From Minisyncoccia bacterium (GTDB taxonomy: Bacteria > Patescibacteriota > Minisyncoccia > Phycocordibacterales > Phycocordibacteraceae): a DNA stretch of 64,000 nucleotides. Shown here piece by piece: positions 1-64,000 of the stretch. The notes beneath the pieces were generated by a model. The model searched no databases. It was not told the origin of the DNA and saw only the letters and a list, made by a program, of their open reading frames with translations. Each line of letters begins with the position of its first letter. Position 1 is the first letter of the stretch. The position numbers and the translations under genes were made by a program. The stretch covers positions 99,200 through 163,199 of the forward strand of contig JBBQUV010000001.1 of the NCBI GenBank assembly GCA_038212075.1, written 5' to 3'.

Positions 1-1
1 G

Positions 2-3000
2 CCAGACATCACCATTCCCCTTGGCGTGGTGGTTACGGCTCTTCCTGGTGCGTCTGCGGCAGATGTTGAGCGCCTTGTTACCGACAAAATTGAGAGCGGC
101 GTGCTTGGTGTTGAGCATGTTTCAAAAGTTACTTCGTCTTCAGGAAACGGTATCTCGCAGGTATCAGTGGAGTTTGACGCTAGCGCAAATATTGATAAAT
201 CGATTCAGCTTTTAAAAGACGCGGTTGATAAGGTTCGTCCCGATCTTCCAGAAGAAGCGCTTGCTCCATCAGTATCAGACGTAAACTTTGCCGACCAACC
301 CATTCTGGTTGTTTCGGTTTCCGGTAATCTTGCCGACGGCGAACTTACTGCTCTTGGTGAACAAGTGAGCGATGAAATAAAACGAGTGTCGGGTGTTTCA
401 AAAGTGAGTGTTTCTGGTGTGCGCGCTCGGCAAGTACAGGTAATTGTGAGGTCTGAACGCCTTGCACAGTACGGCCTTTCTTTGCAGGACGTTACCAATG
501 CCATTCGTTCTGCTGGTATCGCCGCACCTGCGGGGGACATCACGGTAGACGGTGTGCGCTATGCAGTGCGTTTTGAATCAGGCCTTGCGACGACCGATAA
601 GGTGGCAAGCCTTGCTATGCCGGGCCCGGGTGGCACACCGGTGCATATTTCTGATGTCGCCGATGTGGTAGACGGTCTTGCTGACGCAAGCACCTATTCA
701 CGTGTTTCTGTCGGTGGAAAGCCAGCACAGCCATCACTGACTCTTACGGTGTTCAAAAGCCGTGGTGGCAACATCGTTGCAACGGGTAATGCGGTTATTA
801 AAAAGTTTGATGATTTGAAATCTGGTATTCTCGCTGGCACCGACACGGTTATTTCTTTTGACGGCGCAGAACAAGTAAATAAAAGTCTTACCGAACTCAC
901 TCGTGCTGGTATTGAAACGGTTATTTTGGTTATGCTCGTGCTGTACGTCACTCTTGGTCTTCGTGAGTCGCTTGTTGCCGCGGCTTCTATCCCACTCTCC
1001 TTTCTTATCGCCTTTCTTGGCATGTATGCCGCAGGCAACACGCTCAATAACGTATCGTTGTTCTCACTCATTCTCGCTATTGGTATTCTCGTGGATTCGG
1101 GCATTGTGGTGGTGGAAGCATTTCACACTCGTCTGTTGAAATTCGGTAATAAAGAAGAAGCGGCAGTTGCCGCTATTCGTGAATACGCGTGGCCACTGAT
1201 TGCAGGAACCTTTACCACCATTGTGGTATTTCTACCGCTCTTCTTTCTTTCGGGTATTGTCGGCAAATTCCTTGCAAGCATTCCGTTCACGGTGGTGTTC
1301 GTACTTCTTGCCAGCATCTTTGTTGCACTTGGCCTGGTTCCCCTTCTTGCGATTTTCTTTGTGCATCCGGTGCATGGCGACCTTGAATCTCGCCAAGAAA
1401 GATACAACGTGCTTGTACGCACCTGGTACCAAGGATTTCTTCGTCGCCTATTGCAAAACAAGCGTGATCAAAACCGATTTCTTATTGTTGCTATCGTACT
1501 TTTTTTCATAGCGCTCGCGCTTCCGGCAACGGGTCTTTTAAAGTCCATTTTCTTTCCGCAGGCAGATTCTGACTACATTTATGTTCAAATTGAAAAAGCC
1601 CAAGGCACAGAACTCTCTGAGACCGATCTTTCAGTGCGTGAAGTGGAAGAAGTGCTTTACCATAATCCGCACATTGCATCGTTTGTGAGTGCGACAGGTA
1701 TTGGCAGTTCGTTTGCCGGCGGCGGGCTTGGTGGCGGTCCTTCAGCCAATAGCGAAATCGGTAACATCACCGTAAATTTGCCGAAAGGCCACACACAAAC
1801 CAGCGCCGCACTCGTGAATGAATTGCGTCAAGCGCTTTCCACGATTACGTCCGCAACCATCACCGTAGGAGAACCGCAGGGCGGACCTCCTTCCTCGTCT
1901 CCAATCACCATAACCTTCTCTGGAAACGATCTTGGCGCACTCGCGGTAACCGGCGACGCGGCGACGCATACGCTGTCTGATATTCCGGGCGTGGTGAATA
2001 TAAACACAAGTACAAAAAATTCTGGAGCGGAATTTGTGGTAACGCTTGATAGCGCCAAGGCAACCGAACTCAATGTATCGCCCGTAGTGGTGGCAGACAC
2101 GCTTCGCACGGCGCTTTTCAGTGCAAAGGCAACATCTATTCGTACCGGCAAAGACGATATTGAAGTGCGCACCAAACTTGACTTGAATCCTGCGTACAAG
2201 GATCCGAGCGAAACCACGCACGTAACTATTGACGCCGTTCGCTCACTCGCTATTCCAAGCCCAACAGGTACCGTTCCTCTTTCAACTATTGCCACTATTA
2301 CCTACGAACCTGCACAAACCTCTATCGCGCACGAAGCAGGTACGCGCATCACTACGGTAACGGCAGACGTTGCACAAAATACTAATGCGATTGAAGCCAC
2401 GAATACGTTTGTAAAACAATTTACCGCAGACAAGATTGCGCCAGGCGTAGTGATGAAAATCGGCGGCGCGAGCGAAGATGTAAATAAATCATTCACTGAA
2501 CTCTTTATCGCACTTATTGCGGGCGCGGCGCTCATGCTTTCCATTCTTATTCTTGAATTTAACTCGTTCCGCCACTCTTTTTACCTGCTTTCCATCATTC
2601 CGCTCTCGCTTATCGGTGTGTTTGCCGGGCTTACGCTTGTCGGACAGCCGCTTTCGCTCACTTCCATGCTTGGTGTTATTGCGCTTGCGGGTGTCATCAT
2701 CAATCACGCGATTATTCTTATGGACTCTATCGCGCGCATTCATCGTGAACACAGCGAACTTGGACTTGAAGATGTAGTGATTGAAGCGGCATCAACACGT
2801 CTGCGCCCCATTTTGCTCACAACGGTAGTGACGGTTATCGGTATGATTCCGCTTACGTTTGCATCCGCTTTCTGGGGACCACTTGCCTTTGCAATTATGT
2901 TTGGTCTCGCCTTCTCGCTGTTCCTTACGCTCGGACTTATTCCCATTCTCTATCATCGGTGGCCAGGTAAGGCGGTACGCGAGCACTACGCACAGAGGGG

Positions 3001-3007
3001 GCAATAG
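2..3007 (+). CDS. RND family efflux transporter permease (AcrB/HAE1-like), 5'-truncated by window edge
   Basis: 993-aa ORF whose reading frame continues upstream of position 26. Multi-TM C-terminal half and porter/docking-like periplasmic segments resemble AcrB-family proteins. Confidence 0.8.
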   Translation, partial: PDITIPLGVVVTALPGASAADVERLVTDKIESGVLGVEHVSKVTSSSGNGISQVSVEFDASANIDKSIQLLKDAVDKVRPDLPEEALAPSVSDVNFADQPILVVSVSGNLADGELTALGEQVSDEIKRVSGVSKVSVSGVRARQVQVIVRSERLAQYGLSLQDVTNAIRSAGIAAPAGDITVDGVRYAVRFESGLATTDKVASLAMPGPGGTPVHISDVADVVDGLADASTYSRVSVGGKPAQPSLTLTVFKSRGGNIVATGNAVIKKFDDLKSGILAGTDTVISFDGAEQVNKSLTELTRAGIETVILVMLVLYVTLGLRESLVAAASIPLSFLIAFLGMYAAGNTLNNVSLFSLILAIGILVDSGIVVVEAFHTRLLKFGNKEEAAVAAIREYAWPLIAGTFTTIVVFLPLFFLSGIVGKFLASIPFTVVFVLLASIFVALGLVPLLAIFFVHPVHGDLESRQERYNVLVRTWYQGFLRRLLQNKRDQNRFLIVAIVLFFIALALPATGLLKSIFFPQADSDYIYVQIEKAQGTELSETDLSVREVEEVLYHNPHIASFVSATGIGSSFAGGGLGGGPSANSEIGNITVNLPKGHTQTSAALVNELRQALSTITSATITVGEPQGGPPSSSPITITFSGNDLGALAVTGDAATHTLSDIPGVVNINTSTKNSGAEFVVTLDSAKATELNVSPVVVADTLRTALFSAKATSIRTGKDDIEVRTKLDLNPAYKDPSETTHVTIDAVRSLAIPSPTGTVPLSTIATITYEPAQTSIAHEAGTRITTVTADVAQNTNAIEATNTFVKQFTADKIAPGVVMKIGGASEDVNKSFTELFIALIAGAALMLSILILEFNSFRHSFYLLSIIPLSLIGVFAGLTLVGQPLSLTSMLGVIALAGVIINHAIILMDSIARIHREHSELGLEDVVIEAASTRLRPILLTTVVTVIGMIPLTFASAFWGPLAFAIMFGLAFSLFLTLGLIPILYHRWPGKAVREHYAQRGQ

Positions 3008-3009
3008 GA

Positions 3010-4275
3010 TTATTTTCCTGTCGTAAGAAACTGTACTGCACGTGCCTTTTGTGGGTCTTTACTTGCGCGCACGTCGTCTTGGGTGCGGTTTACATTGATG
3101 TCTGGCGTAATGCCTCCCTCTGAAATGTTTACTCCGGCTGGTGTAAGCCAGCGAGCAACAGTCACTTTGAGCGATGCGGAGTCAAGATCAATCAATTGTT
3201 GCACTGAGCCCTTACCAAATGAACGTGTGCCAATAAGTGTAGCAACGCTGTTGTCATGGAGCGCGCCGGCAAGAATTTCTGAAGCTGAAGCAGATCCTTG
3301 GTCAATGAGAATCACCACCTTTGTGCCACTTGGCATATCGGCGGTACCACTGCTACGGTGTGTCACATTTTCTTGTTTTCCTTTAAAGTCCTCGGTCACC
3401 ACGGTTGTTCCTTCTGGCAAGAAATGGCTTGCAATGTTTACTGCGGCGTCAAGGTAGCCTCCCGGGTCTCCGCGCAAATCAAGTATTAATTTTTTAGAAC
3501 CTGATGCCTTAAACGCGGCAAACGCCGTATCAAACAGTTCTGCAGAGTTTCCGCTAAACTCAAAGAGTGCGATGGAATATACGCCCGTGGCTTTATCAAA
3601 CGAATTATCAATTTCTGGCACCTGTATGGTGTCACGCACTACGGGAATAGTGATCATTTTGCCATCACGGTAGATGACAAACGTTACCGTTGTGCCCTTT
3701 AGGCCGCGAATTGCCTTCACTGCTTCATCGGTTGTCATACCATCGGTTGTTTTTCCATCTATAGACAACACAATATCTCCTGACAGAATGCCGGCTTTTT
3801 CTGCCGGCGTGCCCTTCAAAGGCGCAATAACCGTAAGTAGGCCATCTTTGTTTGCTCCAATTTCCATACCGACGCCCCCAAAATTACCGGCAATGTTTTC
3901 TTGAAACACTTTTGCTTCAGCGGGCGGCATAAATACCGTATAGGGGTCTTTATAGGACTCTGTGAGTCCTTTGATAGCGCCGTATATCTTTTCCTTTATT
4001 GTGGGAAGCGTTGTTGATGCGTGTGTCTGCACAAAATTTGCATCAAGCGTATTCCATGCCTTCCAGAAGTCGGTGAGGTCGGCGTTTTGGTCGGGCGTAG
4101 GATCAAGCCCGTCACCAAGCAACGGTATAGTTGAAAGTAACGACGAGCCCGAATGCGCGCCACCAACAAAAAGTCCTGTAGAAAACGCAACGACCGCAAC
4201 GAGTGCAAGTGCGATACCGTTACGCACCGTGTGCGTGGTGCGTGATGGGGAAATGTCTGCGTCGTCGTCTTGCAT
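3010..4275 (-). CDS. ctp: C-terminal processing peptidase (S41 family) with PDZ domain, N-terminal membrane anchor
   Basis: PDZ-like segment followed by an S41 catalytic region (GSASASEILAGAL...FGKGSVQ). N-terminal TM helix. Confidence 0.85.
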   Translation of the reverse strand: MQDDDADISPSRTTHTVRNGIALALVAVVAFSTGLFVGGAHSGSSLLSTIPLLGDGLDPTPDQNADLTDFWKAWNTLDANFVQTHASTTLPTIKEKIYGAIKGLTESYKDPYTVFMPPAEAKVFQENIAGNFGGVGMEIGANKDGLLTVIAPLKGTPAEKAGILSGDIVLSIDGKTTDGMTTDEAVKAIRGLKGTTVTFVIYRDGKMITIPVVRDTIQVPEIDNSFDKATGVYSIALFEFSGNSAELFDTAFAAFKASGSKKLILDLRGDPGGYLDAAVNIASHFLPEGTTVVTEDFKGKQENVTHRSSGTADMPSGTKVVILIDQGSASASEILAGALHDNSVATLIGTRSFGKGSVQQLIDLDSASLKVTVARWLTPAGVNISEGGITPDINVNRTQDDVRASKDPQKARAVQFLTTGK

Positions 4276-4333
4276 TGCGCGTTATTCTAACACACGCATA
4301 GTATGCGGGTGGTGTGCTGGTATACTTTCTTAT

Positions 4334-5251
4334 ATGCTCATTCGTCACGCACGCGGTGATATTACTTGGATAGACATCGAAGCTCCGACAGAAGCTGAGC
4401 TCGGCGGCATTCTCCACGAATTCAACATCGATCCGCGTATTGAAGACGAAATTATTTCTCCAACGCCGTACCCACTTTTCATTCCATTCACAAATTATCT
4501 GTACCTCGTGCTTCATTTCCCTACTGCGCTTCCAGACGGGGGTACTAAAAATCAAGAAATCGACTTTATTGTTGGCGAAAACTTTATTATTACCGGGAGA
4601 TACGAAGTCATTGACCCCATCCATAACCTTCACAAGGTATTTGAAGCCGAAGAACTGCTGGGACTTCCTAAAAGCGAAGTGAAAACCCACGTGCTTTTGG
4701 AGCGGATTTTCCGTCGCCTATATGGCGCACTCGGAAATGAAGCAGAAGACACTGCACGAAAACTAGAGCGCATTGAACGTGATATTTTTTCTGGAAAAGA
4801 ACGAGAAAATGTGCACGCTATTTCTGAAGTCGGCCGTACCCTGCTTCGCTTTGAAACAACACTTGCACGACACCAGGAGCCACTATCCACATTTATAGAC
4901 GAACTCACTTCTAAACGATTTTTTGGCAAAGAGTTTGCCGAACATGGGGCACACATAAAAGCTGAACGCGATCACGCCGTCACGCTCATTACGTCGTATC
5001 GTGCCGTTGCTACTGAATTGCGCGATACCAACGACTCACTGCTTTCAACCTCTCAAAACGAAGTAATGAAAACACTCACGGTGGTTACGTTCATTATTTT
5101 TCCACTTTCGCTCATCGCTTCCTTGTTCCAAATGAACACTCCAGGAACACCCCTTTCGAACAATCCGAACGCTTTTTGGATTGTGCTCGCATTCATGCTC
5201 ATTGTTTCTAGCCTGCTTGGGCTGTTCGTCATTAGACGCAAGTGGCTGTAA
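4334..5251 (+). CDS. corA: CorA family magnesium/cobalt transporter
   Basis: About 306 aa with two C-terminal TM helices and an (F/G)MN-type motif (LFQMNTPG) followed by a basic C-terminus. Start set at the internal ATG at 4334, because the longer ORF (from 3962) overlaps the converging ctp gene. Confidence 0.75.
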   Translation: MLIRHARGDITWIDIEAPTEAELGGILHEFNIDPRIEDEIISPTPYPLFIPFTNYLYLVLHFPTALPDGGTKNQEIDFIVGENFIITGRYEVIDPIHNLHKVFEAEELLGLPKSEVKTHVLLERIFRRLYGALGNEAEDTARKLERIERDIFSGKERENVHAISEVGRTLLRFETTLARHQEPLSTFIDELTSKRFFGKEFAEHGAHIKAERDHAVTLITSYRAVATELRDTNDSLLSTSQNEVMKTLTVVTFIIFPLSLIASLFQMNTPGTPLSNNPNAFWIVLAFMLIVSSLLGLFVIRRKWL

Positions 5252-5260
5252 CATAGGGCT

Positions 5261-6715
5261 ATGTCTTGGTTTAGTGGTCTCTGGAAATCATCCACCACCC
5301 TTACCCCATCCTCTGCGGGCGTTTTTTTCGTTAACACATTATCCGGAAAAAAAGAGATATTTGTCCCCGCAAAGCCTCCACTCGTCACCATGTACTCGTG
5401 CGGACCAACGGTATATAGCAAACAGCACATTGGAAACCTGAAGGCACCGCTGTTCGCTGACCTTGTTGCGCGTGCGCTTCTTGAAGCCGGATACCATGTT
5501 CGTCGCGTCATCAACATCACCGATGTCGGCCATTTAGTCGGTGACGGAGACCACGGTGAAGATAAAATGGTAAAAGGTGCTCGCGAAGAACAATCTTCAC
5601 CGAAAGAAATTGCAGAGCGGTATACCAGCATTTTTCTTGATGACTTACGCGCCCTCAACATAGATACGAACACCATTCTTTTTCCACACGCAACGGAATA
5701 TATCCCAGAGCAGATTGCGATGATACAAACACTGTACGACCGCGGATCTGCGTATCGTGCAGAAGACGGTGTGTATTTTGATACCAGCACATTTTCCAAT
5801 TATGGAAAACTCGGTGGCGTGAACGAAGCAAAACTTCTTCCTGGTGCACGGGTAGAAAAAATTACTACTAAAAGAAATGCACATGACTTTGTGCTGTGGC
5901 GTGACGCAAAGCCTGCAGACCTTCAGCAATGGGATTCTCCGTGGGGTCGTGGAAATCCGGGCTGGCATATTGAATGTTCCGCAATGATTCGTGCGCTTCT
6001 TGGTATAGAGATCGACATTCACACCGGTGGCATAGACCACATTCCTACGCATCACAACAACGAAATAGCACAATCTGAGTGCGCAAATGGTCGTCCGCTT
6101 GCGCGGTATTGGATGCATGAAGCATTTGTAAACGTTGCGGATGAAAAAATTTCTAAATCGCTCAAAAATGACGTGTATCTTTCAGATATTGAAGCACGCG
6201 GCATAGATCCGCTCGCGCTCCGTTATTTCTTTTTGCAAGCGCACTATGCCCGCCCAGTGTCGTTTACCTGGAATGCGCTTGAGGCAAGCGCGGAAGCGTA
6301 CGAACGGTTACAGCGGTTGGCAACAGAAGTACAAAAAGAATCTGCACGGAAGACTAAAAATTCCGACGCTCGCGACCGTTTTATCGCGCTTGTGCGTGAC
6401 GATCTTTCCACTCCACAAGCACTCGCCTTTTTGTGGGAAACTCTAAAGGGTGACGAATACTCGCCTGAAGAAAAATGGGGTTTGCTGGTATCGGCAGACG
6501 CTCTCCTCGGGCTCCCCCTTACCGCCCTTCCTCTGGTGGACAAAGAGCCGAGCGCATACCCCGAAGACGTCCAAAAGCTCGTCTACGAGCGAGATTTAGC
6601 CCGTGGAGCGAAGGATTTTGCCCAGGCCGATGCACTACGTTATCAACTCCAAAACAGGGGATATCGTGTGGAAGACTCGCCTTCTGGCACCCTATTGACC
6701 AAAGAGGTACGGTGA
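5261..6715 (+). CDS. cysS: cysteinyl-tRNA synthetase
   Basis: Class I aaRS with HIGH-like (QHIGN) and KMSKS (KISKS) motifs and the CysRS-specific PGWHIECSAM zinc-site motif. Confidence 0.9.
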   Translation: MSWFSGLWKSSTTLTPSSAGVFFVNTLSGKKEIFVPAKPPLVTMYSCGPTVYSKQHIGNLKAPLFADLVARALLEAGYHVRRVINITDVGHLVGDGDHGEDKMVKGAREEQSSPKEIAERYTSIFLDDLRALNIDTNTILFPHATEYIPEQIAMIQTLYDRGSAYRAEDGVYFDTSTFSNYGKLGGVNEAKLLPGARVEKITTKRNAHDFVLWRDAKPADLQQWDSPWGRGNPGWHIECSAMIRALLGIEIDIHTGGIDHIPTHHNNEIAQSECANGRPLARYWMHEAFVNVADEKISKSLKNDVYLSDIEARGIDPLALRYFFLQAHYARPVSFTWNALEASAEAYERLQRLATEVQKESARKTKNSDARDRFIALVRDDLSTPQALAFLWETLKGDEYSPEEKWGLLVSADALLGLPLTALPLVDKEPSAYPEDVQKLVYERDLARGAKDFAQADALRYQLQNRGYRVEDSPSGTLLTKEVR

Positions 6716-6729
6716 TACGATAAGGGTTC

Positions 6730-8094
6730 ATGCAAGACCCTACTCAGCGCATTCCTCCACAAAGCCTTGAATCCGAGCGCGCGCTTCTTGGTTCGCTTTT
6801 ACTTAAGCCGGACGCCATTCACGACGTCGCCGATCTTATTCGCGCCGACTCTTTTTATGCAGAACGTCATCGCATTATTTTTGATGCGATGCTTGAACTC
6901 AGTACGCGCGGCGAACCTATCGACCTTCTTTCTCTTGGCGAAAAACTCACCAGCAAAGGTCTTCTTGAGCGCGCGGGTACGAAAAGTTATTTAGCGGAAC
7001 TCATTACCGCCTCCCCTGCTCCCGGAAACTTTTCGCATTACGCAGAACTTGTTTCGCGTAAATACTTGATGCGTTCGCTTATTGACGCGTCGTATCGCAT
7101 TACCGAGTCAGCATATGATGAAGCAAAAGATACGCACGAAGTGCTTGATGACGCGGAGAAAGAAATTTACGCTATCGGAAACGCATCTGCGGCGCATAAA
7201 TTTATTCCTATTTCAGACAAAGTAGAAGGCGCGTGGGAACGCATTGAATCCATGTCAAAACAGGACGGAAGTATTCGTGGAATCCATACCGGTTTTCCCG
7301 AACTCGATAGCCTGCTCTCCGGACTCCATCGTTCGGATTTAATCATTCTCGCCGCTCGTCCGTCGGTTGGTAAAACATCACTCGCACTCGACATTGCGCG
7401 CAATGCCGCTGTGCGTCACAACGTGCCAGTGGGTATTTTCTCGCTTGAAATGAGTTCAGAGCAAATCGTTGACCGTATGCTTGCCGCAGAGTCGTTTGTG
7501 AATTCGTGGAAAATCCGCACCGGTGCCGTACACGCAGAAGAAGATTTTACGAAAATCCGTGACGCGCTTGAAAACCTTTCCAAGGCACCCATATACATTG
7601 ACGATAAGCCGGGTAACAACATTCTTGCTATGCGCGCCGTAGCGCGCCGTTTGAAGCGTGAAAAAGGCATCGGACTTATTATCGTGGACTACCTTCAGCT
7701 TATGGCGCCTACGAATACGCGCAATTCCGATTCTATGGTGCAACAAGTCACCGAAATTTCTCGTTCCCTAAAAAGCCTTGCGCGCGAGCTAGACGTTCCG
7801 GTGCTCGCGCTTTCTCAGCTTTCTCGTGCTGTTGAACAACGTGGGGGCAAGCCGCGCCTTTCCGACCTTCGAGACTCCGGTTCTATTGAACAAGACGCTG
7901 ACGTGGTGATGTTCATTCACCGCGATGACAAGACAAACAAAGACAGTGAACGGCCGAACATTGCAGAAATTCTTATTGAAAAACACCGTAATGGTCCTAC
8001 AGGAAAGGTTGATCTCTTCTTTGACGATAAGCGCACCAGTTTTATGCCGGTTGATAAATCAGGGTACGGAGAGTTAGGCTCGGATTTTTCTTAG
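6730..8094 (+). CDS. dnaB: replicative DNA helicase DnaB
   Basis: DnaB N-terminal domain (ERALLGSLL...) and a RecA-like C-terminal domain with Walker A (GKTS) and the typical length. Confidence 0.92.
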   Translation: MQDPTQRIPPQSLESERALLGSLLLKPDAIHDVADLIRADSFYAERHRIIFDAMLELSTRGEPIDLLSLGEKLTSKGLLERAGTKSYLAELITASPAPGNFSHYAELVSRKYLMRSLIDASYRITESAYDEAKDTHEVLDDAEKEIYAIGNASAAHKFIPISDKVEGAWERIESMSKQDGSIRGIHTGFPELDSLLSGLHRSDLIILAARPSVGKTSLALDIARNAAVRHNVPVGIFSLEMSSEQIVDRMLAAESFVNSWKIRTGAVHAEEDFTKIRDALENLSKAPIYIDDKPGNNILAMRAVARRLKREKGIGLIIVDYLQLMAPTNTRNSDSMVQQVTEISRSLKSLARELDVPVLALSQLSRAVEQRGGKPRLSDLRDSGSIEQDADVVMFIHRDDKTNKDSERPNIAEILIEKHRNGPTGKVDLFFDDKRTSFMPVDKSGYGELGSDFS

Positions 8095-8097
8095 CAT

Positions 8098-8700
8098 ATG
8101 TCTGATCAAATTGAGGAACTTTCTGCCGCACTGGCTCGCTTCCCTGGCATTGGTCCGCGTCAAGCAAAACGCTTTGTATACTATCTCCTTACCGTTTCTT
8201 CTTCGGAACGCACAAAACTTTCTACACTCATTGCAAATCTTGCGGCAAGCGTGCACCAATGCACCTTGTGTTTCCGATACGCCGAAGTACGTGATGGGCT
8301 GTGTGCGTACTGTGCCGACGCTTCACGAGACGACACTTTGCTGATGCTGGTAGAAAAAGACCAAGACTTGCTTGCGGTTGAGCGCGCCGGAACCTATCGC
8401 GGCCGATATTTTGTGCTAGGTGGCGTGCTCACGCTTTCTGGAAAGGGTGTTATTCGTGACAGAGAACTCGCAAAAGCTATAGAAAAGCATCTGCAAAAAG
8501 GATTGAAAGAAATCGTGTTTGCGCTTTCAGCCACCAGCGAAGGTGAACATACCGCAGATCATTTGCGCGATGTACTTGCTCCCTTCCGCAATGTCGTGCG
8601 TTTTACCGTACTTGGACGTGGACTCTCTACCGGTTCGGAACTGGAATATTCAGATGCAACAACCCTTTCAAGCGCACTCCAGAACCGAAAAGAAACATAA
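8098..8700 (+). CDS. recR: recombination protein RecR
   Basis: HhH N-terminus (FPGIGPRQAKR), C4 zinc finger (CxxC...CxxC), Toprim region; 200 aa. Confidence 0.92.
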   Translation: MSDQIEELSAALARFPGIGPRQAKRFVYYLLTVSSSERTKLSTLIANLAASVHQCTLCFRYAEVRDGLCAYCADASRDDTLLMLVEKDQDLLAVERAGTYRGRYFVLGGVLTLSGKGVIRDRELAKAIEKHLQKGLKEIVFALSATSEGEHTADHLRDVLAPFRNVVRFTVLGRGLSTGSELEYSDATTLSSALQNRKET

Positions 8701-8754
8701 AGAAAATGTCGCCGCAGGTGCGACGACATGTTTCCACTTGGCGACCACGTCTCC

Positions 8755-9399
8755 TTACGGGTCGCGAACGAGAAGATTTTGAGCGGTATCGAGAAAGCCT
8801 GAGTCGCGTAAGGCGTGCAGACCACGCAGGTCTGCACGTACAAATACGAGAATCTGCCTATCCTGAGGAAGCGTTATGGCTGGGAACATGCCCCAACAGA
8901 GAACGTATTCCTGAATCAGCGGTACTCCCGTAAGTAGTACGTGTGTTGCTGTACCCGCATACAGATTGGCAGGCACAGCACCACGCCTTGCGACAAGGAC
9001 GCCGAGGAGATCCCAAGGTTTCCCCGGACGTTCTCTGCGCAGGAGCGTCGGTTTTCCTTGCTCCTTTTCAAAGGCGTGCCGTTCCCTGCTTAGGGTTCGC
9101 ATGTAGAGCAATGTCGGAATTTCATCGATCGTGGCTTCTGCCGCCTGTGCGGCATACACCGGATCGAAGTACCGAGTGCCACCGACACCTTCACGTTCGA
9201 TGTACGCTTCAAGACCGCCTTCGACGACGGACTTGGCATACTCAAGCGTGTAGATGGGGGCGGTAGGTCGAAGCAGAAGCGGCATGGCAAGATGGCCATA
9301 CGTCACCGGTCCCACATGCTGGCCAATCAAACGCGTTAACTCCAATGGCAATGACTGGTCTTCTGCCATCTTTCCCTCCAAAAAAGAACACCGAGCCAA
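8755..9399 (-). CDS. hypothetical protein (no recognisable domain)
   Basis: 214-aa ORF in a segment with locally elevated GC (about 56%). No motif assigned. Confidence 0.5.
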   Translation of the reverse strand: MARCSFLEGKMAEDQSLPLELTRLIGQHVGPVTYGHLAMPLLLRPTAPIYTLEYAKSVVEGGLEAYIEREGVGGTRYFDPVYAAQAAEATIDEIPTLLYMRTLSRERHAFEKEQGKPTLLRRERPGKPWDLLGVLVARRGAVPANLYAGTATHVLLTGVPLIQEYVLCWGMFPAITLPQDRQILVFVRADLRGLHALRDSGFLDTAQNLLVRDP

Positions 9400-9435
9400 G
9401 CCTCAGGTTCTAGTGGAAGAGACTACTCCTACTTA

Positions 9436-9468
9436 TGAAAAAACAAAAGCCCCTTTGGAGGGGCTTGT
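9436..9468 (-). terminator. Rho-independent terminator downstream of rplU
   Basis: 8-bp GC-rich hairpin (aagcccct/aggggctt) followed on the minus strand by a T-run. Confidence 0.6.
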
Positions 9469-9473
9469 GGGGA

Positions 9474-9791
9474 CTACGCAACGGTATCGATTTTTACTTT
9501 CAAATAGTGCTGGCGGTGGCCACGGCGTTTGTGGTAGCGGCTTTTTGCCTTGTACTTCATCACGTCAATCTTCTTTGCGCGAGCAACAGCAGCAACGGTA
9601 CCGGTGACCTTAGCCCCTTTTACGGTTGGGGTGCCAAGAGTGGCATCAGACCCATTATCTACCATAAGAACCTCGTCAAAGGTGAGTTTTTCGCCTACAG
9701 CAGACTCTCCTTCAAATTTCTCAATGAAGATAGTGTCGCCCTTAGCGACGACATATTGCTTCCCGCCCGTCTTGATTACTGCCAATTCCAT
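9474..9791 (-). CDS. rplU: 50S ribosomal protein L21
   Basis: 105 aa; the MELAVIKTGGKQYVV...HRQ sequence is typical of L21. Confidence 0.93.
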   Translation of the reverse strand: MELAVIKTGGKQYVVAKGDTIFIEKFEGESAVGEKLTFDEVLMVDNGSDATLGTPTVKGAKVTGTVAAVARAKKIDVMKYKAKSRYHKRRGHRQHYLKVKIDTVA

Positions 9792-9845
9792 AGTGTCAAA
9801 AATGTATCATTTAGGGGGCTAAATGACAAGGCCGCAGGGTTTCCC

Positions 9846-10265
9846 CTACGGTCTTTGTCGCACATAGCCCGCCACCTCCTTTTGGGCGGGCGAAAGCAGT
9901 ATCCCCAGCAGGGGGATGCCAATGAACAGGAATATTCTGAAGAGTACTCCCAACCCGTCCACGCTGAAGTCGATGCTGAAGCCTCCAAAAAGGATAGCCA
10001 TCGAAACGAACGTGCCGAGCGCCAAAGAGCCCCAGAAGCGCGTACGTCCTTGCGGCCGCAGTAGTTGGATGCATGTGCCGGTGAACAGCACTGCGTACAT
10101 AACCGGCAGTACGTTGATGGCAATGCGGAGCCACCACACTTCTGTAACGGCGGGAATGTAGTCGATTGGTGCCGGCGTTACGATTCGAAGCAGAACGAAT
10201 CCGTAGAGCACCACAAGCCCTACAACGCCGGCTGGTTCACGTATTACTTGAAGCTTGTTTTGCAT
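9846..10265 (-). CDS. hypothetical membrane protein (4 TM predicted)
   Basis: Hydrophobic segments throughout. Start set at the internal ATG (MQNKLQ...) to avoid overlapping the upstream gene. Confidence 0.5.
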   Translation of the reverse strand: MQNKLQVIREPAGVVGLVVLYGFVLLRIVTPAPIDYIPAVTEVWWLRIAINVLPVMYAVLFTGTCIQLLRPQGRTRFWGSLALGTFVSMAILFGGFSIDFSVDGLGVLFRIFLFIGIPLLGILLSPAQKEVAGYVRQRP

Positions 10266-10347
10266 AACGATCTCCCGATCGGTTAGCGTGGGTGTGGCCA
10301 CCCGAGGGTTAGTCCATGGCCAATCTAGCCCCAAAGAGCTAGACTCG

Positions 10348-11529
10348 TCAATGGCTGGTAAACAAATCGTCAAGTGGATGTTTTTTGTTAAAAAGTTTTG
10401 TTATCACGTAGTGTGTTGCGGCAATTGAACCCAATTGAATGCCGGCGCCGTTAACAGTTGCCACATTCTTTCGTATGCTGACGAGCGGAAGCATACCTTT
10501 TGAAAGCGCGTATACCCCACTCCATGCGTACTCAATTTTTAAAGAGCCAGCGAATGCTTTTGTAAGGAATGTGGAAATGTTCCGTATATGTGGCGTGTGA
10601 AGCGAGATGGTGGAAGTGTTTTCCTTGGTACGTACGTCACCATACCCAACAAGCAAACGATTGTCACCAGTTATTTTTCCATAATGAAAGGAATGCGCAC
10701 CTTCTTCATCAATAAACATATCCTTATCAAGAAGGTTGAGTTTCATGAGCTGTGTTTTTGAAAGAGGGGTCGTGACTCCAATAGTCGTAATAAAGTTCTG
10801 CAAGTGTGAGCTCTCTGCACCTGTTCCCTGTGCGTACAAAATCGTTTTGTATTCAATGGCGCCATGCGACGTTCGCGCTGTGTTTTTATACGTGGAGTGT
10901 ATTGGAGTATCTTCATACACACGCACGCCTTGTTTGCGCAGATAGGTTGCTATGCCTTGGGCAAGAGCCAGTGGATTGACAGAGAGACCTTGTAAACTAC
11001 GTTCAGCAAATTGGAAAAGCGGTGTTGCAATTTCTTTTTGAAGTGCACGTCCAGAAAGAACCGGCGCTTTTTCGCCAAATGATTGTCGAGCAAGACTATC
11101 CTGCATGAGTCGCGCATGCGCCGTTGGCGTGCACGCAAGAATAAGAAAATCACCCAGTCGTGCATCGCAACGTATCTTTCCAAGCGTTATAAGTTTTTCT
11201 ACGGTTTTTAATGCGTCGCGATTTGCCTTCCTGTATAGTTTGGTGTTTTTTGCACCATATTTTTTCTTATAGGCACCCCACCACAAATTCTGTTCATTTT
11301 CAGGTTCTGGAATAAGCATGCCGGCTGAGTGTCCGGTAGAGCCGTTACCAACAATATTTCGCTCTACGATGACGACATCGTGCGGACTCACGCCACGTTC
11401 CAGTAGAAAATAGGCAGCGGTGAGGCCGGCAATGCCCCCACCCACAATCAAATACGGGCACTCAATAATCCCTCGCAAAGGTTTTCCTTTTTTGTAGCCT
11501 TTGTTTTTCCAAAAAAGCTGTTTTTTCAT
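10348..11529 (-). CDS. FAD/NAD(P)-binding oxidoreductase (amine oxidase/phytoene desaturase-like fold)
   Basis: N-terminal Rossmann dinucleotide-binding motif VGGGIAGLTAAYFL; 393 aa. Confidence 0.7.
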   Translation of the reverse strand: MKKQLFWKNKGYKKGKPLRGIIECPYLIVGGGIAGLTAAYFLLERGVSPHDVVIVERNIVGNGSTGHSAGMLIPEPENEQNLWWGAYKKKYGAKNTKLYRKANRDALKTVEKLITLGKIRCDARLGDFLILACTPTAHARLMQDSLARQSFGEKAPVLSGRALQKEIATPLFQFAERSLQGLSVNPLALAQGIATYLRKQGVRVYEDTPIHSTYKNTARTSHGAIEYKTILYAQGTGAESSHLQNFITTIGVTTPLSKTQLMKLNLLDKDMFIDEEGAHSFHYGKITGDNRLLVGYGDVRTKENTSTISLHTPHIRNISTFLTKAFAGSLKIEYAWSGVYALSKGMLPLVSIRKNVATVNGAGIQLGSIAATHYVITKLFNKKHPLDDLFTSH

Positions 11530-12581
11530 TCCAGTTCTAGTGCAGGTTTTTCCACAGCGTCAATCTCAAGGCCAATTTTGGTTCCTTCAATACGATATAC
11601 GTCTTTTTCTATCTTTCCGAGTTCCTTGTAGCCAGAATTGTAATGATTCACGGCGGTACTAAGTGCGTTTCCAAGCTTCTTGTAGTAGTCCTCGTAGGAA
11701 CCAATGTGTTTACCAAGTTCACCCACGCGCTTTTGAATTTCCACTGCCTTTTCTTCAATCTGCAGTGCTTTCAATCCCTGCATAACGGTTTGTAAGTAAG
11801 CAAGGAAAGACGTTGGCGAAACAATAATTACTTTGTATTTGCTTGCCGCTCGCTGAATAAGATTTTCTTCTTCCCCTGCACCCACTTGGTTGGTGAGAAG
11901 GTCATAATAAATCCCTTCGGATGGAATAAACATAAACGCAAAGTCCATAGTGTTTTCTTCAGGACGAATGTACTTTGCTGTTTCTTGAATACGAAGCTTC
12001 AGGTCATTCACAAACGCTTTTTCAAGCACCGCGCGCTCCGGTTCTGGCGCGTGGATGTAGCGATTGTAGTTATCAAGCGAAAATTTGGAGTCTACCGGCA
12101 CGAGCTTTTTATTTATGATGACAACCGCATCCACAATTTCACCGTTTTTAAACGGATACTGAATACGATAGTCTTCCGGACTCATCACATTTTTCAATAC
12201 TGTTTCCAAATAGTATTCACCCAAAATGCCGCGCTGTTTTGGGTTCTTTAAAATATCTTGGAGATTTTGCAATTGCTCAGCAAAGGTTTGTGTTTGGCGC
12301 CCAATTTCTTTTACGGAAGTGATTTCCTCAGTGATTTCTTTTATTAGGCGCGATGATTCGGTGTGCCTGCGGTGCGCCTCTTCCTGCATTTGTTTAGAAG
12401 ATTCAGACACGCGGGCATCGAGGGTTTGCGCCAAGTTTTCAACTTGTTTTTGCAGTAGCATCATTCCAGAAGAATCCTCTGCTTTTGGTGTTTCGGCGCG
12501 ACGTCCAAACAAATACCAAAATCCAAAGCCCTGCAGAATGAGTACAACTATTATAAAAACACCAATAGTGACCACGGTCAT
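11526..12581 (-). CDS. rmuC: DNA recombination protein RmuC
   Basis: N-terminal TM anchor, long coiled-coil, and the RmuC-type C-terminal core (LVPVDSKFSLDNY). Start chosen at the ATG at 12581, which follows a terminator hairpin and a TATACT -10 box. Confidence 0.75.
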   Translation of the reverse strand: MTVVTIGVFIIVVLILQGFGFWYLFGRRAETPKAEDSSGMMLLQKQVENLAQTLDARVSESSKQMQEEAHRRHTESSRLIKEITEEITSVKEIGRQTQTFAEQLQNLQDILKNPKQRGILGEYYLETVLKNVMSPEDYRIQYPFKNGEIVDAVVIINKKLVPVDSKFSLDNYNRYIHAPEPERAVLEKAFVNDLKLRIQETAKYIRPEENTMDFAFMFIPSEGIYYDLLTNQVGAGEEENLIQRAASKYKVIIVSPTSFLAYLQTVMQGLKALQIEEKAVEIQKRVGELGKHIGSYEDYYKKLGNALSTAVNHYNSGYKELGKIEKDVYRIEGTKIGLEIDAVEKPALELE

Positions 12582-12595
12582 GCACTCAGTATACC

Positions 12596-12633
12596 CGACC
12601 AAAACGAAAGGGCCGCAACAGTGTGCGGCCCCG
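12596..12633 (-). terminator. putative Rho-independent terminator downstream of small ORF 12655-12903
   Basis: 8-bp hairpin gggccgca/tgcggccc followed on the minus strand by tttcgtttt. Confidence 0.5.
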
Positions 12634-12654
12634 ACGGTCTTGGTGTTAGAGGGG

Positions 12655-12903
12655 TTAGTGGTAGGTGCTTCGTGCATTCACGAGCGCTTGAGCTTTCTGT
12701 ACGCCCTCGGCCGGTGTGATTTTTGAATGCATCACGTCGATGAGGATGTTGGAAAGTTCTTCCCGCTCGGTATCTACGGCACCTTCCGATTCCACCTGTT
12801 GGCGAAAAAGACCGATTTGAGCGATTGCGTCGCTCATACTCATTACTGACTGTTGCACTGACTGCTCCCTCGCGTTGTCATTTGCTGGCTGTTCAATTCC
12901 CAT
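12655..12903 (-). CDS. hypothetical small protein (82 aa)
   Basis: ORF bounded by its own terminator; no recognisable domain. Confidence 0.4.
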   Translation of the reverse strand: MGIEQPANDNAREQSVQQSVMSMSDAIAQIGLFRQQVESEGAVDTEREELSNILIDVMHSKITPAEGVQKAQALVNARSTYH

Positions 12904-12949
12904 ATCGGGATTCTAGCATAACTTTTAAACAGTGATACGCTGGGTATAT

Positions 12950-13405
12950 ATGGCACTACACGAATCAATTAAGGCAGGTATCCCCGACGCCATGCGCGCG
13001 AAAGATGAAGTAAAGCTCCGCACGCTTCGTTCCCTCGCTTCAGCAATGACTAACGAGGTAATGGCAAAGAAGCGTAAGCCAGATGAATTTTTGACTGATG
13101 AAGAAGCGGTGGCGGTGGTAAAACGCGCAGGAAATCAGCGTAAAGATTCTATTGAACAATTTGAAAAAGCAGGACGTATGGACTTGGTGGAGCCGGAAAA
13201 ATTAGAGCTCGCGATTATTGAGTCATTCCTTCCTGCACAAATGGGTCGCGCAGAAATTGAAACAGTAGTGAAGGCAAAAATGGCAGAAATGGGTATTTCA
13301 AGCAAGGCAGATGCTGGTAAGTTTATCGGTGCAGTGATGAAAGACCTTAAGGGCAAGGCAGACGGCACTGAAGTGAAGGCAGTCGTTGACTCTCTTCTCT
13401 CATAA
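12950..13405 (+). CDS. GatB/YqeY domain-containing protein
   Basis: About 151 aa; the pattern (LRTLRSL...AVVKRAGNQRKDSIEQFEKAGR...ELAIIESFLP) matches the YqeY family. Confidence 0.8.
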   Translation: MALHESIKAGIPDAMRAKDEVKLRTLRSLASAMTNEVMAKKRKPDEFLTDEEAVAVVKRAGNQRKDSIEQFEKAGRMDLVEPEKLELAIIESFLPAQMGRAEIETVVKAKMAEMGISSKADAGKFIGAVMKDLKGKADGTEVKAVVDSLLS

Positions 13406-13407
13406 GT

Positions 13408-13773
13408 ATGGCTGAAGGCGCGCCAGGACAGGGTGGGCTTGCGGGGCTTATGGATGCCATAACGCAACGACGTGAAAAAGCGTTGAGCGAAGGCGGAGAA
13501 ATTTTGAACCCGCGCAATATGAATCTTTTGGTCACCGAAATTCATAACAGAATGAAGAAGTACGGCGAGCCTTTCTCTTCAGCATTTGACTGGGTATTTA
13601 ATAGCGATCGTTGGCAAAAGCCACCTATAGACGCCGATAAGCGCCCAAGGTATGCAGAATTTGCTCACGACTATTTTAAAGAAACCATCCCTACCCCCGT
13701 TTCTCCTAACGAGGTGTCCCCCATGCCTACAAAACAGGGCGACCTATTCATTGATAAAGAAGATAAAGCGTGA
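13408..13773 (+). CDS. hypothetical protein (121 aa)
   Basis: ATG 2 nt after the stop of the upstream gene, suggesting translational coupling. No recognisable domain. Confidence 0.5.
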   Translation: MAEGAPGQGGLAGLMDAITQRREKALSEGGEILNPRNMNLLVTEIHNRMKKYGEPFSSAFDWVFNSDRWQKPPIDADKRPRYAEFAHDYFKETIPTPVSPNEVSPMPTKQGDLFIDKEDKA

Positions 13774-13834
13774 TATAATACTTTTCGGACGTTGGGTACA
13801 CGGTGGAGTTCAATCTTGAAAACAAGAGGGTCCA

Positions 13835-14134
13835 ATGTCCAAAGTTGTAAAAGTACCGTATCCGGTGAATGCCAAGCTTGGTCAATCCGTAAGGATTACG
13901 GGCATTCTCCCAACACGTGCTCGTGACGTTGCTATCGCGGCGTTTGACGCCTTCGAAAAACACTATTGCGGCACTGTTGAAGTGATTGGTCGGCCTGACG
14001 GCATCCACCTCACCCGTCCGTTCGCGGTTGGTGCAAGTGGTATCGAGGAGGACGCGGAAGAATTCGCGCTGTCCATCGAGAAGTATTTCGGCTTCAAAAC
14101 CGAAACTTCGCCAGTACAAATGATGTTCGCCTGA
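13835..14134 (+). CDS. hypothetical protein (99 aa)
   Basis: ORF with upstream AGAGGG ribosome-binding site; no recognisable domain. Confidence 0.5.
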   Translation: MSKVVKVPYPVNAKLGQSVRITGILPTRARDVAIAAFDAFEKHYCGTVEVIGRPDGIHLTRPFAVGASGIEEDAEEFALSIEKYFGFKTETSPVQMMFA

Positions 14135-14140
14135 ATAACC

Positions 14141-14200
14141 GAACGAGAGACGAGTGGTGTCGCAGAACGCGACTCCCTCGTTCTCCCGGGCGGTTTTTTG
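14141..14200 (+). terminator. putative Rho-independent terminator
   Basis: Imperfect long hairpin (gaacgag...ctcgttc) then cccgggcgg followed by tttttt. Confidence 0.4.
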
Positions 14201-14268
14201 ATACTTGCCTTCCCTATATTTTATGCTATATTTACTGTGTTCGGTTTAACCAAAGAGGAGGATGTCGC

Positions 14269-14667
14269 ATGAGCGACACTACGTTCTTTAACACAACCAA
14301 CCCGAAGCCACAGACTATTCCCGTCGATGTACGGGGATATACCTGGCCGAGGAGACTCACAATAATTGCTTGGGCGTTACTCACTACGGTGATTATCGCC
14401 CTTACTGCTTTTGATTTTGCGTGTTTTAACGCAGGATCGGAACTCTTCTGGGATATTTCATGGAAACTTGTACCGAACTATGAGTTCGCCAAGCCCGTGA
14501 TTCATCACTTTAGCGTTCCGCTGATTGATTGGGGACGATATCCATCGTTCTTCCTTTCCGTCTGCCTTGGAATCAAGACGCTTCTTGCGCTCTTTGTTCC
14601 GCCGGCAATCCGCACGCACCATGTCCGCTTCGAGCTGACAGAAGTGCCTGCACCTCAAAAAAAATAG
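14269..14667 (+). CDS. hypothetical membrane protein (132 aa)
   Basis: Strong ribosome-binding site (AAAGAGGAGG) 7 nt upstream; two predicted TM helices. Confidence 0.55.
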   Translation: MSDTTFFNTTNPKPQTIPVDVRGYTWPRRLTIIAWALLTTVIIALTAFDFACFNAGSELFWDISWKLVPNYEFAKPVIHHFSVPLIDWGRYPSFFLSVCLGIKTLLALFVPPAIRTHHVRFELTEVPAPQKK

Positions 14668-14836
14668 CAATTATTGCGAATCCCAACGGTTCGCATCTCA
14701 ACGACTCACACTCACCAACCAAGGAGGCTACTATGCCATCACTGACTGAATGAATGTCCGCCGCAGAGCTCTGCGAACCGTTTTTTGGTATCTACGCTTC
14801 ATATTTACTCAATTTCCTGTTATAAAAACTGTACTT

Positions 14837-14908
14837 GGCCCTATCGTCTAACGGTTAGGACGGAGCCTTCTCAAGGCTTAAATCGGGGTTCGATTCCCCG
14901 TAGGGTCA
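14837..14908 (+). tRNA. tRNA-Glu (anticodon CUC)
   Basis: Manual cloverleaf fold: 7-bp acceptor stem (one G-U pair), D-arm GTCT/GGAC, anticodon loop TTCTCAA, T-arm CGGGG-TTCGATT-CCCCG, discriminator A. CCA is not encoded. Confidence 0.85.
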
Positions 14909-15049
14909 CAAATTTTGCAAAGCAATAATTTGTGATTTTTGAACGTGTGGAGTCACGTTCAAAAAGAATCGAAACGCGCAGCCGCGACGGCGGCGAGCGG
15001 GGGTCGCGGAATTTTCCAGCAGGAAAATATCTGTGACCGATGCGTGCTT

Positions 15050-15082
15050 GTGTAATCACAAGACACTTCCCCGTAGGGTCAC
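15050..15082 (+). repeat. 33-bp direct repeat copy 1 (gtgtaatcacaagacacttccccgtagggtcac), containing a copy of the tRNA-Glu 3' end
   Basis: Identical to 15240-15272. The last 17 nt match tRNA-Glu 14894-14910. Confidence 0.9.
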
Positions 15083-15132
15083 AAAAATAACGAGACGACT
15101 GCAAGGCAGTCGGCGATTATATTTTTGTAGAT

Positions 15133-15148
15133 CCTACGGGGAATCGAA
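15133..15148 (-). repeat. inverted copy of tRNA-Glu T-loop/acceptor 3' segment (16 nt, ttcgattccccgtagg)
   Basis: Its reverse complement matches tRNA-Glu positions 14891-14906. Confidence 0.8.
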
Positions 15149-15239
15149 TGCGAGCGCGGGCACCAGTTCAGCAGAACTGGTCGTGCGAGGCGGCTCGCGA
15201 AAATAGTGAGTGACGACGAACTATTTTTGTGAGAGATAC

Positions 15240-15272
15240 GTGTAATCACAAGACACTTCCCCGTAGGGTCAC
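15240..15272 (+). repeat. 33-bp direct repeat copy 2
   Basis: Perfect identity to 15050-15082, 190 bp away. Confidence 0.9.
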
Positions 15273-15421
15273 TCGACACCGTAGCAAATTTTATGTGGCG
15301 CAATTATCGCGCTGTAGCTGAGCCATATTTCACCTGCAAAGTTCGATTCCTCTCAAGCCCCTTACCGAGAGTCGAACTCGTCAACGATATTGGATGCACG
15401 GTTTGGTATACTTATAAGCGT

Positions 15422-15661
15422 ATGGCTAAGAAGACGCATCGAGATACAAAGGTTGGGCAGTGGACATCTTCCCTCCCTCCAGCAGAACCTAATGCCGTTA
15501 CTAAAGTCACATTGGGTGGCAAGGATTTTCATATTGCAAAAGTAGTGCGTCATGCCGACACTGGTCGGTTCATAGAGATTTTGGAAGCCGGTGCACGTGG
15601 AGGTCATTTTGCGGACCGTTCACCAAACAACGATGAGTCCGGACGCCGCAAAGCAAAATAA
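15422..15661 (+). CDS. hypothetical small protein, candidate antitoxin partner of the downstream PIN gene
   Basis: 79-aa ORF immediately upstream of, and overlapping, the PIN gene; no known antitoxin fold recognised. Confidence 0.4.
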   Translation: MAKKTHRDTKVGQWTSSLPPAEPNAVTKVTLGGKDFHIAKVVRHADTGRFIEILEAGARGGHFADRSPNNDESGRRKAK

Positions 15662-16232
15662 GGGTTCTGGCGAGGAGGCTAAGCTTCCTCTAAGAAACAT
15701 AATATTGGATACCAACGTTTTTGACCTTCTCTCAAATAAGGAACTGGAGCCGAAGTTCATCGCGCTGCTGAGAGAGGCCGTTGGTTTGGGATACGGTATT
15801 GTCATCTGCGATATTGTTCTTTTTGAATTGCTACAAGAGGCTTCGATGGATAAGGAGCTGTGGATCATGCAGCAACTTTCTGACGTACCAAGTTTGCCGC
15901 TGACCCAAGAAGTCATGTTCGCCGCTGCGCATGTGGCGTCATTATATAAAGAGGAAGGTTTGGAATTGAAGCAGTTTGCAATTGGAGACCGAATTATAGC
16001 CGGGACTTCCGTTATGAATAACGCTCTGATTCTTACTAAGAATGGTAGGGATTTCCCGGAGCCGTTTTTTAAGGAATTAGATCGCCGCCATGTCGATTAC
16101 GAGAACGGTTCAGTTCAAGCCTGCGTATATTTGTACTTCAAAGAGCCTCAATTGGATGTCATCACAAAACACCACTCAATGCGTACGGCTTCCATTCAGA
16201 AGAAAGCAAAAACTCCTAAGCAAAAGCCTTAA
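15633..16232 (+). CDS. PIN domain protein (VapC-like toxin) with about 55-aa C-terminal extension
   Basis: IILDTNVFD N-terminal acidic motif, LFELL, IGDRIIAGTS, TKNGRDF – conserved PIN acidic residues. Start uncertain; GAGGAGG ribosome-binding site at 15667. Confidence 0.7.
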   Translation: MSPDAAKQNKGSGEEAKLPLRNIILDTNVFDLLSNKELEPKFIALLREAVGLGYGIVICDIVLFELLQEASMDKELWIMQQLSDVPSLPLTQEVMFAAAHVASLYKEEGLELKQFAIGDRIIAGTSVMNNALILTKNGRDFPEPFFKELDRRHVDYENGSVQACVYLYFKEPQLDVITKHHSMRTASIQKKAKTPKQKP

Positions 16233-16282
16233 AGCCATCTTTGGCCACTCTTGGGTGATTGATGCACCGAGCTAATAAATCG

Positions 16283-16880
16283 CTACGCGCTTCCGTTTCC
16301 CGACTTTGGAATATGCTCGACGTTGTAACGTTCGGGATTCCCGTTACGCGCTTTTTCTACCGGTACGAACTGTCCATTGATATTGTCCCGCCCAAGTTTG
16401 AACGATTTGGAGACTGACATGTTGATGTTGGGTTTGCTATTTAACCCAAGAGTGGCCGGAGATGGTTTCAAGGAACCTTATTTGCCTCAATTATACTTCC
16501 GCCGTTGCCCAGGTAAAGTGGATATCTCTTTCTCTCTCTAGTTAGCACCGTCACTCGCTCACACGGACTTAATAAGGCCGCCCGTGTTCGGGACGAGCTG
16601 TCGCGAGTGGACTTCAGGGACGTTACGCAGCAAGCTGATCAGGTCCCTCTTCTCTCGCTCTTCTAGCCGCTTCACGCTTCCGATTGAATTTCTCAATGTT
16701 CTTCCATCCGGGATTGGGCACCGCGATTTTGGTGTGCGTCGGTGCGGGGGCACTTTTTGACAAATTTATGCCTGCTTCAAAAATAGCTAGGATTTTGCTT
16801 GCGCGAGTTCGAGGTCCGTCCCGACATGGGTCACTAAAAACAAAACCGCCACATTTAGGGACGGTTTTGTCAGTCAGCAC
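16283..16880 (-). pseudogene. decayed ORF fragments (three short ORFs in two frames, interrupted by stops)
   Basis: ORFs 16623-16880, 16559-16753 and 16283-16471 overlap in different frames, with an in-frame stop between the last two. No intact gene fits 16233-16880. Confidence 0.35.
16836..16872 (-). terminator. putative terminator downstream of the 3D-domain gene
   Basis: Hairpin aaaaccgcc...ggacggtttt with flanking T/A runs. Confidence 0.45.
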
Positions 16881-17456
16881 TTACTTAAGCGCGAGTAGCT
16901 TATTTGACTGCTCCACCATCTGGGCAAGCTCAGCCTGTGTTTTTGGCACGTCAGCAAGCTTCATGTAGCCAACGACATGGATGTTCACACCCGTACAGAC
17001 GCCAAGCACACGAGCTGGGTTCGTAGGAATACCCTTCACAGGTACGGTGTCGTTCTGGTCAAGGAGAACGTCCACCTTGTTATGCATACGTGCATTCATC
17101 ACGTCACCAATCACACGGTAACCGATAAGGTGATTAACGGCGTTCACACGGCAGTTGTTGGTGTCTACTGCAGGAGCTTCAATGGCGATAACGGTACCGA
17201 AAGGAAGTTCAGACTTAAGGTCTTGGGAGCGCGCAGCTATGATTTCCGGATTCGAACGAAGCCCAGACGCAGTGGTCATAGGGTCTCCATCTGTTTGCCA
17301 CGGTACGGCGTTATACGAAGTCATGCTTACCGTATACGACGGAAGGATGACCGGTGCCGGAGCATCGGGCGCTGACGCCGCTTGGGCGCCAGACATAATG
17401 AAAAAACCAGCCACGAGAGCTGATGTGAGGTAAGTCATAGATACGGATCGAATCAA
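16881..17456 (-). CDS. secreted 3D-domain protein (MltA-like 3D domain; cell-wall associated)
   Basis: Signal peptide, then YTVSMTSYNAVPWQTDGDPMTTASG...GTVIAIEAPAVD pattern typical of the 3D domain. Confidence 0.7.
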   Translation of the reverse strand: MIRSVSMTYLTSALVAGFFIMSGAQAASAPDAPAPVILPSYTVSMTSYNAVPWQTDGDPMTTASGLRSNPEIIAARSQDLKSELPFGTVIAIEAPAVDTNNCRVNAVNHLIGYRVIGDVMNARMHNKVDVLLDQNDTVPVKGIPTNPARVLGVCTGVNIHVVGYMKLADVPKTQAELAQMVEQSNKLLALK

Positions 17457-17636
17457 TCGAAACGTAACACCATATTATCACATTACTTGTCAATAGTCAA
17501 TACCTACGCAAGGTTGGCGTTTAGTAGCTACCTTTAAAATATGGCTTATTTACTAAGTAAAATTCCTATTGCCGTGCACTCAAATGTCTGGCGTTTTGAA
17601 AGGTTCATGAAAAACACCCACCTCTTGACCGCTTCC

Positions 17637-18737
17637 CTACCCCTTCTTTTTGCGGGTTGACGCGATATTGAGGATAATTCCGACCGCGGCAAGGGCGGTA
17701 AAGAGCGCAGTGCCCCCGTGGGAGATAAATGGAAGAGGTAAACCGGTTAACGGGAGCACGCCAAGCATTGCGCCTATGTTCAAAAAGGCGGAAAGCGTAA
17801 TCATAAGGGTAAGCCCAGCCGCAATGTACGCGCCACCAGCAGTACTGGCTTCTGATGCAATGCGAAAGCCACGAGCGGCAAAGGCGCCAAAGAGAAGAAT
17901 GAGTCCTATTGCGCCCACAAGCCCAAATTCTTCCCCAATAACCGCGAATACCGAGTCGTCCATAGCTTCAGGCAGGTAGTTGAACTTTTGCACGCTTTGG
18001 CCAAACCCGCGCCCGAGTATCCCACCGGATCCAATAGCTATAAGCGACTGCTGGATTTGATACCCCGAAGTATAGGCACTTGCGGCAGGGTGTAAGAAGG
18101 TGTCTACGCGGATCATAAGGTACGGGCGAAAGTGAAGGAGTATGAGCACTCCCACGACCGCCACAGCTATGAGTATGCCAAAGTCACGCCACGGTGCCCC
18201 GGCAAGAAAGTACAAGGCCGTACAGGTAATCCCAAGCACTATCACCGTGGAGGTGTTTGGTTGAAGAATAAGGAGTATGCAGGGTACGCCCAAAATGAAT
18301 AAAAAAGGCAGAAGACCCGAACGCCATGAAGAGATCTTCCCTTTTGCATGTGCCAAATAGCCACCGAGCATTAAGATAGTGGCGACTTTTAGAAATTCTG
18401 CCGGCTGAAGCGTGGCAAAGCCAAGGTCAAGCCAGCGAGTGGCACCGTTGGTGTGTACGCCAACGTGCGGCACAAACACCAGTGCCGTAAGCGCAAGAGC
18501 GCCAAGGTATACCGGCACCGTGGCCTTCGCAATAATCTTGCTTGGCGTAAAGCGCAAAATAAGAAGCGCGATAATGCCCGGAATAAGGCCGAGGAGAAGC
18601 TGAGTAATGAATATGTGTGCGACCGAAGCGTTCTCGCGAGCAAGGAGTCCGAGCGACGCAGAGAAGAACATGGCGAGCCCGCCAAACACCAGCACCGCGA
18701 CGATGAGTACAAAAACTTTATCGCCAAGGAGCTTCAT
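17637..18737 (-). CDS. ftsW: SEDS family peptidoglycan glycosyltransferase FtsW/RodA
   Basis: 366 aa, about 10 TM helices with conserved FtsW/RodA family segments; lies directly downstream of mraY. Confidence 0.85.
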   Translation of the reverse strand: MKLLGDKVFVLIVAVLVFGGLAMFFSASLGLLARENASVAHIFITQLLLGLIPGIIALLILRFTPSKIIAKATVPVYLGALALTALVFVPHVGVHTNGATRWLDLGFATLQPAEFLKVATILMLGGYLAHAKGKISSWRSGLLPFLFILGVPCILLILQPNTSTVIVLGITCTALYFLAGAPWRDFGILIAVAVVGVLILLHFRPYLMIRVDTFLHPAASAYTSGYQIQQSLIAIGSGGILGRGFGQSVQKFNYLPEAMDDSVFAVIGEEFGLVGAIGLILLFGAFAARGFRIASEASTAGGAYIAAGLTLMITLSAFLNIGAMLGVLPLTGLPLPFISHGGTALFTALAAVGIILNIASTRKKKG

Positions 18738-18741
18738 CCTG

Positions 18742-19800
18742 TTATTTTAACAGAGCAAGTGAAAGACCGAACGCTCCCGCGATGATAGTAATGATCCAAT
18801 ATCGCATGGTTACTTTGTATGCTGGCCAGCCAAGTGCTTCAAAGTGGTGATGAATAGGAGCAACGCGAAAGAGTTTCCGTTTGAAAACCACTTTCCAGAA
18901 TACCTGCAACATACTTGAAACTACCGTTGCGGTAAGGGGAAACGCGAGAATGGGAAGAACAAAAACACCAACGCCCCCACCAAGAGTGTCTGCCGTAAAT
19001 GCGGTTACGGTAAGGGCAAGCGTAAGCGCCATACTCCCTGTTTCCGATAAATAAAAGCGCGCGGGCGGAACGTTAAACCAAAGAAATGCGAGAAGCGCAC
19101 CGGTAACGGCGGCAGAAAAACCCGCAAGCGAGTACTGGCTTTGCATAAAAGCGATACCTGCGTAGGTCATAAAAATAAAAGCAAATACCCCACCAGCAAG
19201 CCCGTCGATGCCATCTATGATGCCGCCAGCGTAAATGAAGAGTGCAACAAGAATGAAGAAAGGAATGAAAAAGACACCAAGATGAAGTGGTTCTGCAAAA
19301 GGAATACCAACAGAATCGACCGCAAGCTTGGTGTAAAACCACCACCCAGAAAATGCCGCAATGCCGCCAACAATAGAAAGACGAATGCGAAGCGGAAGCC
19401 CACCAGCACTCTTCGTTATTTCAAGTATGTCATCAACTAAACCAACAAGCGCACCACCAAGAAGTGCAAACAAAGGAAGCCATGTTTGACTGCGCGAAAT
19501 GAAATCAAGCGTATTAAAGGGTTGACCAAAGATTTTGCCAAGAACAGAAAGAACACCTGCGGTAATGAATACAGAAACCCAAATGAGAATGCCACCCATT
19601 CGTGGAGTAGATGTTTCGCGCTCGCGATGCATTTCGTCAAAGATAGGTGTGCCTCCGCCACCAATGCCCTTTCCCTTTCCACCCACTTTCTTCCACGCGC
19701 AGTAGTGGTAGAGGTAGTGCGTAAGAATAGGCGCGAAGGCAATGCCTATGGCAAAAGCGAAGACAGCAGGAATAAGTACGCGGGCGGCGTCGACGATCAT
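18742..19800 (-). CDS. mraY: phospho-N-acetylmuramoyl-pentapeptide-transferase
   Basis: Glycosyltransferase family 4 membrane protein with MraY motifs (IDGIDGLAGG, PIHHHFE). Confidence 0.88.
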   Translation of the reverse strand: MIVDAARVLIPAVFAFAIGIAFAPILTHYLYHYCAWKKVGGKGKGIGGGGTPIFDEMHRERETSTPRMGGILIWVSVFITAGVLSVLGKIFGQPFNTLDFISRSQTWLPLFALLGGALVGLVDDILEITKSAGGLPLRIRLSIVGGIAAFSGWWFYTKLAVDSVGIPFAEPLHLGVFFIPFFILVALFIYAGGIIDGIDGLAGGVFAFIFMTYAGIAFMQSQYSLAGFSAAVTGALLAFLWFNVPPARFYLSETGSMALTLALTVTAFTADTLGGGVGVFVLPILAFPLTATVVSSMLQVFWKVVFKRKLFRVAPIHHHFEALGWPAYKVTMRYWIITIIAGAFGLSLALLK

Positions 19801-20741
19801 GGGGTGGGTGGCATGACGCCAGCAAAGTGTGCGAGTGTTGCGGCAATAAGTGCATCAACATCGGTAAAACGAGCGTCGCGCGTGGAGCCAAGTGTTACCA
19901 CCGCAATGGGGTGATTGATTCCGGAGTCGAATACCACCACAAGATTGCCGCCAGCAAGATCGGTGAAGCCGGTTTTGGAAAGAAGTGGGTTTGGGAAGTG
20001 GTCTACCGCAATGTCGGTATTAAGAAGCGTATGGGTTTTGCCGGCAAGAGACTGTACGGTGACCGACGTTTGGGTGGTTGCTTGAGCAATCTCCGGTGCT
20101 TTTGTAAGAAGTGCACCGGCAAGGCGGGCAACGTCGTGCGCTGAACCGTATCCACCGGAAAGAACGGCGCTTGTATCAAGCCCAGTGCCGTTTAATGCAT
20201 AGGTTTGGGAAAGTTCTGCCGCGGCGGCGGCACGGCGAAGCAATTGCTCAGTACTTTCGGAGCGGCTTTTTACTGCGGCTTCAGCAATTGCTTCTGCGGC
20301 ATCGTTGCTTGACGCAACAAGCGCAAGACGAGCGATGTCACCAAACGCAAATGTTTCGCCACTGGTGAGACCACTGTCACCTTCCTGCGCTACGGCCTGT
20401 GCGCTCACGGTTATTGGTGTTTTTAACGAAAGCGTATCTGCCGCCGCATAGGTGGTGAGAAGTTTCGTAAGCGAAGCAAGGGGAAGCTGTGCGTCTGCGT
20501 TGCGTTCATACAAAGTGAGTCCTGTCGTGAGGTCGTATACAATTGCCGCTTTTCCAATAAGTTTTATGTTTGCATACGCATCGGGTGCGGGTGTGACCGT
20601 TACTGCCACAATGGGCACGTGTTTTGCGGGAAAGAAAAACACAAGGCCACCAAGAAGCAGTGCGCAAAACAAGAGTGCTACACCAAGCTGTTCTCGGTCG
20701 TGCTCGTTATCCAGAAACGCTTTTAGTTCAGAGAGATTCAT
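19797..20741 (-). CDS. dacA: D-alanyl-D-alanine carboxypeptidase (S11 family, PBP5-like)
   Basis: N-terminal TM helix, SxxK active-site motif (ASLTKLLT) and SGN-like and KTG motifs (LSKTGFT). Confidence 0.75.
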   Translation of the reverse strand: MNLSELKAFLDNEHDREQLGVALLFCALLLGGLVFFFPAKHVPIVAVTVTPAPDAYANIKLIGKAAIVYDLTTGLTLYERNADAQLPLASLTKLLTTYAAADTLSLKTPITVSAQAVAQEGDSGLTSGETFAFGDIARLALVASSNDAAEAIAEAAVKSRSESTEQLLRRAAAAAELSQTYALNGTGLDTSAVLSGGYGSAHDVARLAGALLTKAPEIAQATTQTSVTVQSLAGKTHTLLNTDIAVDHFPNPLLSKTGFTDLAGGNLVVVFDSGINHPIAVVTLGSTRDARFTDVDALIAATLAHFAGVMPPTP

Positions 20742-21276
20742 TGTTGCTTGCTTCAGCGGCCACTTCTACTTCTTTTGAAAGTTCTGCAAAACGTGGAAGA
20801 TCTTCTTTGCGAGAGACACCAAGGTGCGCGAGTGCCTCACCAGTTGCACGATAGTTAAACTTTCGTTTGTCAGAAGGGTCTTCAACACGTTCAACCAGGC
20901 CGCGCAGAAGGAGTGAGCGAAGAATTTGTGAAGAGTTTACGCCACGAATCCAGTCTATGTCGCTTCGGGTAGCTCCTTCTCGGTAGAGAGTAACGGCAAG
21001 TGCTTCAAGTCCCGCCTTTCCCAAATCTTTACTCAGTTCCCCTTCGCGAAGTTTCTTCACAATATCGCCGGCGTCTGGGCTGGTGCGAAGCTCTAGTTCT
21101 TCCGCACTTTCCACGAGCGTGATGCCGCGATTTTCTAACTGTGCACGAAGGTCGGTTACCGCTTCGCCAATAGCCGCTTCGGTGGTGTGGAGAAACTGCG
21201 CAAGTTTTTTCTTGGTCACCGGTTCACCGGAAGCAAAAAGTACTGCCTCAAGAGCTTGTGCATGCGAAAGCGCCAT
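20728..21276 (-). CDS. scpB: segregation and condensation protein B
   Basis: 182 aa; two winged-helix repeats (ALEAVLFASGEPV..., ...LLLRGLVERVEDPSDKRKFNYRATG). Confidence 0.85.
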   Translation of the reverse strand: MALSHAQALEAVLFASGEPVTKKKLAQFLHTTEAAIGEAVTDLRAQLENRGITLVESAEELELRTSPDAGDIVKKLREGELSKDLGKAGLEALAVTLYREGATRSDIDWIRGVNSSQILRSLLLRGLVERVEDPSDKRKFNYRATGEALAHLGVSRKEDLPRFAELSKEVEVAAEASNNESL

Positions 21277-21352
21277 ATCATTTCATTTTAGCCTGCTTAC
21301 ACCCATACAGCCACCCAAATGAATGGGGACGAAAGGACGGCTTGATGTGAGG

Positions 21353-21358
21353 TATAAT
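21353..21358 (+). promoter_or_regulatory. putative -10 box (TATAAT) for ORF 21401-21916
   Basis: Consensus TATAAT 43 nt upstream of the ATG; AAGGA ribosome-binding site at 21383. Confidence 0.3.
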
Positions 21359-21400
21359 TTGTGTTATTATAATTAACGAAACAGTGCACAAGGATGCAAA

Positions 21401-21916
21401 ATGGGTCTTTCAATTCAGGTGCGAGATTTGGTTCTCGCTCTTCCACAAGGCATGGGCTCCGGTGGAGACCTGCTGATACTTGAAATCGTGAAGCATACGG
21501 TTTCTGAAAACGAACCGTTACGCGCGAGCGTAACGGTCAGGGCAACCATGGTGGTGCCGCTTGAGCCGGAGTTGCAGGTGTGTGAGGTGCAGATCGACTT
21601 CACCCAGGACATCACCACTCGCAACATTACGATGCGAACGCGTCACCCTATCAGCGTGGCTGGTCTTGAAGACAGGGTTACCGATTACATCGATACCCTG
21701 AACGTCAAAAGCAGTTGCATCGCACGGTTTTCGTGCGGCTTCTACGGCACCACCGCAATGATGTTTGCGGACTGGACACTTCCCGGCGAAATCAATGCAT
21801 CCGTCGATTTGGCGGTTGTTGCGGAAGTTGTTGGAACGTCGCTGGTAAAAATTGTTGCGGAAGGGCTCCGCGAAATGGGAGCGATCAACAAGATGACATC
21901 CGCCGGACTGCACTAA
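21401..21916 (+). CDS. hypothetical protein (171 aa) inserted between scpA and scpB on the opposite strand
   Basis: Clean ORF with ribosome-binding site and a hairpin downstream; no recognisable domain. Confidence 0.5.
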   Translation: MGLSIQVRDLVLALPQGMGSGGDLLILEIVKHTVSENEPLRASVTVRATMVVPLEPELQVCEVQIDFTQDITTRNITMRTRHPISVAGLEDRVTDYIDTLNVKSSCIARFSCGFYGTTAMMFADWTLPGEINASVDLAVVAEVVGTSLVKIVAEGLREMGAINKMTSAGLH

Positions 21917-21972
21917 AACGGAATAGGTACGGTGCGAAACGAGGACTACGTTATGCGTGGTCCTCTTTCACA

Positions 21973-22713
21973 TTAATACTGCGGAATCGACGTGGATGTA
22001 TTGGTAATATTGATTTCGGCAAAATTTGCTCCTTGCGCGACGTCTATGGCACCCTGTTTTACTAGTTCGAGCATCGCGAGAAATGAAACGATAACTTCCA
22101 CTCGGCCTGCGGCATCTCCGGCAAAGTCTTTAAAAGAAAGCGTGAGTGCTTTTTGGACGCGGTTCAAAAGAGTATCCATCATTTCCTCAATGGTAATGGT
22201 AGTCTGCACGCGAGTTTCAGGGAGTGTTACTTCTTTTTCTAGCGCTTGGAGCGCGGCGGCAAGGGCACTGGAAAGTGCTGGGAGTGTAAGGTCTTTGCTT
22301 GGGCCAAATACCGGTTCCTGTGCTTTTTCTCCCGCAGATACAAGCACATTTCTGCCAAAGAGTTTTGAAAGTTCCCGTGCCGCTTCGCGCATTTTTTCAT
22401 ACAAAGCCAAGCGACGTTCCAAGTCTGCAATCCCCTCCTCCTCTTCATTTGAAAGTTCTAAATCAGGAATGAGTGACTTGGATTTGATAAGAAGAAGTGT
22501 CGCGGCAACGGCGATAAAATTGGTTGCATCTTCCATCGGGAAGTCAGCCTGTGAGCGTACGTGCTGGATGAATTCATCGGTAACATCCGCAAGCGAAATA
22601 TCGCTCACGTGTAGTTTTCGTTTATCGATTAAGTCGAGAAGGAGTTCAAACGGACCCTCATACGCGGCAGTGCGTACAGTGTAATTAGTTTTCGGAACGA
22701 CGTTTAGTTCCAT
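21973..22713 (-). CDS. scpA: segregation and condensation protein A
   Basis: 246 aa; the ScpA N-terminus (YEGPFELLLDLIDKRKLHVSDISLADVTDEF) is characteristic. Confidence 0.88.
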   Translation of the reverse strand: MELNVVPKTNYTVRTAAYEGPFELLLDLIDKRKLHVSDISLADVTDEFIQHVRSQADFPMEDATNFIAVAATLLLIKSKSLIPDLELSNEEEEGIADLERRLALYEKMREAARELSKLFGRNVLVSAGEKAQEPVFGPSKDLTLPALSSALAAALQALEKEVTLPETRVQTTITIEEMMDTLLNRVQKALTLSFKDFAGDAAGRVEVIVSFLAMLELVKQGAIDVAQGANFAEINITNTSTSIPQY

Positions 22714-24125
22714 TGCTCAATGAATTGTAGCAGAAGACGAACCGGTGCTCCGGCCGCACCCTTGGCAAGTTCGTCGCCCGGTGCCGATGTCATACGGGGC
22801 GCGATATCAAGGTGTGCCCACGGACAGTCAAGTTCTTTGGCAAATTGCCACAGGAACATTCCCCCGTTTATTGCGCCGCCATAGCGGCTTGATGGACCAT
22901 TTCCGGGAACATTCGCAATGTCGGCAAACGTGCCCTTTACCGAGTCTTCATATTCGTCCCAAAGAGGAAGACGCCACAGGTAATCACCAGATGTTTCGCC
23001 GAGCGCGAGTAGTTTTTCTGCAAGCGTGTCACTGCGTGTCATAAGGCCGCTTGCGTGGAGTCCAAGCGCAACCATTGCGGCACCGGTAAGTGTGGCGACA
23101 TCAACCACCACTGCAGGCTTAAAGCGTTTTGCATACGTAATAGCATCCGCAAGAATCAAACGGCCTTCGGCGTCGGTGTTCAGTACTTCAATGGTTTTTC
23201 CGGAAAGCGATTTCAAGATATCACCGGGGCGGTAGGCATTATTTCCCGGCATATTTTCTACCGCAGGAATAAGTCCAATGACGTGTTTTTTCACTTTCAA
23301 TCGTGCGGCGAGTGCGACCGCATGAATGACGGAAGCGGCGCCCGACATATCCATATGCATTTCATAAATACCCGATTCGGATTTCAAATTGAGTCCACCA
23401 GAGTCAAACGTAACGCCTTTTCCGGCGAGTACTACGGGCGCTCCCGGTGCGCCTTTATATTCTAGAATAGTGAAAGTTGGCTCTTCACTTGAACCTTTGG
23501 CTACCCCAAGAACTGCCCCCATTCCAAGCTTTTCCATCTGGGTAGCTGTCAGTGTTTGCACTGATACATTAAGCCCTGCCACAGCCTGTTTTGCGGCTTT
23601 AGCGAGCCCTTTTGGGGTCATATCTCCACCCGGAGTATTGGCGAGCTCTCGACATGCGTTTACCGCTCTTCCGACTTCCTGACCTTTTCTTGCCGCAGAT
23701 TCAATGGAAGGTGAAGATGCGCCACACAGCACTATTTCTTCAACGGTACTCCACCCATCCTTTGGCATGGTTTTGAATGTGGTGAATGCAAAGTTTGCCA
23801 TCTCAAAATTTTCCGCCGCTGTTTGTGACACCCATTCCGCTGTAGCGTTTTGTTTTTGCATTCCTGAAAAGAGTTCCGGAGTGCGGTCAAACTGAATGAC
23901 GATTTTTTTCGCTTTGTGGTGTTTTGCGGTGCGAACAATGGCACGACACAAAATAATGAATGTGCGCATGGTCATATCACTTCCCTTTCCGGCACCAATT
24001 TCTATAGACTGAATGCCATTCTCACGCACACATCGACGCACACTACGATCATCTTCTGTCAGTGCTATGCGTACGTAGTCTTTCGGGGCGTCAGCAATTG
24101 TTTTTTTGGAAAAAAGTAATTTCAT
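22704..24125 (-). CDS. pepA: leucyl aminopeptidase (M17 family)
   Basis: NTDAEGRL signature (VLNTDAEGRLILAD) and the conserved K/D/E metal ligand region. Confidence 0.9.
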   Translation of the reverse strand: MKLLFSKKTIADAPKDYVRIALTEDDRSVRRCVRENGIQSIEIGAGKGSDMTMRTFIILCRAIVRTAKHHKAKKIVIQFDRTPELFSGMQKQNATAEWVSQTAAENFEMANFAFTTFKTMPKDGWSTVEEIVLCGASSPSIESAARKGQEVGRAVNACRELANTPGGDMTPKGLAKAAKQAVAGLNVSVQTLTATQMEKLGMGAVLGVAKGSSEEPTFTILEYKGAPGAPVVLAGKGVTFDSGGLNLKSESGIYEMHMDMSGAASVIHAVALAARLKVKKHVIGLIPAVENMPGNNAYRPGDILKSLSGKTIEVLNTDAEGRLILADAITYAKRFKPAVVVDVATLTGAAMVALGLHASGLMTRSDTLAEKLLALGETSGDYLWRLPLWDEYEDSVKGTFADIANVPGNGPSSRYGGAINGGMFLWQFAKELDCPWAHLDIAPRMTSAPGDELAKGAAGAPVRLLLQFIEQWN

Positions 24126-25525
24126 GCGGATTTTTTCTCAACCTTAAGACCCAATTCTTTGAGCTGTGCGTCGGTAAGCTCTTTCGGAGCTTTCATAACT
24201 GCCGTTTGTCCACCACGAGTCATAGGGAATGCCTGTACTTCGCGCAGGTATGTTTCGCCAGTGAGAATCATAATCATACGTTCAACGCCAAGCGCGATGC
24301 CGCCGTGCGGTGGCGTGCCAAATTTGAATGCTTTAAGCATATGCCCAACACGTTCTTCCAAGTCTTCTTTTGAAAAGCCCATAATTTTGTACGTGGCTTC
24401 CAAAATCTCTGGCTTATGTGCGCGAATAGAACCGCCACCGGTTTCGTAGCCGTTACAAACAAGGTCGTACTGAGTGGTAAGAATGTCACCAATATTTTTC
24501 CCTTCCATAAGCCACTCCACGTGTTCAGGAATGGGCATAGAAAACGGATTGTGAGTGAACGTCCAACCGCCTTCGTTTGTTTTTTCAAAGAATGGAAAAT
24601 TCACTACCCATGCGAACGCCAGCACGCCATTTGTTTTGTCTTCTTCCGTACGCATATCAAATTTGTCGGCGCCATAGGTTTCCATGGCTTCCTTATAGGA
24701 AATGCGAGGAAACGGTGTTTCTTTCAGCGTATGTCCCATCGCCTTAGTGACCACCGTAACCATGTCTTCCACTGCCGCCATAACGTCTTCCATCGTCACA
24801 AATGACATCTCAATGTCTATTTGCGAGTGTTCAAACCCACGGTCAGCACGAAGGTCTTCGTCGCGTACGGCGCGAGCGATTTGAAAGTAGCGTTCGAACC
24901 CTGAAGTCATGAGAAGCTGTTTGTATTGCTGGGGTGATTGCGGAAGTGCGTAGAACTTTCCCGGATTAAGGCGCGAAGGCACCACAAAGTCACGTGAACC
25001 TTCGGGAGTGGATTCCGTCAGAAGCGGCGTTTCTATTTCAGTGAAGTCTTGCGCAAAAAGCTTTTCACGACAGCGACGAACAAACTCGCTCCGTACTTTT
25101 ATATTTTTTTGCATACGTGCAGAACGAAGGTCAAGGTAGCGGTGTTCCAGACGCACCTGTTCATCAATACCGCTTGTGTCAGTGGTGATATCAAATGGTG
25201 GCGTGTCGGATGCATTTAATACCTCGATGTCATGGATTTCAAGTTCAATATCACCGTTTTGTGTATCCGATTGAATATTTTTTGCTGGACGCTCGTTCAC
25301 CGTACCTCGTACCTTCACGACATATTCGTTACGCACTTCTTTTGCAGTGTCCATGGCAGGAGACCCTGGGAGCACTACACCCTGCGCCATTCCTGAACGG
25401 TCACGAAAATCAAAAAAGACCAATTTTCCTTGATCACGACGAACATTCACCCAGCCACAAATGGATACTTCCTTTCCGACCTGTTTTCCAAGATTCCCAA
25501 TGAGTGTTCGTTCTTGTGGTTCCAT
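24122..25525 (-). CDS. aspS: aspartyl-tRNA synthetase, compact archaeal/eukaryal-type (no GAD insertion)
   Basis: N-terminal OB fold, class II motifs (FRDEDLRADRGFEHSQIDIEMSF; GGGSIRAH); 467 aa. Confidence 0.82.
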   Translation of the reverse strand: MEPQERTLIGNLGKQVGKEVSICGWVNVRRDQGKLVFFDFRDRSGMAQGVVLPGSPAMDTAKEVRNEYVVKVRGTVNERPAKNIQSDTQNGDIELEIHDIEVLNASDTPPFDITTDTSGIDEQVRLEHRYLDLRSARMQKNIKVRSEFVRRCREKLFAQDFTEIETPLLTESTPEGSRDFVVPSRLNPGKFYALPQSPQQYKQLLMTSGFERYFQIARAVRDEDLRADRGFEHSQIDIEMSFVTMEDVMAAVEDMVTVVTKAMGHTLKETPFPRISYKEAMETYGADKFDMRTEEDKTNGVLAFAWVVNFPFFEKTNEGGWTFTHNPFSMPIPEHVEWLMEGKNIGDILTTQYDLVCNGYETGGGSIRAHKPEILEATYKIMGFSKEDLEERVGHMLKAFKFGTPPHGGIALGVERMIMILTGETYLREVQAFPMTRGGQTAVMKAPKELTDAQLKELGLKVEKKSA

Positions 25526-25534
25526 ATAAAAGTA

Positions 25535-26476
25535 TTATGCGACCCCTATTGCCTTACGGACGTGTTTCATTTTTGCTTCAGATACTTCTCGTGCTTTTTC
25601 ACCACCCTCGTGAAGTACGGCGGCAACATCAATGTCGGTGATTGACGCTCGCTTTTCACGCATTGGAGCGATGAAGGTGTCGAGGTCTTCAATAAGAGCT
25701 TCCTTCAAGTCTTTATACTTTCCCTTCTTTTCTTCGTAGAGCGCGTTAAGAGCACTCTCGTCTTTCACAAGCTTATGAATGGCGTAGACGTTTGCAGGAC
25801 GTTCGCCAGAGGAGTCGGTAACAATTCCCATAACCGCTTTCGTCAGTTCTTCTTTTGAACCAAAAAGTGGAATGATGTTGCCATAGCTCTTGCTCATTTT
25901 TTTGCCATCGGTACCAGGAACAACACCAAGACTCTGAAGAATCTTTTCTTTTGGTTCTTTAAAGGTTTCGCTAAATGCTTTATTAAATTTTGCCGCCGCT
26001 TCACGTGCATATTCAAGGTGTTGGCGTTGGTCTTCACCCACGGGCACGACATCGGTGTCATAGAGCAAAATATCTGCCGCCATAAGCATGGGGTACGTAA
26101 AGAGTCCGGCATTTGGCTCAAGACCTTTCGCTACCTTGTCTTTGTAGGCGTGTCCTTGCATCAAAAAGGGAACGGTTACGAGGCAATCAAAAATCCATGC
26201 GAGTTCCGTATGCGCAGGCACGGTTGATTGTTTAAAGATTATGGCCTTTTTGGGGTCCACACCTGCGGCAAGATAATCCTTCACCACTTCAATGGTGTTC
26301 TTGCGAAGTGCCTCTGGGTCGCGAAGCGACGTGAGTGCGTGGTAGTCCACCACCATCAAATAGCTCTGGTGGTCGGCATATACGTCTACAAAAGGCTTCA
26401 GAGCGCCAAAATAGTTGCCAATATGAAGATCCCCCGAAGGCTGAAGCCCAGTCAGCATTATTGGTTTTCCCTGCAT
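25535..26476 (-). CDS. trpS: tryptophanyl-tRNA synthetase
   Basis: 313 aa class I aaRS; GLQPSGDLHIGNYFGAL HIGH-region and KMSKS motif. Confidence 0.88.
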   Translation of the reverse strand: MQGKPIMLTGLQPSGDLHIGNYFGALKPFVDVYADHQSYLMVVDYHALTSLRDPEALRKNTIEVVKDYLAAGVDPKKAIIFKQSTVPAHTELAWIFDCLVTVPFLMQGHAYKDKVAKGLEPNAGLFTYPMLMAADILLYDTDVVPVGEDQRQHLEYAREAAAKFNKAFSETFKEPKEKILQSLGVVPGTDGKKMSKSYGNIIPLFGSKEELTKAVMGIVTDSSGERPANVYAIHKLVKDESALNALYEEKKGKYKDLKEALIEDLDTFIAPMREKRASITDIDVAAVLHEGGEKAREVSEAKMKHVRKAIGVA

Positions 26477-26552
26477 ATATAAAGACTATACCAGATAGTC
26501 GAAAGCCCCGCGCTGCTGTAATAGCAACCCGGGGCTTCGCTGTAGCTGGTCG

Positions 26553-27494
26553 CTACTTGGCCAATTGGACCAAGAGCGACGAAACCCAGCCGAGATTTCC
26601 AATCTCATCTTTCACTTGCCACCAGAGACCGGACTGCGTCCCTGTTGGGTAGAGTGTGTCACCCACGGAAAGTGAACGGACGACTTTGCCTTTCACCGAT
26701 GGTGTGGCAAAGAGGTGTCCGGGCTTTGTCATCGTCACCGACTGCGGAACATTCGCAGCGGACGCGTCCGTAGGAAGCCCGCCGAGATCGCCGACCAGTT
26801 TGGTGTACGCATCGATATAGGCAAGCGCAACCACTTGGCCGATGTCGGTGTTTTCGTAGGTTCCGGCACCCGCCGCCGCAAATGCGCCGCCGCCGATAAT
26901 GCCACCGCCACCGCCGAAACTCAGGTCGGTTTTTTTACCGTGACCCTGCTCCATCGCTTTTTGTTCGCTTGAACGAACATCGGTGATGGTGAGGACTACG
27001 TCAGCGGTTTTGCTATTCAGCTTCAGTCCGCCGACAATGGCGCCACCGATTCCCGGAATGAGCGCACCAAGAATGCCGAAGATGGCACTGCCACCAGAAT
27101 CGTTGTTTTTTGAAACGATGTCCGGAACCAGAACATAATCGGCCGCCTTGATTTGTCCGCGACCAATGTTTGAGCCGCGCCGGAGCATGCCGCTTGAAGC
27201 AAGGGCACGCTCTTGTTGAGCAACGTCAAAACCGTTGCCACGGTCGAGCAGAGTGAAGCACCCGGACTGCATCACCAATACCTTGATGAGCGCCTCGGGC
27301 GAACCGAGCTGTAGCGGTGTCCACCAGTCGTTCTTTGGCTCGTAGATGGCTACGGTGCCAATTTTGTGGGTGCAGATAGGAATCTGCGCCTGTTTCTTCG
27401 CCGTCGCATTTTCAATGGAATCGGCGAAGGCAGGGGTGATAAGCGTAGACGCAAACACGACCGCGCTTGCGGCCGCACACAGTTTTTTAAACAT
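26553..27494 (-). CDS. CsgG-family protein with C-terminal SH3b-like domain, signal peptide
   Basis: CsgG-like core (ALIKVLVMQSGCFTLLDRG...QQERAL...ADYVLVPDIV...SGGSAIFGILGA), Gly-rich linker, then a C-terminal SH3-like segment (GDTLYPTG...WWQVKDEIGNLGWV). Confidence 0.6.
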   Translation of the reverse strand: MFKKLCAAASAVVFASTLITPAFADSIENATAKKQAQIPICTHKIGTVAIYEPKNDWWTPLQLGSPEALIKVLVMQSGCFTLLDRGNGFDVAQQERALASSGMLRRGSNIGRGQIKAADYVLVPDIVSKNNDSGGSAIFGILGALIPGIGGAIVGGLKLNSKTADVVLTITDVRSSEQKAMEQGHGKKTDLSFGGGGGIIGGGAFAAAGAGTYENTDIGQVVALAYIDAYTKLVGDLGGLPTDASAANVPQSVTMTKPGHLFATPSVKGKVVRSLSVGDTLYPTGTQSGLWWQVKDEIGNLGWVSSLLVQLAK

Positions 27495-27621
27495 GACAAA
27501 TACCTCAGGTTGGTTGGTTTCAGGCGTCCGTTTACACAATGCAATATTTTCTATGAAATATCCATAGGCGGCAACAATCTTGTTTCAAATTTTGCCTTAA
27601 TTTGTTATACTCCTGAACATT

Positions 27622-27704
27622 GCGTCGGTGGTAGAGTGGTCAATTACAACAGGCTGTAAACCTGTCGGCTTCGGCCTACGAAGGTTCGAATCCTTCCCGG
27701 CGCA
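27622..27704 (+). tRNA. tRNA-Tyr (anticodon GUA), long variable arm
   Basis: Manual fold: acceptor GCGTCGG/CCGGCGC, anticodon loop CTGTAAA, variable hairpin CGGCTTCGGCC, T-arm GAAGG-TTCGAAT-CCTTC. Confidence 0.85.
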
Positions 27705-27709
27705 CTAAA

Positions 27710-28963
27710 TTATTTCAAAACAAGGACCAGGACGTCTCGCTTGCCTTTGCGAACGAGAGCAAAGCCATCTGGAAGGTCGTGCACAAAGAGTTTCTGATCC
27801 GGAGTAGGTATAGGAAAGTCATTGATACTAATTCCCTTCTGTTCAATCAAGCGCCGCGCTTCGGATTTTGATGAAACAAGGCCGCCAAGCGTGAGCGCGT
27901 CCACGAGTGGGTATCCTTCAGTCAGTTCCTTTTTTGAAATGGCAAACGAAGGCGCTTCGGCAAGTGCTACTTGGCGCTCTTCGCGCGAAAGCTCTGCAAA
28001 TGAGCGCCCGCCAAACAGTGCATCAGTTGCCGCCGCCGCTTCGGCCGCCGCCGCTGGCCCGTGCACGAGCGAAGTGACTTGGCTTGCAAGAGTCTCTTGC
28101 GCTTCGCGCTCGGCAGGAGCCGCGCGATGTTTTTCCATAAGCACAGTAATGTCTGCAATCGGCATAAAGGTAAAAACGTTGAGGTAGTGCTCAATGTTTT
28201 CGTCCGGAAGGTTAATCCAAAACTGATAAAACTGAAATGGCGATGTTTTCTTTGGATCAAGCCACACGGCATTACCTTCTGACTTCCCAAACTTTTTTCC
28301 TGTGGAATCGGTAACGAGCGGAACCGTGAGCGCAAACACTTCTTTCCCTACGCGCTTACGAATAAGGTCTACTCCGGAAAGAATATTTGTCCATTGATCG
28401 CTCGCCCCAATCTGTACGTTGCAGTCATATTTTGTGTTCAATTCAAGGTAATCGTATGCCTGAAGCAGTGCATAGGTAAACTCGGTGTACGAGATGCTTT
28501 CGTCAGGGGTATCCAGACGTTTTTTAATAAGATCTCGCTTTATCAAGTCATTAACCGTGAAGTGTTTGCCGATATCGCGCAGAAATGGAATGAGCGTAAC
28601 TTTCGTAAGCCAGTCTGCGTTGTCTACCATGCGGAACGAGAGGCGCCCGAGAATATCTTTCAGCTGGTGTTTCAGTGCCTTGGTATTGTTTGCAAGTGTG
28701 CGGTCATCAAGAAGTGAACGTTCCCCTTTTTCTTTCGGGTCACCAATCATCCCTGTTCCTCCACCAACAAGGAAAATAAGCTTGTGTCCCGCCGCCGCAA
28801 GCCGCTTCATTAAGAGAATCGGTACTAAATGCCCTACGTGTGCAGAGTCCGCGGTTGGGTCAATGCCAAGATATATCGTTCGTGGCTCGGAGAGAATTTT
28901 TTCTACATCAGTAGAAAAGTGCTCAATAAGCCCTCGTGCCTTTAGATCATCTACAAGATTCAT
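27710..28963 (-). CDS. tyrS: tyrosyl-tRNA synthetase with C-terminal S4 domain
   Basis: HVGHLVPIL (HIGH) and KFGKS (KMSKS) motifs, C-terminal S4-like RNA-binding region; 417 aa. Confidence 0.9.
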   Translation of the reverse strand: MNLVDDLKARGLIEHFSTDVEKILSEPRTIYLGIDPTADSAHVGHLVPILLMKRLAAAGHKLIFLVGGGTGMIGDPKEKGERSLLDDRTLANNTKALKHQLKDILGRLSFRMVDNADWLTKVTLIPFLRDIGKHFTVNDLIKRDLIKKRLDTPDESISYTEFTYALLQAYDYLELNTKYDCNVQIGASDQWTNILSGVDLIRKRVGKEVFALTVPLVTDSTGKKFGKSEGNAVWLDPKKTSPFQFYQFWINLPDENIEHYLNVFTFMPIADITVLMEKHRAAPAEREAQETLASQVTSLVHGPAAAAEAAAATDALFGGRSFAELSREERQVALAEAPSFAISKKELTEGYPLVDALTLGGLVSSKSEARRLIEQKGISINDFPIPTPDQKLFVHDLPDGFALVRKGKRDVLVLVLK

Positions 28964-28990
28964 ATCGAGAATATAGCACAGGAGCCAGTC

Positions 28991-29497
28991 CTAGCGAGCA
29001 AAAGCCAAAAGCCCTACGAGAGGTGCAATAAACCACCAGAAGAAATATTTTGCCGGAGCAAAGTACATTTCTATTACTTCCGGAAAAGTGTACACGCCGC
29101 GGAGTGAGAAGCTGTGGTAAGCAAGCGCTATCAAAAATCCTGCAGTGAGAAGACATATAATACCGATACCGACATTCCCTGTAGAGAACAACGCCCCACC
29201 CATATTTCTGCGAAGAATATAGTACGAAAGAGCGACAAAAATAGTGTACAGAATGAGCGAGGTGATGGTGACGTTTAGTGCGGCACTCCCTGTGTGGAGC
29301 GCGTCAGCAAACGGAAACACGGTGTACACGGCAAACCCGACATACAGCGAAGCAACGAGCGCGACAAACGCAGAACGGCCCATCTGGTGCGAGAAAAAAA
29401 ACAATACGCCCGCAAGAACAATAAGAATGAGGAAATTGAGGAGGAGTGTCCAAGCTTCAGTAACGCCGTTTGTTGCGAGCGAAGTAATTGCGTTCAT
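28991..29497 (-). CDS. hypothetical membrane protein (5 TM)
   Basis: Hydrophobic 168-aa ORF; no recognisable domain. Confidence 0.5.
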   Translation of the reverse strand: MNAITSLATNGVTEAWTLLLNFLILIVLAGVLFFFSHQMGRSAFVALVASLYVGFAVYTVFPFADALHTGSAALNVTITSLILYTIFVALSYYILRRNMGGALFSTGNVGIGIICLLTAGFLIALAYHSFSLRGVYTFPEVIEMYFAPAKYFFWWFIAPLVGLLAFAR

Positions 29498-29504
29498 TCT
29501 TGAA

Positions 29505-30590
29505 TTATAATCCCTCGCTCTTTAATTCTTCTATCGATTTTTTAGCACGAGTGGATAGTTTTTTAGGAAGCGTTGCTGATACATGAATGAGAAGATCGCC
29601 GTGCGAGCTTCCATACGGCACACCTTTTCCGCGCACACGCAGGGTTTCTTCAGTTTTGCTTAGTGCTGGCACGGTGACCTCGATAGACTTACCATCTAGT
29701 GTTTCTACATTCACCGTAGTCCCGAGAAGTGCATCAGAGAGTTTCAGGGGGAGTTCCATCACTAAGTTTGTACCGTCTTTGCGAAAGACCGCGTGTGCTT
29801 TTACGTGGACTTTTATATACAAATCGCCGGCAGTGCCACCCTTCACGGCTTCACCTTTTTGCGGCATACGAATCATTTCGCCGTCATCAATACCTGCAGG
29901 AATAGACATGTGAATTTCTTCTTCTTTGCGCAGAGTGCCACGACCCGAACAGGTTGAGCACTTTTCCTTTGGAATTTTACCGGTTCCCTCACACGTCGGG
30001 CAGGCGCGAACACTGGTGAACTGACCAAGCATAGAATTGCGTGTTTCGTGTACTTTTCCAGCACCATTACAGGTTTTGCACGTATCCATGTCGGTTCCCG
30101 GCTTTGCTCCGGAACCTTTGCAGGTATCGCACTCACCGACTTTTGCAATAAGCACGGAACGCTTCACCCCGAAGACCGCTTCTTTAAAAGAAACTTCAAT
30201 ATCGATGGAAATGTCACGGCCACGCGGCGTGCGGTTTCCCCCGCCACGTCCACCAAACATGTCTCCAAAGCCTTGGAAGATATCCCCGAAATCAAATTCT
30301 GAAAATTGGCCGTTTTGGAATCCGTTGAAATCAAAACCACCAAAGCCCTGCGCGCCGCCCTGCTGTCCTTGCCCGCCACCTGGGAATGACTGCCCGTAGG
30401 TATCGTATTCGCGGCGGCGTTTTTCGTCTGCAAGAATACTGTATGCCTCGGTTACTTCTTTAAACTTTGCTTCGTCACCACCACCCTTGTCTGGGTGGTA
30501 TTTGTGCGCAAGCTTACGGAACGCTTTTTTAATGTCGTCCGGCGTTGCCTTTTTATCTACCCCAAGCACGTTGTAGTAATCCTTCGCCAT
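29505..30590 (-). CDS. dnaJ: chaperone DnaJ
   Basis: J domain with HPD, G/F-rich linker, four CxxCxGxG repeats, C-terminal domain. Confidence 0.95.
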
Positions 30591-30623
30591 AAAAAAAGTA
30601 TACGCTTCTCGCTTTTACTATGC

Positions 30624-30651
30624 AAAATCACGAGCCTGAGCTCGTGATTTT
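30624..30651 (-). promoter_or_regulatory. intra-operon hairpin between dnaK and dnaJ (possible partial terminator/attenuator)
   Basis: Palindrome aaaatcacgagc-ctgag-ctcgtgatttt flanked by T-runs. Confidence 0.45.
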
Positions 30652-30657
30652 GATTTT

Positions 30658-32547
30658 TTATTCCGCTGGTTTTTCTTTGAATTCTGCGTCGGTGGCAGGT
30701 GGTGCGTCCGGTGGTGGCTGTCCGCCATCTGCTGGCGCTTTGGGCTGATCTTTCATCATCGCTTCGCCAATTTTGGAAAGCGTAGAAGAAAGTGCTTCCG
30801 TTGCCGATTTTATTTTCTCTAAATCTTCACCATCTTTCACGGCCTTGAGATCGGAAATTTTATTCTGAACTTCAGCGACAACTTCAGCACCTGCTTTCTC
30901 GCCGTTTTCTTTAATGGCTTTTTCTGCAGCGTAAATCATCTGGTCTGCCATGTTTTTGGCTTCGACGAGCGCCTTGCGCTTCTCATCCCCCGCTACGTTT
31001 GCTTCTGCATCCTTCTGCATACGCTCAATGTCATCTTTTGAAAGCCCGGTAGAGCCTTCAATGCGGATAGATTGTTCTTTCCCTGTGGTCTTTTCTTTTG
31101 CTTTCACCGTAAGAATGCCGTTAGAGTCCACATCAAACGTTACTTCCACTTGCGGCAAACCACGCGGAGCTGGCGGAATACCATCAAGCATAAAGCGTCC
31201 GAGCGATTTGTTATCGGCGCTCATCGCGCGCTCTCCTTGTGTAACACTGATTTCAACCGATGGCTGGTTGTCGCTTGCTGTAGAGAACACTTGCGAACGA
31301 CTCGTTGGAATTGCCGTGTTGCGTTCAATAAGTTTCGTTGCCACGCCACCCATCGTTTCAATAGAAAGTGAGAGCGGGATAACATCCACAAGAAGAATAT
31401 CTTTCACATCTCCTTGCAAAATACCGGCTTGAATCGCCGCGCCGATTGCAACTACTTCGTCGGGGTTCACGGTCATATTTGGCTTTTTGCCGAAGTAGGC
31501 TTCTACTGCCGCTTGAATTGCGGGCATACGGGTTTGTCCACCCACAAGCACTACTTCATTGATGTCGCCAATTTTAAATGGTGATGCTTCCATCGCGCGT
31601 TTGGTGATGGCAAGCGCCCGCTCTACAAATTCTGCAGAAAGCTCTTCAAGCTTTGCGCGCGTCATTTTAATAAGAAGATGGCGTGGACCGTTTGCGTCTG
31701 AAGTGATGAACGGAATGTTCACTTCGGTTTCCATGGCGCTTGAAAGCTCAATTTTTGCCTTCTCAGCGGCCTCATCAAGACGCTGACGCGCAAGCGCATC
31801 GGTGCGCACGTCTATACCACTTTCCTTCTTAAATTCGTCAGCAATCCAGTTGATGATTTTTTGATCAATATCTTTACCACCCAAGTGAGCGTCGCCATCG
31901 GTGCTACGAACTTCCACCACATCATCTCCTACTTCAAGCACAGAAATGTCAAACGTACCGCCACCGAAGTCGAAGACCACAATCTTTTCTTCTTTCTTTT
32001 TGTTAAAACCGTAGGCAAGTGCCGCGGCTGTTGGTTCGTTAATGATGCGCTTCACATCAAGTCCCGCAATCTTTCCGGCATCCTTGGTAGCGTTTCGCTG
32101 TGCATCGTTGAAGTATGCAGGAACCGTAATAACGGCTTCGGTAATTTTCTCCCCAAGTTTTGCTTCAGCGTCTGCTTTCATTTTGCCCAAAATCATCGCG
32201 GAGATTTCTTCCGGGCGATACCACTTGTCTGCCATCTTCACTTCAATGCCGCCGTTGTCTGTCTTCTTCATTTCAAATGGCACGGACTCTTTGTCTTTTT
32301 GTACACCTGCTTCGTCAAAGGTGTGACCAATAAAACGTTTAATTTGGTATACCGTATTGGTGGGGTTGGTTACTGACTGACGCTTGGCAAGTGTGCCAAC
32401 AATACGCTCGCCGTTTTTACCAACGGCAACGATAGAAGGCATCGTGCGGGAGCCTTCAGCATTTTCAAGCACACGCGGCTCACCACCCTCAACGATAGCC
32501 ATTGCTGAGTTTGTTGTTCCGAGGTCGATTCCAAGAATTTTTGCCAT
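30658..32547 (-). CDS. dnaK: chaperone DnaK (Hsp70)
   Basis: Full-length Hsp70 with [16 protein letters not shown] and other ATPase signatures. Confidence 0.97.
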
Positions 32548-32660
32548 ACGGTAAAAAGGTTACTTAATAGATACTACGTAAATCAGTGTTTCGGTGCAAG
32601 TGTGCGCCAAACAGTGACGGGTTGTGAACGCGGCTTGGGAAACGTCTACGAAAGAGAGAC

Positions 32661-33215
32661 CTAATTTGCGTAGTGCGCAACTTTTACCTTTGCCGGTCTA
32701 ATAATGCTCTCTCCCTGTTTCCACCCTCGCTCGAGCACAGCAGTCACGGTATCGTCCCTTGCTTTATCATCGGTGACATCCTGCCCAAAAGCTTCGTGAA
32801 AAAGTGGGTTGAACGACTCACCTACCTCGCCGACAGGAACCAGCCCAAGAGAAGTAAAGGCTCCTTCTAACTGCTTAACAATGCCCGCAAACCCTTCAGG
32901 AATTTCCCCGTGTTCTTTTGCCCGCTCAATCGCATCAAATGCGGGCAAAAGGACTTCAACAGCGGCGGTCGTCCCTGCTTGTTTTGCTGACTTTTTCTCT
33001 TCTTCAAAACGACGAAGTGCGTTTACGTAGTCTGCTTTGGAACGTTGCCACCCGTCCATATATTCTTGCTTCTCTTTACGAGTACTCTCCAGCTCTTTTT
33101 TTAGTTGCACTACCTTACTCACCGCATTGTCATTCCCTGCATCGGAATCAACATCTGCTTGGCGTTTTTGGTTTTCCTCTGCTTCTGCATCTACAACAAA
33201 ATCATCTTCGTTCAT
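32661..33215 (-). CDS. grpE: nucleotide exchange factor GrpE
   Basis: Acidic N-terminus, coiled-coil and GrpE C-terminal beta domain. Start set at the internal ATG at 33215, because the longer ORF would run into the upstream terminator. Confidence 0.85.
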   Translation of the reverse strand: MNEDDFVVDAEAEENQKRQADVDSDAGNDNAVSKVVQLKKELESTRKEKQEYMDGWQRSKADYVNALRRFEEEKKSAKQAGTTAAVEVLLPAFDAIERAKEHGEIPEGFAGIVKQLEGAFTSLGLVPVGEVGESFNPLFHEAFGQDVTDDKARDDTVTAVLERGWKQGESIIRPAKVKVAHYAN

Positions 33216-33222
33216 AAAGCTC

Positions 33223-33251
33223 AGTATGCCGAAAGTAAATACGCATGTCAA
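33223..33251 (-). promoter_or_regulatory. putative sigma70-type promoter of grpE (TTGACA-17-CATACT), implying a leaderless or near-leaderless mRNA
   Basis: On the minus strand, TTGACA (33251-33246), a 17-nt spacer, then CATACT (33228-33223), 7 nt before the grpE ATG. Confidence 0.4.
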
Positions 33252-33292
33252 AAAATGGAAACCCCCGTCAGACATGTAAGTCTGCGGGGGCT
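33250..33292 (-). terminator. Rho-independent terminator downstream of LysM gene
   Basis: Hairpin cccccgtcagac/gtctgcggggg followed on the minus strand by a T-run. Confidence 0.55.
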
Positions 33293-33323
33293 TCTGTTAC
33301 GGATACTGCCGTAACTCAGGTAC

Positions 33324-34535
33324 TCATTGCTTCATGGTGAGGATGATTTCCTCCACGCCATTAGGCAGGTTGGTAACGCGAACGTCACTCAGGCCAACGC
33401 CTTTGTGAAGAACGCGCATTGCCGGCTTGCCGGGACGTGCCGGTTGGACGAGCACGAACGGGTGCTCGCTGTCGACTGCGGGCGCGGGGCCTGCATCGAC
33501 AACCGGTTCTGCGGCCGCCGGAGCGGTCTGCGGAACCGGTGCTGAGGCAACCGGCGTTTCCGTCGGTTGCACCGCGTCTGGAACGAAGCAGAAGTTGGAA
33601 TTCAGCTTCTGATCCTCCATGCCGGAAAGGTCGTTCCCGCATTCGCGCAGGAAGTACACAACCTTCCGTTTGCCACTCGGCAAACGCGCAAAGCCACGGA
33701 ACGCCCGCTGGCCGGTGTGGTTGAAGCCCTCCACACGGCCGTCACCAAACCGGACCATCCGGTAACCCCACACGCGTCCGGAGGTTACCTGTTCTATCTT
33801 GAGCTGAGCGGCCGGTATTCCGGTCTGCCGAGCGGCGATGTCGAGCAGGTGTGTGCTCGCATCTTCAAGATTGTTCACCCCGCCATGAATGACTGGCGGG
33901 CCGGCGTTTACCGGATCGCGGTTCATTTCAAGCACTCGGTCCTGTACGGTCCGGTCGGACCTACGGGCCGCGCGCTCCCTTGCGAGATCGGTGAGCGCTG
34001 TCTCTGCGCGACGATACTCGTCGTTCCAGTTGCTGTTCAGTGCTTTGGCACGCTCCCGCGCACGATTGCGTTCTAGCCACAGGGCAAGAGCAATCGCCGC
34101 AAGAATGGCGAACAGAAGCCAGAACAACGGCAGGATGCCGTCGAACCACCCTGATGCGACGACAGGTTTGGAAGCTGTCGCATGCACAGCCTTTGGCTGT
34201 GCCGGAGGTGGTACGAACGCCGGCTTTTGTATGTCGCCGGTGTTGGTGAGTCCCTGCAGGCACTCGCCGGGTTTGAGGATCAAAATGGTGATCCTCTGAC
34301 CGTTCACGAATAGCCGGCCAGGCTCATGAATCTGGAGATTTGCATCCCAGACCCATTTGCGCCACGACGTGGCGTCGTGGTGATATTTTTCGGCGAGTTG
34401 CCACGCCGTATCACCCGTTTGAACCGTATAGCCATTGCATGGCGGTACGATCCAGTTGGATTGGGTGGTTGCAAATGCCGGCGTTGCCGCAAGCATCAGG
34501 AGCGCGATAAGCGCCATCACAATTTTTTTTCGCAC
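33324..34535 (-). CDS. LysM domain-containing membrane protein, GC-rich gene
   Basis: Signal peptide, LysM motif (YTVQTGDTAWQLAEKY), central TM helix, about 220-aa C-terminal domain of unknown function; local GC about 60-65%. Confidence 0.65.
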   Translation of the reverse strand: MRKKIVMALIALLMLAATPAFATTQSNWIVPPCNGYTVQTGDTAWQLAEKYHHDATSWRKWVWDANLQIHEPGRLFVNGQRITILILKPGECLQGLTNTGDIQKPAFVPPPAQPKAVHATASKPVVASGWFDGILPLFWLLFAILAAIALALWLERNRARERAKALNSNWNDEYRRAETALTDLARERAARRSDRTVQDRVLEMNRDPVNAGPPVIHGGVNNLEDASTHLLDIAARQTGIPAAQLKIEQVTSGRVWGYRMVRFGDGRVEGFNHTGQRAFRGFARLPSGKRKVVYFLRECGNDLSGMEDQKLNSNFCFVPDAVQPTETPVASAPVPQTAPAAAEPVVDAGPAPAVDSEHPFVLVQPARPGKPAMRVLHKGVGLSDVRVTNLPNGVEEIILTMKQ

Positions 34536-34649
34536 GGTGTTATGCCTTTCAAGTTACTGATTTCCACACCCATCGCCCACAGCGGGTAATGCCAGCTGAA
34601 ATCTCAGTTCTATAATTATACTACACAAAAATACATATTGTCAATATAC

Positions 34650-34682
34650 GTAAAAACCCGCCAAATAGGCGGGTTTTTGCTT
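34650..34682 (-). terminator. Rho-independent terminator downstream of rpsI
   Basis: Perfect 10-bp hairpin aaaacccgcc/ggcgggtttt with T-run. Confidence 0.75.
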
Positions 34683-34694
34683 TGTGCAAGCGGA

Positions 34695-35090
34695 TTAACG
34701 TTTGCTCCACTGCTTACGCTTACGAGCCTTAACCAGACCTGGCTTCTTGCGTTCCTTGGCGCGAGGATCACGTTTAAGGAATCCTGCCTTCTTAAGGGTA
34801 GTGCGTGTTCCTGCGTTGATTGTAACCGCGGCACGGGCGATACCCATGCGCACCGCATCTGCCTGAGCAGACTTACCGCCACCCGATACCATTGCCGTTA
34901 CCGCATAGGTTTCAGAAAGTTCTGCGGCCTTGAGTGATTCTTCGGCAATAGTTGCGCGCTCAAGCGTGTGGAAGTAGTCCCTTGCTGGCATACCGTTTAC
35001 GGTAACCGTTGACTCCTTCGCCGGAGTAAGGCGAACGTTTGCACGTGCTGTTTTACGTCGCCCAATTGCTGAAATGTATTTGGTATCCAT
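34695..35090 (-). CDS. rpsI: 30S ribosomal protein S9
   Basis: 131 aa ending ...KRKQWSKR; typical S9 sequence. Confidence 0.95.
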   Translation of the reverse strand: MDTKYISAIGRRKTARANVRLTPAKESTVTVNGMPARDYFHTLERATIAEESLKAAELSETYAVTAMVSGGGKSAQADAVRMGIARAAVTINAGTRTTLKKAGFLKRDPRAKERKKPGLVKARKRKQWSKR

Positions 35091-35092
35091 AA

Positions 35093-35446
35093 TTAATCTT
35101 GAACGGTCAAACGCTTCATGCGCTCCTTCCGGAGTGTGTTGCGGGGGAGCATGCCATCAACAGTCTTCTTCACCACTTCACCAATACCCTTCTTCAAGGT
35201 CAGTTCGTGCATGGTTGTTTCGCGAAGTCCGCCTGGGTAACCCGTGTAGCGCGTGTAGATCTTTCCTTTTGCGCGCTTGTCGGAGATAACGAGCTTCTTT
35301 GCATTTATGATGATGACTTCAATCGGAAGAACCGCATTCTTCACAAAGTGTGCTGAGCGTTTTCCAAGAAGTGCGTGTGCGGCATCGCTTGCAACACGGC
35401 CGAGTGTGCGTCCTGAAGCGTCGATGGTGTAGGTAATTTTATCCAT
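35093..35446 (-). CDS. rplM: 50S ribosomal protein L13 (short form)
   Basis: 117 aa; DASGRTLGRVAS...GMLPRN pattern matches L13. Confidence 0.9.
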   Translation of the reverse strand: MDKITYTIDASGRTLGRVASDAAHALLGKRSAHFVKNAVLPIEVIIINAKKLVISDKRAKGKIYTRYTGYPGGLRETTMHELTLKKGIGEVVKKTVDGMLPRNTLRKERMKRLTVQD

Positions 35447-35451
35447 AAGAA

Positions 35452-35805
35452 TTATACGAAGGCGATGTAGGCAAGCTTGCGTGCATCATTTGCACCGCGA
35501 ACGGCGCGCTTCACGATGCGAAGGTACCCACCAGCGCGTCCCTTGTAGCGCGGACCAATAGCCACAAAGAGTTTCTTGGTTGCCGCGGCATCATGTATAC
35601 GCGCAGAAACAATACGGCGGTTTGCCACCGTGTCTGCCTTTGCGCGGGTTACGAGCTTTTCCATAAACGGACGGAGCTCTTTTGCTTTTGCTTCGGTGGT
35701 CGAAATGCGCTCGTGAATAACGAGTGAGCGTGCAAGCGAACGGATAAGCGCTTCGCGCTGATCCTTCGCTCGTCCAAACGTTCGGCCTTTGTGATGATGA
35801 CGCAT
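35452..35805 (-). CDS. rplQ: 50S ribosomal protein L17
   Basis: MRHHHKGRTFGR...RISTT pattern matches L17. Confidence 0.93.
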   Translation of the reverse strand: MRHHHKGRTFGRAKDQREALIRSLARSLVIHERISTTEAKAKELRPFMEKLVTRAKADTVANRRIVSARIHDAAATKKLFVAIGPRYKGRAGGYLRIVKRAVRGANDARKLAYIAFV

Positions 35806-35813
35806 ACCAGTTT

Positions 35814-36755
35814 TTATTCAGCCTTAAGGGCAAGTCCGGCTTCTTTAAGCGCAAACTCAATCTCCGTGATTGCTTTCTCGCCAACACCATCGAGCTCTTT
35901 AAGCGCGCTTGCTGTTTTGCGAGCAAGACCTGCCGCAGAACGGATACCGGCATCGGTGAGTGCGCTCGTTACGCGAGCTGAAAGACCGAGATCTTCCACT
36001 TTTGCCTTTGAGCCGTCTTTTGCTTCACTTGAAGCTGGTGCTTCATCTCCCGACGAGCTCATGGATTCTTCTTGGAAACCAACCACCGCCTTAAGCTGGT
36101 GAATCATGATTTCAATGGAGCGCTCAAGAGCGTCGCGAGGACCAACCGCGCCGTTTGTTTCAATCAAAATGCGAAGACGGTTAAAGTCGGTGCGATCACC
36201 AACACGCATGTTTTCTACTTCGTAGTTTACGCGACGAATGGGCGTAAAGGTTGCATCGAGCGCGATAGTGCCGATGTCTACCTTGTCTTTGGTAAGTGCT
36301 TCGCGAGGAACGTAGCCAAGGCCGCGTTCAATCGTTGCCTCAAGTTCAAAGGCAACCTTACCAGAAAGGTCAGCAAGGTGCTGTTCAGGATTCTTGATTT
36401 CAACTTGTGATGGGAGCTGAAAATCAGCCGCCGTAACGTCCTTAGGGCCTTTTACGGAAAGCTTGATGGTTTGTGTCTCATCTCCGTGAAGGATGAAGTT
36501 TACGCGCTTCAAGTTAAGGATGATTTCCATAACTGATTCACGAACGCCTTCGATGGTGGCGAATTCGTGCGCAACGTTTTCAATTTTTACGGACGTAACT
36601 GCCGCTCCCGGAAGGGATGACAAAATAATGCGACGGAGACTGTTGCCCAAGGTCTGACCGTACCCTGGATAAAGGGAGTCAATTTCGTAAACGCCCTGCA
36701 TTCCCTCTTCGGAAACGACACGAGGCTTGGACGGAAGTGTGATGTGGTATTCCAT
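35814..36755 (-). CDS. rpoA: DNA-directed RNA polymerase subunit alpha
   Basis: 313 aa with N-terminal and C-terminal domains characteristic of RpoA. Confidence 0.95.
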   Translation of the reverse strand: MEYHITLPSKPRVVSEEGMQGVYEIDSLYPGYGQTLGNSLRRIILSSLPGAAVTSVKIENVAHEFATIEGVRESVMEIILNLKRVNFILHGDETQTIKLSVKGPKDVTAADFQLPSQVEIKNPEQHLADLSGKVAFELEATIERGLGYVPREALTKDKVDIGTIALDATFTPIRRVNYEVENMRVGDRTDFNRLRILIETNGAVGPRDALERSIEIMIHQLKAVVGFQEESMSSSGDEAPASSEAKDGSKAKVEDLGLSARVTSALTDAGIRSAAGLARKTASALKELDGVGEKAITEIEFALKEAGLALKAE

Positions 36756-36783
36756 AACTCAATCAATTACCGATGATTAAAAA

Positions 36784-37392
36784 TTAACGACTGTAGAACG
36801 AGAGCACGACCGCAAGGTCGCCCGCAGGATCTGCAGACGCCATGTTTGGCATGTCCTGGATTGCTCCGGACATGTTCTTTGCGTCCCATGTAAGCCACGA
36901 AGCGAGAGGACGTTCTGCAAATTTCTCTGCAAAACCTTCATACATCACGCTTGCCTTGCTTCCTTCACGAACCGCAATAACGTCGGTCGATTTGATGCGC
37001 TGTGAAGGAATGGTTGTTTTCTTCCCGTTCACAGTGATGTGACCGTGCGATACCATTTGGCGAGCGGCACGGCGCGTCTTGGCAAGTCCAAGGCGGTACA
37101 CGATGCTATCCAAACGAAGTTCAAGAAGACGGTGCAGAAGTTCTGCAGGATTTGCACCGTGCTCTTCCATGGCTTCACGTACGTAGTTACCAAACTGCTT
37201 CTCAGAAAGGCCGTAGGTAATACGTACCTTCTGCTTCTCGAGCAACTGCTTTCCGAACTCGGAAGCACCGCGAGAACGCTTTTTGTTCTTTGCGGAGCGT
37301 TCTGCGGCAATAGCAAATTTTTGCGACTGTGTTTTTTCAAACACAGAAGCTCCGAGACGCTTAGCAATTTTATATTTTGGTCCGATTTTCAT
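36784..37392 (-). CDS. rpsD: 30S ribosomal protein S4
   Basis: 202 aa; S4 N-terminal and S4 RNA-binding domains. Confidence 0.94.
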
Positions 37393-37398
37393 ATAAGT

Positions 37399-37833
37399 TT
37401 AGACGCGACGAGGCTTAGGCGGACGCGGACCGTTATGTGGTACGGGTGTTGCGTCTTTAATAGAACGGATCTGGATTCCTTTTCCGGCAAAAGCACGGAG
37501 TGCTGATTCGCGGCCAGCACCAACGCCACGAATGATGACGGAGGCTTCCTTAAGGCCAACAATGGCACCTTTTTCACCAAGAAGTTCGCCAACCTTTGCG
37601 GCCGCGTACGGAGTGGATTTGCGAGCACCGGTGAAGCCTAGAGCGCCCGCAGAGGACGACATAATGGCATTACCCTTTTCATCGGTGAGAACAGCCTTAG
37701 TGTTATTGAAGGTTGCTTCAATATGCAAAATGCCGCGCTCGACACGCTTTTTTGCGACCTTGGAGAGCGCGCGTTCTTTGCGTCCCTGATCAAGCCCACG
37801 TCCTGATTTTTTGATGATGCGTTTTTTACCCAT
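37399..37833 (-). CDS. rpsK: 30S ribosomal protein S11
   Basis: GILHIEATFNNT...PHNGPRPPKPRRV matches S11. Confidence 0.95.
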   Translation of the reverse strand: MGKKRIIKKSGRGLDQGRKERALSKVAKKRVERGILHIEATFNNTKAVLTDEKGNAIMSSSAGALGFTGARKSTPYAAAKVGELLGEKGAIVGLKEASVIIRGVGAGRESALRAFAGKGIQIRSIKDATPVPHNGPRPPKPRRV

Positions 37834-37839
37834 AGTATT

Positions 37840-38220
37840 TTATGTCTTTTCAAGCGTACGACGACCCGAGCCCATGGTCTTGCGAACGTTTCCACGACGA
37901 GTACGAGAATTCGTTTTGGTGCGCTGATTGCGTACCGGAAGACCGCGTTCGTGGCGGTTTCCGCGACGACTCTTGATGTCTTTCAACCGTTTAATGTTCT
38001 GACCAATTTCACGACGGAGCTCGCCCTCAATGGTGTATGCCTCAGCAAGTGAACGAATCTTCTGCTCTTCTGCAGAGGTAAGATCCTTTCCTTTTTTAGT
38101 AAGGGCAACACCTGCTTGGGTCAAAATGAGACGTGCACGCGAAGGGCCAATGCCGTAAATTTGCGGCAACGTGTACGCAAGCTGTTTGTCGTCTGGAAGG
38201 GTTATACCGGAAATACGCAT
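37840..38220 (-). CDS. rpsM: 30S ribosomal protein S13
   Basis: MRISGITLPDDK...GELRREI...RGLPVRNQRTKTN matches S13. Confidence 0.95.
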   Translation of the reverse strand: MRISGITLPDDKQLAYTLPQIYGIGPSRARLILTQAGVALTKKGKDLTSAEEQKIRSLAEAYTIEGELRREIGQNIKRLKDIKSRRGNRHERGLPVRNQRTKTNSRTRRGNVRKTMGSGRRTLEKT

Positions 38221-38229
38221 ATGAAAAAA

Positions 38230-38346
38230 TTAACCCTGACGCGCCTTACGGCGGGGGTTTTTCTTATTGATACGATACAAACGCCCGCCGCGACGGACGA
38301 GAAGATCTCCTGGTTGCTGTTTTTTTATAGAAGCACGAACTTTCAT
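38230..38346 (-). CDS. rpmJ: 50S ribosomal protein L36, Cys-less (zinc-independent) type
   Basis: Manually translated 38-aa [41 protein letters not shown], in the canonical position between infA and rpsM; it lacks the C-x2-C...C...H zinc ribbon. It is below the 60-aa cut-off of the ORF track. Confidence 0.8.
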
Positions 38347-38388
38347 GTCGTAACGCAATCGCGGTTAGATCGCACCAAGTAAATAAAA

Positions 38389-38643
38389 CTAGCTCAAACG
38401 CCTCACAATTCGTGCGCGACCCCCATAAGGATCAAGCACCAATTCCACACGATCGCCAACGAGTACACGGATGCGGTGAAGACGCATTTTGCCTGCAAGG
38501 TATGCAAGCAAGAGCTTCCCTTCCTCCTCTCCTTCTTCCGTTGGCATTCGTACTCTAAACAACGAATTGGGAAGCACTTCCTCCACTACACCTGTTGGTA
38601 CCTGCGGAGCAGGTACGTTTCCGTTCAATTCGCTACTATCCAT
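38389..38643 (-). CDS. infA: translation initiation factor IF-1 with acidic loop insertion
   Basis: S1-like fold residues (VLPNSLFRV...GKMR...RVLVGDRV...DPY...RIV) and an extra EEGEEEG insertion. Confidence 0.88.
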
Positions 38644-38695
38644 GTGAAGCGTTGTTTATACTAACAGAGCCGTAGAAAGCCGTCAACAAAGCCAT

Positions 38696-39937
38696 TTAGG
38701 GGGTGTCTACAGTGACCGTAATTTTTGTAGGATCAGCTGGATATGCGCCCCGCCAGAAAGGTCGGAGATTTATGATTGCTTGGCCAATTTCCGGAAACCC
38801 ATCGCTTAGCACTGATTTTGCCGCCGCGGAGCTTTTACCAGCAACCGCACCCGCAATCCTAGCCTTATCAATGTCCCAAACGACAGAAGCGGTTCCTGAA
38901 AGAGTGAAGGAATAGGGGGTATTTGCGGCAGGAGCGGTCTCGGCAACTGCGGGTGTGAGGGCAAGGCCGCTCACTGCTTTTAGTGTTACCAGCTGACCGG
39001 TATAGTCTTGACCGGCCACTTGGCTTGCAATCGCTTTTGCAAATGCAGACGCGGGGAACACCACCGCAGTCGCGGTTGCTTGCTCTTTAATTAGTACGCC
39101 ACCGTTTGCGTCTGCGGAGTCTGGAAGCGGTGCATAGGCCGTGACGACGCTACCGGGGATAAGTACGTATCCGTCGGGAACCTTTGGTGAAATTTCGGCC
39201 GAAATAGTGCCTGCGAGCGTTGCTTTCAATTTTGCGTGCGCCGCATCATCAGTTGCTTGGCTTACTGAAGGGCGTTTACCCGTAAAGCCGCCAGCCATAG
39301 CGCTTGTAGACTTTGCATACACTAACTTCGCTTGCGGTGTTGCCGAAAGTCCAGGGAGTGTAAAGCTGGTTGCGCCAATGTTGTAACTTTCGCCTGCAGA
39401 ATCGGCATAGACAGTGGCAGTAACTGAACCCGGTGTTCCGCCTTTTGCGGGAGGAATCGTTACGGAGTCGTGAATACGGAAAATAAGTCCGGCAGAGGTC
39501 TGAAGACGGGTATTTTTTATCAGGTCTTGCGATTTTGCTTGCTCGTTGTACATAGTGACCGTTCCTTGTGCGGTATCGTTAGCGGCAACGGTGCTTTCCG
39601 CAGGAACGCTTTGACTCGCCACCTTTTGCACGGTAACGAGCGCAAAGGGAAGGTCGCCTGAAGCGGGGGTTGCGATGAAGGGGCCCGCCACCGTACCCGT
39701 GCTTACTTTCGGCACAATTTCAACTTCGTTGGAAGAAAAGAACATAAGTACGCCATACGAAGCGAGAACAAGAAAAAGGCAAACACCTGCGGTAATCCAT
39801 GGGAATTGATGCCGCGGAAGACGGGCATACAGCGGTGGACGTGACTCAGGTGGTGGCGCTGGTTCGTACTGAGGAGTTGGGGCATCGCTTACGCGGCGGC
39901 GTGATGGAGGAATGATGTCATTTATGGTTCGTGGCAT
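38696..39937 (-). CDS. hypothetical membrane-anchored protein, Pro-rich cytoplasmic N-terminus, single TM, large extracytoplasmic Ala/Thr/Ser-rich domain
   Basis: 413 aa; architecture only, no recognisable catalytic motif. Confidence 0.5.
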   Translation of the reverse strand: MPRTINDIIPPSRRRVSDAPTPQYEPAPPPESRPPLYARLPRHQFPWITAGVCLFLVLASYGVLMFFSSNEVEIVPKVSTGTVAGPFIATPASGDLPFALVTVQKVASQSVPAESTVAANDTAQGTVTMYNEQAKSQDLIKNTRLQTSAGLIFRIHDSVTIPPAKGGTPGSVTATVYADSAGESYNIGATSFTLPGLSATPQAKLVYAKSTSAMAGGFTGKRPSVSQATDDAAHAKLKATLAGTISAEISPKVPDGYVLIPGSVVTAYAPLPDSADANGGVLIKEQATATAVVFPASAFAKAIASQVAGQDYTGQLVTLKAVSGLALTPAVAETAPAANTPYSFTLSGTASVVWDIDKARIAGAVAGKSSAAAKSVLSDGFPEIGQAIINLRPFWRGAYPADPTKITVTVDTP

Positions 39938-39944
39938 ACAAAAA

Positions 39945-39987
39945 GTATACCCCGTAGCACTTTTTATTCAAAAGTAGTGCGGGGTAT
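39945..39987 (-). terminator. putative terminator downstream of actin-like ATPase gene
   Basis: Imperfect long hairpin ataccccgtagcact...agtgcggggtat followed on the minus strand by a T-run. Confidence 0.4.
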
Positions 39988-39988
39988 A

Positions 39989-41140
39989 TCACGCACCAAG
40001 ATCGTCAATACGTTTGCCTTGGTACAAAGCAAGCATCATAAGGAAGAGGTCGGCAGAACCGCTTGCGCCAATTTTTATGTGAGGCAAAAATTGTGACGCA
40101 AGCACAGGCAGGATAGAAAGTGGTTCGTCTGAAAGCCACAACGTACGCAAGCGGCTATCATCGAGCGCGTGTCGAATATAGTCACGAACAGGATCGTCAG
40201 AGAGAAGGAATATGGTGCGCGGGAGCGCGTGTCGTTCAGAATATGCTTTCAAGGCTTCCAAAATTTCAGTAAGCCATGTATCTCGTGCCTCAGAAATATT
40301 GGCTGTTTGATTTTTGATAAGGTGAACCCCATCTTTTACTTCCTGCATATCGGAAGTTGGCGGCACAGCGTTTCCGAGTGTTTTTAGCAGATGATGCACG
40401 CCGTAGGGCACGGAAAGCACGGAAGAAAGGAATCCGTGTCTGATAAATACCATCTCGGTTGCCTCTCCCGTAACGTCTATCACCATAAACTCACGTTCGT
40501 GAGGATACATATCCCGCAATACAATGTAGGCAAGCGGTGCGAATGCGGTAAAAGTGATGTGGTGTGAGTGATACGACGCACGAAGCGCCTTGCGCACTTT
40601 GTCGGTTATGGATTCTTCAACGGTTGAAGACAGGATGACAATCTCGGCTAATTTTGCCTGCTTGCCAAACGGTTGGCTTGTCTGGTATCCGTTTAATCGC
40701 ACAGCGATAGCAGATTCTCCAGAAGATATTCTTCCTGTCGGCAATTGTGCTGTTTTCTGAACCACTGTTTGCAACATTGCTCGGGTGAATGTGAATGGTT
40801 TAGCTTCCTCGATGCGTTCCAGACGCACCTTGGTGTCTTGCCATGGTGCGGCAATGGAAACAAACACTTCCCCTACGCTTCCGGAACCGGTCGCGCGGCG
40901 TAGTGCTGAAGCACCTGCGATAGTGAGTTCTTTGTTTACGGCAACGAGAGCACGAAGCATTGACGACTCAACGGATTCATCAGGGTGTATGGTAATGGGC
41001 ACACGAACCGCATATTCCAGCGTTGGTCCATTTTTACCGAGCGAAAGATACCCACCGCCAACGGAACCAGACCCGATATCAATCAGCGCAATAGAGGTTG
41101 ATCCAAGTGAAAAAAAATTCCCAAAAAGACCCATGCACAA
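39989..41140 (-). CDS. actin-like ATPase (ASKHA superfamily) protein; FtsA/PilM/Ppx-like fold, function unassigned
   Basis: N-terminal phosphate-1-like IALIDIGSGSVGGGY, then a second glycine motif (MVIDVTGEATEM) and an overall two-domain layout of about 380 aa. Confidence 0.45.
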   Translation of the reverse strand: MCMGLFGNFFSLGSTSIALIDIGSGSVGGGYLSLGKNGPTLEYAVRVPITIHPDESVESSMLRALVAVNKELTIAGASALRRATGSGSVGEVFVSIAAPWQDTKVRLERIEEAKPFTFTRAMLQTVVQKTAQLPTGRISSGESAIAVRLNGYQTSQPFGKQAKLAEIVILSSTVEESITDKVRKALRASYHSHHITFTAFAPLAYIVLRDMYPHEREFMVIDVTGEATEMVFIRHGFLSSVLSVPYGVHHLLKTLGNAVPPTSDMQEVKDGVHLIKNQTANISEARDTWLTEILEALKAYSERHALPRTIFLLSDDPVRDYIRHALDDSRLRTLWLSDEPLSILPVLASQFLPHIKIGASGSADLFLMMLALYQGKRIDDLGA

Positions 41141-41154
41141 AGTATACGATATGT

Positions 41155-43053
41155 TTACGCTACAACGGCTTTGATACGACGAATACCCGCAGATGACGCT
41201 TCTTCTTTCAAAATACGAAACGTTCCCGCTTCACCAATTTGTTTTGTGTTTGAAACATGAGGGCCACCACAAAATTCAATGGAAAACGCCTCAGAAAATT
41301 TAGGGTCGGTATCGGTTGCTTCTTTTGGTCCCACGGAATACACCGAAACCATTTCAGGGTACTTCACACCAAACTCGTGTTCTGCGCCAAGTTTTTCTGC
41401 ATCCTCTTGTTTCATTACGGTACAGGTAACGGGTAGCTCCTCTTGTATTTTTTCGTTTACGATACGCTCCACTTCTTTTATCTGTTCAGGAGTCATCTTG
41501 CCGGTGTATGAAAAGTCGATACGGAGTCGTTCTGAAGTGATGTTGCTTCCCCGCTGGTGTACGTCTTTTCCAAGCACCATTTGAAGTGCCTTGAGAAGAA
41601 TGTGGTGCGTGGTGTGGTAGCGAACCGTTTGTTCTTGATGGTCGGCAAGTCCGCCCGCAAACTTTTGTGCCGCACCTGCGCGAGATTGCGCTTGATGTTC
41701 CGCCATGTTCTTTTTTACTGACTCCATATCAATACTGATACCGCGTTCCTTTGCGATTTCTTCAGTGAGTTCAATGGGAAAACCGTAGGTAGTGAAGAGC
41801 GTGAACGCGTCAATGCTTTCTGCCATTTTTTCAAGCTCGCGCAAGCCATTGGTAAGGGTTTTTCGAAATTGTGCTTCTTCTTTAACGAGCTCGTCACGAA
41901 TGAAATCATGATTTTGCTTCACAAGTGGATATGCATCAACATACGCATCACCATATCCATCTGCCACTTCCGCAAGTACGGCGTCTTTTACGCCAAGCCG
42001 ATCAGCTTCACGAATAGAACGACGGATAAGCCGGCGAAGCACGTAGCCCTGTTCTGTGTTGCTTGGTGTGATACCGCCCGCGAGCATAAATGATGCCGCG
42101 CGCATATGGTCAAGAATGATGCGGTACGAACGGGTCGTTACGTCATCAGCGCCGTATGATTTTCCTGATCGTTTTTCAATCACGGCACGTGCCGCATCAA
42201 ACACGTCAATCAAAAAAACATCGGGGTTTCCGCGTGTTGCGGCGGTAAGGCGCTCAAGTCCACCACCGAAGTCAACGTTTTGTTTTGGCAAATTACTAAA
42301 ACTGCCATCAGTATTCTTTATAAACTGCATAAACACCGAGTTGCCCACTTCTACAAAACGACCGCAATCGCAGTTTGGGTGGCATTCGGCACCAAACGCT
42401 GTGTTGTGCGGGAGACCGAAGTCATAAAATACTTCTGAGTCGGGACCACCAATTTCCCCTGCGGGCATATTTTTTGGCACCCCCGCGCGACTCCACCAGT
42501 TTTTGCGAGCGCCGTAGGAGAAAATACGCCCACCCTGCATTCCTTTTTTATATCCGTCTTCTTCGGTACCTAGTTCAACAAAACCAGCGTCAATTCCCTT
42601 TTGCGTAAAAAGATTCGTCCAAATATCTATCGCTTCAGTATCTGCACTCATGCCACTTTCAGCATCTCCGGCAAAAACGGTTACGTACAGATTTTTTGGA
42701 TCAAGACCAAGTCCTTCTTCAGAACTCGTAAGGTATTCAAAAAACCACGGAAGTTGTTCTTGTTTAAAGTAGTCACCGAGCGACCAGTTTCCAAGCATTT
42801 CAAAAAAGGTAGTGTGGCGGTTGTCACCCACTTCTTCAATGTCTTCTGCACGGAATGATGTTTGGGAATTAGCAATGCGCTTGCCTTCCGGATGATCCTT
42901 GCCGAGCAGATACGGTACCAAAGGCTGCATTCCGCTACTGGTGAAAAGTGTGGTGGGGTCATTTTCAGGCACGATAGGAGCCGAGGGAATGATGACATGC
43001 CCCCGTGCCTTGAAGTATGCAAAATAGCGGTTTCGTACTTCACTAACGGTCAT
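41155..43053 (-). CDS. alaS: alanyl-tRNA synthetase, short form (lacks C-terminal oligomerisation/DHHA1 region)
   Basis: AlaRS catalytic N-terminus (HTTFFEMLGNWSLGDYFK), editing domain HxxxH...CGGxH (HTTHHILL..., FCGGPHV); 632 aa. Confidence 0.85.
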   Translation of the reverse strand: MTVSEVRNRYFAYFKARGHVIIPSAPIVPENDPTTLFTSSGMQPLVPYLLGKDHPEGKRIANSQTSFRAEDIEEVGDNRHTTFFEMLGNWSLGDYFKQEQLPWFFEYLTSSEEGLGLDPKNLYVTVFAGDAESGMSADTEAIDIWTNLFTQKGIDAGFVELGTEEDGYKKGMQGGRIFSYGARKNWWSRAGVPKNMPAGEIGGPDSEVFYDFGLPHNTAFGAECHPNCDCGRFVEVGNSVFMQFIKNTDGSFSNLPKQNVDFGGGLERLTAATRGNPDVFLIDVFDAARAVIEKRSGKSYGADDVTTRSYRIILDHMRAASFMLAGGITPSNTEQGYVLRRLIRRSIREADRLGVKDAVLAEVADGYGDAYVDAYPLVKQNHDFIRDELVKEEAQFRKTLTNGLRELEKMAESIDAFTLFTTYGFPIELTEEIAKERGISIDMESVKKNMAEHQAQSRAGAAQKFAGGLADHQEQTVRYHTTHHILLKALQMVLGKDVHQRGSNITSERLRIDFSYTGKMTPEQIKEVERIVNEKIQEELPVTCTVMKQEDAEKLGAEHEFGVKYPEMVSVYSVGPKEATDTDPKFSEAFSIEFCGGPHVSNTKQIGEAGTFRILKEEASSAGIRRIKAVVA

Positions 43054-43099
43054 ACGTAAGAAAATAGCACGAACGAGTACGAGATACTATAATCGTTCC

Positions 43100-45067
43100 A
43101 TGACTAAAACAGCGTGGGGTTTTGATACAAAAGGGATGAACACCAAGATTCGACCGCAAGACGACTTTTTCCACTACGCAAACGGCGGGTGGATGAAGCG
43201 TAATCCCATTCCTCCCGCAGAATCTCGTTGGGGTTCGTTTATCGAACTTCGTTATAAAACCGACTACCAACTCCGTGCAATTCTTGCAGAACTTGAGGCG
43301 AAAAAAACGCTCGCAAAAGGAACGCCGGAACAAATAATTCGTGATTTTCAACGTTCCGGTATGGACAGCAAAAAACGAAACGCGCTGGGTGTACGGCCGC
43401 TTGATGGGCTTCGCAAGAAGATTACAAATATTGATTCACTCAAGCACATGGAATCGGTTGTGGCAGAACTACACCGCATAGGCGTCGGCGTACTTTGGGG
43501 TGCTGGGGTAGACCAAGACGCCAAAAAAAGCGACCGTTACGTGCTTCATTTGGTGCAGGACGGGCTTGGTATGCCGGAACGCGACTACTATTTGAACAAT
43601 GACGCGGAATCGAAACGTGTCCGAAGCGCATATGCCATTCATGTAGAAAAAATGTTCCGTCTTATGGGGCAAAAATCAACAGAGGCAAAAAAGAATACCG
43701 AAATACTTCTTCGTATTGAAACAGCGCTGGCAAAAGTGTCTATGAAAAAAGAAGACCGTCGTGACCCCAACAAGACCTACCACAAAATGTCGGTAGCGAA
43801 GCTCAGCAGGCTCGCCCCCACCATTGATTGGCGTGCTTATTTAAAACGCACAGACGGAGACGCGGTGAAAGACGCTATTGTCATGCAACCTGCTTTTTTC
43901 AAAGCCGTTTCAAAACTCTTGACCCACATCTCCCTTTCGGATTGGAAAACATACCTTGAATGGCACGTGGTAAATGATTTTTCCAGCCTTCTTTCGGAAG
44001 CATTTGTAAAACAATCGTTCTCGTTCTACGGAACGGTACTCACGGGCACCAAGCAAATGAAACCGCTTTGGCGTCGTGTTTTGAACAACGTAAACGGTCA
44101 GGTGGGTGAACTGCTTGGACAGATATATGTGAAAAAACACTTTACCGAGGAAGCGAAGCGAAAAATGGATCGGCTCGTTGATGATTTGTTTGTTGCCTAT
44201 GAAGCACGACTGAAGAGCTTGGACTGGATGACGTCCGCAACAAAGAAAAAAGCGTTATTGAAACTACATGCATTCAATCGAAAAATCGGCTATCCCAAAA
44301 AATGGAAGAACTATGCAGGATTGGTGATTACGCCTGAAGAGTACGTGGGTAACGTAATCCGAGCAAATGTGTACGAGCATCGTCGTGCGATGAAGAAACT
44401 CGCGCGCCCTATTGATCGCGAAGAGTGGTTTATGTATCCGCAAACGGTGAATGCATACTTTGCTCCAAACTTGAACGATATTGTGTTCCCTGCCGCCATT
44501 CTTCAGCCGCCATTTTTCGACTTGCACGCCGATGACGCCCTGAACTACGGAGCTATTGGTGCAGTAATTGGCCACGAAATTACCCACGGCTTTGACGATG
44601 AAGGTTCAAAGTTTGACGCAAAAGGAAATTTGAAAAGCTGGTGGACAAAAGAAGACCGCAAGCGCTTTGATGCGAAAGCTGAAACGGTTCGAAAACAATT
44701 TGACCGGTATGTTGTCGCTGATAATGTGCACGTAAATGGAAAACTAACGCTTGGTGAAAATATTGCTGACCTTGGTGGTCTTTCTATTGCCTTTGACGCC
44801 TATCAGCAACAGCTGGCACGTACAGGAAGAAAAGATATTGATGGCTACACTCCTGAACAACGGTTTTTCCTTGGATTCGCACTCTTTGAACGTGAAAACG
44901 TGCGCCCTGAGTTTGAAAAAACGCACGCACTTACCGACCCACATTCGCCGGGACGCTTCCGCATCAACGGTCCAGTTTCAAATTTCGAACCGTTTTATAC
45001 AGCGTATGGACTTACCGCAAAAGACAAACTATTCCGCGCACCGAAGGAAAGACAGATGGTGTGGTAG
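43100..45067 (+). CDS. pepO: M13 family zinc metallopeptidase (neprilysin/PepO-like), no signal peptide evident
   Basis: HEITHGFDDEG (HExxH), downstream ENIADLGG (ExxxD) third zinc ligand; 655 aa. Confidence 0.85.
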   Translation: MTKTAWGFDTKGMNTKIRPQDDFFHYANGGWMKRNPIPPAESRWGSFIELRYKTDYQLRAILAELEAKKTLAKGTPEQIIRDFQRSGMDSKKRNALGVRPLDGLRKKITNIDSLKHMESVVAELHRIGVGVLWGAGVDQDAKKSDRYVLHLVQDGLGMPERDYYLNNDAESKRVRSAYAIHVEKMFRLMGQKSTEAKKNTEILLRIETALAKVSMKKEDRRDPNKTYHKMSVAKLSRLAPTIDWRAYLKRTDGDAVKDAIVMQPAFFKAVSKLLTHISLSDWKTYLEWHVVNDFSSLLSEAFVKQSFSFYGTVLTGTKQMKPLWRRVLNNVNGQVGELLGQIYVKKHFTEEAKRKMDRLVDDLFVAYEARLKSLDWMTSATKKKALLKLHAFNRKIGYPKKWKNYAGLVITPEEYVGNVIRANVYEHRRAMKKLARPIDREEWFMYPQTVNAYFAPNLNDIVFPAAILQPPFFDLHADDALNYGAIGAVIGHEITHGFDDEGSKFDAKGNLKSWWTKEDRKRFDAKAETVRKQFDRYVVADNVHVNGKLTLGENIADLGGLSIAFDAYQQQLARTGRKDIDGYTPEQRFFLGFALFERENVRPEFEKTHALTDPHSPGRFRINGPVSNFEPFYTAYGLTAKDKLFRAPKERQMVW

Positions 45068-45092
45068 GTGACGGTATGCCTGCGTCTTATTT

Positions 45093-45761
45093 TTAGAGCC
45101 AATCAATAGGTGCTTGCCCGTGCTGAATAAGGTACTCATTTGCTTTGATGAAATGATTGTTTCCAAAAAATCCACTATGTGCAGAAAATGGTGATGGGTG
45201 TGGTGATTCAAGTACGAGATGTTTGACCCGATCAATGTGTGCGCCTTTTTGTTTTGCATAGTTTCCCCAGAGCATAAACACAAGATGCTCACCTTTATCG
45301 GAAAGGGCTTTGATGGCGGCATCAGTGAACAATTCCCATCCATGGCCTTGGTGGCTGCCGGCCGTGTGGGCGCGCACCGTAAGTGTGGCGTTTAAAAGCA
45401 GTACTCCCTGCTGTGCCCAGCGCGAAAGATCACCACTCGTATGTACTGGCGGTTTTTTATATTCCGCTTCGATCTCTTTAAAAATATTTTGAAGCGACGG
45501 TGGGATTTTTTGCTCGGCGTCTACCGCAAACGACAGTCCGTTTGCTTGCCCTTGACCGTGATACGGATCTTGGCCAAGTATCACGACCTTCACATCATCA
45601 AAAGGGGTAAGTGCAAACGATCGAAATATCGCCTTTGGTGACGGGTACACGGTAGCTTCCCCATATTCCTTCTTCACGAAATCAGTGAGTTCCTTGAAGT
45701 ACGTCTTCCCGAACTCCTCTTCAAGAGCTTTCTTCCATGACGCTTCCATTTTTACCTCCAT
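45093..45761 (-). CDS. ung: uracil-DNA glycosylase (family 1)
   Basis: VVILGQDPYHGQGQANGLSFAV water-activating/uracil pocket motif and a C-terminal HPSPLSA-like motif (HPSPFSA). Confidence 0.9.
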   Translation of the reverse strand: MEVKMEASWKKALEEEFGKTYFKELTDFVKKEYGEATVYPSPKAIFRSFALTPFDDVKVVILGQDPYHGQGQANGLSFAVDAEQKIPPSLQNIFKEIEAEYKKPPVHTSGDLSRWAQQGVLLLNATLTVRAHTAGSHQGHGWELFTDAAIKALSDKGEHLVFMLWGNYAKQKGAHIDRVKHLVLESPHPSPFSAHSGFFGNNHFIKANEYLIQHGQAPIDWL

Positions 45762-45821
45762 GCATCCAGTATACAGAAAACCGGGTCGTGTGAAGACGCC
45801 GGCTTTTTGTCCTTTCTCGGA

Positions 45822-46274
45822 TTAGATTGGTCCGCGACCAAAGACTTTTAAGAGACAGGCATTCACATAGCCAAGGTTCGTTTCGTAGTCTTGTTGGATG
45901 AGAATCTGGCTACCTTCATCGAAGCTGTCCATGGGAACAAAACCTTTTTCGTTCCCTGTGCTTATACCGAGCACTGTTCCTTTTCCGCGGTAATCAAGAT
46001 ACGCACGTCCAGCTGATCGATTGTACAAACGAACACCGATGTCTTCGTCGATGGTGACCTCGATCACCAACGGGATATCTTTCCCTGAATGTTGTATGTC
46101 TGGAATGGTTCCGACGCATTTGATCGGTACGCAAGTATCTGCGTCTCCGTCGCAGTCAAAACTTTTGATCAACTGAATCAAAACCTTTCCGTACGGCGGA
46201 CTGATATGCCCCGGTTCCACCGAGGCGGGAAGAACCACTACAGAAAAAGCTGAAACAAGTAACATCATGCGCAT
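45822..46274 (-). CDS. hypothetical secreted protein (150 aa)
   Basis: Signal peptide; no recognisable domain. Confidence 0.45.
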   Translation of the reverse strand: MRMMLLVSAFSVVVLPASVEPGHISPPYGKVLIQLIKSFDCDGDADTCVPIKCVGTIPDIQHSGKDIPLVIEVTIDEDIGVRLYNRSAGRAYLDYRGKGTVLGISTGNEKGFVPMDSFDEGSQILIQQDYETNLGYVNACLLKVFGRGPI

Positions 46275-46354
46275 GCACGCTACTCCCGAAGCTCCGAGAT
46301 GAACCTTACTCCCTACCTGCTATCGGTCAACTGTGTGCAGGGGATATTCGTTGG

Positions 46355-46645
46355 TTACTTTTGAATTCGTAAACCCTTTATTGAAACACCCTCGCTCCTC
46401 AGTATGCTCACTTTCATAGAAGGGCCGCCACGATTGTATTCACCAATAGTGCCGTCGGCTCGCACAACACGATGGCAGGGCACGGTAGGATCGTAATTGT
46501 CGCGCATAATAGTGCCCACGGCACGTGCCGCACCTGCGTGTCCGGTAGCAGTGGCCACTTCTCCGTACGTACGCGTTTGTCCTTTCGGAATATGTCGAAC
46601 GGCAGAGCGTACTAAATCTGCAAACACGGTTTTCTGTATAGACAT
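46355..46645 (-). CDS. MGMT-family protein, C-terminal alkyltransferase/DNA-binding domain only
   Basis: PCHRVV active-site motif (VPCHRVVRADGTIGEY) within a roughly 97-aa product. Start chosen at the internal ATG because the longer ORF overlaps the upstream gene. Confidence 0.7.
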   Translation of the reverse strand: MSIQKTVFADLVRSAVRHIPKGQTRTYGEVATATGHAGAARAVGTIMRDNYDPTVPCHRVVRADGTIGEYNRGGPSMKVSILRSEGVSIKGLRIQK

Positions 46646-46646
46646 A

Positions 46647-47429
46647 TTAGGCTTTCTTTTTCTTTGCATGGATTTCTTGAAGCTTTTCACCAGCATATTT
46701 GCGGTACGGACAAAACTTGCACGCACTTCCTGTTTTTGGAATGTCTTCCGACATCAGACACTCTTTCAGTGAATCAAGGACGGCAGGAATCCACGAGTCG
46801 TCACCTTCATATGGCAGAATGGTTACTTCAAATTCAAGCTTGCCGTCAAATGCCTTACGGTCGTTTTGGCCGTTTGCGTATACAAAATAGGCAGTGGGCG
46901 ATACGGTAAACCCATTTTGACGAAGTAACCATTGATATATTTCCGCTTGACGTTTGTAGCCATCTTTCCACTCGTCATCCATCGTCACCGTTTCTTTGCC
47001 TGCCGTTGCCTTGTAATCTGCTACATGCAATTCCCCTTTACTGTTTTTCCAGATATCGTCCACGCCACCACGCACAATTAAGTTTGCAGGAGTATAGAGT
47101 GCCTTTACGCCACGCTTCAGCGCGTCGCGCCATTCGTCCATTCTTGAATCATCAAAAGGTACCGCATCAATGCCGTACTGTTTCATCAAAGGATGCGGCT
47201 TCCCATTTGCACGATATATATCAAATTCTTTCTTAAACAGTTCGTCCACGGCATTATTGAGCGTGAACGGAAAGCTATCAGGTCGCCCGATGCCGTACCG
47301 CGCTTCCATCCAGTAACACCGCGCGCATTCCGTAAAGAATTCTATCTTGCTACGACTTATGGTGTACGGTTCTTTTTGTTTCGGGTTAAATCGTCCCCTT
47401 TCCCACTTAAGTTTATATTCAAACGCCAT
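46647..47429 (-). CDS. PD-(D/E)XK nuclease family protein, Cas4/RecB-like (4 Cys, probable Fe-S)
   Basis: GGVDDIW...ELHVADYKATAG matches the Cas4/RecB nuclease motifs II-III. Cys pairs sit at the N-terminus (ECARC) and C-terminus (CKFC). Start at the internal ATG (MAFEYK). Confidence 0.65.
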   Translation of the reverse strand: MAFEYKLKWERGRFNPKQKEPYTISRSKIEFFTECARCYWMEARYGIGRPDSFPFTLNNAVDELFKKEFDIYRANGKPHPLMKQYGIDAVPFDDSRMDEWRDALKRGVKALYTPANLIVRGGVDDIWKNSKGELHVADYKATAGKETVTMDDEWKDGYKRQAEIYQWLLRQNGFTVSPTAYFVYANGQNDRKAFDGKLEFEVTILPYEGDDSWIPAVLDSLKECLMSEDIPKTGSACKFCPYRKYAGEKLQEIHAKKKKA

Positions 47430-47430
47430 A

Positions 47431-47958
47431 TTACGGATTGGTGTGGAAGAGTGCGATGACACGCTGTCCTGAATCGTAATCAACATACACACTGTCGGCA
47501 TGAAGATCAAATACCCCGTCACCATCATCGCGATAGAGGACAACGGCGTAGGTTTGTCCGGGAAGCGTGTTGCGAAGTAGATGTACCGCGACATTTGATT
47601 CTGAGCCCGCGGTGCCGGCAACACCAAGGATATTACCCAAATCGTTTCCGTGCAGTTCTACTATCGCAACCCATACACCGGGAGCAGGAACAGAAACCGT
47701 ATCAACCACAGCGGCATTGCCCGCGTCTTGATCGTGCACCGTAAGAAGCCCTGAGGAGACGTGTTCTTCAAACCCAGAATTGGTTGTTGAAGAGGTATTA
47801 GGAGTGGCGTTGACCGTATTCTGTGCCGCGCGTAAATCAGTTTCTACAAACCACGCGCTCGCGCACAGCACACCAAGAAGAAAACTGATGCCAGCAATAA
47901 CCACCCCATGACTTTGGCGTGGGGCAGGTGAAAGCATTAGTTCGGTGCTAGGCGTCAT
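47431..47958 (-). CDS. hypothetical membrane-anchored protein
   Basis: N-terminal TM helix, no recognisable domain. Start at internal ATG (MTPSTEL). Confidence 0.45.
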   Translation of the reverse strand: MTPSTELMLSPAPRQSHGVVIAGISFLLGVLCASAWFVETDLRAAQNTVNATPNTSSTTNSGFEEHVSSGLLTVHDQDAGNAAVVDTVSVPAPGVWVAIVELHGNDLGNILGVAGTAGSESNVAVHLLRNTLPGQTYAVVLYRDDGDGVFDLHADSVYVDYDSGQRVIALFHTNP

Positions 47959-48820
47959 ATACGGTTGTTTCGGACAAACTGTTAATTTCCGAGAGTATAG
48001 CGCCAATTCGTTCCGGTGTAACGCCAAACTTTCGCAAGACAGTTCGGTGCTCAAGAAGCATTGCTGAAGTTACAATTCCCTGGTCTACCAGAAGGCGTTT
48101 TTCAGACCGTTTTAGATTTGTAAGCGTCGTGACGGGATAAATACCAGCGCTGATAATACGATCGTATAAATTGCCCTCATCGGGGAAACTCCAGCCAAGA
48201 AGTTCTAGGCCGGCGCACATAGAATATTCAATGGCCTGACTCGTGAATTTAGTATTTGTAATAAGCATTCCGCGTCCAATAGGACAATTGCGTACGCGCG
48301 GATCGCAATGCCAAATATCTTCAAACCGCGCTTTCACATAGAGTGCTGTTTTTACATCCGTTTTATAAAACGCATCGTTGTGGTATTTCAGTTCTGCGGC
48401 AAGCGTCTCTTTTCCGCGTGTCGCGTACACATCTACTTCGTGGGTAACACACTTTCCTTGTATAATCTTGCGCCACTCCACATTCCACCCTTCGGCTTTA
48501 AACAGTTGCGCAACAAAATCTTCAAACGGATGTCCTGAAGGACCGAACTCAAGAAGCGCACGACGGAGAGCATAGCGTGCGGCAACCGAACGTGCTTCGC
48601 GGCGCAACATGGCAAATGCTTTGCGATAAATTTCTTGAGATCGCACCTCGCTCCCCATGGCGGCCGTAATGGTGTGCGTAATGCGTTCTGCGGTATGTAT
48701 GCCTGCGCCAGCATGACGCAGTGACGCAATCAATTTTTCTCCATCAAATCGTTCAATCGAACCGTCGGTTTTAACGATGGATGCGGCACTTTTTGAACGT
48801 ACAGTGAATCCTTGTGGCAT
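47948..48820 (-). CDS. ATP-cone domain fused to PD-(D/E)XK (Mrr-like) restriction endonuclease domain
   Basis: N-terminal ATP-cone (IVKTDGSIERFDGEKLIASLRHAG), then a nuclease core with D...ExK (HEVDVYA...AAELKYH). Confidence 0.65.
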   Translation of the reverse strand: MPQGFTVRSKSAASIVKTDGSIERFDGEKLIASLRHAGAGIHTAERITHTITAAMGSEVRSQEIYRKAFAMLRREARSVAARYALRRALLEFGPSGHPFEDFVAQLFKAEGWNVEWRKIIQGKCVTHEVDVYATRGKETLAAELKYHNDAFYKTDVKTALYVKARFEDIWHCDPRVRNCPIGRGMLITNTKFTSQAIEYSMCAGLELLGWSFPDEGNLYDRIISAGIYPVTTLTNLKRSEKRLLVDQGIVTSAMLLEHRTVLRKFGVTPERIGAILSEINSLSETTVYDA

Positions 48821-48822
48821 AG

Positions 48823-49227
48823 CTAAGGAGTCGTCGTTGCGAATGCGCCATTCGTGTAAAGCATGACAGGAGCGTTTGCGGGCGCAGACACTGAAAGAGT
48901 GAAGGTGTGCGGTGTAAGAAGCTGTAAACACATTCCTTCATCCACCGGCGCCGCAAGGTCTACACGAATCGTGGGCGTACTTGTACTGTCAACAAGTGAG
49001 CTGGTAGCTGAAAGTGCCGTACAGGCCGTCGGCACACTCGCCGTCACCCGCACAGTATGAACACCTTTCGAGTATTTATTGGTGAGCTGTATCTCCGTAA
49101 TGGCCGCGTTACCCGAATCAAGCATTGGTGTTTCTGGAGCGGTGCTCTCCGTAATATGAAACACGAAGACTCCAAACGCAATGATTACGACCACTAAAAA
49201 GATTCCTGTCGCCATCCACTTCTTCAT
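48823..49227 (-). CDS. hypothetical secreted protein (134 aa)
   Basis: Signal-anchor followed by a Ser/Thr/Ala-rich domain. Confidence 0.45.
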   Translation of the reverse strand: MKKWMATGIFLVVVIIAFGVFVFHITESTAPETPMLDSGNAAITEIQLTNKYSKGVHTVRVTASVPTACTALSATSSLVDSTSTPTIRVDLAAPVDEGMCLQLLTPHTFTLSVSAPANAPVMLYTNGAFATTTP

Positions 49228-49241
49228 ACGCCTATTCTACC

Positions 49242-50276
49242 TCACTCCTCTATCACTGCACCACCAACCAACGTTTCGCCTCGATAAAACACCACGGATT
49301 GCCCAGGGGCACACTGTTCGGAAAGTGGTTTTATAGGCGTGAATGTATGGGAGGACGTGTCCAGTATTCCCTCTACTAATGGACCATGGTACCGAGTCTG
49401 AGCAGATACAGCACCTTCTGTAGACGTAAACCAATGTAGGTTTGAAAAACGGATAGAGTTATGTATCTTTCCTGACCGGAATGGAGTGTTTGCGACCATC
49501 AGTGTATTTTTTTGAATATCTTTTTTCATTACATACCACGGGCCGGGCGGTGCGCCTTGTATATTGGCTCGCTCGCCAAGGGTGTAGCTTATGGCACCTT
49601 CGTGCGTGCCCATTTCTGATCCTGTTTCGTCATAGGCATTACCACGAGTGAGTCCAATTTCTGAGCGCAGGAAGTCTTCTATGGAAACAGCGCCAAGAAA
49701 ACAGATGCCTTGGCTGTCTCGCTTCTGTGCAACCGGTAGTGCGTATCGAGCCGCTAGCGCACGTACATCGGTTTTATGGAGATTTCCAAGAGGAAAAAGA
49801 AGCGACGGAAGCGTCTCTTTTGATATCGCCCATAAAAAATAGCTCTGATCTTTTGCCGTATCGATACCTCGCAATAATGCACCGTCAACTACTCGCGCGT
49901 AATGCCCCGTCGCTACAAAATCTGCACCGTGTTTTTTAGCAAACGTATAAAATGCACCAAACTTAACATCACGATTGCAAAAAATATCAGGGTTCGGCGT
50001 TCTTCCCACAGCATATTCGCGCACCAAGTAATCAATGACACTTTTTTTGTATTCAACCGATGCATCAAGTGTGACAAAAGGAATATGTAGTTTCGCCGCA
50101 ACGCGCATAGCGTCACGACGATCCTCAGCCCACGTACAGGGCAACTCGGGCGGATACCACCCCTTTATGAAAACACCGGTTACCTCCGCTCCCTCAGCCT
50201 GAAGCAGTGCGGCGGTGACCGCAGAATCTACGCCGCCAGAAAGCCCAACAAACACTTTTTTAACTTTCACGTTCAT
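49242..50276 (-). CDS. mnmA: tRNA-specific 2-thiouridylase
   Basis: PP-loop SGGVDS at the N-terminus, catalytic Cys region, 344 aa. Confidence 0.9.
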   Translation of the reverse strand: MNVKVKKVFVGLSGGVDSAVTAALLQAEGAEVTGVFIKGWYPPELPCTWAEDRRDAMRVAAKLHIPFVTLDASVEYKKSVIDYLVREYAVGRTPNPDIFCNRDVKFGAFYTFAKKHGADFVATGHYARVVDGALLRGIDTAKDQSYFLWAISKETLPSLLFPLGNLHKTDVRALAARYALPVAQKRDSQGICFLGAVSIEDFLRSEIGLTRGNAYDETGSEMGTHEGAISYTLGERANIQGAPPGPWYVMKKDIQKNTLMVANTPFRSGKIHNSIRFSNLHWFTSTEGAVSAQTRYHGPLVEGILDTSSHTFTPIKPLSEQCAPGQSVVFYRGETLVGGAVIEE

Positions 50277-50316
50277 ACCGTGACCATACCACTTGTGGCT
50301 GACGGTGCCAAAAGTA

Positions 50317-51324
50317 CTAGTCTAGGTACTTCGCACGGTTTATTTTGTGCTCAGCAAAGGTTTTTGCGTAATGCATTAGTCCATCTTGACCCGTTAGGTA
50401 ATAGAGCGCGTCGGTTTTTATAGGTGTAACCGCGGCATAGATAGAGTTCGCGCTTGGGTTTCCAATGGGACCGGGCGGAAGCCCTTTGTGCGTGTAGGTG
50501 TTATAGCTTGAATCTGTTTTTAGTTCACTAAATCTTGGACTGTACGTATCCCGGTCGTTAATGTATCCGAACACCGCATCTACTTGAAGCGGCATGCCGA
50601 GGCTAATGCGGTTCCATAAAATACCCGCAACCATTTGCTTCTCACTTACCGAGCGTGCTTCTTTTTCAAGAAGCGAGGCCATAATTAAGTCGTCTTGGAG
50701 CGGTTTATTAAACGCCGTGACTACGGAAGCAAGGTCTGCTTCATGCGTTTTAAAATTGTCATACATTTTTGCCACTACTTCGTCCGAAGTAGTATCAGGA
50801 TAAAAGAAATACGTATCGGGGTAGAGATATCCTTCCAGAGGAACGGCTTGTGCAAGGAAGGCATTGGTATTGAAATCAGGAAATGCCGCAGTCAGCTGAC
50901 GCGCCATATCACGCACGGTCGCACCTTCTCTGAAAGTAATACGCGTTGCGGTAATGCCAAATACACCACCTTCTACCCGCGATTCTATTCCAAATAACCC
51001 CGCAGGGCTTGCAAACACGTATCTACCTGCTTTTGCACTGCCACCCCGAAGTCGTCCGAGTACGGTAAACAGAAAAGGTGAGCGAATCACATGTTGCTCG
51101 GCAAGGCGTGCTCCAATACTAGTGAAACTTGAACCTTCGGTGACGTTTATAATTTTACCAACAGGAAAGTCTGACGGTGGCGCAAGAAAAATATACCAAC
51201 CAGAAAGCACGAGTACAGCAACCGCAAGTATCGCTGAAAGATATTCAGTTTTTAACCGCGACACGTTCATTTCTATAACGGCAAATGTTGTTTTTGCCAT
51301 TTGTATAAAGAGTGAGTCGTTCAT
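50317..51324 (-). CDS. mltG: endolytic murein transglycosylase MltG (YceG family)
   Basis: N-terminal TM helix, then a YceG-like domain (YPDTYFFYPDTT..., LQVDAVFGY). Confidence 0.8.
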   Translation of the reverse strand: MNDSLFIQMAKTTFAVIEMNVSRLKTEYLSAILAVAVLVLSGWYIFLAPPSDFPVGKIINVTEGSSFTSIGARLAEQHVIRSPFLFTVLGRLRGGSAKAGRYVFASPAGLFGIESRVEGGVFGITATRITFREGATVRDMARQLTAAFPDFNTNAFLAQAVPLEGYLYPDTYFFYPDTTSDEVVAKMYDNFKTHEADLASVVTAFNKPLQDDLIMASLLEKEARSVSEKQMVAGILWNRISLGMPLQVDAVFGYINDRDTYSPRFSELKTDSSYNTYTHKGLPPGPIGNPSANSIYAAVTPIKTDALYYLTGQDGLMHYAKTFAEHKINRAKYLD

Positions 51325-52754
51325 TATGTGGGAAGGTTGGACGGTGCTTCTGTCGTTGCTGACTGAATACGGGGCAAATTTGGTGCCGCAACCGTTGATG
51401 AAGGAATGTGAAAGAGTGAGGCAATTTCTTCGTTACTCATCTGCATATACGGTCCAATATACGGGAAATGAAAATATGAACGCCGACGCGCAAATTCAAG
51501 CGCTTCCTCCATTAAGTGCTGACGACGGGTACCCTTCGGGTCTTCCCATGGAAAGTCGTTCAATTCTTCAGAGAAAAGCGTGGCAGGTTTTAGATAATTC
51601 AACTGTTCTGAAGTATAGGGTCGGAATATTTGCGTAACAAATGCGCCAATATAATCGCGGTAGTGCCCTTCTTTTGCAAAGTAAATGGAACGAATGCCAA
51701 CATCCCACCCAGGCTTTGCGACATTGCGCTCAATGGCGGCCATTGTTTCGCTGTCACCCTTGCTTGGGTTTGGAAAGCCGTCAGATTCTCGTTTTTCGTG
51801 AGTAACGGGGTCGGTAAAGATTGTTTTTTTAACGGTACTTTCTTTAATTTTTTTAATTTCTTCTTTTGCTTCATCACGCCACGTGTATCGCTTGCCGTCC
51901 TTGTACACACTTTCATACCCGTGTTTTTCACCTTTCGTATAGCGAATCATAATGTGAATCCACAATTGTTCGTTTGGACCCAGTGACCCCAAAAACTCAA
52001 TCACTTGCGCCATGGGATCAGTTACCTCTTCCGGTTCCGGTGCTGGTTGTTTATCCATCAAATAATCCACGTACGTTTTAATAGGGTACGGACTTGGTTT
52101 ATCTTTTTTATATTCGCAGGCAAACATTTGGTACGGTGGCTGTGTCGGGTCAACAAGACGCGTATAGTCCACCGCCTCCACTACTTCAATGCCAGGATAT
52201 TGTGCATAGAAATACGTTTCAACAATATGCCGCATTGGTGCACGCACCCATACATATAAATGCACGCGTCCACCAAGCGACACCATTTCAAGCGAATACC
52301 ATACGCGTGTGCGGCCAAGCCACCAGCGCTTGTACCACGTCCCTTGTCCCGGGGCGATGTGAATGTTGGACAGAATTACTTCCATGGAAAGCGGGGATTT
52401 CAATGTTTCTCGAGGGATACGCAATTCAAGAAGTACGTTGCGTTGCGCCACGTTAAAACCATACTGTCGCGAATCTACCCACCGCACCCATGCATTTTTA
52501 CCAAGAAGAAAAGTAAGCCATACCGGTGAAAGGAGCATCACCATTTGAAAGTTGTACAGCGCTTGTTGCGGGTACAAAACAACAAAAATGACGTTCACTA
52601 CCGCAAACGGTATGGAAATCGCATTAAACGGGATTTTAAGTCCATTTTCTTCGTGGAGTTTGTGCCGGATGCCGTCAACAAATGAAAACAACGGCAAACT
52701 AAGTCCACCTCCTTTTCCGCCAGTACCTGACATTGCAAAAAGTATACCACCCAC
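51324..52754 (-). CDS. hypothetical membrane protein (476 aa), translationally coupled to mltG
   Basis: Two N-terminal TM helices then an about 380-aa soluble domain. The stop overlaps the mltG start (ATGA). No recognisable domain. Confidence 0.55.
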   Translation of the reverse strand: MGGILFAMSGTGGKGGGLSLPLFSFVDGIRHKLHEENGLKIPFNAISIPFAVVNVIFVVLYPQQALYNFQMVMLLSPVWLTFLLGKNAWVRWVDSRQYGFNVAQRNVLLELRIPRETLKSPLSMEVILSNIHIAPGQGTWYKRWWLGRTRVWYSLEMVSLGGRVHLYVWVRAPMRHIVETYFYAQYPGIEVVEAVDYTRLVDPTQPPYQMFACEYKKDKPSPYPIKTYVDYLMDKQPAPEPEEVTDPMAQVIEFLGSLGPNEQLWIHIMIRYTKGEKHGYESVYKDGKRYTWRDEAKEEIKKIKESTVKKTIFTDPVTHEKRESDGFPNPSKGDSETMAAIERNVAKPGWDVGIRSIYFAKEGHYRDYIGAFVTQIFRPYTSEQLNYLKPATLFSEELNDFPWEDPKGTRRQHLMEEALEFARRRSYFHFPYIGPYMQMSNEEIASLFHIPSSTVAAPNLPRIQSATTEAPSNLPT

Positions 52755-52792
52755 AAAACAAATACCGAGGCATATGCCTCGGTATTTGTTTT
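52755..52792 (-). terminator. terminator (16-bp perfect palindrome)
   Basis: aacaaataccgaggca-ta-tgcctcggtatttgtt with T-rich 3' arm. Confidence 0.6.
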
Positions 52793-52809
52793 GTTCTTTG
52801 CGGCCTTGG

Positions 52810-53880
52810 TTAGACCGCGGCGTACTTGCCTTCTTTGGTGCGTTTAAAGTAACGCGTGTCGTTAAGATTCACCAAGATAGTGTTGTCTTTTACGTAGCGA
52901 ACCTTCTTTACTTCTTCCATGACGCGTTCGCGCGTAAGAGCACCTTGTGCTTTTAGAATGTCGCGAATAACATCACGCACCACTCCTGGTTGGTAGCCCC
53001 ATTCTGCAAGCGCATAGAGGCCACGACCAACAAGTACGAAACGAGGATCTTTGATCAATTCGTTGTGTGTCGTTGCAACATGTGCCTTCTTTGCAAACAT
53101 AGTGCTGATGGTTTTTGCAACATCAGAGAAGTGCATTGGCTTACCGTGTTGCTTGATAACGAGAAACGCGTAGTCGCGGATTCCTTTTGTTCGAATGGTT
53201 GGACTTGCGGCACGACCCCATTCTGAAAGAGGATTCGATGCGATGGTCTTTGAAAGGGAGAGCCAACGCTTCATTATTTCTTCGTTTTTGTAGGCATCGT
53301 TTACACCCTTAAGTTCATCAAGGAAACGGTCAAGAAGTTCGCCTTCCGGAAGCACGTCGCTGTCTTCAAGTGACGCATAGAGTGAAGAGAGTGCTTCATG
53401 CACTTTTTCTGCAGTCGTTGCATCAACATGCCATCGAGCATAGAAATCATCGGTTTCGCGTTCGCGGAAAAAGGCACTTCCTACAACGAGGAAGAAGCGG
53501 TAACGATTGCGAGTTTTTTCGTCTTTGGTAAGCCCAGCAAGAAGTTCATCTTCAGGAACGATCCCACCAAGAGACTCAATGTGGGAACGGAGTGTTTCAA
53601 AAACGGGCTCTGCGTCTTTAAATGATTTACTTGCACGAACAGCGTCAAGACCAGCGCCTTCAATCTGACGAACGCGCTCGCGAGTAATACCCCAACCCTC
53701 GCCGATTTCCTCAAGCGTCTGACGGTCTGCCGATGTACCAAGGCCAAAACGGAAGGTAAGAACCTCGCGGGCACGGTCAGGAACTTCAGAAAGAAGTTTT
53801 TTAGTAAGGGCGGTTGTGTCCATAGAAAACGCCGCGGGAGTAGTTTTTTTCTTTGAAGGGGTGGTTCCGGTTTTTGCCAT
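52810..53880 (-). CDS. sigma-70 region 4-like HTH fused to C-terminal HARE-HTH domain protein
   Basis: N-terminal VLTFRFGLG...TLEEIGEGWGITRERVRQIE (sigma region 4.2) and a C-terminal segment (...DPRFVLVGRGLYALAEWGY) matching the HARE-HTH signature of RNAP delta-like proteins. Confidence 0.6.
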   Translation of the reverse strand: MAKTGTTPSKKKTTPAAFSMDTTALTKKLLSEVPDRAREVLTFRFGLGTSADRQTLEEIGEGWGITRERVRQIEGAGLDAVRASKSFKDAEPVFETLRSHIESLGGIVPEDELLAGLTKDEKTRNRYRFFLVVGSAFFRERETDDFYARWHVDATTAEKVHEALSSLYASLEDSDVLPEGELLDRFLDELKGVNDAYKNEEIMKRWLSLSKTIASNPLSEWGRAASPTIRTKGIRDYAFLVIKQHGKPMHFSDVAKTISTMFAKKAHVATTHNELIKDPRFVLVGRGLYALAEWGYQPGVVRDVIRDILKAQGALTRERVMEEVKKVRYVKDNTILVNLNDTRYFKRTKEGKYAAV

Positions 53881-53923
53881 AAATGAAATGTGTTGTTATT
53901 TATACCAAATAGACCTATTTTAG

Positions 53924-56350
53924 TCAATCCACCACTATATTGATGATTTTACTGCGTACATAGACTACGCGTTTTGGTGTCTTACCTGCTATTGCCGTTA
54001 GTACCGTAGGTAGCTGGAGCGCCATGGCCACCACGTTAACCTCTTCCATGTCCGGAGCAATGCTGATATCGCCACGACGTTTACCGTTCACTTGCACGGG
54101 TACGGTTACCGTATCTGTCTCAAGCAACCGAGGGTCATACACTGGGCGTGTGGACGAGTGAATACTCCCCTCTCCGCCCGTTTTGTCCCAGAGTTCTTCA
54201 GCAAGGTGCGGCGCAAACGGGGCAAGCATTTTCAGTACATCCTGATAGGCGGTGTTTGGTACAGAAGTGAGGCCTTCCATGTCTCGCACAAGAACCATGA
54301 GCGCCGAAAGTGCGGTATTGAATTTAAATCGTTCGCTATCGCCAGCGCTTTTTGCTTCCGCTTTTGCGAGCATACGTAGTACCTCTTGCGATACTTCAGT
54401 GTCGGCACTCTTTTCCATAAGAGCAACCACTCGTTCCAAAAACCGACGCATCGCAGAGACGCCATCCAAATTCCATGGATAGTGCCCCGCTTCGTTGTAG
54501 GGACCAATAAAGGCAAGATACATACGTACGGCGTCGGTGCCAAATTCCTTCACTACGTCATCTGGGTTCACGACATTGCCCCATCGCTTGCTCATCTTTT
54601 GCCCATCGGTACCAAGAATAATGCCTCGATTGAAACGTTCATTAAATGGCTCCGATGTTGGGACGAGAGCCATGTCGTAAAGCGCTTTATGGAAGAAGCG
54701 CGCGTACAAAAGATGCATGGTGGTGTGTTCGCTCCCACCCGAATAACGATTCACCGGAAGCCATTTTTTCAGCATGGCTTGGTCAGAAAAATCGTGGTTG
54801 TCCTTTGGGTCAAGGTAGCGCAAGAAGTACCACGAAGAGTCTACGAACGTATCAAGAGTGTCGTATTCCGGTGTCCATCCTTCGCCAAAAATGCGTATCA
54901 CCCGTTCGTGAAGTTCTTTTGACGATGCAAGGGGAGCTTTGCCAGTGGGAGTGAAGTCTACATCTGTTGGGAGCGTCCACGGCAAATGCTCAGGTGGCAC
55001 CAAATGCGGCATACCTTCAGGGTCATAGACCACAGGAATCGGGCATCCCCAGTAACGCTGGCGCGAGACAAGCCAGTCGCGAATGCGGTAATTGGTGACT
55101 GCGACACCGCCTGCTTTTGCCACAATGTCCGCCATCGCCTCACGATTATTGCGTCCCGAAAATTCTCCAGAAGCAACGAGGGTTCCGTCACCCGTGAAGC
55201 ACTCTTCTTCATTTTTTGATGCAACAACCTGTAGGTGTGGGAGTGCATGTTTTTTTGCAAACACAAAATCACGTTCGTCGTGTGCAGGTACGGCCATCAC
55301 CGCGCCCGTACCATACGAACCAAGCACGTAGTCGGCAACATATAGGGGAATCTTTTCACCGCTTACTGGATTTACCGCCATCACCCCTTCAAGGCGCACG
55401 CCGGTTTTTTCTTTATTTTCTGAACGTTCTCGCTCGGTTTTCCGCTTGGTCATTTCAATATACGCCGCCACGTCCGGTTCGTTCTCAAGCACTTCAAGAA
55501 GTTCATTCAACAGCTTGTGTTCCGGAGCAAGCACCACATAGGTAACGCCATAAAGCGTGTCGGGGCGGGTAGTGAAGACTTCAATAGACACATCTGGAAT
55601 TGCCGCCACATCTTCAGAGGAAGCTTCGGCCGAAGGAACGACCTTGAATGAAAGTTTTGCGCCTTCCGACTTTCCTATCCATGCACGCTGAGCATCTTTG
55701 ATGTCTTCACGCCACGGAAGCGCATCTAAGTCAGTAAGGAGACGTTCCGCGTAGTCGGTTATTTTCATAAACCACTGCGTCAGGCGTTTCTCCACCACTT
55801 CTGTACCGCAACGTTCGCATTTGCCGTCCACCACCTGTTCATTTGCAAGTACGGTTTGATCTTTCGGGCACCATTTGACCGGTGCTTCACGACGCTCCAC
55901 AAGCTTGTGTTCAAACAGTTTCGCAAAAAGCCACTGCGTCCACTTGTAGTACTCCGGATCGCTCGTCACTACTTCTTTACTCCAGTCCAAAGACGTTCCC
56001 ATCGTACGAATTTGCGCACGCATGCGATCCATATTTTGATAGGTCCACTCTTTTGGGTCAGCGCCATTTTTCATAGCGGCGTTTTCAGCCGGAAGTCCAA
56101 ATGAGTCAAACCCAATAGGGAAAAGCACGTTCTTTCCCTTCATGCGCAGATATCGCGCATAGATATCGGTTACGGCGAAGGCATACCAGTGACCAATATG
56201 AAGATCGCCGGATGGATACGGAAATTCAAATAACAGGTAATACGGCTCTTTCTCAGTATTGGTGAGATCCGTGGTGTACAAGTCGAGTGCCGCCCATTTT
56301 TCTTGAGCGCGCTTTTCTATTTCCTGATGATCGTATCGTGGCATGGGCAC
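53924..56350 (-). CDS. leuS: leucyl-tRNA synthetase
   Basis: PYPSGDLHIGH HIGH motif, KMSKR (KMSKS), editing (CP1) insertion; 808 aa. Confidence 0.92.
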   Translation of the reverse strand: MPMPRYDHQEIEKRAQEKWAALDLYTTDLTNTEKEPYYLLFEFPYPSGDLHIGHWYAFAVTDIYARYLRMKGKNVLFPIGFDSFGLPAENAAMKNGADPKEWTYQNMDRMRAQIRTMGTSLDWSKEVVTSDPEYYKWTQWLFAKLFEHKLVERREAPVKWCPKDQTVLANEQVVDGKCERCGTEVVEKRLTQWFMKITDYAERLLTDLDALPWREDIKDAQRAWIGKSEGAKLSFKVVPSAEASSEDVAAIPDVSIEVFTTRPDTLYGVTYVVLAPEHKLLNELLEVLENEPDVAAYIEMTKRKTERERSENKEKTGVRLEGVMAVNPVSGEKIPLYVADYVLGSYGTGAVMAVPAHDERDFVFAKKHALPHLQVVASKNEEECFTGDGTLVASGEFSGRNNREAMADIVAKAGGVAVTNYRIRDWLVSRQRYWGCPIPVVYDPEGMPHLVPPEHLPWTLPTDVDFTPTGKAPLASSKELHERVIRIFGEGWTPEYDTLDTFVDSSWYFLRYLDPKDNHDFSDQAMLKKWLPVNRYSGGSEHTTMHLLYARFFHKALYDMALVPTSEPFNERFNRGIILGTDGQKMSKRWGNVVNPDDVVKEFGTDAVRMYLAFIGPYNEAGHYPWNLDGVSAMRRFLERVVALMEKSADTEVSQEVLRMLAKAEAKSAGDSERFKFNTALSALMVLVRDMEGLTSVPNTAYQDVLKMLAPFAPHLAEELWDKTGGEGSIHSSTRPVYDPRLLETDTVTVPVQVNGKRRGDISIAPDMEEVNVVAMALQLPTVLTAIAGKTPKRVVYVRSKIINIVVD

Positions 56351-56353
56351 TCG

Positions 56354-57370
56354 TTAGGTACGGGGGACCATGTACTTATTACGGATTGAGATGGAGAGAT
56401 ACCCTACTGCCATCATGCCGAGTCCCGCAATAACGAGAGCAGTGGGCCACCCAAGCCCGCTTGAGAAATACTCTGATGTTATTTTGATGATGTAACCCAT
56501 GAGAAAGAGGGTCCCAAATACCAAAAGCGCGCGGCTCTTGAGGTAGGTGCTTGCGAAAAGCGTACCGAACGCAAGAAGCGGAAACACGAGCTCCCAGAAC
56601 ACATTTTGGCTTGGATCCCAACCTCCAAGAGCAAGCGCGGCGCCAAGGAAACCAAGAATACCGAACCCATACAGAAAGCCTGAAAGTGAAGATTCGTCTC
56701 GGCTTGAAAAGTGATATCCAAGCGCAAGATATGCCATGCCGCTTGCAAGTATCCGGTACTCGTAAAACTCAGTACCATCCCAAAGTGGAGCTGATCCTAC
56801 AAGATAGCTCGTGAACGAAAAGAAAAGCCAAGTACCATATACAACTGCAAAGAACGAGAATATCCCGTTACGCAAAAGATACGCAGAAGCTAGGTAGCCG
56901 AGCAGTAGCACAGCAGCCATCACTGACTGAACGCCCATCCCTCCTACGTCGACTCCAGCGTTATCAAGTACAACAAAGAACCCGACTGGGAACAGGAGCG
57001 CCGCTATCAGATGGAAAGCAGTGCCAATTGATTCTGTGCGCTCTTCGCGAATTAAAAGTAGCCCAACAATATACGCCGCGATCGCCGCGCCAAGTGTTGC
57101 GAGGAGCTTCGTCGCAAAGGTGAGCGTCGTCCAATTCTGAGCAAGTAATATAGCGATACCGAGGAGCACGATACCGCCGCCAATAAAATACAGGACTTCT
57201 GTAATCCCTACTTTATGCCCAGTAACTGATAAATCGACTGTAGGCATTGGTCCCGAACCGACTTCATATGCCGCAATAAGCTCACTACGGGTTACTGTGC
57301 CCGATTGCCCGAGCGACTGTATGTACGCCAATGCTTCTTGTTTTGTAGACATGATTAGTTGATTATCCAT
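56354..57370 (-). CDS. hypothetical polytopic membrane protein (about 9 TM)
   Basis: Strongly hydrophobic 338-aa ORF. Confidence 0.55.
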   Translation of the reverse strand: MDNQLIMSTKQEALAYIQSLGQSGTVTRSELIAAYEVGSGPMPTVDLSVTGHKVGITEVLYFIGGGIVLLGIAILLAQNWTTLTFATKLLATLGAAIAAYIVGLLLIREERTESIGTAFHLIAALLFPVGFFVVLDNAGVDVGGMGVQSVMAAVLLLGYLASAYLLRNGIFSFFAVVYGTWLFFSFTSYLVGSAPLWDGTEFYEYRILASGMAYLALGYHFSSRDESSLSGFLYGFGILGFLGAALALGGWDPSQNVFWELVFPLLAFGTLFASTYLKSRALLVFGTLFLMGYIIKITSEYFSSGLGWPTALVIAGLGMMAVGYLSISIRNKYMVPRT

Positions 57371-57885
57371 CCGAGAAATTGGAAGTCATTCGAAAACCGT
57401 TCAAAGGCCGTACCCTGCTCGATACCCAGCTTGTAACTTGCACCGTGTCCTACAAGGTAATGTGTCCTGTAGTCCTCACTTGCTAAAACAAAGAACGGAG
57501 CGAAGCCGTCACTCTGAGTTCCATTTTTTAGTTGAAATCCGTCTGGAGAAGTGACCGACGAGTCAAGCGTGAGCTTTTGCGCGTCTTCAAAGGAGATTTC
57601 ACTTCTCGTGTTGGTACTCACATTATATGTGTAAAAATGCGCAATCTGATTATTCGGCGGTCCATAAGGCTTCTGCTCAGCATCGGGCTTAATCTTCAAA
57701 AGACGGCCTTTATCGACTGAGTATTGGTCGCCGTAGTAATACTGGGATCCGGTCATATAGAGAAAGTTGGTTACGGGAGCCGGAGCAAAAAGTGCGGGAA
57801 GATAGATGCTTGCTGCCACGAGAAGCACCATAACGACGGGAATGGCGAGCCCAGCGATAAGCGGAGCATTTTTACGTATATTCAT
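57355..57885 (-). CDS. hypothetical protein with N-terminal TM anchor
   Basis: Start at internal ATG (MNIRKN...). Confidence 0.45.
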   Translation of the reverse strand: MNIRKNAPLIAGLAIPVVMVLLVAASIYLPALFAPAPVTNFLYMTGSQYYYGDQYSVDKGRLLKIKPDAEQKPYGPPNNQIAHFYTYNVSTNTRSEISFEDAQKLTLDSSVTSPDGFQLKNGTQSDGFAPFFVLASEDYRTHYLVGHGASYKLGIEQGTAFERFSNDFQFLGWIIN

Positions 57886-57935
57886 GCGACCATAGTACAC
57901 CATATTTCTCGGTAGATATAAGTGGCTCATGAATA

Positions 57936-57970
57936 GAAAAAAGCCCGCAGAAACTCACTGGCGGGCTTTT
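57936..57970 (-). terminator. Rho-independent terminator downstream of lipoprotein gene
   Basis: Hairpin gcccgc...gcgggc flanked by A-run and T-run. Confidence 0.55.
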
Positions 57971-58153
57971 CATGTTGCGTTCTGCAGCATGTTCTTCTCC
58001 TTGTGTTGTTGAACACCATTACCAAAGTACTATTTTTCTTTTTGTGCAACGTTTGCTGCCTTGTCCACGAAATCTATGAACTGCTCCTGAATCTGATGAT
58101 CCCGGAACAATACTGCGTTCACAAGAAATAGTCTTCCTTGAGACACCCCGTTT

Positions 58154-58612
58154 TTACTGCTTCAGCAAACCGATATGGACGAGGTAGTAATCCCAGTCCC
58201 GTCGGATAAGCCGGTGAGCAGTTTGATCGTAGGTCTCGTTTTTTGCACGAGTACCGGTAGAAGATTTGTCCAAGATGATGCGCGGTTTGTCGCCGCTCAC
58301 ATCCGTAAGGACAAATCGAACGCGCAACTGCGGCGGATTGTCATCACTTTCTGACCGCGTGACCGTAGCCACATAGTCAGAACTGATGGTTTTTCCACAG
58401 CGCGGAACATCGTTCCAGTTGATGTTAAACACTGCGCGGAAGTCTTCCACGTCGGTTGGAAACTTTCCAATGACGCAGATGTCAACCACACGATTTTGGT
58501 ACTTCTCGGACGGACCCGGAGGTGCGTCGGTTGAAATAGCATCGTCTGATGTGGCGCACCCAGTAAGCGCGAATGCCGCCACGAGAGTGGCCGCGATGAG
58601 ATGAAGTCTCAT
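58154..58612 (-). CDS. putative lipoprotein
   Basis: Signal peptide with lipobox LTGC. Confidence 0.55.
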   Translation of the reverse strand: MRLHLIAATLVAAFALTGCATSDDAISTDAPPGPSEKYQNRVVDICVIGKFPTDVEDFRAVFNINWNDVPRCGKTISSDYVATVTRSESDDNPPQLRVRFVLTDVSGDKPRIILDKSSTGTRAKNETYDQTAHRLIRRDWDYYLVHIGLLKQ

Positions 58613-59010
58613 AGCGTCCTCCAGTGGTGTTTTGCGGTCGGAACCTCGTCTGCAGGTTTCGCCGTCGGCACAATTGCCACCGTGGTGTCCGCGTGTGTAC
58701 GAACAACCGTGGGCTGATGACGTACGCGGTGATGCCGCGGGCGTTCCAGCGTCGCACGAACTGCGTGTGCGGGTGGGTTATACGTAGCGACCGTGCGGTA
58801 TCCCGCCGTATCGTACATATGATTCACCGCGCTCAGGAAGTTCGTTTTGATGAACCCGAAGACGAGCGCGACCCCAATGATGAGGACGGCAACGCTCAGG
58901 TTCACGGCTTTATGGCCGTTTACGACCCCGCGGTGTTCAAGCACGTAGCCAATGATGACCAGTGCGAGAACGAAAAACGCGAGGAATATGACGTGTCCGG
59001 TCGTGAACAT
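58609..59010 (-). CDS. hypothetical membrane protein
   Basis: Two TM helices, His/Arg-rich tail. Start at internal ATG (MFTTGH). Confidence 0.45.
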   Translation of the reverse strand: MFTTGHVIFLAFFVLALVIIGYVLEHRGVVNGHKAVNLSVAVLIIGVALVFGFIKTNFLSAVNHMYDTAGYRTVATYNPPAHAVRATLERPRHHRVRHQPTVVRTHADTTVAIVPTAKPADEVPTAKHHWRTL

Positions 59011-59090
59011 GCTGTACTCCTGTACAAGAACACCGCCTCTAGTGAGCGGCAAAGCAATATTACACTATAAAAGCATTAGTGTCAAGTGCT

Positions 59091-60185
59091 TTAACTATGG
59101 AGAAATACCATCACGTCGCCATCAGCAACTACATACTCCTTCCCTTCTGTGCGCACTTTTGCGGCTTCGCGAGCGGCCGCATACGAACCTGCAGAAAGAA
59201 GATCTGCACATGCCACTACTTCGGCACGAATAAATTTGTCTTTAAAATCGGTATGAATGGCGGCACCGGCTTCTGGAGCCTTTGCACCTTTTGAAATTGT
59301 CCATGCACGGGATTCTTTAGGGCCAGTGGTGAAAAAAGTAATGAGTCCCAGCGTTTCGTATGCACCATGAATAAGTTCGGCAAGGCCGTTCACCTGTACA
59401 CCAAACTCTTGGCGAAATACTTCCTGATCACTATCCGCAACATCGTTTAGTTCGCGCTCAGTGTGCGCGTCTACTTGCACATATTTTGAACCAAGCGACG
59501 TGACAAGCTCATACGCACGTTCTGCACGTCCGTCATTCGCTTCGCTTATGTTGTGCCCTCCAGCCTTTCCATTGAAACAGTACAGAATCGGCTTCATGGT
59601 GAGCAGGTTCAAATGACGCACCAGTTTTACTTCTTCATCCGTAAGTGGCGCGGTGCGTGCCAAGCTTCCTTCAGAAAGAACGTGGGCAATTTTCTTAAAA
59701 GCTTCATTTTCCGCAATCGCTTCTTTCAGTCCTGCGCGTACATCGCGTTCCAATTTTTCCAAACGCTTACTCACCTGTTCACGGTCGGCAAGCACGAGCT
59801 CCAAGTTAATCACTTCAATATCGCGAACAGGGTCAACGTCTCCGTGCACGTGGGAAATGTCAGGGTCGTCAAAAAATCGCACCATTTGCAAAATAGCGTC
59901 CACTTCACGAATGTGGGTAAGGAACTGGTTACCCAAACCCTCACCTTCACTTGCACCCTTCACCAGCCCTGCAATATCAACAAACTCAATTGCCGCTGGA
60001 AGTGTCTTTTCGGAACCAGAAAGCTTCGCGAGCGCATTAAGACGAGCGTCAGGCACGCCGACTACACCCACAGACGGATCAATGGTGCAGAATGGGTAAT
60101 TCTCTGCCGGCACCGACTGCTTGGTAAGGGCATTAAAAAGCGTCGACTTGCCGACGTTCGGGAGCCCCACGATTCCGATCTTCAT
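59091..60185 (-). CDS. ychF: ribosome-binding ATPase YchF (Obg-family GTPase)
   Basis: G1 GLPNVGKST, G3/G4 motifs, C-terminal TGS domain; 364 aa. Confidence 0.93.
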   Translation of the reverse strand: MKIGIVGLPNVGKSTLFNALTKQSVPAENYPFCTIDPSVGVVGVPDARLNALAKLSGSEKTLPAAIEFVDIAGLVKGASEGEGLGNQFLTHIREVDAILQMVRFFDDPDISHVHGDVDPVRDIEVINLELVLADREQVSKRLEKLERDVRAGLKEAIAENEAFKKIAHVLSEGSLARTAPLTDEEVKLVRHLNLLTMKPILYCFNGKAGGHNISEANDGRAERAYELVTSLGSKYVQVDAHTERELNDVADSDQEVFRQEFGVQVNGLAELIHGAYETLGLITFFTTGPKESRAWTISKGAKAPEAGAAIHTDFKDKFIRAEVVACADLLSAGSYAAAREAAKVRTEGKEYVVADGDVMVFLHS

Positions 60186-60230
60186 ATGCTGACTTTACGT
60201 GTTTAAAGGTAAAAAAGAAAGCACGAACGA

Positions 60231-60806
60231 TTATCTTCCCTTTCGGGCAAAGGATTCTACTTTTGCGATCCACTTAAGGCGTTTGGTTTCGGAAGCGGAT
60301 TCAGATGGGCCAAACGAAATGATGTTGGTATTGAAACCGGCAAAGCGAAGAATAGACCAGCCAATAGAAGCGGTGTAGTTACCAAATGCAATGTAGTCAA
60401 AAATTGGTAAGTTACTACAAAGAATAATCACGCGTGCGGAGCGGCCCTTAAGGAGTTTGTCCCAACCCAGTTTGTTTTTGTGCATTGAAAAGGCAAAGCG
60501 TGGAAGAAACATTCTGTCCCACATTCCTTTTAACAGAGCCGGCATGCCGCCCCACCAATTTGGAAATACTAAAACAAAGTGTTCACACCACGTGAGGTTT
60601 TGCTGAACAGTGAGGAGATCTGGCTCAAGATCCATACGTGAGCGGTAGCCATGGTGCAAAATTGGATCAAAATTGAGTTCACCAAGATTCATACGACGCA
60701 CTTCGTATCCTGCTTTTTTTGCCGCGCCTTCATACGCGTCGGCAAGCCGACGCGAGAGAGGATCCATGCTGGTATCCGGATGCCCAAGTAAAATAAAGAT
60801 TCTCAT
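60231..60806 (-). CDS. flavodoxin-like fold NAD(P)H-dependent oxidoreductase (quinone reductase-like)
   Basis: MRIFILLGHP... N-terminus and NWWGGMPALLKG segment typical of the Flavodoxin_2/NQO-like family. Confidence 0.7.
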   Translation of the reverse strand: MRIFILLGHPDTSMDPLSRRLADAYEGAAKKAGYEVRRMNLGELNFDPILHHGYRSRMDLEPDLLTVQQNLTWCEHFVLVFPNWWGGMPALLKGMWDRMFLPRFAFSMHKNKLGWDKLLKGRSARVIILCSNLPIFDYIAFGNYTASIGWSILRFAGFNTNIISFGPSESASETKRLKWIAKVESFARKGR

Positions 60807-61327
60807 GACTGTTCTTCTATCTTCACACGGTCACGAGCAAGAACGCGCGCATATCCCCAAAACGCCGCAGAAACGAATATCGCGACAGCGTACGCAGAGA
60901 GGAGCAAGAGATACGGAAAAGAAAATGTTTGGAACGCATCAAGCACCAAAATCATCCACCAGCCAGCAAATACCATAGACGAGCCTACCCACCACGAGAC
61001 AAGGTCTCGTGAAAGCATCCAGCCAACCGCAGTGATAATAAGAATAAGGGTGTTTTGCATCCAGAGTGGCGCGTAGAGCACTGCTTCTGGGGAATTAGGC
61101 AAAAGATATTGCACCACAATAAGTGCAATGCCAGAAAGAAGCACGGTGGTCATGCCCCAGCGAAGTGACCAATACGTAGTGGCAAAGTATTCTCGCTCTT
61201 TTTCGGTAATGCGTCCGTCCGCAATGGCTTTGGTATAAAAAATTTCTGCAAACAACACACCACCTGCACCAAGTGCTGCACCAAGAAGGTGAAGAGCGGT
61301 GAGTGTGGCGGCGATTGCGGAGAGCAT
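60803..61327 (-). CDS. hypothetical membrane protein (5 TM)
   Basis: Hydrophobic 174-aa ORF. Confidence 0.5.
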   Translation of the reverse strand: MLSAIAATLTALHLLGAALGAGGVLFAEIFYTKAIADGRITEKEREYFATTYWSLRWGMTTVLLSGIALIVVQYLLPNSPEAVLYAPLWMQNTLILIITAVGWMLSRDLVSWWVGSSMVFAGWWMILVLDAFQTFSFPYLLLLSAYAVAIFVSAAFWGYARVLARDRVKIEEQS

Positions 61328-61329
61328 TG

Positions 61330-61578
61330 TTAGCGTTGGCCGAGCTGTTGTAGCTCGTTTCGGTATTTCTTCATCACCTCCATCGTCGCTTTCATTTCCG
61401 TCTCGCCACCTTTTTTGCGACGCTCCACTTCTTCACCAATTTTTTTAAAAAGATCTGGATTTTTTTCTACCAACCCCATGATCTGTTCCTGCTTTTCTGC
61501 AGGAACACCCTTCATCTTCCACTTCATTGCCTGACGCAAGAGAAAACTTTGTACTGACATAGGTACAGAATACCACAA
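61330..61578 (-). CDS. hypothetical small charged protein
   Basis: 82-aa Lys/Glu-rich ORF. Confidence 0.4.
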   Translation of the reverse strand: MWYSVPMSVQSFLLRQAMKWKMKGVPAEKQEQIMGLVEKNPDLFKKIGEEVERRKKGGETEMKATMEVMKKYRNELQQLGQR

Positions 61579-61587
61579 TCGCCCTAT

Positions 61588-61992
61588 CTAGCGATGGAGC
61601 AAAATATGCGCACGTAGTGTACGCGTCGCAAAGTACAGCGACAGCATAAATATGAGCGTAAGGAGTGTTGTTAAAAGGCCGGCAGTGAATGCCGACGTGA
61701 AGGTGTGATATCTGTTGAGTGCATCGCCGCCGTATATAAGCAGGCCAATGACGGAGAGAATAACGTTGAGCCATTGGACTCCACGCTGAACAGGGTTGGT
61801 AAGCCCAGCAATGAGAATCAGCGTAATAATCCACATAATCGCCACGATGTTTGAGACCGGAAGACTTGCCGTAGTGAACCCAGCGACAAGCATCACAATG
61901 GCCGCGGCAAGAAAAAGGCCACGAACAATGTCTCCGTAATAATGCACAGGAGGGCGAACTGCGTGATGACCCACTTCGGGTATCTCATCCAT
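61588..61992 (-). CDS. hypothetical membrane protein (4 TM)
   Basis: Hydrophobic 134-aa ORF. Confidence 0.5.
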   Translation of the reverse strand: MDEIPEVGHHAVRPPVHYYGDIVRGLFLAAAIVMLVAGFTTASLPVSNIVAIMWIITLILIAGLTNPVQRGVQWLNVILSVIGLLIYGGDALNRYHTFTSAFTAGLLTTLLTLIFMLSLYFATRTLRAHILLHR

Positions 61993-62026
61993 ATATATTC
62001 ATTATCACACGCTTTAGCCTTGCAAG

Positions 62027-62272
62027 CTAGAGCAGGACGGTGGCTTGGTTGTTTGAAATTTCAGCCACCCCACCCATCACGACAGGAAGTGTGTGCACTT
62101 TTCCTTCCGCGTCTTTAATGCGTGCTTCGCCCGCCTTCAATTCCGAAACGAAGGGTTCGTGGTGCGCAAGCACCGTAAACACGCCCTCAATTCCTGGAAG
62201 GGTTACCGACGTTGCCTCTCCGTCAAAAAGGTTTTCGCCGACTTTTGCTACGGTTAAGTGGAAGGTCTTCAT
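62027..62272 (-). CDS. atpC: F0F1 ATP synthase subunit epsilon (short, beta-sandwich only)
   Basis: 81 aa; matches the epsilon N-terminal domain and lies directly downstream of atpD. Confidence 0.85.
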   Translation of the reverse strand: MKTFHLTVAKVGENLFDGEATSVTLPGIEGVFTVLAHHEPFVSELKAGEARIKDAEGKVHTLPVVMGGVAEISNNQATVLL

Positions 62273-62294
62273 ACGCAGTTATGCACGGTGTGCA

Positions 62295-63674
<1,380 letters not shown>

Positions 63675-63693
63675 TTAGTTACTTTTACCAAAA

Positions 63694-64000
63694 TTATTGC
63701 TCTTGTGCGAGCGTATCGTGCTTAACCGGCATCCCAAGCACTTCAAGCGCCGTTACTTCTTTGCAAAGCTCTCGGTAGAGCGCAAAGAGCGCACCCTCCT
63801 CTTCTGTTGCGTTCTTTTCACTCCAAAGCCGTGAGTCAAGATGCCCTGGGTCGTCCATTTTTTCCTGCACGTGCGGGTTCCATGTACTTATCAATGTTTG
63901 CCAACTATCTATCACATCTTCTGAGTACGCGTATCTTGTAGCAGGTGAAGTCTTATCCGCTTCTTCAAGAGCACGGATAAGCTCTATTTTATGACTCTCG
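63694..64000 (-). CDS. hypothetical protein, 3' end only (continues beyond window)
   Basis: Open frame runs to the window edge. It occupies the position expected for atpG, but the C-terminal sequence does not resemble the gamma subunit. Confidence 0.4.
   Translation of the reverse strand, partial: ESHKIELIRALEEADKTSPATRYAYSEDVIDSWQTLISTWNPHVQEKMDDPGHLDSRLWSEKNATEEEGALFALYRELCKEVTALEVLGMPVKHDTLAQEQ

Follow-up and report, generated by a model that had tools for sequence, protein, structure and literature searches.

Transfer RNA genes are classical targets of genomic islands, the end of which is marked by a displaced fragment of the gene, as described in PMC4383910, and an attB in the T-loop is described for mycobacteriophage Ms6 in PMC1762012. 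The units presented here resemble such tRNA-targeting islands and prophages (Ms6, Islander-type) in that they appear to insert at the tRNA 3′ end and to regenerate the tRNA with element-borne sequence, the displaced 3′ fragment (T-loop to end) being found at the far boundary and tandem accretion being possible. Unlike those islands, the units possess no integrase or protein cargo, are only about 130–200 nt long, carry an extra inverted copy of the tRNA end, and share a covarying, strand-specific core at at least 24 tRNA species. CIMEs and MITEs are likewise short, lack a recombinase, have target-related repeats and require functions in trans. However, the units take their terminal repeats from the tRNA of each host locus, so that these are not fixed; units in one genome diverged long ago and are not near-identical, although a single recent copying event was observed; their conservation pattern is that of an RNA fold; and no autonomous parent element carrying the core was found.

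The other comparisons concern recombinases and RNAs. In the large-serine-recombinase (LSR) systems of the phiC31/Bxb1 type, the crossover covers a few bases and leaves no 16–25-nt repeat; islands of this kind in relatives insert at the same type of TCAC junction, with the element outside the islands. Viral TLS, mascRNA, the tRNA-like domain of tmRNA and 3′ETS-leuZ have, like the predicted element RNA, an acceptor/T-arm-like stem with a discriminator end, and RNase P, RNase Z and the CCA-adding enzyme could plausibly define where that predicted RNA ends. The element stem differs from them in being copied from the neighbouring tRNA and in running as a continuous helix into a three-way junction instead of a T-loop. 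The tRNA-like models of Rfam gave no match to the elements, with a weak mascRNA match only on the tRNA itself. For the guide and bridge RNAs (TnpB omega-RNA, Cas12k crRNA, IS110 bridge RNA) the comparison failed on two points: no effector is linked to the units, and their terminal segment is paired.

The window, the whole 64-kb stretch of DNA analysed here, contains a tRNA-Glu gene followed by repeats of its own 3′ end (Table 1). The repeated sequence TTCCCCGTAGGGTCAC is the last 16 nt of the gene (14894–14909), and exact copies of this 16-mer start at 14894, 15067 and 15257, with start-to-start spacings of 173 and 190 and gaps of 157 and 174 nt. The earlier note had described a recurring 17-mer, which is exact at 14894 and 15067 but matches at 16 of 17 positions at 15257, where the final base is T; a 17-mer scan gave three matches against 0.10 expected in shuffles, and at 15067 the match to the tRNA plus trailer extends over 19 nt. 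The 33-bp direct repeat that it reported (15050–15082 and 15240–15272) is indeed 100% identical, with a chance expectation in 64 kb of about 1e-11 by arithmetic. So is the inverted 16-nt copy exact at 15133–15148; it can be extended to 19 nt with one mismatch and goes deeper into the T-loop (TTCGA) than the direct copies. The supposed degenerate fourth copy, GTTCGATTCC, lies at 15341–15350 rather than 15339, is at chance level (blastn-short E = 3.2) and is not matched by the covariance model introduced below. The direct tRNA 3′ repeats thus bound the intervals as in a classical island, yet between them there is neither an integrase, or remnant of one, nor cargo; the 157- and 174-nt intervals contain no plausible coding sequence, and no promoter-like site and no plus-strand terminator-like site was found between tRNA-Glu and the end of the second unit.

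Table 1. Positions of the tRNA-Glu gene and of the tandem elements e1 and e2 in the window.
Feature	Position	Strand	Basis
tRNA-Glu (anticodon CUC), without encoded CCA	14837–14909	+	ARAGORN; Rfam tRNA 61.5 bits
e1, first tandem copy of the tRNA-trailer element	14910–15082	+	R1 match 14954–15057
e1 5′ region, hairpin CACAAATT..AATTTGTG	14907–14934	+	Repeat search; sequence; comparison with L027 and L065
e1 5′ region, second hairpin TTTTTGAACGTG..CACGTTCAAAAA	14936–14965	+	Repeat search; sequence; comparison with L027 and L065
e1 conserved block GAATCGAAA	14966–14974	+	Invariant in family alignment A1
e1 helix P2: outer CGC/GCG, internal loop, inner CCGC-GACG-GCGG hairpin	14975–14999	+	cmsearch; family covariation
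e1 helix P3: GGUCGCG/UGUGACC base	15002–15038	+	cmsearch; RNAfold MFE; family covariation
e1 optional helix P4, GAUGCGUG class, CUUGUG-UAAU-CACAAG hairpin	15039–15066	+	RNAfold; family P4 statistics
e1 terminal direct copy of tRNA positions 59–74	15067–15082	+	k-mer scan; blastn-short
e2, second tandem copy, L103/L106/L157 subtype	15083–15272	+	R1; RNAfold; L103 layout
e2 5′ palindrome CACAAAAATA..TATTTTTGTAG	15080–15130	+	Inverted-repeat search
e2 inverted tRNA-end copy, reverse complement of positions 54–72, one mismatch	15130–15148	+	Repeat search; blastn-short
e2 helix P2, including ACCAGUUC-AGCA-GAACUGGU	15150–15191	+	cmsearch; RNAfold
e2 helix P3: CUCGCG/UGUGAG base plus AAAAUAGU/ACUAUUUU	15194–15233	+	Repeat search; cmsearch; RNAfold
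e2 P4 remnant; final 17 nt same as e1 P4 3′ part	15234–15256	+	Direct-repeat search
e2 terminal direct copy of tRNA positions 59–74, then unrelated flank TCGACACC	15257–15272	+	k-mer scan; blastn-short

The two spacers are tandem members of a conserved element family, an undescribed, widespread, structured element of about 170–190 nt located directly 3′ of many tRNA genes in Patescibacteria (CPR). Searches with Rfam 15 returned only the tRNA at the gathering score, and nothing but noise in the spacers at E ≤ 10; known self-cleaving ribozymes gave no Rfam match, and literature searches found no published description of such a family. The covariance model R1, in contrast, which was built from 25 sequences of other loci and none from the window, matches e1 with 69.8 bits (E = 7.5e-19) and e2 at 15129–15250 with 15.5 bits (E = 0.02), and nothing else in the 64 kb. 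The covariance search proposed earlier was empty for catalogued families and positive for a model of the family itself, and the alternative suggestion of a small structured RNA, whose helices covary, proved to be the best-supported part of the earlier note.

Each unit of the family consists of four parts in a fixed order: a variable hairpin, often terminator-like; an inverted copy of the host tRNA's T-loop and of the 3′ strand of its T-stem, to which the acceptor 3′ strand is sometimes added; a three-way-junction core formed by P2, P3 and, in some units, P4; and the host tRNA sequence from about position 57–59 to 74, copied in direct orientation. In the core, J1/2 is AA(A/G) and J2/3 is GG. 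P2 (G-N-C/G-N′-C) is interrupted by a GGA/GA internal loop and ends in a hairpin that varies; P3 (GGUCGCG/YGUGACC) contains two G·U pairs and a bulged A and closes with an AGCA loop; P4 occurs in 13 of 50 family members. The GAAAG, GGA/GA and GG nucleotides of the three-way junction are invariant. Given this architecture, the repeat of the tRNA-Glu end supplies, in e1 as in e2, the 3′ strand of P1, the closing helix. A reading of the core GGGG as the 5′ strand of a T-stem with an insertion in the T-loop was rejected, because the GGGG is constant while the T-stems of the host tRNAs differ.

Element e1 is 77% identical to the element of locus L027. Its inverted tRNA block is reduced to GTGA within the 5′ region (14907–14965), so its P1 is weak; GAATCGAAA corresponds to the T-loop TTCGATT in reverse complement, with the junction A added. 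Its P3 shows both G·U pairs, the bulged A and the AGCA loop. The non-tRNA part of the 33-bp repeat is the 3′ 17 nt of the e1 P4; the repeat is perfect, but these 17 bases belong to a helix of the family and are not arbitrary DNA of an element arm. For e2, the layout of the 5′ half is nearly the same as in L103, and RNAfold gives −69.2 kcal/mol (z = −7.4) with P1–P3 reproduced; in the MFE fold the inverted copy is the 5′ strand of P1, with 15254–15272 as its partner. Two of the hairpins noticed before are real, CGACTGC-AAG-GCAGTCG (15096–15112) being the apex of the e2 5′ palindrome and accagttc/gaactggt the inner part of P2. The gcgagc/gctcgc pairing thought to enclose the latter is not a pairing of the family: GCTCGCG is the 5′ strand of P3, whose partner is TGTGAG, and this base represents a compensatory change relative to GGUCGCG/UGUGACC of the family.

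The structure is borne out by covariation. In the MAFFT seed alignment A1, 89.6% of the cells pair, compared with 35–46% in slid controls, and double changes occur at 18 of 32 pairs; in A2, with 115 distinct sequences, the corresponding values are 90.7% against 31–50%, with compensatory changes at 24 of 32 pairs and covariation at 14 of the 16 P3 pairs. The middle pair of P2 in A2 is CG in 68 sequences, GC in 20, AU in 17 and UA in 7. An independent prediction by RNAalifold returned the same P1, P2 and P3, including the bulged A, and the terminal tRNA-end segment of P1 is 88% paired with the inverted block in A2. One G·U pair is kept in 109 of the 115 sequences, a second position alternates between G·U and G-C (58 versus 51), and sense folds are more stable than antisense folds (RNAfold). 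The conserved G·U pairs appear to mark the tRNA-sense strand. Compensatory changes spread over several helices, G·U pairs that favour one strand and occurrence across many lineages are what one finds in structured non-coding RNAs in general, and from these G·U pairs together with the genomic context we infer that the element is probably an RNA.

R1 has at least 147 matches outside the window, namely at least 121 in at least 100 metagenome loci and 26 in loci of CPR genomes; the metagenome survey comprised at least 120 loci with units. The element follows tRNA-Glu in about 20% of the related CPR genomes, and in metagenomes its hosts include at least 24 tRNA species for 14 amino acids, with the element 24–100 nt after the tRNA; across these species, the inverted and direct blocks match the tRNA of their own locus. 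Tandem copies also occur at L106, L125, L157, L171 and L200. The units of the window, L005 and L096 are syntenic, while the orthologous sites of L017, L074 and L091 are empty. A terminator-like hairpin with a T-run stands before many units, 14 of 122 units lie between same-strand tRNA genes, and within clusters the next tRNA follows directly on the terminal copy (1 nt apart in L192). CCA follows the terminal copy but not the gene in 14 cases, the reverse being found in 4, and the distal copy appears to behave as the displaced original tRNA end. Terminal copies are often decayed; where they are, the inverted block agrees with the tRNA in 62 cases and with the terminal copy in 32. In one MAG, the loci of tRNA-Glu(CUC) and tRNA-Glu(UUC) have unrelated flanks and near-identical elements, with the identity stopping exactly at the terminal copy. 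A recent burst of transposition is ruled out by the divergence of cores within contigs (identity 0.63 on the same contig, 0.61 in random pairs). No protein family is common to the neighbours of the elements, which are housekeeping genes (Mur ligase, PBP, thioredoxin reductase). The elements gave no match among INPHARED phages, and the P4-plus-core 29-mer and the tRNA 3′ end are absent from IMG/VR. The sole result of an exact-protein search with the flanking ORFs was a 1.4-kb Logan contig that breaks off within the tRNA.

In relatives, large-serine-recombinase islands are inserted exactly at TCAC between the tRNA-end copy and the element. Recombinases with Resolvase, Recombinase and Zn_ribbon domains (Pfam) are present in L036, L085, L123 and L245–L247. 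Island ends read ..GGGC^TCAC^ followed by the element in L123, L247, L246 and L027 (^ marks a junction), and the crossover is a short TCAC(CA) beside A/T-rich sequence. The window has three GGGTCAC^ junctions of the kind that ends these islands; the TCAC^AAA at the end of the e1 terminal copy is the type used in L027, L123 and L247. Since the islands insert at the TCAC that ends tRNA-end copies, the junctions of the window may likewise be suitable as attB. Intact islands, then, do occupy exactly such junctions in relatives, a possibility that the earlier note had raised, but they make no long tRNA-end repeats; with a crossover of TCAC(CA), they did not make those of the window. A serine recombinase as the maker of the repeats, or the element as an attP arm, was also rejected, as in L123 and L247 the recombinase's own tail-coding end abuts TCAC and the element lies outside the island. 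In addition, the junction of the element resembles attB, and attB × attB is not known to be a substrate for large serine recombinases, and the chemistry of serine recombinases does not produce 16–25-nt repeats. A tblastn search with 120 recombinases found nothing significant in the window, including 15273–16832, which was considered as a degraded island ending CATGGG^TCAC^TAAAAAC (about 16822–16838), and the recombinase was not found in IMG/VR.

We propose, with rather more confidence than doubt, that the unit is a small protein-less insertion aimed at the 3′ end of tRNA genes and read as a structured RNA. Upon insertion, the tRNA would take over the element-borne 3′ end and trailer, and its original end would be moved to the far side of the unit; since the far end of every unit is a new copy of the target, others could be added in tandem. 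Any tRNA gene with an identical 3′ end may receive a copy through recombination within the 16–25-nt repeat, whether a circle is excised and re-integrated or a break is repaired with a filled site as template. Reading would follow the tRNA-sense strand, probably through extension of the tRNA transcript into the element, in line with the units between same-strand tRNA genes and with the lack of promoter-like and plus-strand terminator-like sites up to the end of e2. The product would fold into a Y-shaped RNA, in which the P1 stem with its discriminator imitates the acceptor/T-arm stack and would let tRNA-processing enzymes set the element ends. The junctions between tRNA end and element (..GGGTCAC^AAA..) would then serve as attB for the serine-recombinase islands of relatives.

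Several observations speak against this proposal. The upstream T-run hairpins would limit read-through from the tRNA promoter, and the divergence within contigs would be easier to understand for an ancient host RNA inherited vertically than for a mobile element that is still active. The units show no link to a recombinase, a serine recombinase being nearby in only 1 of the 120 metagenome loci listed. In the window itself, e1 has a weak P1 and e2 a low score, and the P1 complementarity could simply reflect that both blocks are copies of the tRNA, with which the inverted block agrees more often than with decayed terminal copies. Nor does the proposal explain how a unit gains blocks of either orientation that fit the tRNA when it reaches a new species of tRNA.

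An alternative is an immobile host RNA, a conserved RNA of the 3′ external transcribed spacer maintained by selection beside tRNA genes, the tRNA-like stem of which would have arisen by local duplication of the tRNA 3′ end and the tandems by unequal crossing-over. The old, diverged cores within genomes, the strongly conserved structure, the location of some units inside tRNA clusters and the synteny among the window, L005 and L096 would all suit such an RNA. Nevertheless, we regard it as rather unlikely, since the distribution is patchy (roughly 20% of tRNA-Glu loci), orthologous sites are empty in three cases, the two tRNA-Glu loci of one MAG carry near-identical units with sharp bounds, and the terminal copies are frequently decayed; the same core at at least 24 tRNA species would need repeated independent acquisition.

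We think it improbable that the core and tRNA-end blocks work as DNA, in the form of a duplex, cruciform or single-stranded landing pad or extended attachment site for recombinases such as the large serine recombinases. Four of the five islands with a resolved far end do abut an element, against the background of about 20%, in L214 an LSR gene directly follows the terminal copy, every unit adds one junction of tRNA end and A-rich sequence, and a long palindrome is centred on the post-tRNA hairpin. However, a conserved G·U pair is a C·A mismatch on the other strand, for which duplex DNA has no need; the insertion of L245 is at a tRNA-Glu without the element, the other 119 listed metagenome loci have units and no recombinase nearby, and the att sites of known large serine recombinases measure about 40–50 bp rather than about 150 bp. 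A similarly low probability is given to a Y-shaped RNA cofactor specific for the tRNA end, which would programme or gate recombination at tRNA genes or spread through a reverse-transcribed intermediate; if true, it would represent a new RNA-specified DNA targeting or a bacterial ‘genomic-tag’ retro-element. Such an RNA would bear both sense and antisense of the 3′ end of its tRNA gene, and its partner in recombination might be the serine-recombinase islands at the junctions or another enzyme.

It is very doubtful that the core is the scaffold of a guide-RNA-like module, with the terminal 16 nt as a guide to the tRNA gene and an effector encoded elsewhere. The proportions are suggestive, a scaffold of about 100–130 nt being followed by a 16–18-nt exact match to the adjacent tRNA gene, where the matched segment is preceded by TTCGA, and the units do form tandem arrays. 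Models for this are the 3′ guide of TnpB omega-RNA and the homing crRNAs of Cas12k that target tRNA genes, and the effector would be an RNA-guided nuclease, transposase or recombinase. In contrast, no effector gene is linked at any locus examined, the ‘guide’ is paired to the inverted block in P1, the guides within an array are all identical, and the omega-RNA and crRNA families of Rfam gave no match. The least credible reading, and the main one of the earlier note, inert att scars of islands that entered tRNA-Glu serially and lost integrase and cargo, leaving decaying junk, would be in keeping with direct tRNA 3′-end repeats, no integrase nearby and the precedents of islands and Ms6 mentioned above, but is already contradicted by the compensatory changes in spacers conserved over CPR classes and at least 24 tRNA species, by the match of e1 to a model built elsewhere, by the tight unit size and by the lack of any LSR remnant in the window. 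The repeated tRNA ends are a footprint of inserted units, as was noticed, whereas the spacers are complete members of a cargo-free family at many tRNA species and not remnants of islands, their sequence being shared between hosts and no autonomous parent having been found.

If transcribed, the elements would constitute a large unrecognised class of structured RNA in Patescibacteria, which make up a sizeable share of bacterial diversity and whose RNA biology is barely known. To our knowledge, no catalogued RNA family has a closing stem copied from whichever tRNA precedes it; this suggests tRNA mimicry, in processing or as a decoy, or a new mode of DNA insertion at tRNA genes. The elements also show in what natural setting a large family of serine recombinases that target tRNA genes finds its attB, and these enzymes are of interest as genome-engineering tools. 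The family accounts for a recurrent annotation puzzle, tRNA fragments stacked after tRNA genes, and a covariance model is now available for annotating such loci.

The 3′ end of the tRNA-Glu(CUC) gene is indeed reiterated in the window, as the earlier note had claimed. The last 16 nt of the gene, TTCCCCGTAGGGTCAC, have exact copies at 15067 and 15257. The 17-nt end reported to recur at both places does so in full at 15067, where the match runs 19 nt with the trailer AAA included, and at 15257 with only 16 of 17 nt; a scan with this 17-mer gave 3 matches against 0.10 expected. A repeat search confirmed the 33-bp pair as perfect, and the inverted 16-nt copy is exact within a 19-nt copy that has one mismatch and extends into the T-loop. 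The supposed degenerate fourth direct copy (10 nt at 15341, E=3.2) is at chance level. No integrase is present, again as had been noticed, and the window gave no significant tblastn match to any of 120 serine recombinases.

Genomes were scanned with the 3′ 21-mer of tRNA-Glu, one genome per species, and 120 loci were returned. In a dozen loci of Patescibacteria (CPR), a single tRNA-Glu is followed, 125–310 nt further on, by a partial copy of its 3′ end, which is a fragment and not a tRNA according to ARAGORN. Two-match loci of Emticicia proved to be plain tandem tRNA genes. The DNA between gene and copy is conserved among MAGs of Saccharibacteria, Paceibacteria, Kaiserbacteria, Nomurabacteria and Taylorbacteria. 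Its 5′ part consists of a hairpin, (GTGACCCTAC)GGGGAATCGAA, AG-N-CGGAG and a variable hairpin; its 3′ part continues with GAG-N′-CGGGGTCGCG, a hairpin and YGTGACCGA, with the tRNA-end copy last. Since the spacers of the window share this layout, the window contains two tandem units, e1 and e2.

Coordinates of features in the window and of the large serine recombinase (LSR) family in compared loci (L numbers)
Feature	Position	Strand	Remark
tRNA-Glu(CUC)	14837-14909		
Unit e1	14910-15082		
33-bp perfect repeat	15050-15082 and 15240-15272		spacings 173 and 190
Inverted copy of tRNA-Glu end	15130-15148		19 nt
Unit e2	15083-15272		
79-aa ORF	15422-15661	+	directly 3′ of e2, overlaps PIN-domain ORF
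PIN-domain ORF	15591-16232	+	PF01850, E=5.4e-5
LSR locus	L036:1507-3237	-	
LSR locus	L123:10001-11707	+	tail-coding 5253-5333
LSR family	L245:5612-5707		
LSR family	L246:6585-6683		
LSR family	L247:4637-4738		

The units are predicted to fold as a three-way junction. This structure was assigned to an alignment (A1) of 25 units, with the window sequences left out; pairing was found in 89.6% of its cells versus 35–46% with the partners slid, with double changes in 18 of 32 pairs, and RNAalifold on its own predicts the same helices together with a bulged A. The covariance model built from A1, R1, matches both e1 (69.8 bits, E=7.5e-19) and e2 (15.5 bits, E=0.02), with no further match in the 64-kb window and none at tRNA-Tyr. 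It also gave at least 121 matches in 100 metagenome loci and 26 in the genome loci, all of the latter in CPR-labelled MAGs; there was no match in the Emticicia, Leadbetterella, Sphingobium and 'Gammaproteobacteria'-labelled loci with the same tRNA end. In a second alignment of 115 distinct R1 matches, which is model-fitted and hence leans towards the structure, 90.7% of cells pair versus 31–50% in slid controls and compensatory change occurs at 24 of 32 pairs; the middle pair of core helix P2, for example, is CG in 68 sequences, GC in 20, AU in 17 and UA in 7. One G·U pair is retained in 109 of the 115, and a second position switches between G·U and G-C. A kept G·U would be a C·A mismatch on the opposite strand, therefore the structured strand is the tRNA-sense one. 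RNAfold gives −54.0 kcal/mol (sense) versus −47.9 (antisense) for e1 (z −4.6), and −69.2 versus −55.5 for e2 (z −7.4). Of 50 units, 13 have a fourth, optional hairpin, P4, which shows a loop of UAAU or UACU or begins with GAUGCGUG; the 17 non-tRNA bases of the 33-bp repeat are its 3′ part.

The family is broader than tRNA-Glu. Metagenomes scanned for the core pattern alone gave at least 120 loci, and among the matches listed the units lie 24–100 nt past at least 24 tRNA species for at least 14 amino acids, often in tandem. In the 5′ block, the T-loop and T-stem of the locus's own tRNA stand as their reverse complement, sometimes together with the acceptor and occasionally with a hairpin inserted between the two parts; the 3′ block copies the stretch of the same tRNA that runs from about G57/T59 through position 74. 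Units e1 and e2 belong to a new conserved family of elements, structured strand-specifically, whose ends are copies of the 3′ end of the host tRNA. Rfam 15 calls tRNAs alone at gathering score and gives only noise on the spacers at E≤10, and full-text literature searches turned up no description of such an element; the class appears to be undescribed. In L139 (1764-1866, −) and L149 (4855-4957, −), a second R1 match on the opposite strand directly follows the first element, forming an inverted pair 3′ of tRNA-Arg(CCG). About 200–226 nt 3′ of tRNA-Glu in L019, just past a divergent element-like region, ..GTCTCGACTGATGAGTCCAAAAGGACG includes CUGAUGAG, a core characteristic of hammerhead ribozymes; it is truncated by the contig end and uncalled by Rfam.

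Unit-free orthologous tRNA-Glu sites exist (L017, L074, L091). CCA follows the terminal copy but not the functional gene in 14 cases, with 4 of the reverse, and in tRNA clusters the next tRNA adjoins the terminal copy (gap of 1 nt in L192). Both observations point to the distal copy as the displaced, original 3′ end and to a proximal trailer that arrived as part of the unit. In MAG CAZLUD01, the units of tRNA-Glu(CUC) and tRNA-Glu(UUC) are near-identical (2 mismatches and a 54-nt insertion) between unrelated flanks, and identity ends exactly at the terminal copy, so the unit is discrete and can be copied from one tRNA gene to another with a common 3′ end. The insertion, the only large difference between two elements of one MAG (L037 and L002), lies in core helix P3 of L037 with GCGACC direct repeats at its ends.

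Relatives do carry islands at the same junctions, as expected from the reading of the repeats as att sites, but their recombinase leaves no long repeat. In L036, L085, L121, L122, L123 and L245–L247, the tRNA is directly followed by an antisense LSR gene (Resolvase, Recombinase and Zn-ribbon domains), whose last ~12 codons (..LV/TLRGIEPRF) come from the tRNA antisense. This is a large family in the CPR; its 707 homologues at E≤1e-20 have two C-terminal forms, one with a tRNA-antisense tail from several tRNAs, the other with a conserved ~30–40-aa tail, xLxSLSWNTIExxVLxWK. The latter is encoded at the far island end, finishing ..GGGC/TCAC(CA)/, which places attP within the 3′ end of the LSR gene and the crossover at the tRNA's last bases; integration exchanges the conserved tail for ~12 codons (..VTLRGIEPRF), and the displaced tail-coding piece is at the far end. 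Elements lie just past the island junction in L123, L247, L246 and L027 (none in L245), thus outside the islands, on the B′ side of attB; in L214, an LSR gene is antisense right after an element's terminal copy. An LSR is near a unit in 1 of 120 metagenome loci among the matches listed. Leaving no long repeat, the LSR does not explain the units and was rejected as their maker. The L123 island contains a LOOT RNA (RF03000, 78.2 bits; 6837-6953, +). In L122, at 404-1675 (−) and 3486-5022 (+), the island beside tRNA-Glu further encodes a reverse transcriptase (RVT_1) and another serine recombinase, one with the conserved tail of the attP form retained.

We propose that a unit is a small insertion at a tRNA 3′ end which would rebuild the tRNA while pushing the original end aside, and that units may stack and, through recombination in the repeat, be copied from one cognate site to another. 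They are probably transcribed along with the tRNA, because no promoter-like or + strand terminator-like site was found from tRNA-Glu to the end of e2 in the window and 14 of 122 units listed are flanked by same-strand tRNAs. The RNA would be Y-shaped, its closing stem P1 possibly imitating the acceptor/T-arm stack. A non-mobile host RNA is a rival: units on the same contig are no more similar (0.63) than random pairs (0.61), which speaks against high mobility, and the unit-free sites and CAZLUD01 copies are the observations on the other side. A DNA-level landing pad is a further rival, with the LSR islands at the same junctions in its favour and the fold specific to the tRNA-sense strand against it, and so is a guide-RNA-like module. 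Inert scars are effectively excluded by the conservation of the spacers; the att reading is partly right in that the repeats probably mark insertions, and the structured RNA offered earlier as the alternative is better supported than att scars.

Near tRNA-Glu are genes for L21, RmuC, YqeY, FtsW, MraY and ScpA/B. The small ORF and PIN-domain ORF just 3′ of the elements are a probable toxin–antitoxin pair, with no tie to elements seen in other loci. Past the PIN gene, a 30-nt inverted repeat (87% complementary; 16227-16256/16444-16473) encloses 187 nt of non-coding-looking DNA and may represent a small element, either mobile or regulatory. At ~16815-16860, ..CCCGACATGGG/TCAC/TAAAAACAAAACCGCC..GGCGGTTTTG resembles a serine-recombinase island end (..GGGC/TCAC/) followed by a terminator, so 15273-16832 might be a degraded island inserted at the end of e2; the recombinase tblastn found no significant remnant in the window to back this. 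Several homologous queries gave a weak match at 16431-16523 (+), of 36% over 33 aa at E ~0.06 and not significant, to the resolvase region at the N-terminus of the serine recombinases. The best DNA matches to the locus are MAGs labelled Candidatus Saccharibacteria. The sole other assembly of the exact locus, L001 (Logan SRR19962015 contig), is 99.9% identical to 13450-14864 and breaks inside the tRNA-Glu gene, consistent with the repeats interrupting assembly here.

Follow-up and report, generated by a model that had tools for sequence, protein, structure and literature searches.

Predicted nucleases and a single-domain alkyltransferase homologue in a conserved gene run of a Paceibacterota bacterium

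The window analysed here, a single stretch of 64,000 nucleotides, comes from a bacterium of the Paceibacterota within the candidate phyla radiation (CPR), and its positions 46355–49227 are filled exactly by five minus-strand genes that we letter A to E (Table 1). Gene calling bears out the tight packing reported in the original prediction, with junctions of 1–14 nt: 14 nt separate mnmA from A and 2 nt A from B, B and C share 11 nt where the end of B runs into the start of C, and single nucleotides separate C from D and D from E. Family matches likewise agree with the domain content that had been read from the five genes. The placement of ung as their immediate neighbour needs correcting, as a further gene, F, sits between E and ung, flanked by gaps of 80 nt (E side) and 60 nt (ung side). 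The 1–11 nt stop/start junctions suggest translational coupling between the genes, and the region is probably co-transcribed with mnmA. Packing of this kind is not special here, because gaps are equally short across the window: the same-strand gap has a median of about 11.5 nt and 55% of junctions measure 15 nt or less (ORF starts outside 46355–49227 being longest-ORF approximations), with the minus strand carrying 54 of 68 ORFs. A scan for promoters and terminators over 44.9–53 kb returned counts at shuffle background and is thus uninformative on operon structure, while neither Rfam nor tRNA scans detected an RNA element within the region or close to it.

Table 1. Features of the region and its flanks, in the order of transcription
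Gene	Coordinates	Strand	Length (aa)	Assignment	Basis
mnmA	49242..50276	-		tRNA 2-thiouridylase, 14 nt upstream of A	PF03054, 232 bits
A	48823..49227	-	134	N-terminal membrane anchor or signal anchor	ORF call, hydropathy
B	47948..48820	-	290	ATP-cone + Mrr/AF1548-type PD-(D/E)XK + helical AF1548-like_C	Pfam, fold
C	47431..47958	-	175	Membrane-anchored, DUF7282	PF23951, 40.2 bits
D	46647..47429	-	260	Stand-alone RecB/Cas4-family PD-(D/E)XK nuclease	PF12705 (PDDEXK_1), 40.5 bits, cut-off 22
E	46355..46645	-	96	O6-alkylguanine-DNA alkyltransferase homologue, C-terminal domain only, PCHRV	PF01035, 88 bits
F	45822..46274	-	150	Predicted secreted, between E and ung	ORF call
ung	45093..45761	-		Family-1 uracil-DNA glycosylase	PF03167, 64 bits

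Gene B had been described as an ATP-cone/PD-(D/E)XK endonuclease, and both halves of that description hold. Its nuclease core matches Mrr_cat (PF04471) at 25.3 bits (cut-off 21), and the structure of AF1548 (PDB 1Y88) aligns with residues 102–279 (E = 3.6e-22). The ATP-cone model (PF03477) scores 23.1 bits, just under its 25.8 cut-off; precomputed matches to it exist for many close homologues, and in the AlphaFold model of B (pLDDT 84) the N-terminal ~85 residues superpose by Foldseek on the ATP-cones of NrdR (7p37, 9fvr, 9gex) and ribonucleotide reductase (RNR) over 79–93 residues at an rmsd of 1.9–2.9 Å. The same model matches 1Y88 with a TMt of 0.80. Residues D130, E143 and K145 are invariant across phyla and align with the catalytic residues predicted for AF1548 (PMC1821046). 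K17, G20 and K29 of the ATP-cone are equally invariant; at the position of the canonical Arg of its K-R-D-G motif, the CPR branch has Ala or Thr and other phyla vary. Of four cysteines (C124, C172, C179 and C202), only C124 and C202 are kept outside the Paceibacterota branch. Clustered at 90% identity, the family comprises at least 1,717 plus 7,522 clusters; E ≤ 1e-30 is attained by only 372 of the representatives at 50% identity, which are nearly all 270–295 aa long. It evolves slowly and its architecture is fixed. We found no literature on ATP-cone–nuclease fusions and no experimental study of the nuclease families of either B or D, both of them large. The B family is very large, rigidly conserved and, as far as the literature found goes, uncharacterised. 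B would be an AF1548-type PD-(D/E)XK nuclease, and we infer that its ATP-cone most likely makes cleavage follow the ATP/dATP pool.

The assignment of D to the Cas4/RecB-like PD-(D/E)XK nucleases with four cysteines stands as to family and cysteine number, but the cysteines are not in canonical Cas4 order: D lacks the pattern C...CxxCx5C, and its four cysteines are arranged 2+2 rather than 1+3. C35, C38, C237 and C240, forming CxxC...CxxC, are invariant in alignments of 14 and 39 sequences, as are the RecB-type motifs D124/D125, D138-Y-K140, Q161 and Y165. Scores against Cas4 models remain below threshold, both for the TIGR00372 equivalog (28.7 bits, cut-off 65) and for the PADLOC Cas4 models (E from 4e-7 to 9e-4). 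The predicted structure (pLDDT 89) recovered by Foldseek the AdnA nuclease domain, MGME1, EXO5, RecE and Cas4 SSO0001, with a probability of 1.00, as well as ACE1, but TM stays below 0.5 throughout save for RecE (TMt 0.57), so D has no close characterised relative; a BFVD search returned distant RecB-family phage exonucleases only (TM about 0.45–0.53). Its family counts at least 7,962 clusters, and an exact look-up of D itself had a 1.3-kb Logan contig as its sole match. One homologue (L006) that had looked like a pseudogene is intact, the in-frame stop stemming from over-extension of the tblastn match upstream of the real start. Some homologues on IMG/VR contigs adjoin Type I/III restriction-modification, SMODS, PIF1 and terminase genes, and one relative is plasmid-borne with mostly hypothetical proteins as neighbours. 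We read D as a putative metal-dependent RecB/Cas4-family nuclease in which the active site, DD...DYK...QxxxY, would be braced by a predicted four-cysteine metal site; by analogy with solo-Cas4, Exo5 and the AddB nuclease domain, its most likely task is the processing of DNA ends or flaps during repair or recombination.

Gene E answers to the C-terminal-only MGMT with PCHRVV that had been proposed: at 96 aa it carries PF01035 alone, with PCHRV in place. TIGR00589 is matched at 71.1 bits (cut-off 46.4), the Ogt equivalog models are not reached (52.6, cut-off 192), and alignments extend only to residues 91–175 of Ada-C and 71–151 of Mycobacterium tuberculosis Ogt. No N-terminal alkyltransferase domain precedes it, the upstream frame being taken by D after a 1-nt gap. 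PCHR is kept in 22 of 22 sequences (E of the window and 21 orthologues). Its sequence suggests a single-domain suicide alkyltransferase that would move O6-alkyl groups from guanine to the PCHR cysteine. The ung product, in which the motifs GQDPYH and HPSPFS are present, would remove uracil.

The membrane-anchored unknown and the small secreted protein also listed in the original prediction find their counterparts in C, with a transmembrane segment at residues 20–38 (KD19 2.27), and A, with an N-terminal anchor in the form of a hydrophobic stretch at residues 5–23 (KD19 2.82). F begins with a hydrophobic segment predicted as a signal peptide (KD19 1.89). Searches of Pfam, NCBIfam, PHROG and PADLOC gave no match for A or F. 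All three small proteins, A, C and F, probably belong to the envelope and are functionally unrelated.

The loci closest to the region belong to Paceibacterota/Parcubacteria metagenome-assembled genomes (MAGs), where the common order is Y356-X476-yceG-mnmA-(A)-B-(C)-D-(E)-ung-pepO-alaS. The stretch from mnmA to ung recurs in 22 related loci, always inside a 13-gene block to which alaS, pepO and yceG also belong. B and D occur in all 22 of these loci, mnmA in 20, E in 17, C in 15, Ung in 14 and A in 7, and F has a homologue in none. With mnmA upstream of B in 20 of the 22, it is the most constant neighbour of B, the linkage being as tight as that between D and B; locus L012 keeps mnmA upstream of B though D and E are absent. 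Median identities are 56% for B, 55% for D and 58% for E, beside 53% for MnmA, 46% for YceG, 67% for AlaRS and 70% for Ung, and only 42% for C and 34% for A, so that by sequence B, D and E are conserved to the degree of the flanking housekeeping genes. In relatives, genes for MgtC, FemAB together with a Mur ligase, SIMPL and PCMT are inserted inside the run. Conservation of the neighbourhood is real for the B–D order in these 22 loci, but it is confined to one Paceibacterota lineage and lies within the larger mnmA/yceG/alaS/pepO block. D itself is largely scattered, against the idea of a co-inherited module: in a sample of 80 metagenome loci, the other D loci all being at least 49% identical to D, B, C and Ung are missing from the surroundings of about 63, none of which has the full block. 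E is kept in three of these ~63 (adjacent in L039 and L091, 3.5 kb upstream in L077), and the commonest family of neighbours accounts for 3 of 81 neighbours; no neighbour is recurrent. B-(C)-D-(E) is nonetheless retained as an order down to 37–43% identity in several branches of a rough neighbour-joining tree of D, in which block-linked and unlinked loci are not cleanly separated; the tree is too coarse to distinguish an ancestral order that was kept from one assembled repeatedly.

A defence role had also been proposed. PADLOC-DB v2 called no defence system, complete or partial, in the region or in the whole window; its matches in the region are weak and confined to single domains, D matching Cas4 and B the ZorD nuclease domain (E = 1e-3). 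The description of the Cas4-like gene as standalone is upheld: among the 70 ORFs of the window, the sub-threshold Cas4 match to D is the only one to a Cas model, and a repeat search of the whole window gave one trivial tandem repeat and no CRISPR array. Neither B nor D matches any of 50,697 GenBank phage records. GC content is flat across the region (0.47–0.49, against 0.46–0.53 window-wide), the nearest tRNAs lie 14.8 and 27.6 kb away, and the flanks hold LeuRS, AlaRS, YchF and ATP synthase; without a mobility gene, a tRNA flank or a compositional shift, the region is not a genomic island or mobile element. The absence of a defence-system call, the lack of phage matches and the housekeeping-like conservation speak against the anti-phage part of the claim.

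Outside the CPR, B keeps other company. In 12 sampled non-CPR loci, D, E and Ung were found near B in none, and a gene resembling beta-CASP ribonucleases of the metallo-beta-lactamase (MBL) fold adjoins B in six. Four of the 12 (from Bacteroidota, a Chlamydiota plasmid and two metagenome contigs) have B at the head of a cassette that continues with the beta-CASP gene, an archaeal-type nucleoside/AMP-phosphorylase-like gene and a ribose-phosphate diphosphokinase (PRPP synthase), sometimes followed by PPK2. The phosphorylase exceeds the cut-off of TIGR02645 (589 bits) and stays below that of TIGR03327 (480, cut-off 535). By tblastn, the beta-CASP, phosphorylase and Prs partners have no homologue in the window or in the CPR block loci. 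In locus L062, a beta-CASP gene, 35% identical, lies 2 kb from D.

We consider it probable (roughly 0.65) that the region is a vertically inherited run of the core chromosome, made up of independent housekeeping genes for repair and nucleic-acid processing and of fast-evolving small envelope proteins, with no dedicated module among them. The repair flavour of the DNA-damage or anti-phage module first proposed is reasonable, given a family-1 Ung, a Cys-bearing alkyltransferase and a RecB/Cas4 nuclease, but the module itself does not stand. What counts against a housekeeping run is the persistence of B-(C)-D-(E), which is greater than would usually be expected of random gene order, along with the 1–11 nt stop/start junctions, the D–E adjacency outside the block and the restriction-modification, SMODS and PIF1 genes beside some D homologues on IMG/VR contigs. 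In a coordinated DNA-damage operon, B, D, E and Ung would be co-regulated and work jointly, for example with alkylation or uracil lesions recognised, B incising and D resecting; the tight or overlapping junctions, the B-D-E order in 17–22 loci down to about 40% identity, the D–E adjacency in two loci outside the block (L039 and L091) and the clustering of three to four enzymes that act on DNA in a span of 4 kb all point that way. We nevertheless find such an operon unlikely, since mnmA (20/22), the genes of two membrane proteins and unrelated insertions share the conserved order, about 63 of 80 D loci have neither B nor Ung and only three of these have E, B has different partners in other phyla, and junctions are generally tight in this genome. 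It is very improbable that the genes form an anti-phage islet, in which B would be a restriction-type nuclease that senses nucleotides, and D a solo Cas4-like protein serving as effector or accessory. The nuclease core of B does resemble Mrr, MspJI and Can2-type effectors and matches ZorD weakly, as D does Cas4, and some D homologues lie beside restriction-modification, SMODS, PIF1 and terminase genes in IMG/VR, with one relative on a plasmid among mostly hypothetical proteins; yet few genes of defence type occur in the unbiased set of D neighbours, the run has no methyltransferase partner, B is slow-evolving with a fixed architecture, and conservation and vertical synteny are those of housekeeping genes, besides the absence of any PADLOC system in region or window, of B and D from 50,697 phage records and of island signatures.

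A possible but doubtful reading draws on the non-CPR loci: B, and perhaps D, would degrade self or imported RNA/DNA for nucleotide salvage, with the ATP-cone switching B by the adenylate/dATP pool. As a rule, CPR bacteria do not make nucleotides de novo, which agrees with this, as do the beta-CASP gene beside B in 6 of 12 loci, the four B–beta-CASP–phosphorylase–PRPP synthase cassettes, and the ATP-cone fold with K17, G20 and K29 invariant across phyla. Against it, the cassette partners are absent from the window and from the CPR syntenic loci, the association comes from 12 sampled loci, the K-R-D-G Arg is Ala/Thr in CPR and variable elsewhere, nucleotide binding and an RNA/DNA substrate are predictions, and nothing links D to salvage. 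The B family spans Patescibacteria, Bacteroidota and Chlamydiota; together with a beta-CASP ribonuclease, an archaeal-type AMP/nucleoside phosphorylase and a PRPP-synthase-like kinase, it might form an adenylate-controlled pathway from nucleic acid to nucleotides, catabolic or for salvage, of which the stand-alone B of CPR would be the retained essential nuclease. The best lead from the region is B, a candidate nuclease that would sense ATP and be tied to the catabolism of nucleotides.

The region matters little as an islet of defence or repair: its gene order is of an ordinary, conserved kind within a streamlined CPR genome, with genes already named generically in public MAG annotations. Its interest lies in single genes. 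D is a member of a very large branch of solo Cas4-like nucleases that extends across the Patescibacteria and has an unusual predicted CxxC...CxxC metal site, and E indicates that Cys-retaining single-domain alkyltransferase homologues are the norm in this lineage. B represents an ATP-cone–nuclease fusion family of more than 9,000 clusters (90% identity) whose non-CPR neighbourhoods favour nucleotide catabolism over restriction. If the ATP-cone does gate the nuclease, ATP-cone allostery would reach beyond ribonucleotide reduction and would offer a testable handle on how nucleic-acid breakdown is controlled in nucleotide-auxotrophic CPR.

Among known systems, defence islands as catalogued by PADLOC share nuclease-rich content and tight packing with the region, whereas the region sits in conserved housekeeping synteny and draws no system call. 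E has in common with Ogt and Ada-C the helix-turn-helix, the AARAVG arginine-finger region, the Asn hinge and PCHR, but lacks the N-terminal domain found in Ogt, Ada-C and MGMT. The alkyltransferase-like (ATL) proteins Atl1 and YbaZ likewise consist of the C-terminal domain only; their active-site cysteine is replaced and they transfer no alkyl group. E retains the acceptor cysteine and is therefore not an ATL.

D compares with the solo-Cas4/pfam12705 nucleases, of which the Solo-Cas4 of Methanosarcina mazei (PMC12501428) is a known example, in being a stand-alone RecB-family protein with four cysteines, here in a small genome that has no CRISPR-Cas. Solo-cas4 genes evolve mainly vertically and under ordinary selection (PMC5704561, Hudaiberdiev et al. 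2017), and vertical inheritance with ordinary conservation is likewise seen for D. It differs in its 2+2 rather than 1+3 cysteines (CxxC...CxxC) and in scoring below the Cas4 equivalog cut-off; here it is not fused to UvrD, and no helicase lies next door.

B resembles AF1548, a structural-genomics protein without an assayed function, in sequence and in modelled structure: C124, C202 and the D...ExK motif match, whereas AF1548 has no N-terminal ATP-cone and lacks the Cys loop (C172, C179) of the Paceibacterota branch. With the ATP-cones of NrdR and RNR, B shares the fold and K17, G20 and K29, but not the Arg of K-R-D-G, and its Pfam score is sub-cut-off. Going by the modelled fold, the logic is likely common to all of them, an ATP/dATP sensor steering an attached output domain, which in B would be a nuclease in place of a zinc-ribbon repressor or a reductase.

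The cluster singled out by the original prediction comprises exactly five minus-strand genes, here called A to E, and the domains assigned to them were borne out by Pfam and NCBIfam profile matches. The five were placed directly next to ung; a further gene, F, which had been missed, sits between E and ung. Their packing is indeed tight, with junctions of 14 nt (mnmA-A), 2 nt (A-B) and 1 nt (C-D and D-E), an 11-nt overlap of B and C, and gaps of 80 and 60 nt at E-F and F-ung, but it does not distinguish them, as same-strand gaps across the whole window have a median of approximately 11.5 nt, 55% of junctions span no more than 15 nt, and the minus strand carries 54 of the 68 ORFs.

Coordinates of genes in the window and of loci from other genomes and metagenomes (L-numbers).
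Feature	Position	Strand	Description
Y356	52810-53880	minus	356 aa; Sigma70 region 4 near N-terminus, HARE-HTH domain
X476	51324-52754	minus	476 aa
mnmA	49242-50276	minus	first in order read on minus strand
A	48823-49227	minus	134 aa; only N-terminal hydrophobic segment
B	47948-48820	minus	290 aa; ATP-cone and Mrr_cat
C	47431-47958	minus	175 aa; DUF7282 preceded by transmembrane segment
D	46647-47429	minus	260 aa; PDDEXK_1
E	46355-46645	minus	96 aa; MGMT C-terminal domain, PCHRV
F	45822-46274	minus	150 aa; only N-terminal hydrophobic segment
ung	45093-45761	minus	last of order, 3' of F
L102	1972-6597		B cassette
L103	5995-10602		B cassette
L109	5001-9666		B cassette
L111	5001-9671		B cassette
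L062	3008-4357	minus	beta-CASP metallo-beta-lactamase gene
L094	87-8909		D homologue (IMG/VR)
L095	51-6210		D homologue (IMG/VR)
L108	4986-5990		D-family nuclease, 334 aa

A search for B with one genome per species returned 12 loci, two from Bacteroidota and ten from MAGs of Patescibacteria, which carry the labels Paceibacterota, Parcubacteria, Kaiserbacteria or, in six cases, uncultured Saccharibacteria. Comparison of 13 window proteins with these loci by tblastn showed the order Y356-X476-yceG-mnmA-(A)-B-(C)-D-(E)-ung-pepO-alaS to be conserved as a whole, down to about 40% identity. Across 22 loci holding both B and D, mnmA was present in 20, E in 17, C in 15, Ung in 14 and A in 7, and none held a homologue of F. 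Median identities of B (56%), D (55%) and E (58%) fall within the spread of the flanking proteins, at 53% for MnmA, 46% for YceG, 67% for AlaRS and 70% for Ung; A (34%) and C (42%) are fast-evolving. Unrelated genes also interrupt the run in relatives: MgtC separates C from D, FemAB and a Mur ligase stand together between B and D, and SIMPL or PCMT separates D from E. Upstream, Y356 is 51–83% identical among relatives, above most of its neighbours. X476 yielded only a marginal PHROG match (E = 0.007) and no Pfam or NCBIfam match; in 15 of the 22 related loci it recurs at 30–60% identity and keeps its place between yceG and the sigma-region-4/HARE-HTH gene.

A metagenome search with an alignment of D gave 80 loci, every one sharing 49% identity or more with D. 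B lies upstream of D in 13 of them, usually with the rest of the block (the conserved CPR gene order) and with mnmA upstream wherever the contig is long enough. Approximately 63 loci lack B, C and Ung, and E is absent from all but three of these (adjacent to D in L039 and L091, 3.5 kb upstream in L077); a few short contigs retain only D-Ung or D-E. Where at least 3 kb of upstream sequence is available, B is present in 9–11 of 43 loci. When all ORFs from the loci were clustered, D had no neighbour that recurs beyond the block, and a Pfam scan of its immediate neighbours (n = 81) found no family larger than three members (AhpC, YqeY and NUDIX), alongside a scatter of repair or replication genes, each seen singly, and ordinary metabolic genes. 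Co-inheritance of the genes holds within one Paceibacterota lineage and not for most of the D loci sampled.

Residues 102–279 of B match AF1548 (PDB 1Y88), a structural-genomics protein, at E = 3.6e-22, and the AlphaFold model of B (pLDDT 84) superposes on that structure with TMt 0.80 and, at the N-terminus, on the ATP-cones of NrdR and ribonucleotide reductases at 2–3 Å. D130, E143 and K145 are invariant among CPR and non-CPR homologues and correspond to the residues predicted to be catalytic in AF1548 (PMC1821046); in the ATP-cone, K17, G20 and K29 are invariant and the motif arginine is not conserved. All 36 Paceibacterota-type B proteins compared share four cysteines (C124, C172, C179 and C202), whereas other phyla and AF1548 keep only C124 and C202. 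The extra pair falls in a low-confidence loop (pLDDT ~62), and a lineage-specific metal site is possible. The family is large (at least 1,717 clusters at 90% identity with the window query, at least 7,522 with a Pontibacter query) yet compact: E ≤ 1e-30 is reached by just 372 representatives at 50% identity, nearly all of them 270–295 aa long and matched full-length, as is typical of housekeeping enzymes that evolve slowly.

Outside CPR, 12 B loci were examined (L010, L011, L102–L107 and L109–L112), none of which has D, E or Ung near B. A beta-CASP metallo-beta-lactamase gene, orthologous at ~56% identity in the three loci compared directly (L010, L102 and L103) and closest to aCPSF1 and Cas14 ribonuclease models, directly adjoins B in six. 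Four share an identical cassette, in which B is followed by the beta-CASP gene, a thymidine-phosphorylase-family gene and a ribose-phosphate diphosphokinase, on plasmids of Pontibacter (Bacteroidota) and Criblamydia (Chlamydiota) and on two metagenome contigs; in the latter, an uncharacterized ~229-aa gene comes next, and PPK2 follows it in L109 at least. TIGR02645 (589 bits, above cut-off) places the phosphorylase in the archaeal-type subfamily; the AMP phosphorylase model gives 480 bits against a cut-off of 535, and a nearby GAPDH is of archaeal type II. Recurrent neighbours here are P-type ATPases, PPK2 and universal stress proteins. We found no description of the four-gene cassette in the searchable literature. 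A beta-CASP gene 34–36% identical to B's non-CPR partner also occurs 2 kb upstream of a D homologue in the Patescibacteria metagenome locus L062, where B is absent from the fetched stretch. What these neighbourhoods point to is not restriction but the catabolism or salvage of nucleic acids and nucleotides when energy is limiting, and B alone may be an adenylate-pool-gated nuclease of nucleotide salvage, a tentative reading but the most interesting one; the cassette partners are absent from both the window and the CPR block, so for this genome the link is by homology only.

As an observation the gene cluster is sound. The original prediction of a dedicated DNA-damage or anti-phage module has only partial support: the domains fit it, but the insertions, the loci with D but no B, the flat GC content and PADLOC speak against it. 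PADLOC detected no defence system among 70 ORFs of the whole window: D gave Cas4 matches, all sub-threshold, and B a weak match to the ZorD nuclease domain. Single matches to the RTasRmuC (E = 3e-20), MzaA, mad8 and QueC models came from the scan of all window ORFs; the first probably reflects an ordinary RmuC. As predicted, no CRISPR-like repeat was found in the window; Rfam and tRNA scans returned no RNA elements near the region, and the surroundings comprise LeuRS, AlaRS, YchF, the ATP synthase beta subunit, MltG/YceG and the sigma-region-4/HARE-HTH protein. B and D had zero matches among 50,697 GenBank phage records. IMG/VR held eight D matches, and three neighbourhoods were examined: one homologue adjoins a DNA methylase and a ResIII/TnsA-like protein (a Type III-like restriction-modification pair), along with a PIF1-like helicase and a terminase (L094), another a Type I HsdR and an SMODS/AGS_C cyclase (L095), both at 51–52% identity, and the third an SNF2-type helicase; IMG/VR is a collection selected for content of this kind, and the pattern does not appear in the unbiased set of D neighbours. 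Anti-phage defence is highly improbable. A truly coordinated repair operon, which the long-persistent B-D-E order and translationally coupled junctions would favour, appears unlikely. On the most economical reading, to which we assign a probability of roughly 65%, the region would be part of the core chromosome, specific to this lineage and passed on vertically, with variable envelope proteins interspersed among housekeeping enzymes that are independent of one another (Ung, a single-domain alkyltransferase, a solo Cas4-like nuclease and an ATP-cone nuclease).

E matches TIGR00589 with 71 bits (cut-off 46), and in alignments it covers just the C-terminal domain of Ada-C and of Mycobacterium tuberculosis Ogt. 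Because PCHR is kept in E and in all 21 orthologues examined, E is, by its sequence, a cysteine-bearing single-domain alkyltransferase homologue, and identity as an ATL, given the retained acceptor cysteine, was ruled out.

D retains an intact RecB-type active site (DD, DYK and QxxxY) and four invariant cysteines in the pattern CxxC...CxxC. Its model (pLDDT 89) matches the folds of the AdnA nuclease domain, MGME1, EXO5, RecE, Cas4 SSO0001 and ACE1, with TM below 0.5 throughout except for RecE (TMt 0.57), and many phage RecB-family exonucleases match it equally distantly. With 28.7 bits against a cut-off of 65 for the Cas4 equivalog model, D is best described, on modelled structure, as Cas4-like in fold and chemistry but outside the Cas4 family. 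A 39% identical D-family nuclease on the gammaproteobacterial Flagellatimonas centrodinii plasmid NZ_CP092105.1 (L108), among mostly hypothetical proteins, a nucleotide-kinase-domain protein and a helicase-related protein, shows that the family is not confined to Patescibacteria. The only biochemically characterized solo-Cas4 is a [4Fe-4S] double-stranded DNA nuclease induced in stationary phase and not by virus challenge (PMC12501428). [quoted passage not shown]

Follow-up and report, generated by a model that had tools for sequence, protein, structure and literature searches.

Introduction

To our knowledge, ATP-cones are known from experiment solely as allosteric switches of ribonucleotide reductases (RNR) and of NrdR, a bacterial repressor of RNR genes. 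In NrdR, a protein of about 150 amino acids, the output that is coupled to the ATP/dATP pool is DNA directed: a four-Cys zinc ribbon at the N terminus, ahead of the cone, binds NrdR boxes. A sensor of an adenine-nucleotide-derived ligand is joined to a PD-(D/E)XK nuclease in Can2, Card1, and Cdn1, in which the sensor is a CARF domain, the ligand is the cA4 or cA3 of type III CRISPR systems, and the context is defense. The type IV enzymes Mrr, MspJI, and AspBHI have an Mrr_cat PD-(D/E)XK catalytic domain, an N-terminal reader of modified DNA (winged helix or SRA-like), a patchy distribution, and a role in defense. XPF, Mus81, and Hef, members of the ERCC4 nuclease family that lack a nucleotide-sensing domain, carry a helix-hairpin-helix (HhH) DNA-binding tail behind a restriction-endonuclease-like nuclease domain. 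AF1548 of Archaeoglobus fulgidus (PDB 1y88), which consists of Mrr_cat and the AF1548-like_C domain (PF22357), is a structural-genomics protein that has been predicted to be a restriction endonuclease, with D38, E51, and K53 as catalytic residues (PMC1821046).

The gene described here joins an ATP-cone to an AF1548-like nuclease. It lies in the genome of a Minisyncoccia bacterium (Patescibacteriota; GenBank assembly GCA_038212075.1, contig JBBQUV010000001.1), within a stretch of 64,000 nucleotides (positions 99,200 to 163,199) that was analyzed as a whole and is referred to as the window; coordinates below are positions in the window. Like NrdR, the product has the ATP-cone fold, most of the inner-site adenine-nucleotide contacts, and a putative DNA-directed output coupled to the ATP/dATP pool, but the cone is N terminal, the output domain is a nuclease, there is no zinc ribbon, and the protein is 290 amino acids long. 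It shares the catalytic domain of Mrr, MspJI, and AspBHI but has an ATP-cone in place of the reader, and its gene behaves like part of the conserved core. Literature searches found no description of the fusion, and no biochemical data for any member of the family were found in the searchable literature.

The gene and its start codon

The complete gene, identified from its open reading frame and translation, occupies 47948..48820 on the minus strand, with the ATG start at 48820 and the end of the stop codon at 47948. Public data include a protein identical to the 290-amino-acid product (P0001). The peptides on which the first-pass annotation had relied are located at residues 15 to 38 (IVKTDGSIERFDGEKLIASLRHAG), 127 to 133 (HEVDVYA), and 141 to 147 (AAELKYH). 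The longest mechanical reading frame starts at a GTG at 48931. This start was rejected, and 48820 was accepted as the real one, because all 38 close homologs begin no more than about 20 residues from this ATG and because the extension would overlap the upstream open reading frame at 48823..49227. In the resulting protein the cone directly follows a variable tail of 0 to 20 residues.

The upstream frame (48823..49227, minus strand) encodes a small membrane-anchored protein of 134 amino acids for which a Pfam scan gave no match. Its stop codon lies 2 nucleotides ahead of the start codon of the nuclease gene, and it is therefore an operon neighbor of the nuclease. Homologs of the 134-amino-acid protein are found at the equivalent position in 20 to 23 related loci.

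Domain architecture and fold

The first-pass annotation described the product as an ATP-cone fused to a nuclease. Pfam, alignment with AF1548, and superpositions of an AlphaFold2 model all bear out the fusion, but a two-domain description overlooks a third domain, AF1548-like_C (PF22357). The protein comprises an ATP-cone (residues 14 to 87), a PD-(D/E)XK nuclease of the Mrr/AF1548 type (about 95 to 210), and an AF1548-like helical C terminus (about 211 to 285). With Pfam, Mrr_cat (PF04471) matched residues 95 to 207 above its gathering score (E = 1.2e-5; 25.8 bits, cutoff 21), and ATP-cone (PF03477) matched residues 14 to 87 just under its cutoff of 25.8 bits (E = 8.4e-5; 23.5 bits). The homolog P0041 scores 28.6 bits for the ATP-cone, which is over the cutoff, and many relatives carry a precomputed PF03477 assignment. 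AF1548-like_C exceeds its cutoff in the homologs P0041 and P0082. A scan of the 290-amino-acid protein against NCBIfam assigned no family, its sole match being meaningless (E = 0.2). The quality of the matches is far beyond chance, and the fused architecture at 47948..48820 is real.

Homology with AF1548 extends over about 180 residues, spanning both the nuclease core and the helical domain at the C terminus. As a single sequence the protein aligns with AF1548 over residues 102 to 279 (E = 3.6e-22); a profile of the family does so over profile positions 93 to 276 (E = 1e-51), with the nuclease core running directly into the AF1548-like domain at the C terminus. The catalytic D/E/K and a conserved Cys pair (the equivalents of C124 and C202) are common to both proteins. 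AF1548, at 199 amino acids, is without the ATP-cone, and an insertion specific to Paceibacteria (C172...C179) is absent from it.

The AlphaFold2 model of the 290-amino-acid protein has a pLDDT of 94.2 and a pTM of 0.90, the latter implying that the domains would be packed against each other in a defined way. The N-terminal domain of the model superimposes on NrdR ATP-cones, which are four-helix cones with a beta-hairpin lid (9fvr, 9fxk, 9gex, and 7p37), with an rmsd of 1.7 to 2.8 Å over 81 to 85 residues, and RNR cones are likewise among its structural matches. The rest of the model matches AF1548 with a TM score of 0.76. Can2, Card1, and Cdn1, which follow an equal design principle, are also among the structural matches, but their sensor has no sequence relationship to the ATP-cone, and the 290-amino-acid protein gave no match to a CARF domain.

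The C-terminal domain, delimited as residues 211 to 290 (47951..48190, minus strand) from PF22357 in the homologs and the AF1548 alignment, has five helices in the model. When it was modeled alone, it matched AF1548 (TMq of 0.70) and then just non-significant HhH proteins; the weak matches of HhH-type fold included Pol kappa and RAD51-paralog domains. From these non-significant fold matches, the domain is a probable nucleic-acid-binding module of the HhH type. The likeness to XPF, Mus81, and Hef in the tail is accordingly one in which the HhH nature of the present domain is weakly supported.

The ATP-cone as a putative nucleotide sensor

The ATP-cone (residues 14 to 87; 48560..48781, minus strand) is, from Pfam, superposition on NrdR, and residue mapping, a putative adenine-nucleotide sensor. 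Retained cone residues are K17, G20, F25, K29, S61 (mostly T in the family), Y83, and K/R86. The inner-site contacts of Escherichia coli NrdR, V51, K53, E59, F61, K65, L66, S105, and I108, correspond here to I15, K17, E23, F25, K29, L30, S61, and I64, respectively. Of these, E23, L30, and I64 are conserved as well, and K/R86 likewise maps to an NrdR contact. Conservation was evaluated in 87 diverse relatives that are 31 to 52% identical to the query. In this set K/R86 is found in every member, K17 in 86, T/S61 in 84, and F25 and K29 in 82 each. With a mean pairwise identity of 35.8%, compared with 40.5% for the nuclease domain, the cone is under the same degree of constraint as that domain. 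Because the contact residues are mostly kept and the cone is constrained like the nuclease, a nucleotide-gated nuclease is a reasonable mechanism to propose from the sequences.

The cone also departs from that of NrdR. It has about 8 fewer residues. The KRDG motif lacks its canonical second basic residue, whose place is taken by T in this protein and by A or S across the family, and the outer-site Tyr of NrdR (Y131 in E. coli) is not conserved. Since this basic residue and this Tyr are missing, the identity of the ligand and the discrimination between ATP and dATP are uncertain.

The nuclease active site and the linker

The first-pass annotation had also claimed an intact D...ExK core, and the wider alignment agrees: none of the 87 relatives lacks the helix residue E100 or any of D130, E143, and K145. 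The core (Mrr_cat/AF1548 type, residues 101 to 210; 48191..48520, minus strand) was placed with Pfam Mrr_cat and the AF1548 alignment. D130, E143, and K145, whose codons read from the sequence are 48431-48433, 48392-48394, and 48386-48388 on the minus strand, align with D38, E51, and K53 of AF1548. H127, E128, R165, D168, and N189 are invariant or nearly so among the 87 members. From these intact invariant residues, we propose that the PD-(D/E)XK domain is catalytically competent.

Cone and nuclease core are joined by a linker, LLEFGPSGHPFE (residues 88 to 100; 48521..48559, minus strand), defined from the alignment of the 87 members. No other segment of the protein is as conserved: its mean pairwise identity is 68.6%, compared with 36 to 41% in the flanking domains, and G93, G96, F99, and E100 are invariant within it. 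Because it is the most conserved segment and terminates at the catalytic E100, this GPSGxPFE linker is a candidate for an allosteric coupling element.

Genomic context in Patescibacteria

The Patescibacteria loci have a conserved same-strand array of mnmA, the ATP-cone nuclease gene, a gene for a Cas4-like PDDEXK_1 nuclease, ogt, and ung. In the window, all on the minus strand, mnmA (tRNA 2-thiouridine synthase; identified with Pfam) lies upstream at 49242..50276, and the PDDEXK_1 gene lies downstream at 46647..47627 (Pfam PDDEXK_1, E = 4e-10). The PDDEXK_1 product has a C-terminal Cys cluster, its similarity to Cas4 is weak and under the cutoff, and its true start is probably inside the open reading frame 46647..47627. 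The same codirectional array continues at 45093..46726 with the DNA-repair genes ogt (46355-46726; Pfam DNA_binding_1) and ung (45093-45761; Pfam UDG) and, alongside them, an unannotated reading frame of 150 amino acids.

The arrangement recurs. In 71 of 75 loci the next gene upstream is mnmA, in the same orientation and with a spacing that is mostly 0 to -4 nucleotides. Of 74 loci, 71 have the PDDEXK_1 gene downstream in the same orientation, at a median gap of 1 nucleotide; the 4 kb downstream include ung in 69 of these 74 loci and ogt in 38. Synteny with mnmA, PDDEXK_1, and ung is retained in 69 to 73 of 74 related genomes, and the ATP-cone nuclease gene diverges no faster than the adjoining aminoacyl-tRNA synthetase genes. 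The gene is chromosomal, conserved, and housekeeping, and the family, of which the protein is an ordinary member, is widespread, comprising no fewer than 1,022 clusters at 50% identity and no fewer than 6,551 at 90%. The synteny within Paceibacteria may come partly from shared descent. One divergent Patescibacteria member (L089) has neither this context nor that of the Bacteroidota.

A four-gene cassette in other phyla

In Bacteroidota and Chlamydiota the ortholog is the first gene of a four-gene cassette located within stress islands of Usp, glycolysis, and P-type-ATPase genes. The cassette encodes the ATP-cone nuclease, a beta-CASP nuclease, an enzyme of the thymidine/AMP-phosphorylase family, and a PRPP-synthetase-like enzyme; Pontibacter and Criblamydia share this cassette. 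Among the Bacteroidota-type loci with at least 5 kb of downstream sequence, the beta-CASP gene is adjacent in 27 of 39, often overlapping the ATP-cone nuclease gene. The beta-CASP partner in Bacteroidota and Chlamydiota is similar to aCPSF1 and includes an RMMBL "RNA specificity" domain. In addition to the phosphorylase-family and PRPP-synthetase-like enzymes, neighbors with roles in nucleotide or energy metabolism or stress include phosphofructokinase (PFK), FBP aldolase, GAPDH, 2-hydroxyacid dehydrogenase, phosphoketolase, acetate kinase, and Usp. A Bradyrhizobium trio of MBL, PRPP-synthetase, and thymidine-phosphorylase genes (bll3115-3117) is induced in microoxia (PMC6515984).

Local HMMs for beta-CASP, the thymidine phosphorylase family, PRPP synthetase, Usp, P-type ATPase, PFK, and others, with a positive control that worked, detected none of the Bacteroidota cassette partners within 8 kb on either side of the gene in 80 Patescibacteria loci or in the whole window. 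Because the neighborhoods differ between lineages, the physiological role may also differ by lineage.

Proposed function

We consider it about an even call that the protein is an adenine-nucleotide-gated endonuclease that serves nucleic-acid turnover, in salvage or repair, together with a second nuclease encoded next to it, rather than restriction or phage defense. The product of this chromosomal, vertically inherited gene would be a three-module enzyme in which the N-terminal cone binds ATP and/or dATP, the C-terminal helical domain holds nucleic acid, and occupancy of the cone toggles the nuclease on or off. The toggle may operate through oligomerization, as with the ATP-cones of RNR and NrdR, and/or through the linker ending in E100. 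The ATP-cone nuclease would make the first cuts, and the fragments would then be degraded by the second nuclease, the Cas4-like PDDEXK_1 protein in the Patescibacteria lineage and the beta-CASP protein in Bacteroidota and Chlamydiota.

Such a system could tie nucleic-acid turnover to the adenylate or dNTP pool. Bacteria of the CPR are without de novo nucleotide synthesis and have many nucleases (PMC7786006). In a nucleotide-auxotrophic Patescibacterium the role may be nucleotide salvage and/or repair, and in other phyla it may be nucleic-acid catabolism during energy or oxygen stress. The architecture, the active site, the ligand-contact residues, the conservation, and the neighborhoods are direct observations; from them we infer ligand binding, the direction of gating, the substrate, cooperation with the neighboring nuclease, and the physiological role.

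Alternative explanations

The first-pass annotation suggested an infection- or stress-sensing effector. The stress half fits better, given the Usp-rich stress and energy islands of other phyla, whereas the infection half is not supported by the genomic evidence. An anti-phage or abortive-infection effector would be an Mrr-like nuclease released once infection perturbs the ATP/dATP pool. The catalytic fold is indeed common to Mrr, MspJI, and AspBHI and to the ligand-gated defense nucleases Can2 and Cdn1; PADLOC matched the protein weakly (E = 8e-4) to the nuclease domain of ZorD; and the Criblamydia copy is plasmid borne and lies about 8 kb from an AbiE toxin-antitoxin pair. However, the methyltransferase or defense neighbors expected by that annotation are not found among the window genes or the ten flanking genes. 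There is no methyltransferase among the roughly 40 annotated genes of the window and none that recurs in the neighbor clusters of about 160 loci, the ten genes flanking the ATP-cone nuclease matched no defense system in PADLOC, and neither integrase or CRISPR features nor, specifically, a CRISPR array or cas genes were found in the window. The distribution is not that of a patchy, mobile, defense-island gene: synteny is stable, divergence is at the rate of aminoacyl-tRNA synthetases, and the family occurs in 0 of 50,697 phage records, 0 of 2.9 million viral contigs, and 2 of 72,556 plasmids. The protein has an ATP-cone at its N terminus, with no modified-DNA reader domain found, and its conserved partners in other lineages are metabolic. 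On genomic context, conservation, and a lack of mobility, the restriction or defense reading was rejected as quite improbable. An annotation as "Mrr-like restriction endonuclease" is thus no evidence for defense.

More credible, but still unlikely, is a nuclease of repair or recombination, either structure specific like XPF, Mus81, and Hef or resembling a Holliday junction resolvase, that acts with the Cas4-like nuclease, Ung, and Ogt, with the cone licensing cutting solely when dNTPs or ATP allow repair synthesis. It would account for the same-strand downstream genes in Patescibacteria, for the layout of a nuclease followed by a helical tail with weak HhH-type matches, and for the name "Holliday junction resolvase-like predicted endonuclease" that some pipelines give to relatives. 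However, such names are automatic annotations, synteny within a class can be a matter of inheritance and not of function, and the conserved partners beyond Paceibacteria are genes of nucleotide and energy metabolism and stress, not of repair. Biochemically this explanation overlaps with the gated endonuclease that we favor, and only the physiological role differs. The RMMBL domain of the aCPSF1-like beta-CASP partner raises the question of an RNA-directed enzyme, one that cuts rRNA, tRNA, or mRNA and feeds the beta-CASP ribonuclease in energy stress or dormancy. Can2 and Card1, the nearest ligand-gated structural analogs, cleave RNA as well as DNA, and the cassette supplies ribose-phosphate metabolism. 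We regard this as improbable; the partners in the lineage of the window are DNA enzymes (the Cas4-like nuclease, Ung, and Ogt), the C-terminal domain is closest, though weakly, to DNA-binding HhH modules, and Mrr-type cores act on DNA. Least probable is an NrdR-like regulator whose cone and DNA-binding nuclease-fold and HhH domains would repress or activate its operon according to the ATP/dATP ratio, with no cutting. NrdR does couple the identical type of sensor to another DNA-binding domain, and the Bacteroidota gene lies inside operons that it could control, once overlapping an ArsR-type HTH gene. But the invariance of the four catalytic and several second-shell residues, in relatives this divergent from the query, is unexpected for a pure DNA binder; the gene is usually in the middle of an operon, with overlapping stop and start codons, and not at a regulatory position; and the NrdR-type zinc ribbon is absent.

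Implications

Returning to the adenine-nucleotide-gated endonuclease, the neighborhoods suggest a further and more speculative scheme, which we consider rather unlikely as a whole. In Bacteroidota, Chlamydiota, and perhaps other groups, the ATP-cone nuclease, controlled by the nucleotide pool, may gate a catabolic or salvage route induced by stress or low oxygen. This route would proceed from the endonuclease to the beta-CASP exonuclease, an NMP or nucleoside phosphorylase, and the PRPP-synthetase-like enzyme and then feed into glycolysis or the phosphoketolase route, and nucleic acid would thereby be burned for ATP. The Patescibacteria version would be an RNR-style "ATP on/dATP off" valve that, with the Cas4-like exonuclease, sets the dNTP supply from salvaged DNA.

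The family is core-like in one major lineage of Patescibacteria, organisms obliged to scavenge nucleotides. If its members are ATP-cone-controlled nucleases, the ATP-cone switch would extend to nucleic-acid degradation, a new class of sensor would be added to the ligand-gated PD-(D/E)XK nucleases, and AF1548, whose structure was released in 2004, would acquire a function. The presence of the cassette across phyla and the availability of cultured carriers, including Psychroserpens ponticola, Pontibacter actiniarum, and Chitinophaga eiseniae, make the question directly testable.

Domain architecture of the nuclease

The nuclease gene (47948..48820, minus strand) reads from an ATG at 48820 to its end at 47948 and encodes a 290-aa protein containing the exact peptides quoted in the first-pass annotation. 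The open reading frame can be extended mechanically up to a GTG at 48931. This start was ruled out, and 48820 was accepted as correct, because 38 close homologs begin within ~20 residues of the ATG and because the extension would overlap the ORF at 48823..49227, which is upstream and terminates 2 nt ahead of the nuclease ATG.

Fusion of an ATP-cone to an Mrr-like PD-(D/E)XK nuclease, as the first-pass annotation had described, was confirmed by Pfam, by alignment with AF1548, and by a structural model, with three domains rather than two. Mrr_cat was detected at residues 95 to 207 (E = 1.2e-5; 25.8 bits, exceeding the cutoff of 21). The ATP-cone match at residues 14 to 87 (E = 8.4e-5; 23.5 bits) was slightly short of the Pfam cutoff of 25.8, which homologs of the protein exceed. 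The third domain, AF1548-like_C (PF22357), had gone unnoticed and was detected via homologs with Pfam. Residues 102 to 279 align with AF1548, an Archaeoglobus fulgidus structural-genomics protein that has no ATP-cone (PDB 1y88; E = 3.6e-22 with the single query and 1e-51 with the family profile). In an AlphaFold2 model computed from 87 diverse relatives (pLDDT 94.2, pTM 0.90), the N-terminal domain matched NrdR ATP-cones at 1.7 to 2.8 Å over 81 to 85 residues, and the remainder matched AF1548 with a TM of 0.76 (Foldseek). The nuclease matches after AF1548 were the Mrr-type enzymes MspJI and AspBHI and the ligand-gated Can2 and Cdn1. The protein genuinely belongs to the AF1548-like/Mrr_cat nuclease family, and its ATP-cone is, as modeled, structurally bona fide.

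The C-terminal domain is predicted to comprise five helices and, when modeled alone (pLDDT 84), matches AF1548 with a TMq of 0.70. Its other fold matches were all to helix-hairpin-helix DNA binders (BAF, the Pol kappa thumb, and RAD51-paralog N-terminal domains). Because all of these were non-significant, helix-hairpin-helix-type nucleic acid binding by this domain is plausible but weakly supported.

Relatives numbered 1,717 among 3,011 scored candidates. Clustering at 50% identity gave at least 1,022 clusters with E ≤ 1e-3 and 372 with E ≤ 1e-30, nearly all of 275 to 295 aa; at 90% identity, with a Chlamydiota member as the seed, there were at least 6,551. Automatic names for the family include "restriction endonuclease," "ATP cone domain-containing protein," "ATPase," and "Holliday junction resolvase-like predicted endonuclease." No published description of the fusion, or experiment on it, was found in the literature searched. 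The window's gene is one ordinary representative of this large, already domain-annotated family.

Conservation of the catalytic site, sensor, and linker

In 87 cluster representatives that were just 31 to 52% identical to the query, E100, D130, E143, and K145 were invariant (87/87), as were G20, G93, G96, F99, G122, E128, R165, D168, N189, and P229. D130, E143, and K145 align with D38, E51, and K53 of AF1548, residues predicted to be catalytic in the GOS protein-family paper (PMC1821046), from whose numbering the PDB chain is offset by 13. The catalytic D...ExK residues are therefore intact, as had been proposed.

The inner-site nucleotide contacts of Escherichia coli NrdR (V51, K53, S54, E59, P60, F61, K65, L66, S105, and I108; 10.1101/2025.03.28.645925) correspond in a profile alignment, in order, to I15, K17, T18, E23, R24, F25, K29, L30, S61, and I64. 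K17 is conserved in 86/87 sequences, F25 and K29 in 82/87 each, and T or S at position 61 in 84/87; position 86 is K or R in all 87. In this protein the KRDG motif has T in place of its Arg, and most relatives have A or S there; Tyr131 of the NrdR outer site has no conserved counterpart in the family. These two absences would make one nucleotide site in the ATP-cone more likely than two.

Mean pairwise identity among the 87 sequences was 35.8% in the cone, 40.5% in the nuclease, and 32.1% in the C-terminal domain. The 13-residue linker LLEFGPSGHPFE, whose last residue is the catalytic E100, reached 68.6%, by far the highest value of any segment. This pattern would be expected if the sensor were coupled to the catalytic center, although it falls short of proof. 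C124 and C202 are kept in 85/87 sequences, and AF1548 shares both. A second pair, C172 and C179, is invariant in the Paceibacteria clade, inside a clade-specific insertion or loop (WxCDPxxxxCP). All four cysteines fall within the nuclease core (48191-48520, minus strand), and the pairs could represent a metal site or a disulfide.

Genomic context in Patescibacteria

The window is core chromosome, with six aminoacyl-tRNA synthetases, dnaB, recR, rmuC, ftsW, dnaK/J, rpoA, rpsD, atpD, and ychF. Close relatives of the nuclease occurred in 296 species, almost all labeled Patescibacteria, Paceibacteria, or Parcubacteria, when one genome from each GTDB species was scanned. Among 74 related loci in which ORF calling recovered the nuclease gene, 73 had mnmA upstream in the same orientation; with the window included, mnmA directly adjoined the nuclease gene in 71 of 75, mostly with gaps of 0 to -4 nt. 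A Cas4-like PDDEXK_1 nuclease was downstream in 71/74 loci (median gap, 1 nt), ung in 69/74, and ogt in 38/74. This arrangement suggests a nuclease/repair operon characteristic of this clade of Paceibacteria. Median identity to the window's copy was 64% for the nuclease, compared with 59% for mnmA, 66% for leuS, and 71% for alaS, and on this comparison the nuclease gene evolves like a housekeeping gene.

In the window, the Cas4-like gene (46647-47627, minus strand) precedes ogt and ung and encodes a standalone enzyme whose C terminus bears a Cys cluster (...SACKFCPY...); no cas genes or CRISPR array accompany this gene. Between it and the ATP-cone nuclease gene is a gene for a DUF7282 membrane-anchored protein (47431-48054, minus strand), found at that position in only 14/74 related loci; its ORF as listed runs 107 nt into the 3' end of the nuclease gene, and a later start at ~47937 is more likely. 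Upstream of mnmA/mltG is a gene (51324-52754, minus strand) for a 476-aa protein that has a membrane segment in its N-terminal part and matched nothing in Pfam, NCBIfam, or PADLOC. Its retention on the same strand in 60/75 related loci (median identity, 47%) nevertheless marks it as a conserved unknown of the lineage. A highly conserved 356-aa protein combining Sigma70 region 4 with HARE-HTH (52810-53880, minus strand; median identity of 71% in 41 related loci) has an unusual architecture for an apparent core transcription factor. The string of housekeeping genes also contains three minus-strand ORFs (33324-34535, 403 aa; 38696-39937, 413 aa; and 39989-41140, 383 aa) with no Pfam match, and the last two had no NCBIfam match either.

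A divergent Patescibacteria ortholog (P0378 at locus L089, region 13008-14825; 41% identity) lacks the mnmA context and also the cassette described below. The presence of a DNA methylase/Eco57I-like gene ~5 kb downstream of this ortholog, in the opposite orientation, was judged coincidental because it does not recur.

A conserved cassette in Bacteroidota and Chlamydiota

Relatives with 34 to 42% identity in Bacteroidota and Chlamydiota have the identical three-domain layout in a neighborhood that is recurrent and unlike that of Patescibacteria. A metagenome scan and contig look-ups yielded 83 such loci. Among the 39 with at least 5 kb downstream, a beta-CASP/RMMBL nuclease, often overlapping the nuclease gene, was at +1 or +2 in 27, a 500-aa thymidine-phosphorylase-family enzyme in 18, a PRPP-synthetase-like enzyme in 18, and a P-type ATPase in 13. 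Of the 51 loci with 3 kb or more of sequence upstream of the nuclease gene, 22 carried a tandem-Usp gene there, at a spacing of -4 to +3 nt. Other recurrent neighbors, all of them same-strand genes, encode PFK, class I FBP aldolase, type II GAPDH, 2-hydroxyacid dehydrogenase, MgtC, and an SDF transporter. With NCBIfam, the phosphorylase was assigned to PRK04350 and TIGR02645, the archaeal long type, while scoring under the AMP-phosphorylase equivalog cutoff, and the ribose-phosphate diphosphokinase was assigned to PRK07199.

PGAP annotates the cassette in the cultured Pontibacter actiniarum (plasmid NZ_CP021236.1, 1972-6597) and in Criblamydia sequanensis (plasmid NZ_LK031773.1, 8995-13602) as an ATP-cone protein, an MBL-fold hydrolase, a thymidine phosphorylase family protein, and a ribose-phosphate pyrophosphokinase. 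The Criblamydia cassette is flanked by P-type ATPase, phosphoketolase, glycogen phosphorylase, and acetate kinase genes, and in Psychroserpens ponticola the nuclease gene is within the glycolysis/Usp island. Cassette loci were also seen at L084, L088, and L090 to L169. The four-gene cassette is conserved across phyla and appears to be undescribed. In Bradyrhizobium diazoefficiens, three of its four gene types (MBL-fold, PRPP-synthetase, and TP-family) have counterparts in the neighboring genes bll3115-3117, which are listed as induced under microoxia at the protein and transcript levels (PMC6515984). An AAA_28 (NadR-type nucleoside-kinase-like) gene that overlaps or lies near the ATP-cone nuclease gene in some Bacteroidota (Chitinophaga eiseniae, 8866-9489 of L173; Psychroserpens, 10622-11083 of L172; six loci in the metagenome set) is a further link to nucleotide metabolism. 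The Bacteroidota partners were absent from the window and from ±8 kb of 80 Patescibacteria loci in a search whose positive control worked.

Possible function

In both contexts the ATP-cone endonuclease is followed directly by a second nuclease, Cas4-like PDDEXK_1 in Paceibacteria and beta-CASP elsewhere, and both pairs adjoin lesion-processing (Ung, Ogt) or nucleotide/pentose-phosphate enzymes. The families of both partner nucleases include 5'-3' exonucleases. From this shared arrangement, we propose, with about an even chance of being right, a nucleotide-switched endonuclease that acts with the adjacent nuclease in salvage/repair or in stress catabolism. The cone would bind and read the adenylate or dATP pool and so switch the endonuclease on or off. 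Nucleotide-driven oligomerization is established for RNR and NrdR ATP-cones, and switching might proceed in the same way or via the linker. The neighboring nuclease would then process the fragments. Among the main rivals, we consider a dedicated repair or recombination nuclease rather unlikely and an RNA-directed enzyme very doubtful.

The first-pass annotation had suggested a plausible infection- or stress-sensing effector. The family was found in none of 50,697 phage records, in none of 2.9 million viral contigs, and on 2 of 72,556 plasmids. No methyltransferase, integrase, or CRISPR array was found across the window, and the ten flanking genes matched no defense system, giving only fold-level matches (the Cas4-like nuclease and the mnmA PP-loop domain). 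Conserved synteny on the core chromosome, housekeeping-like evolution, and near absence from mobile-element collections argue against a restriction or defense role, and a defense effector is highly improbable. Unlike type IV or type II restriction systems, the protein has no modified-DNA reader, methyltransferase, or defense-like distribution. Least probable of all is an NrdR-like regulator, a reading disfavored because the catalytic tetrad is invariant; the NrdR zinc ribbon is also absent. The protein lacks the CARF domain and CRISPR association of CARF nucleases. Its predicted design is like that of Can2/Card1, a ligand-gated PD-(D/E)XK nuclease, whereas its sensor is of the RNR/NrdR type.

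If the nucleotide-switched endonuclease is correct, its role in the patescibacterium would be salvage and/or repair. CPR bacteria lack de novo nucleotide synthesis and have many nucleases, presumably for nucleotide retrieval (PMC7786006). In Bacteroidota and Chlamydiota, nucleic acid breakdown under stress would feed energy metabolism. The fusion would be no surprise to a specialist in domain architecture, yet it is widespread and core-like, has cultured carriers, and offers a clear, testable hypothesis. Mechanistically, control of a nuclease by an ATP-cone would be a new variation on known ligand-gated nucleases.
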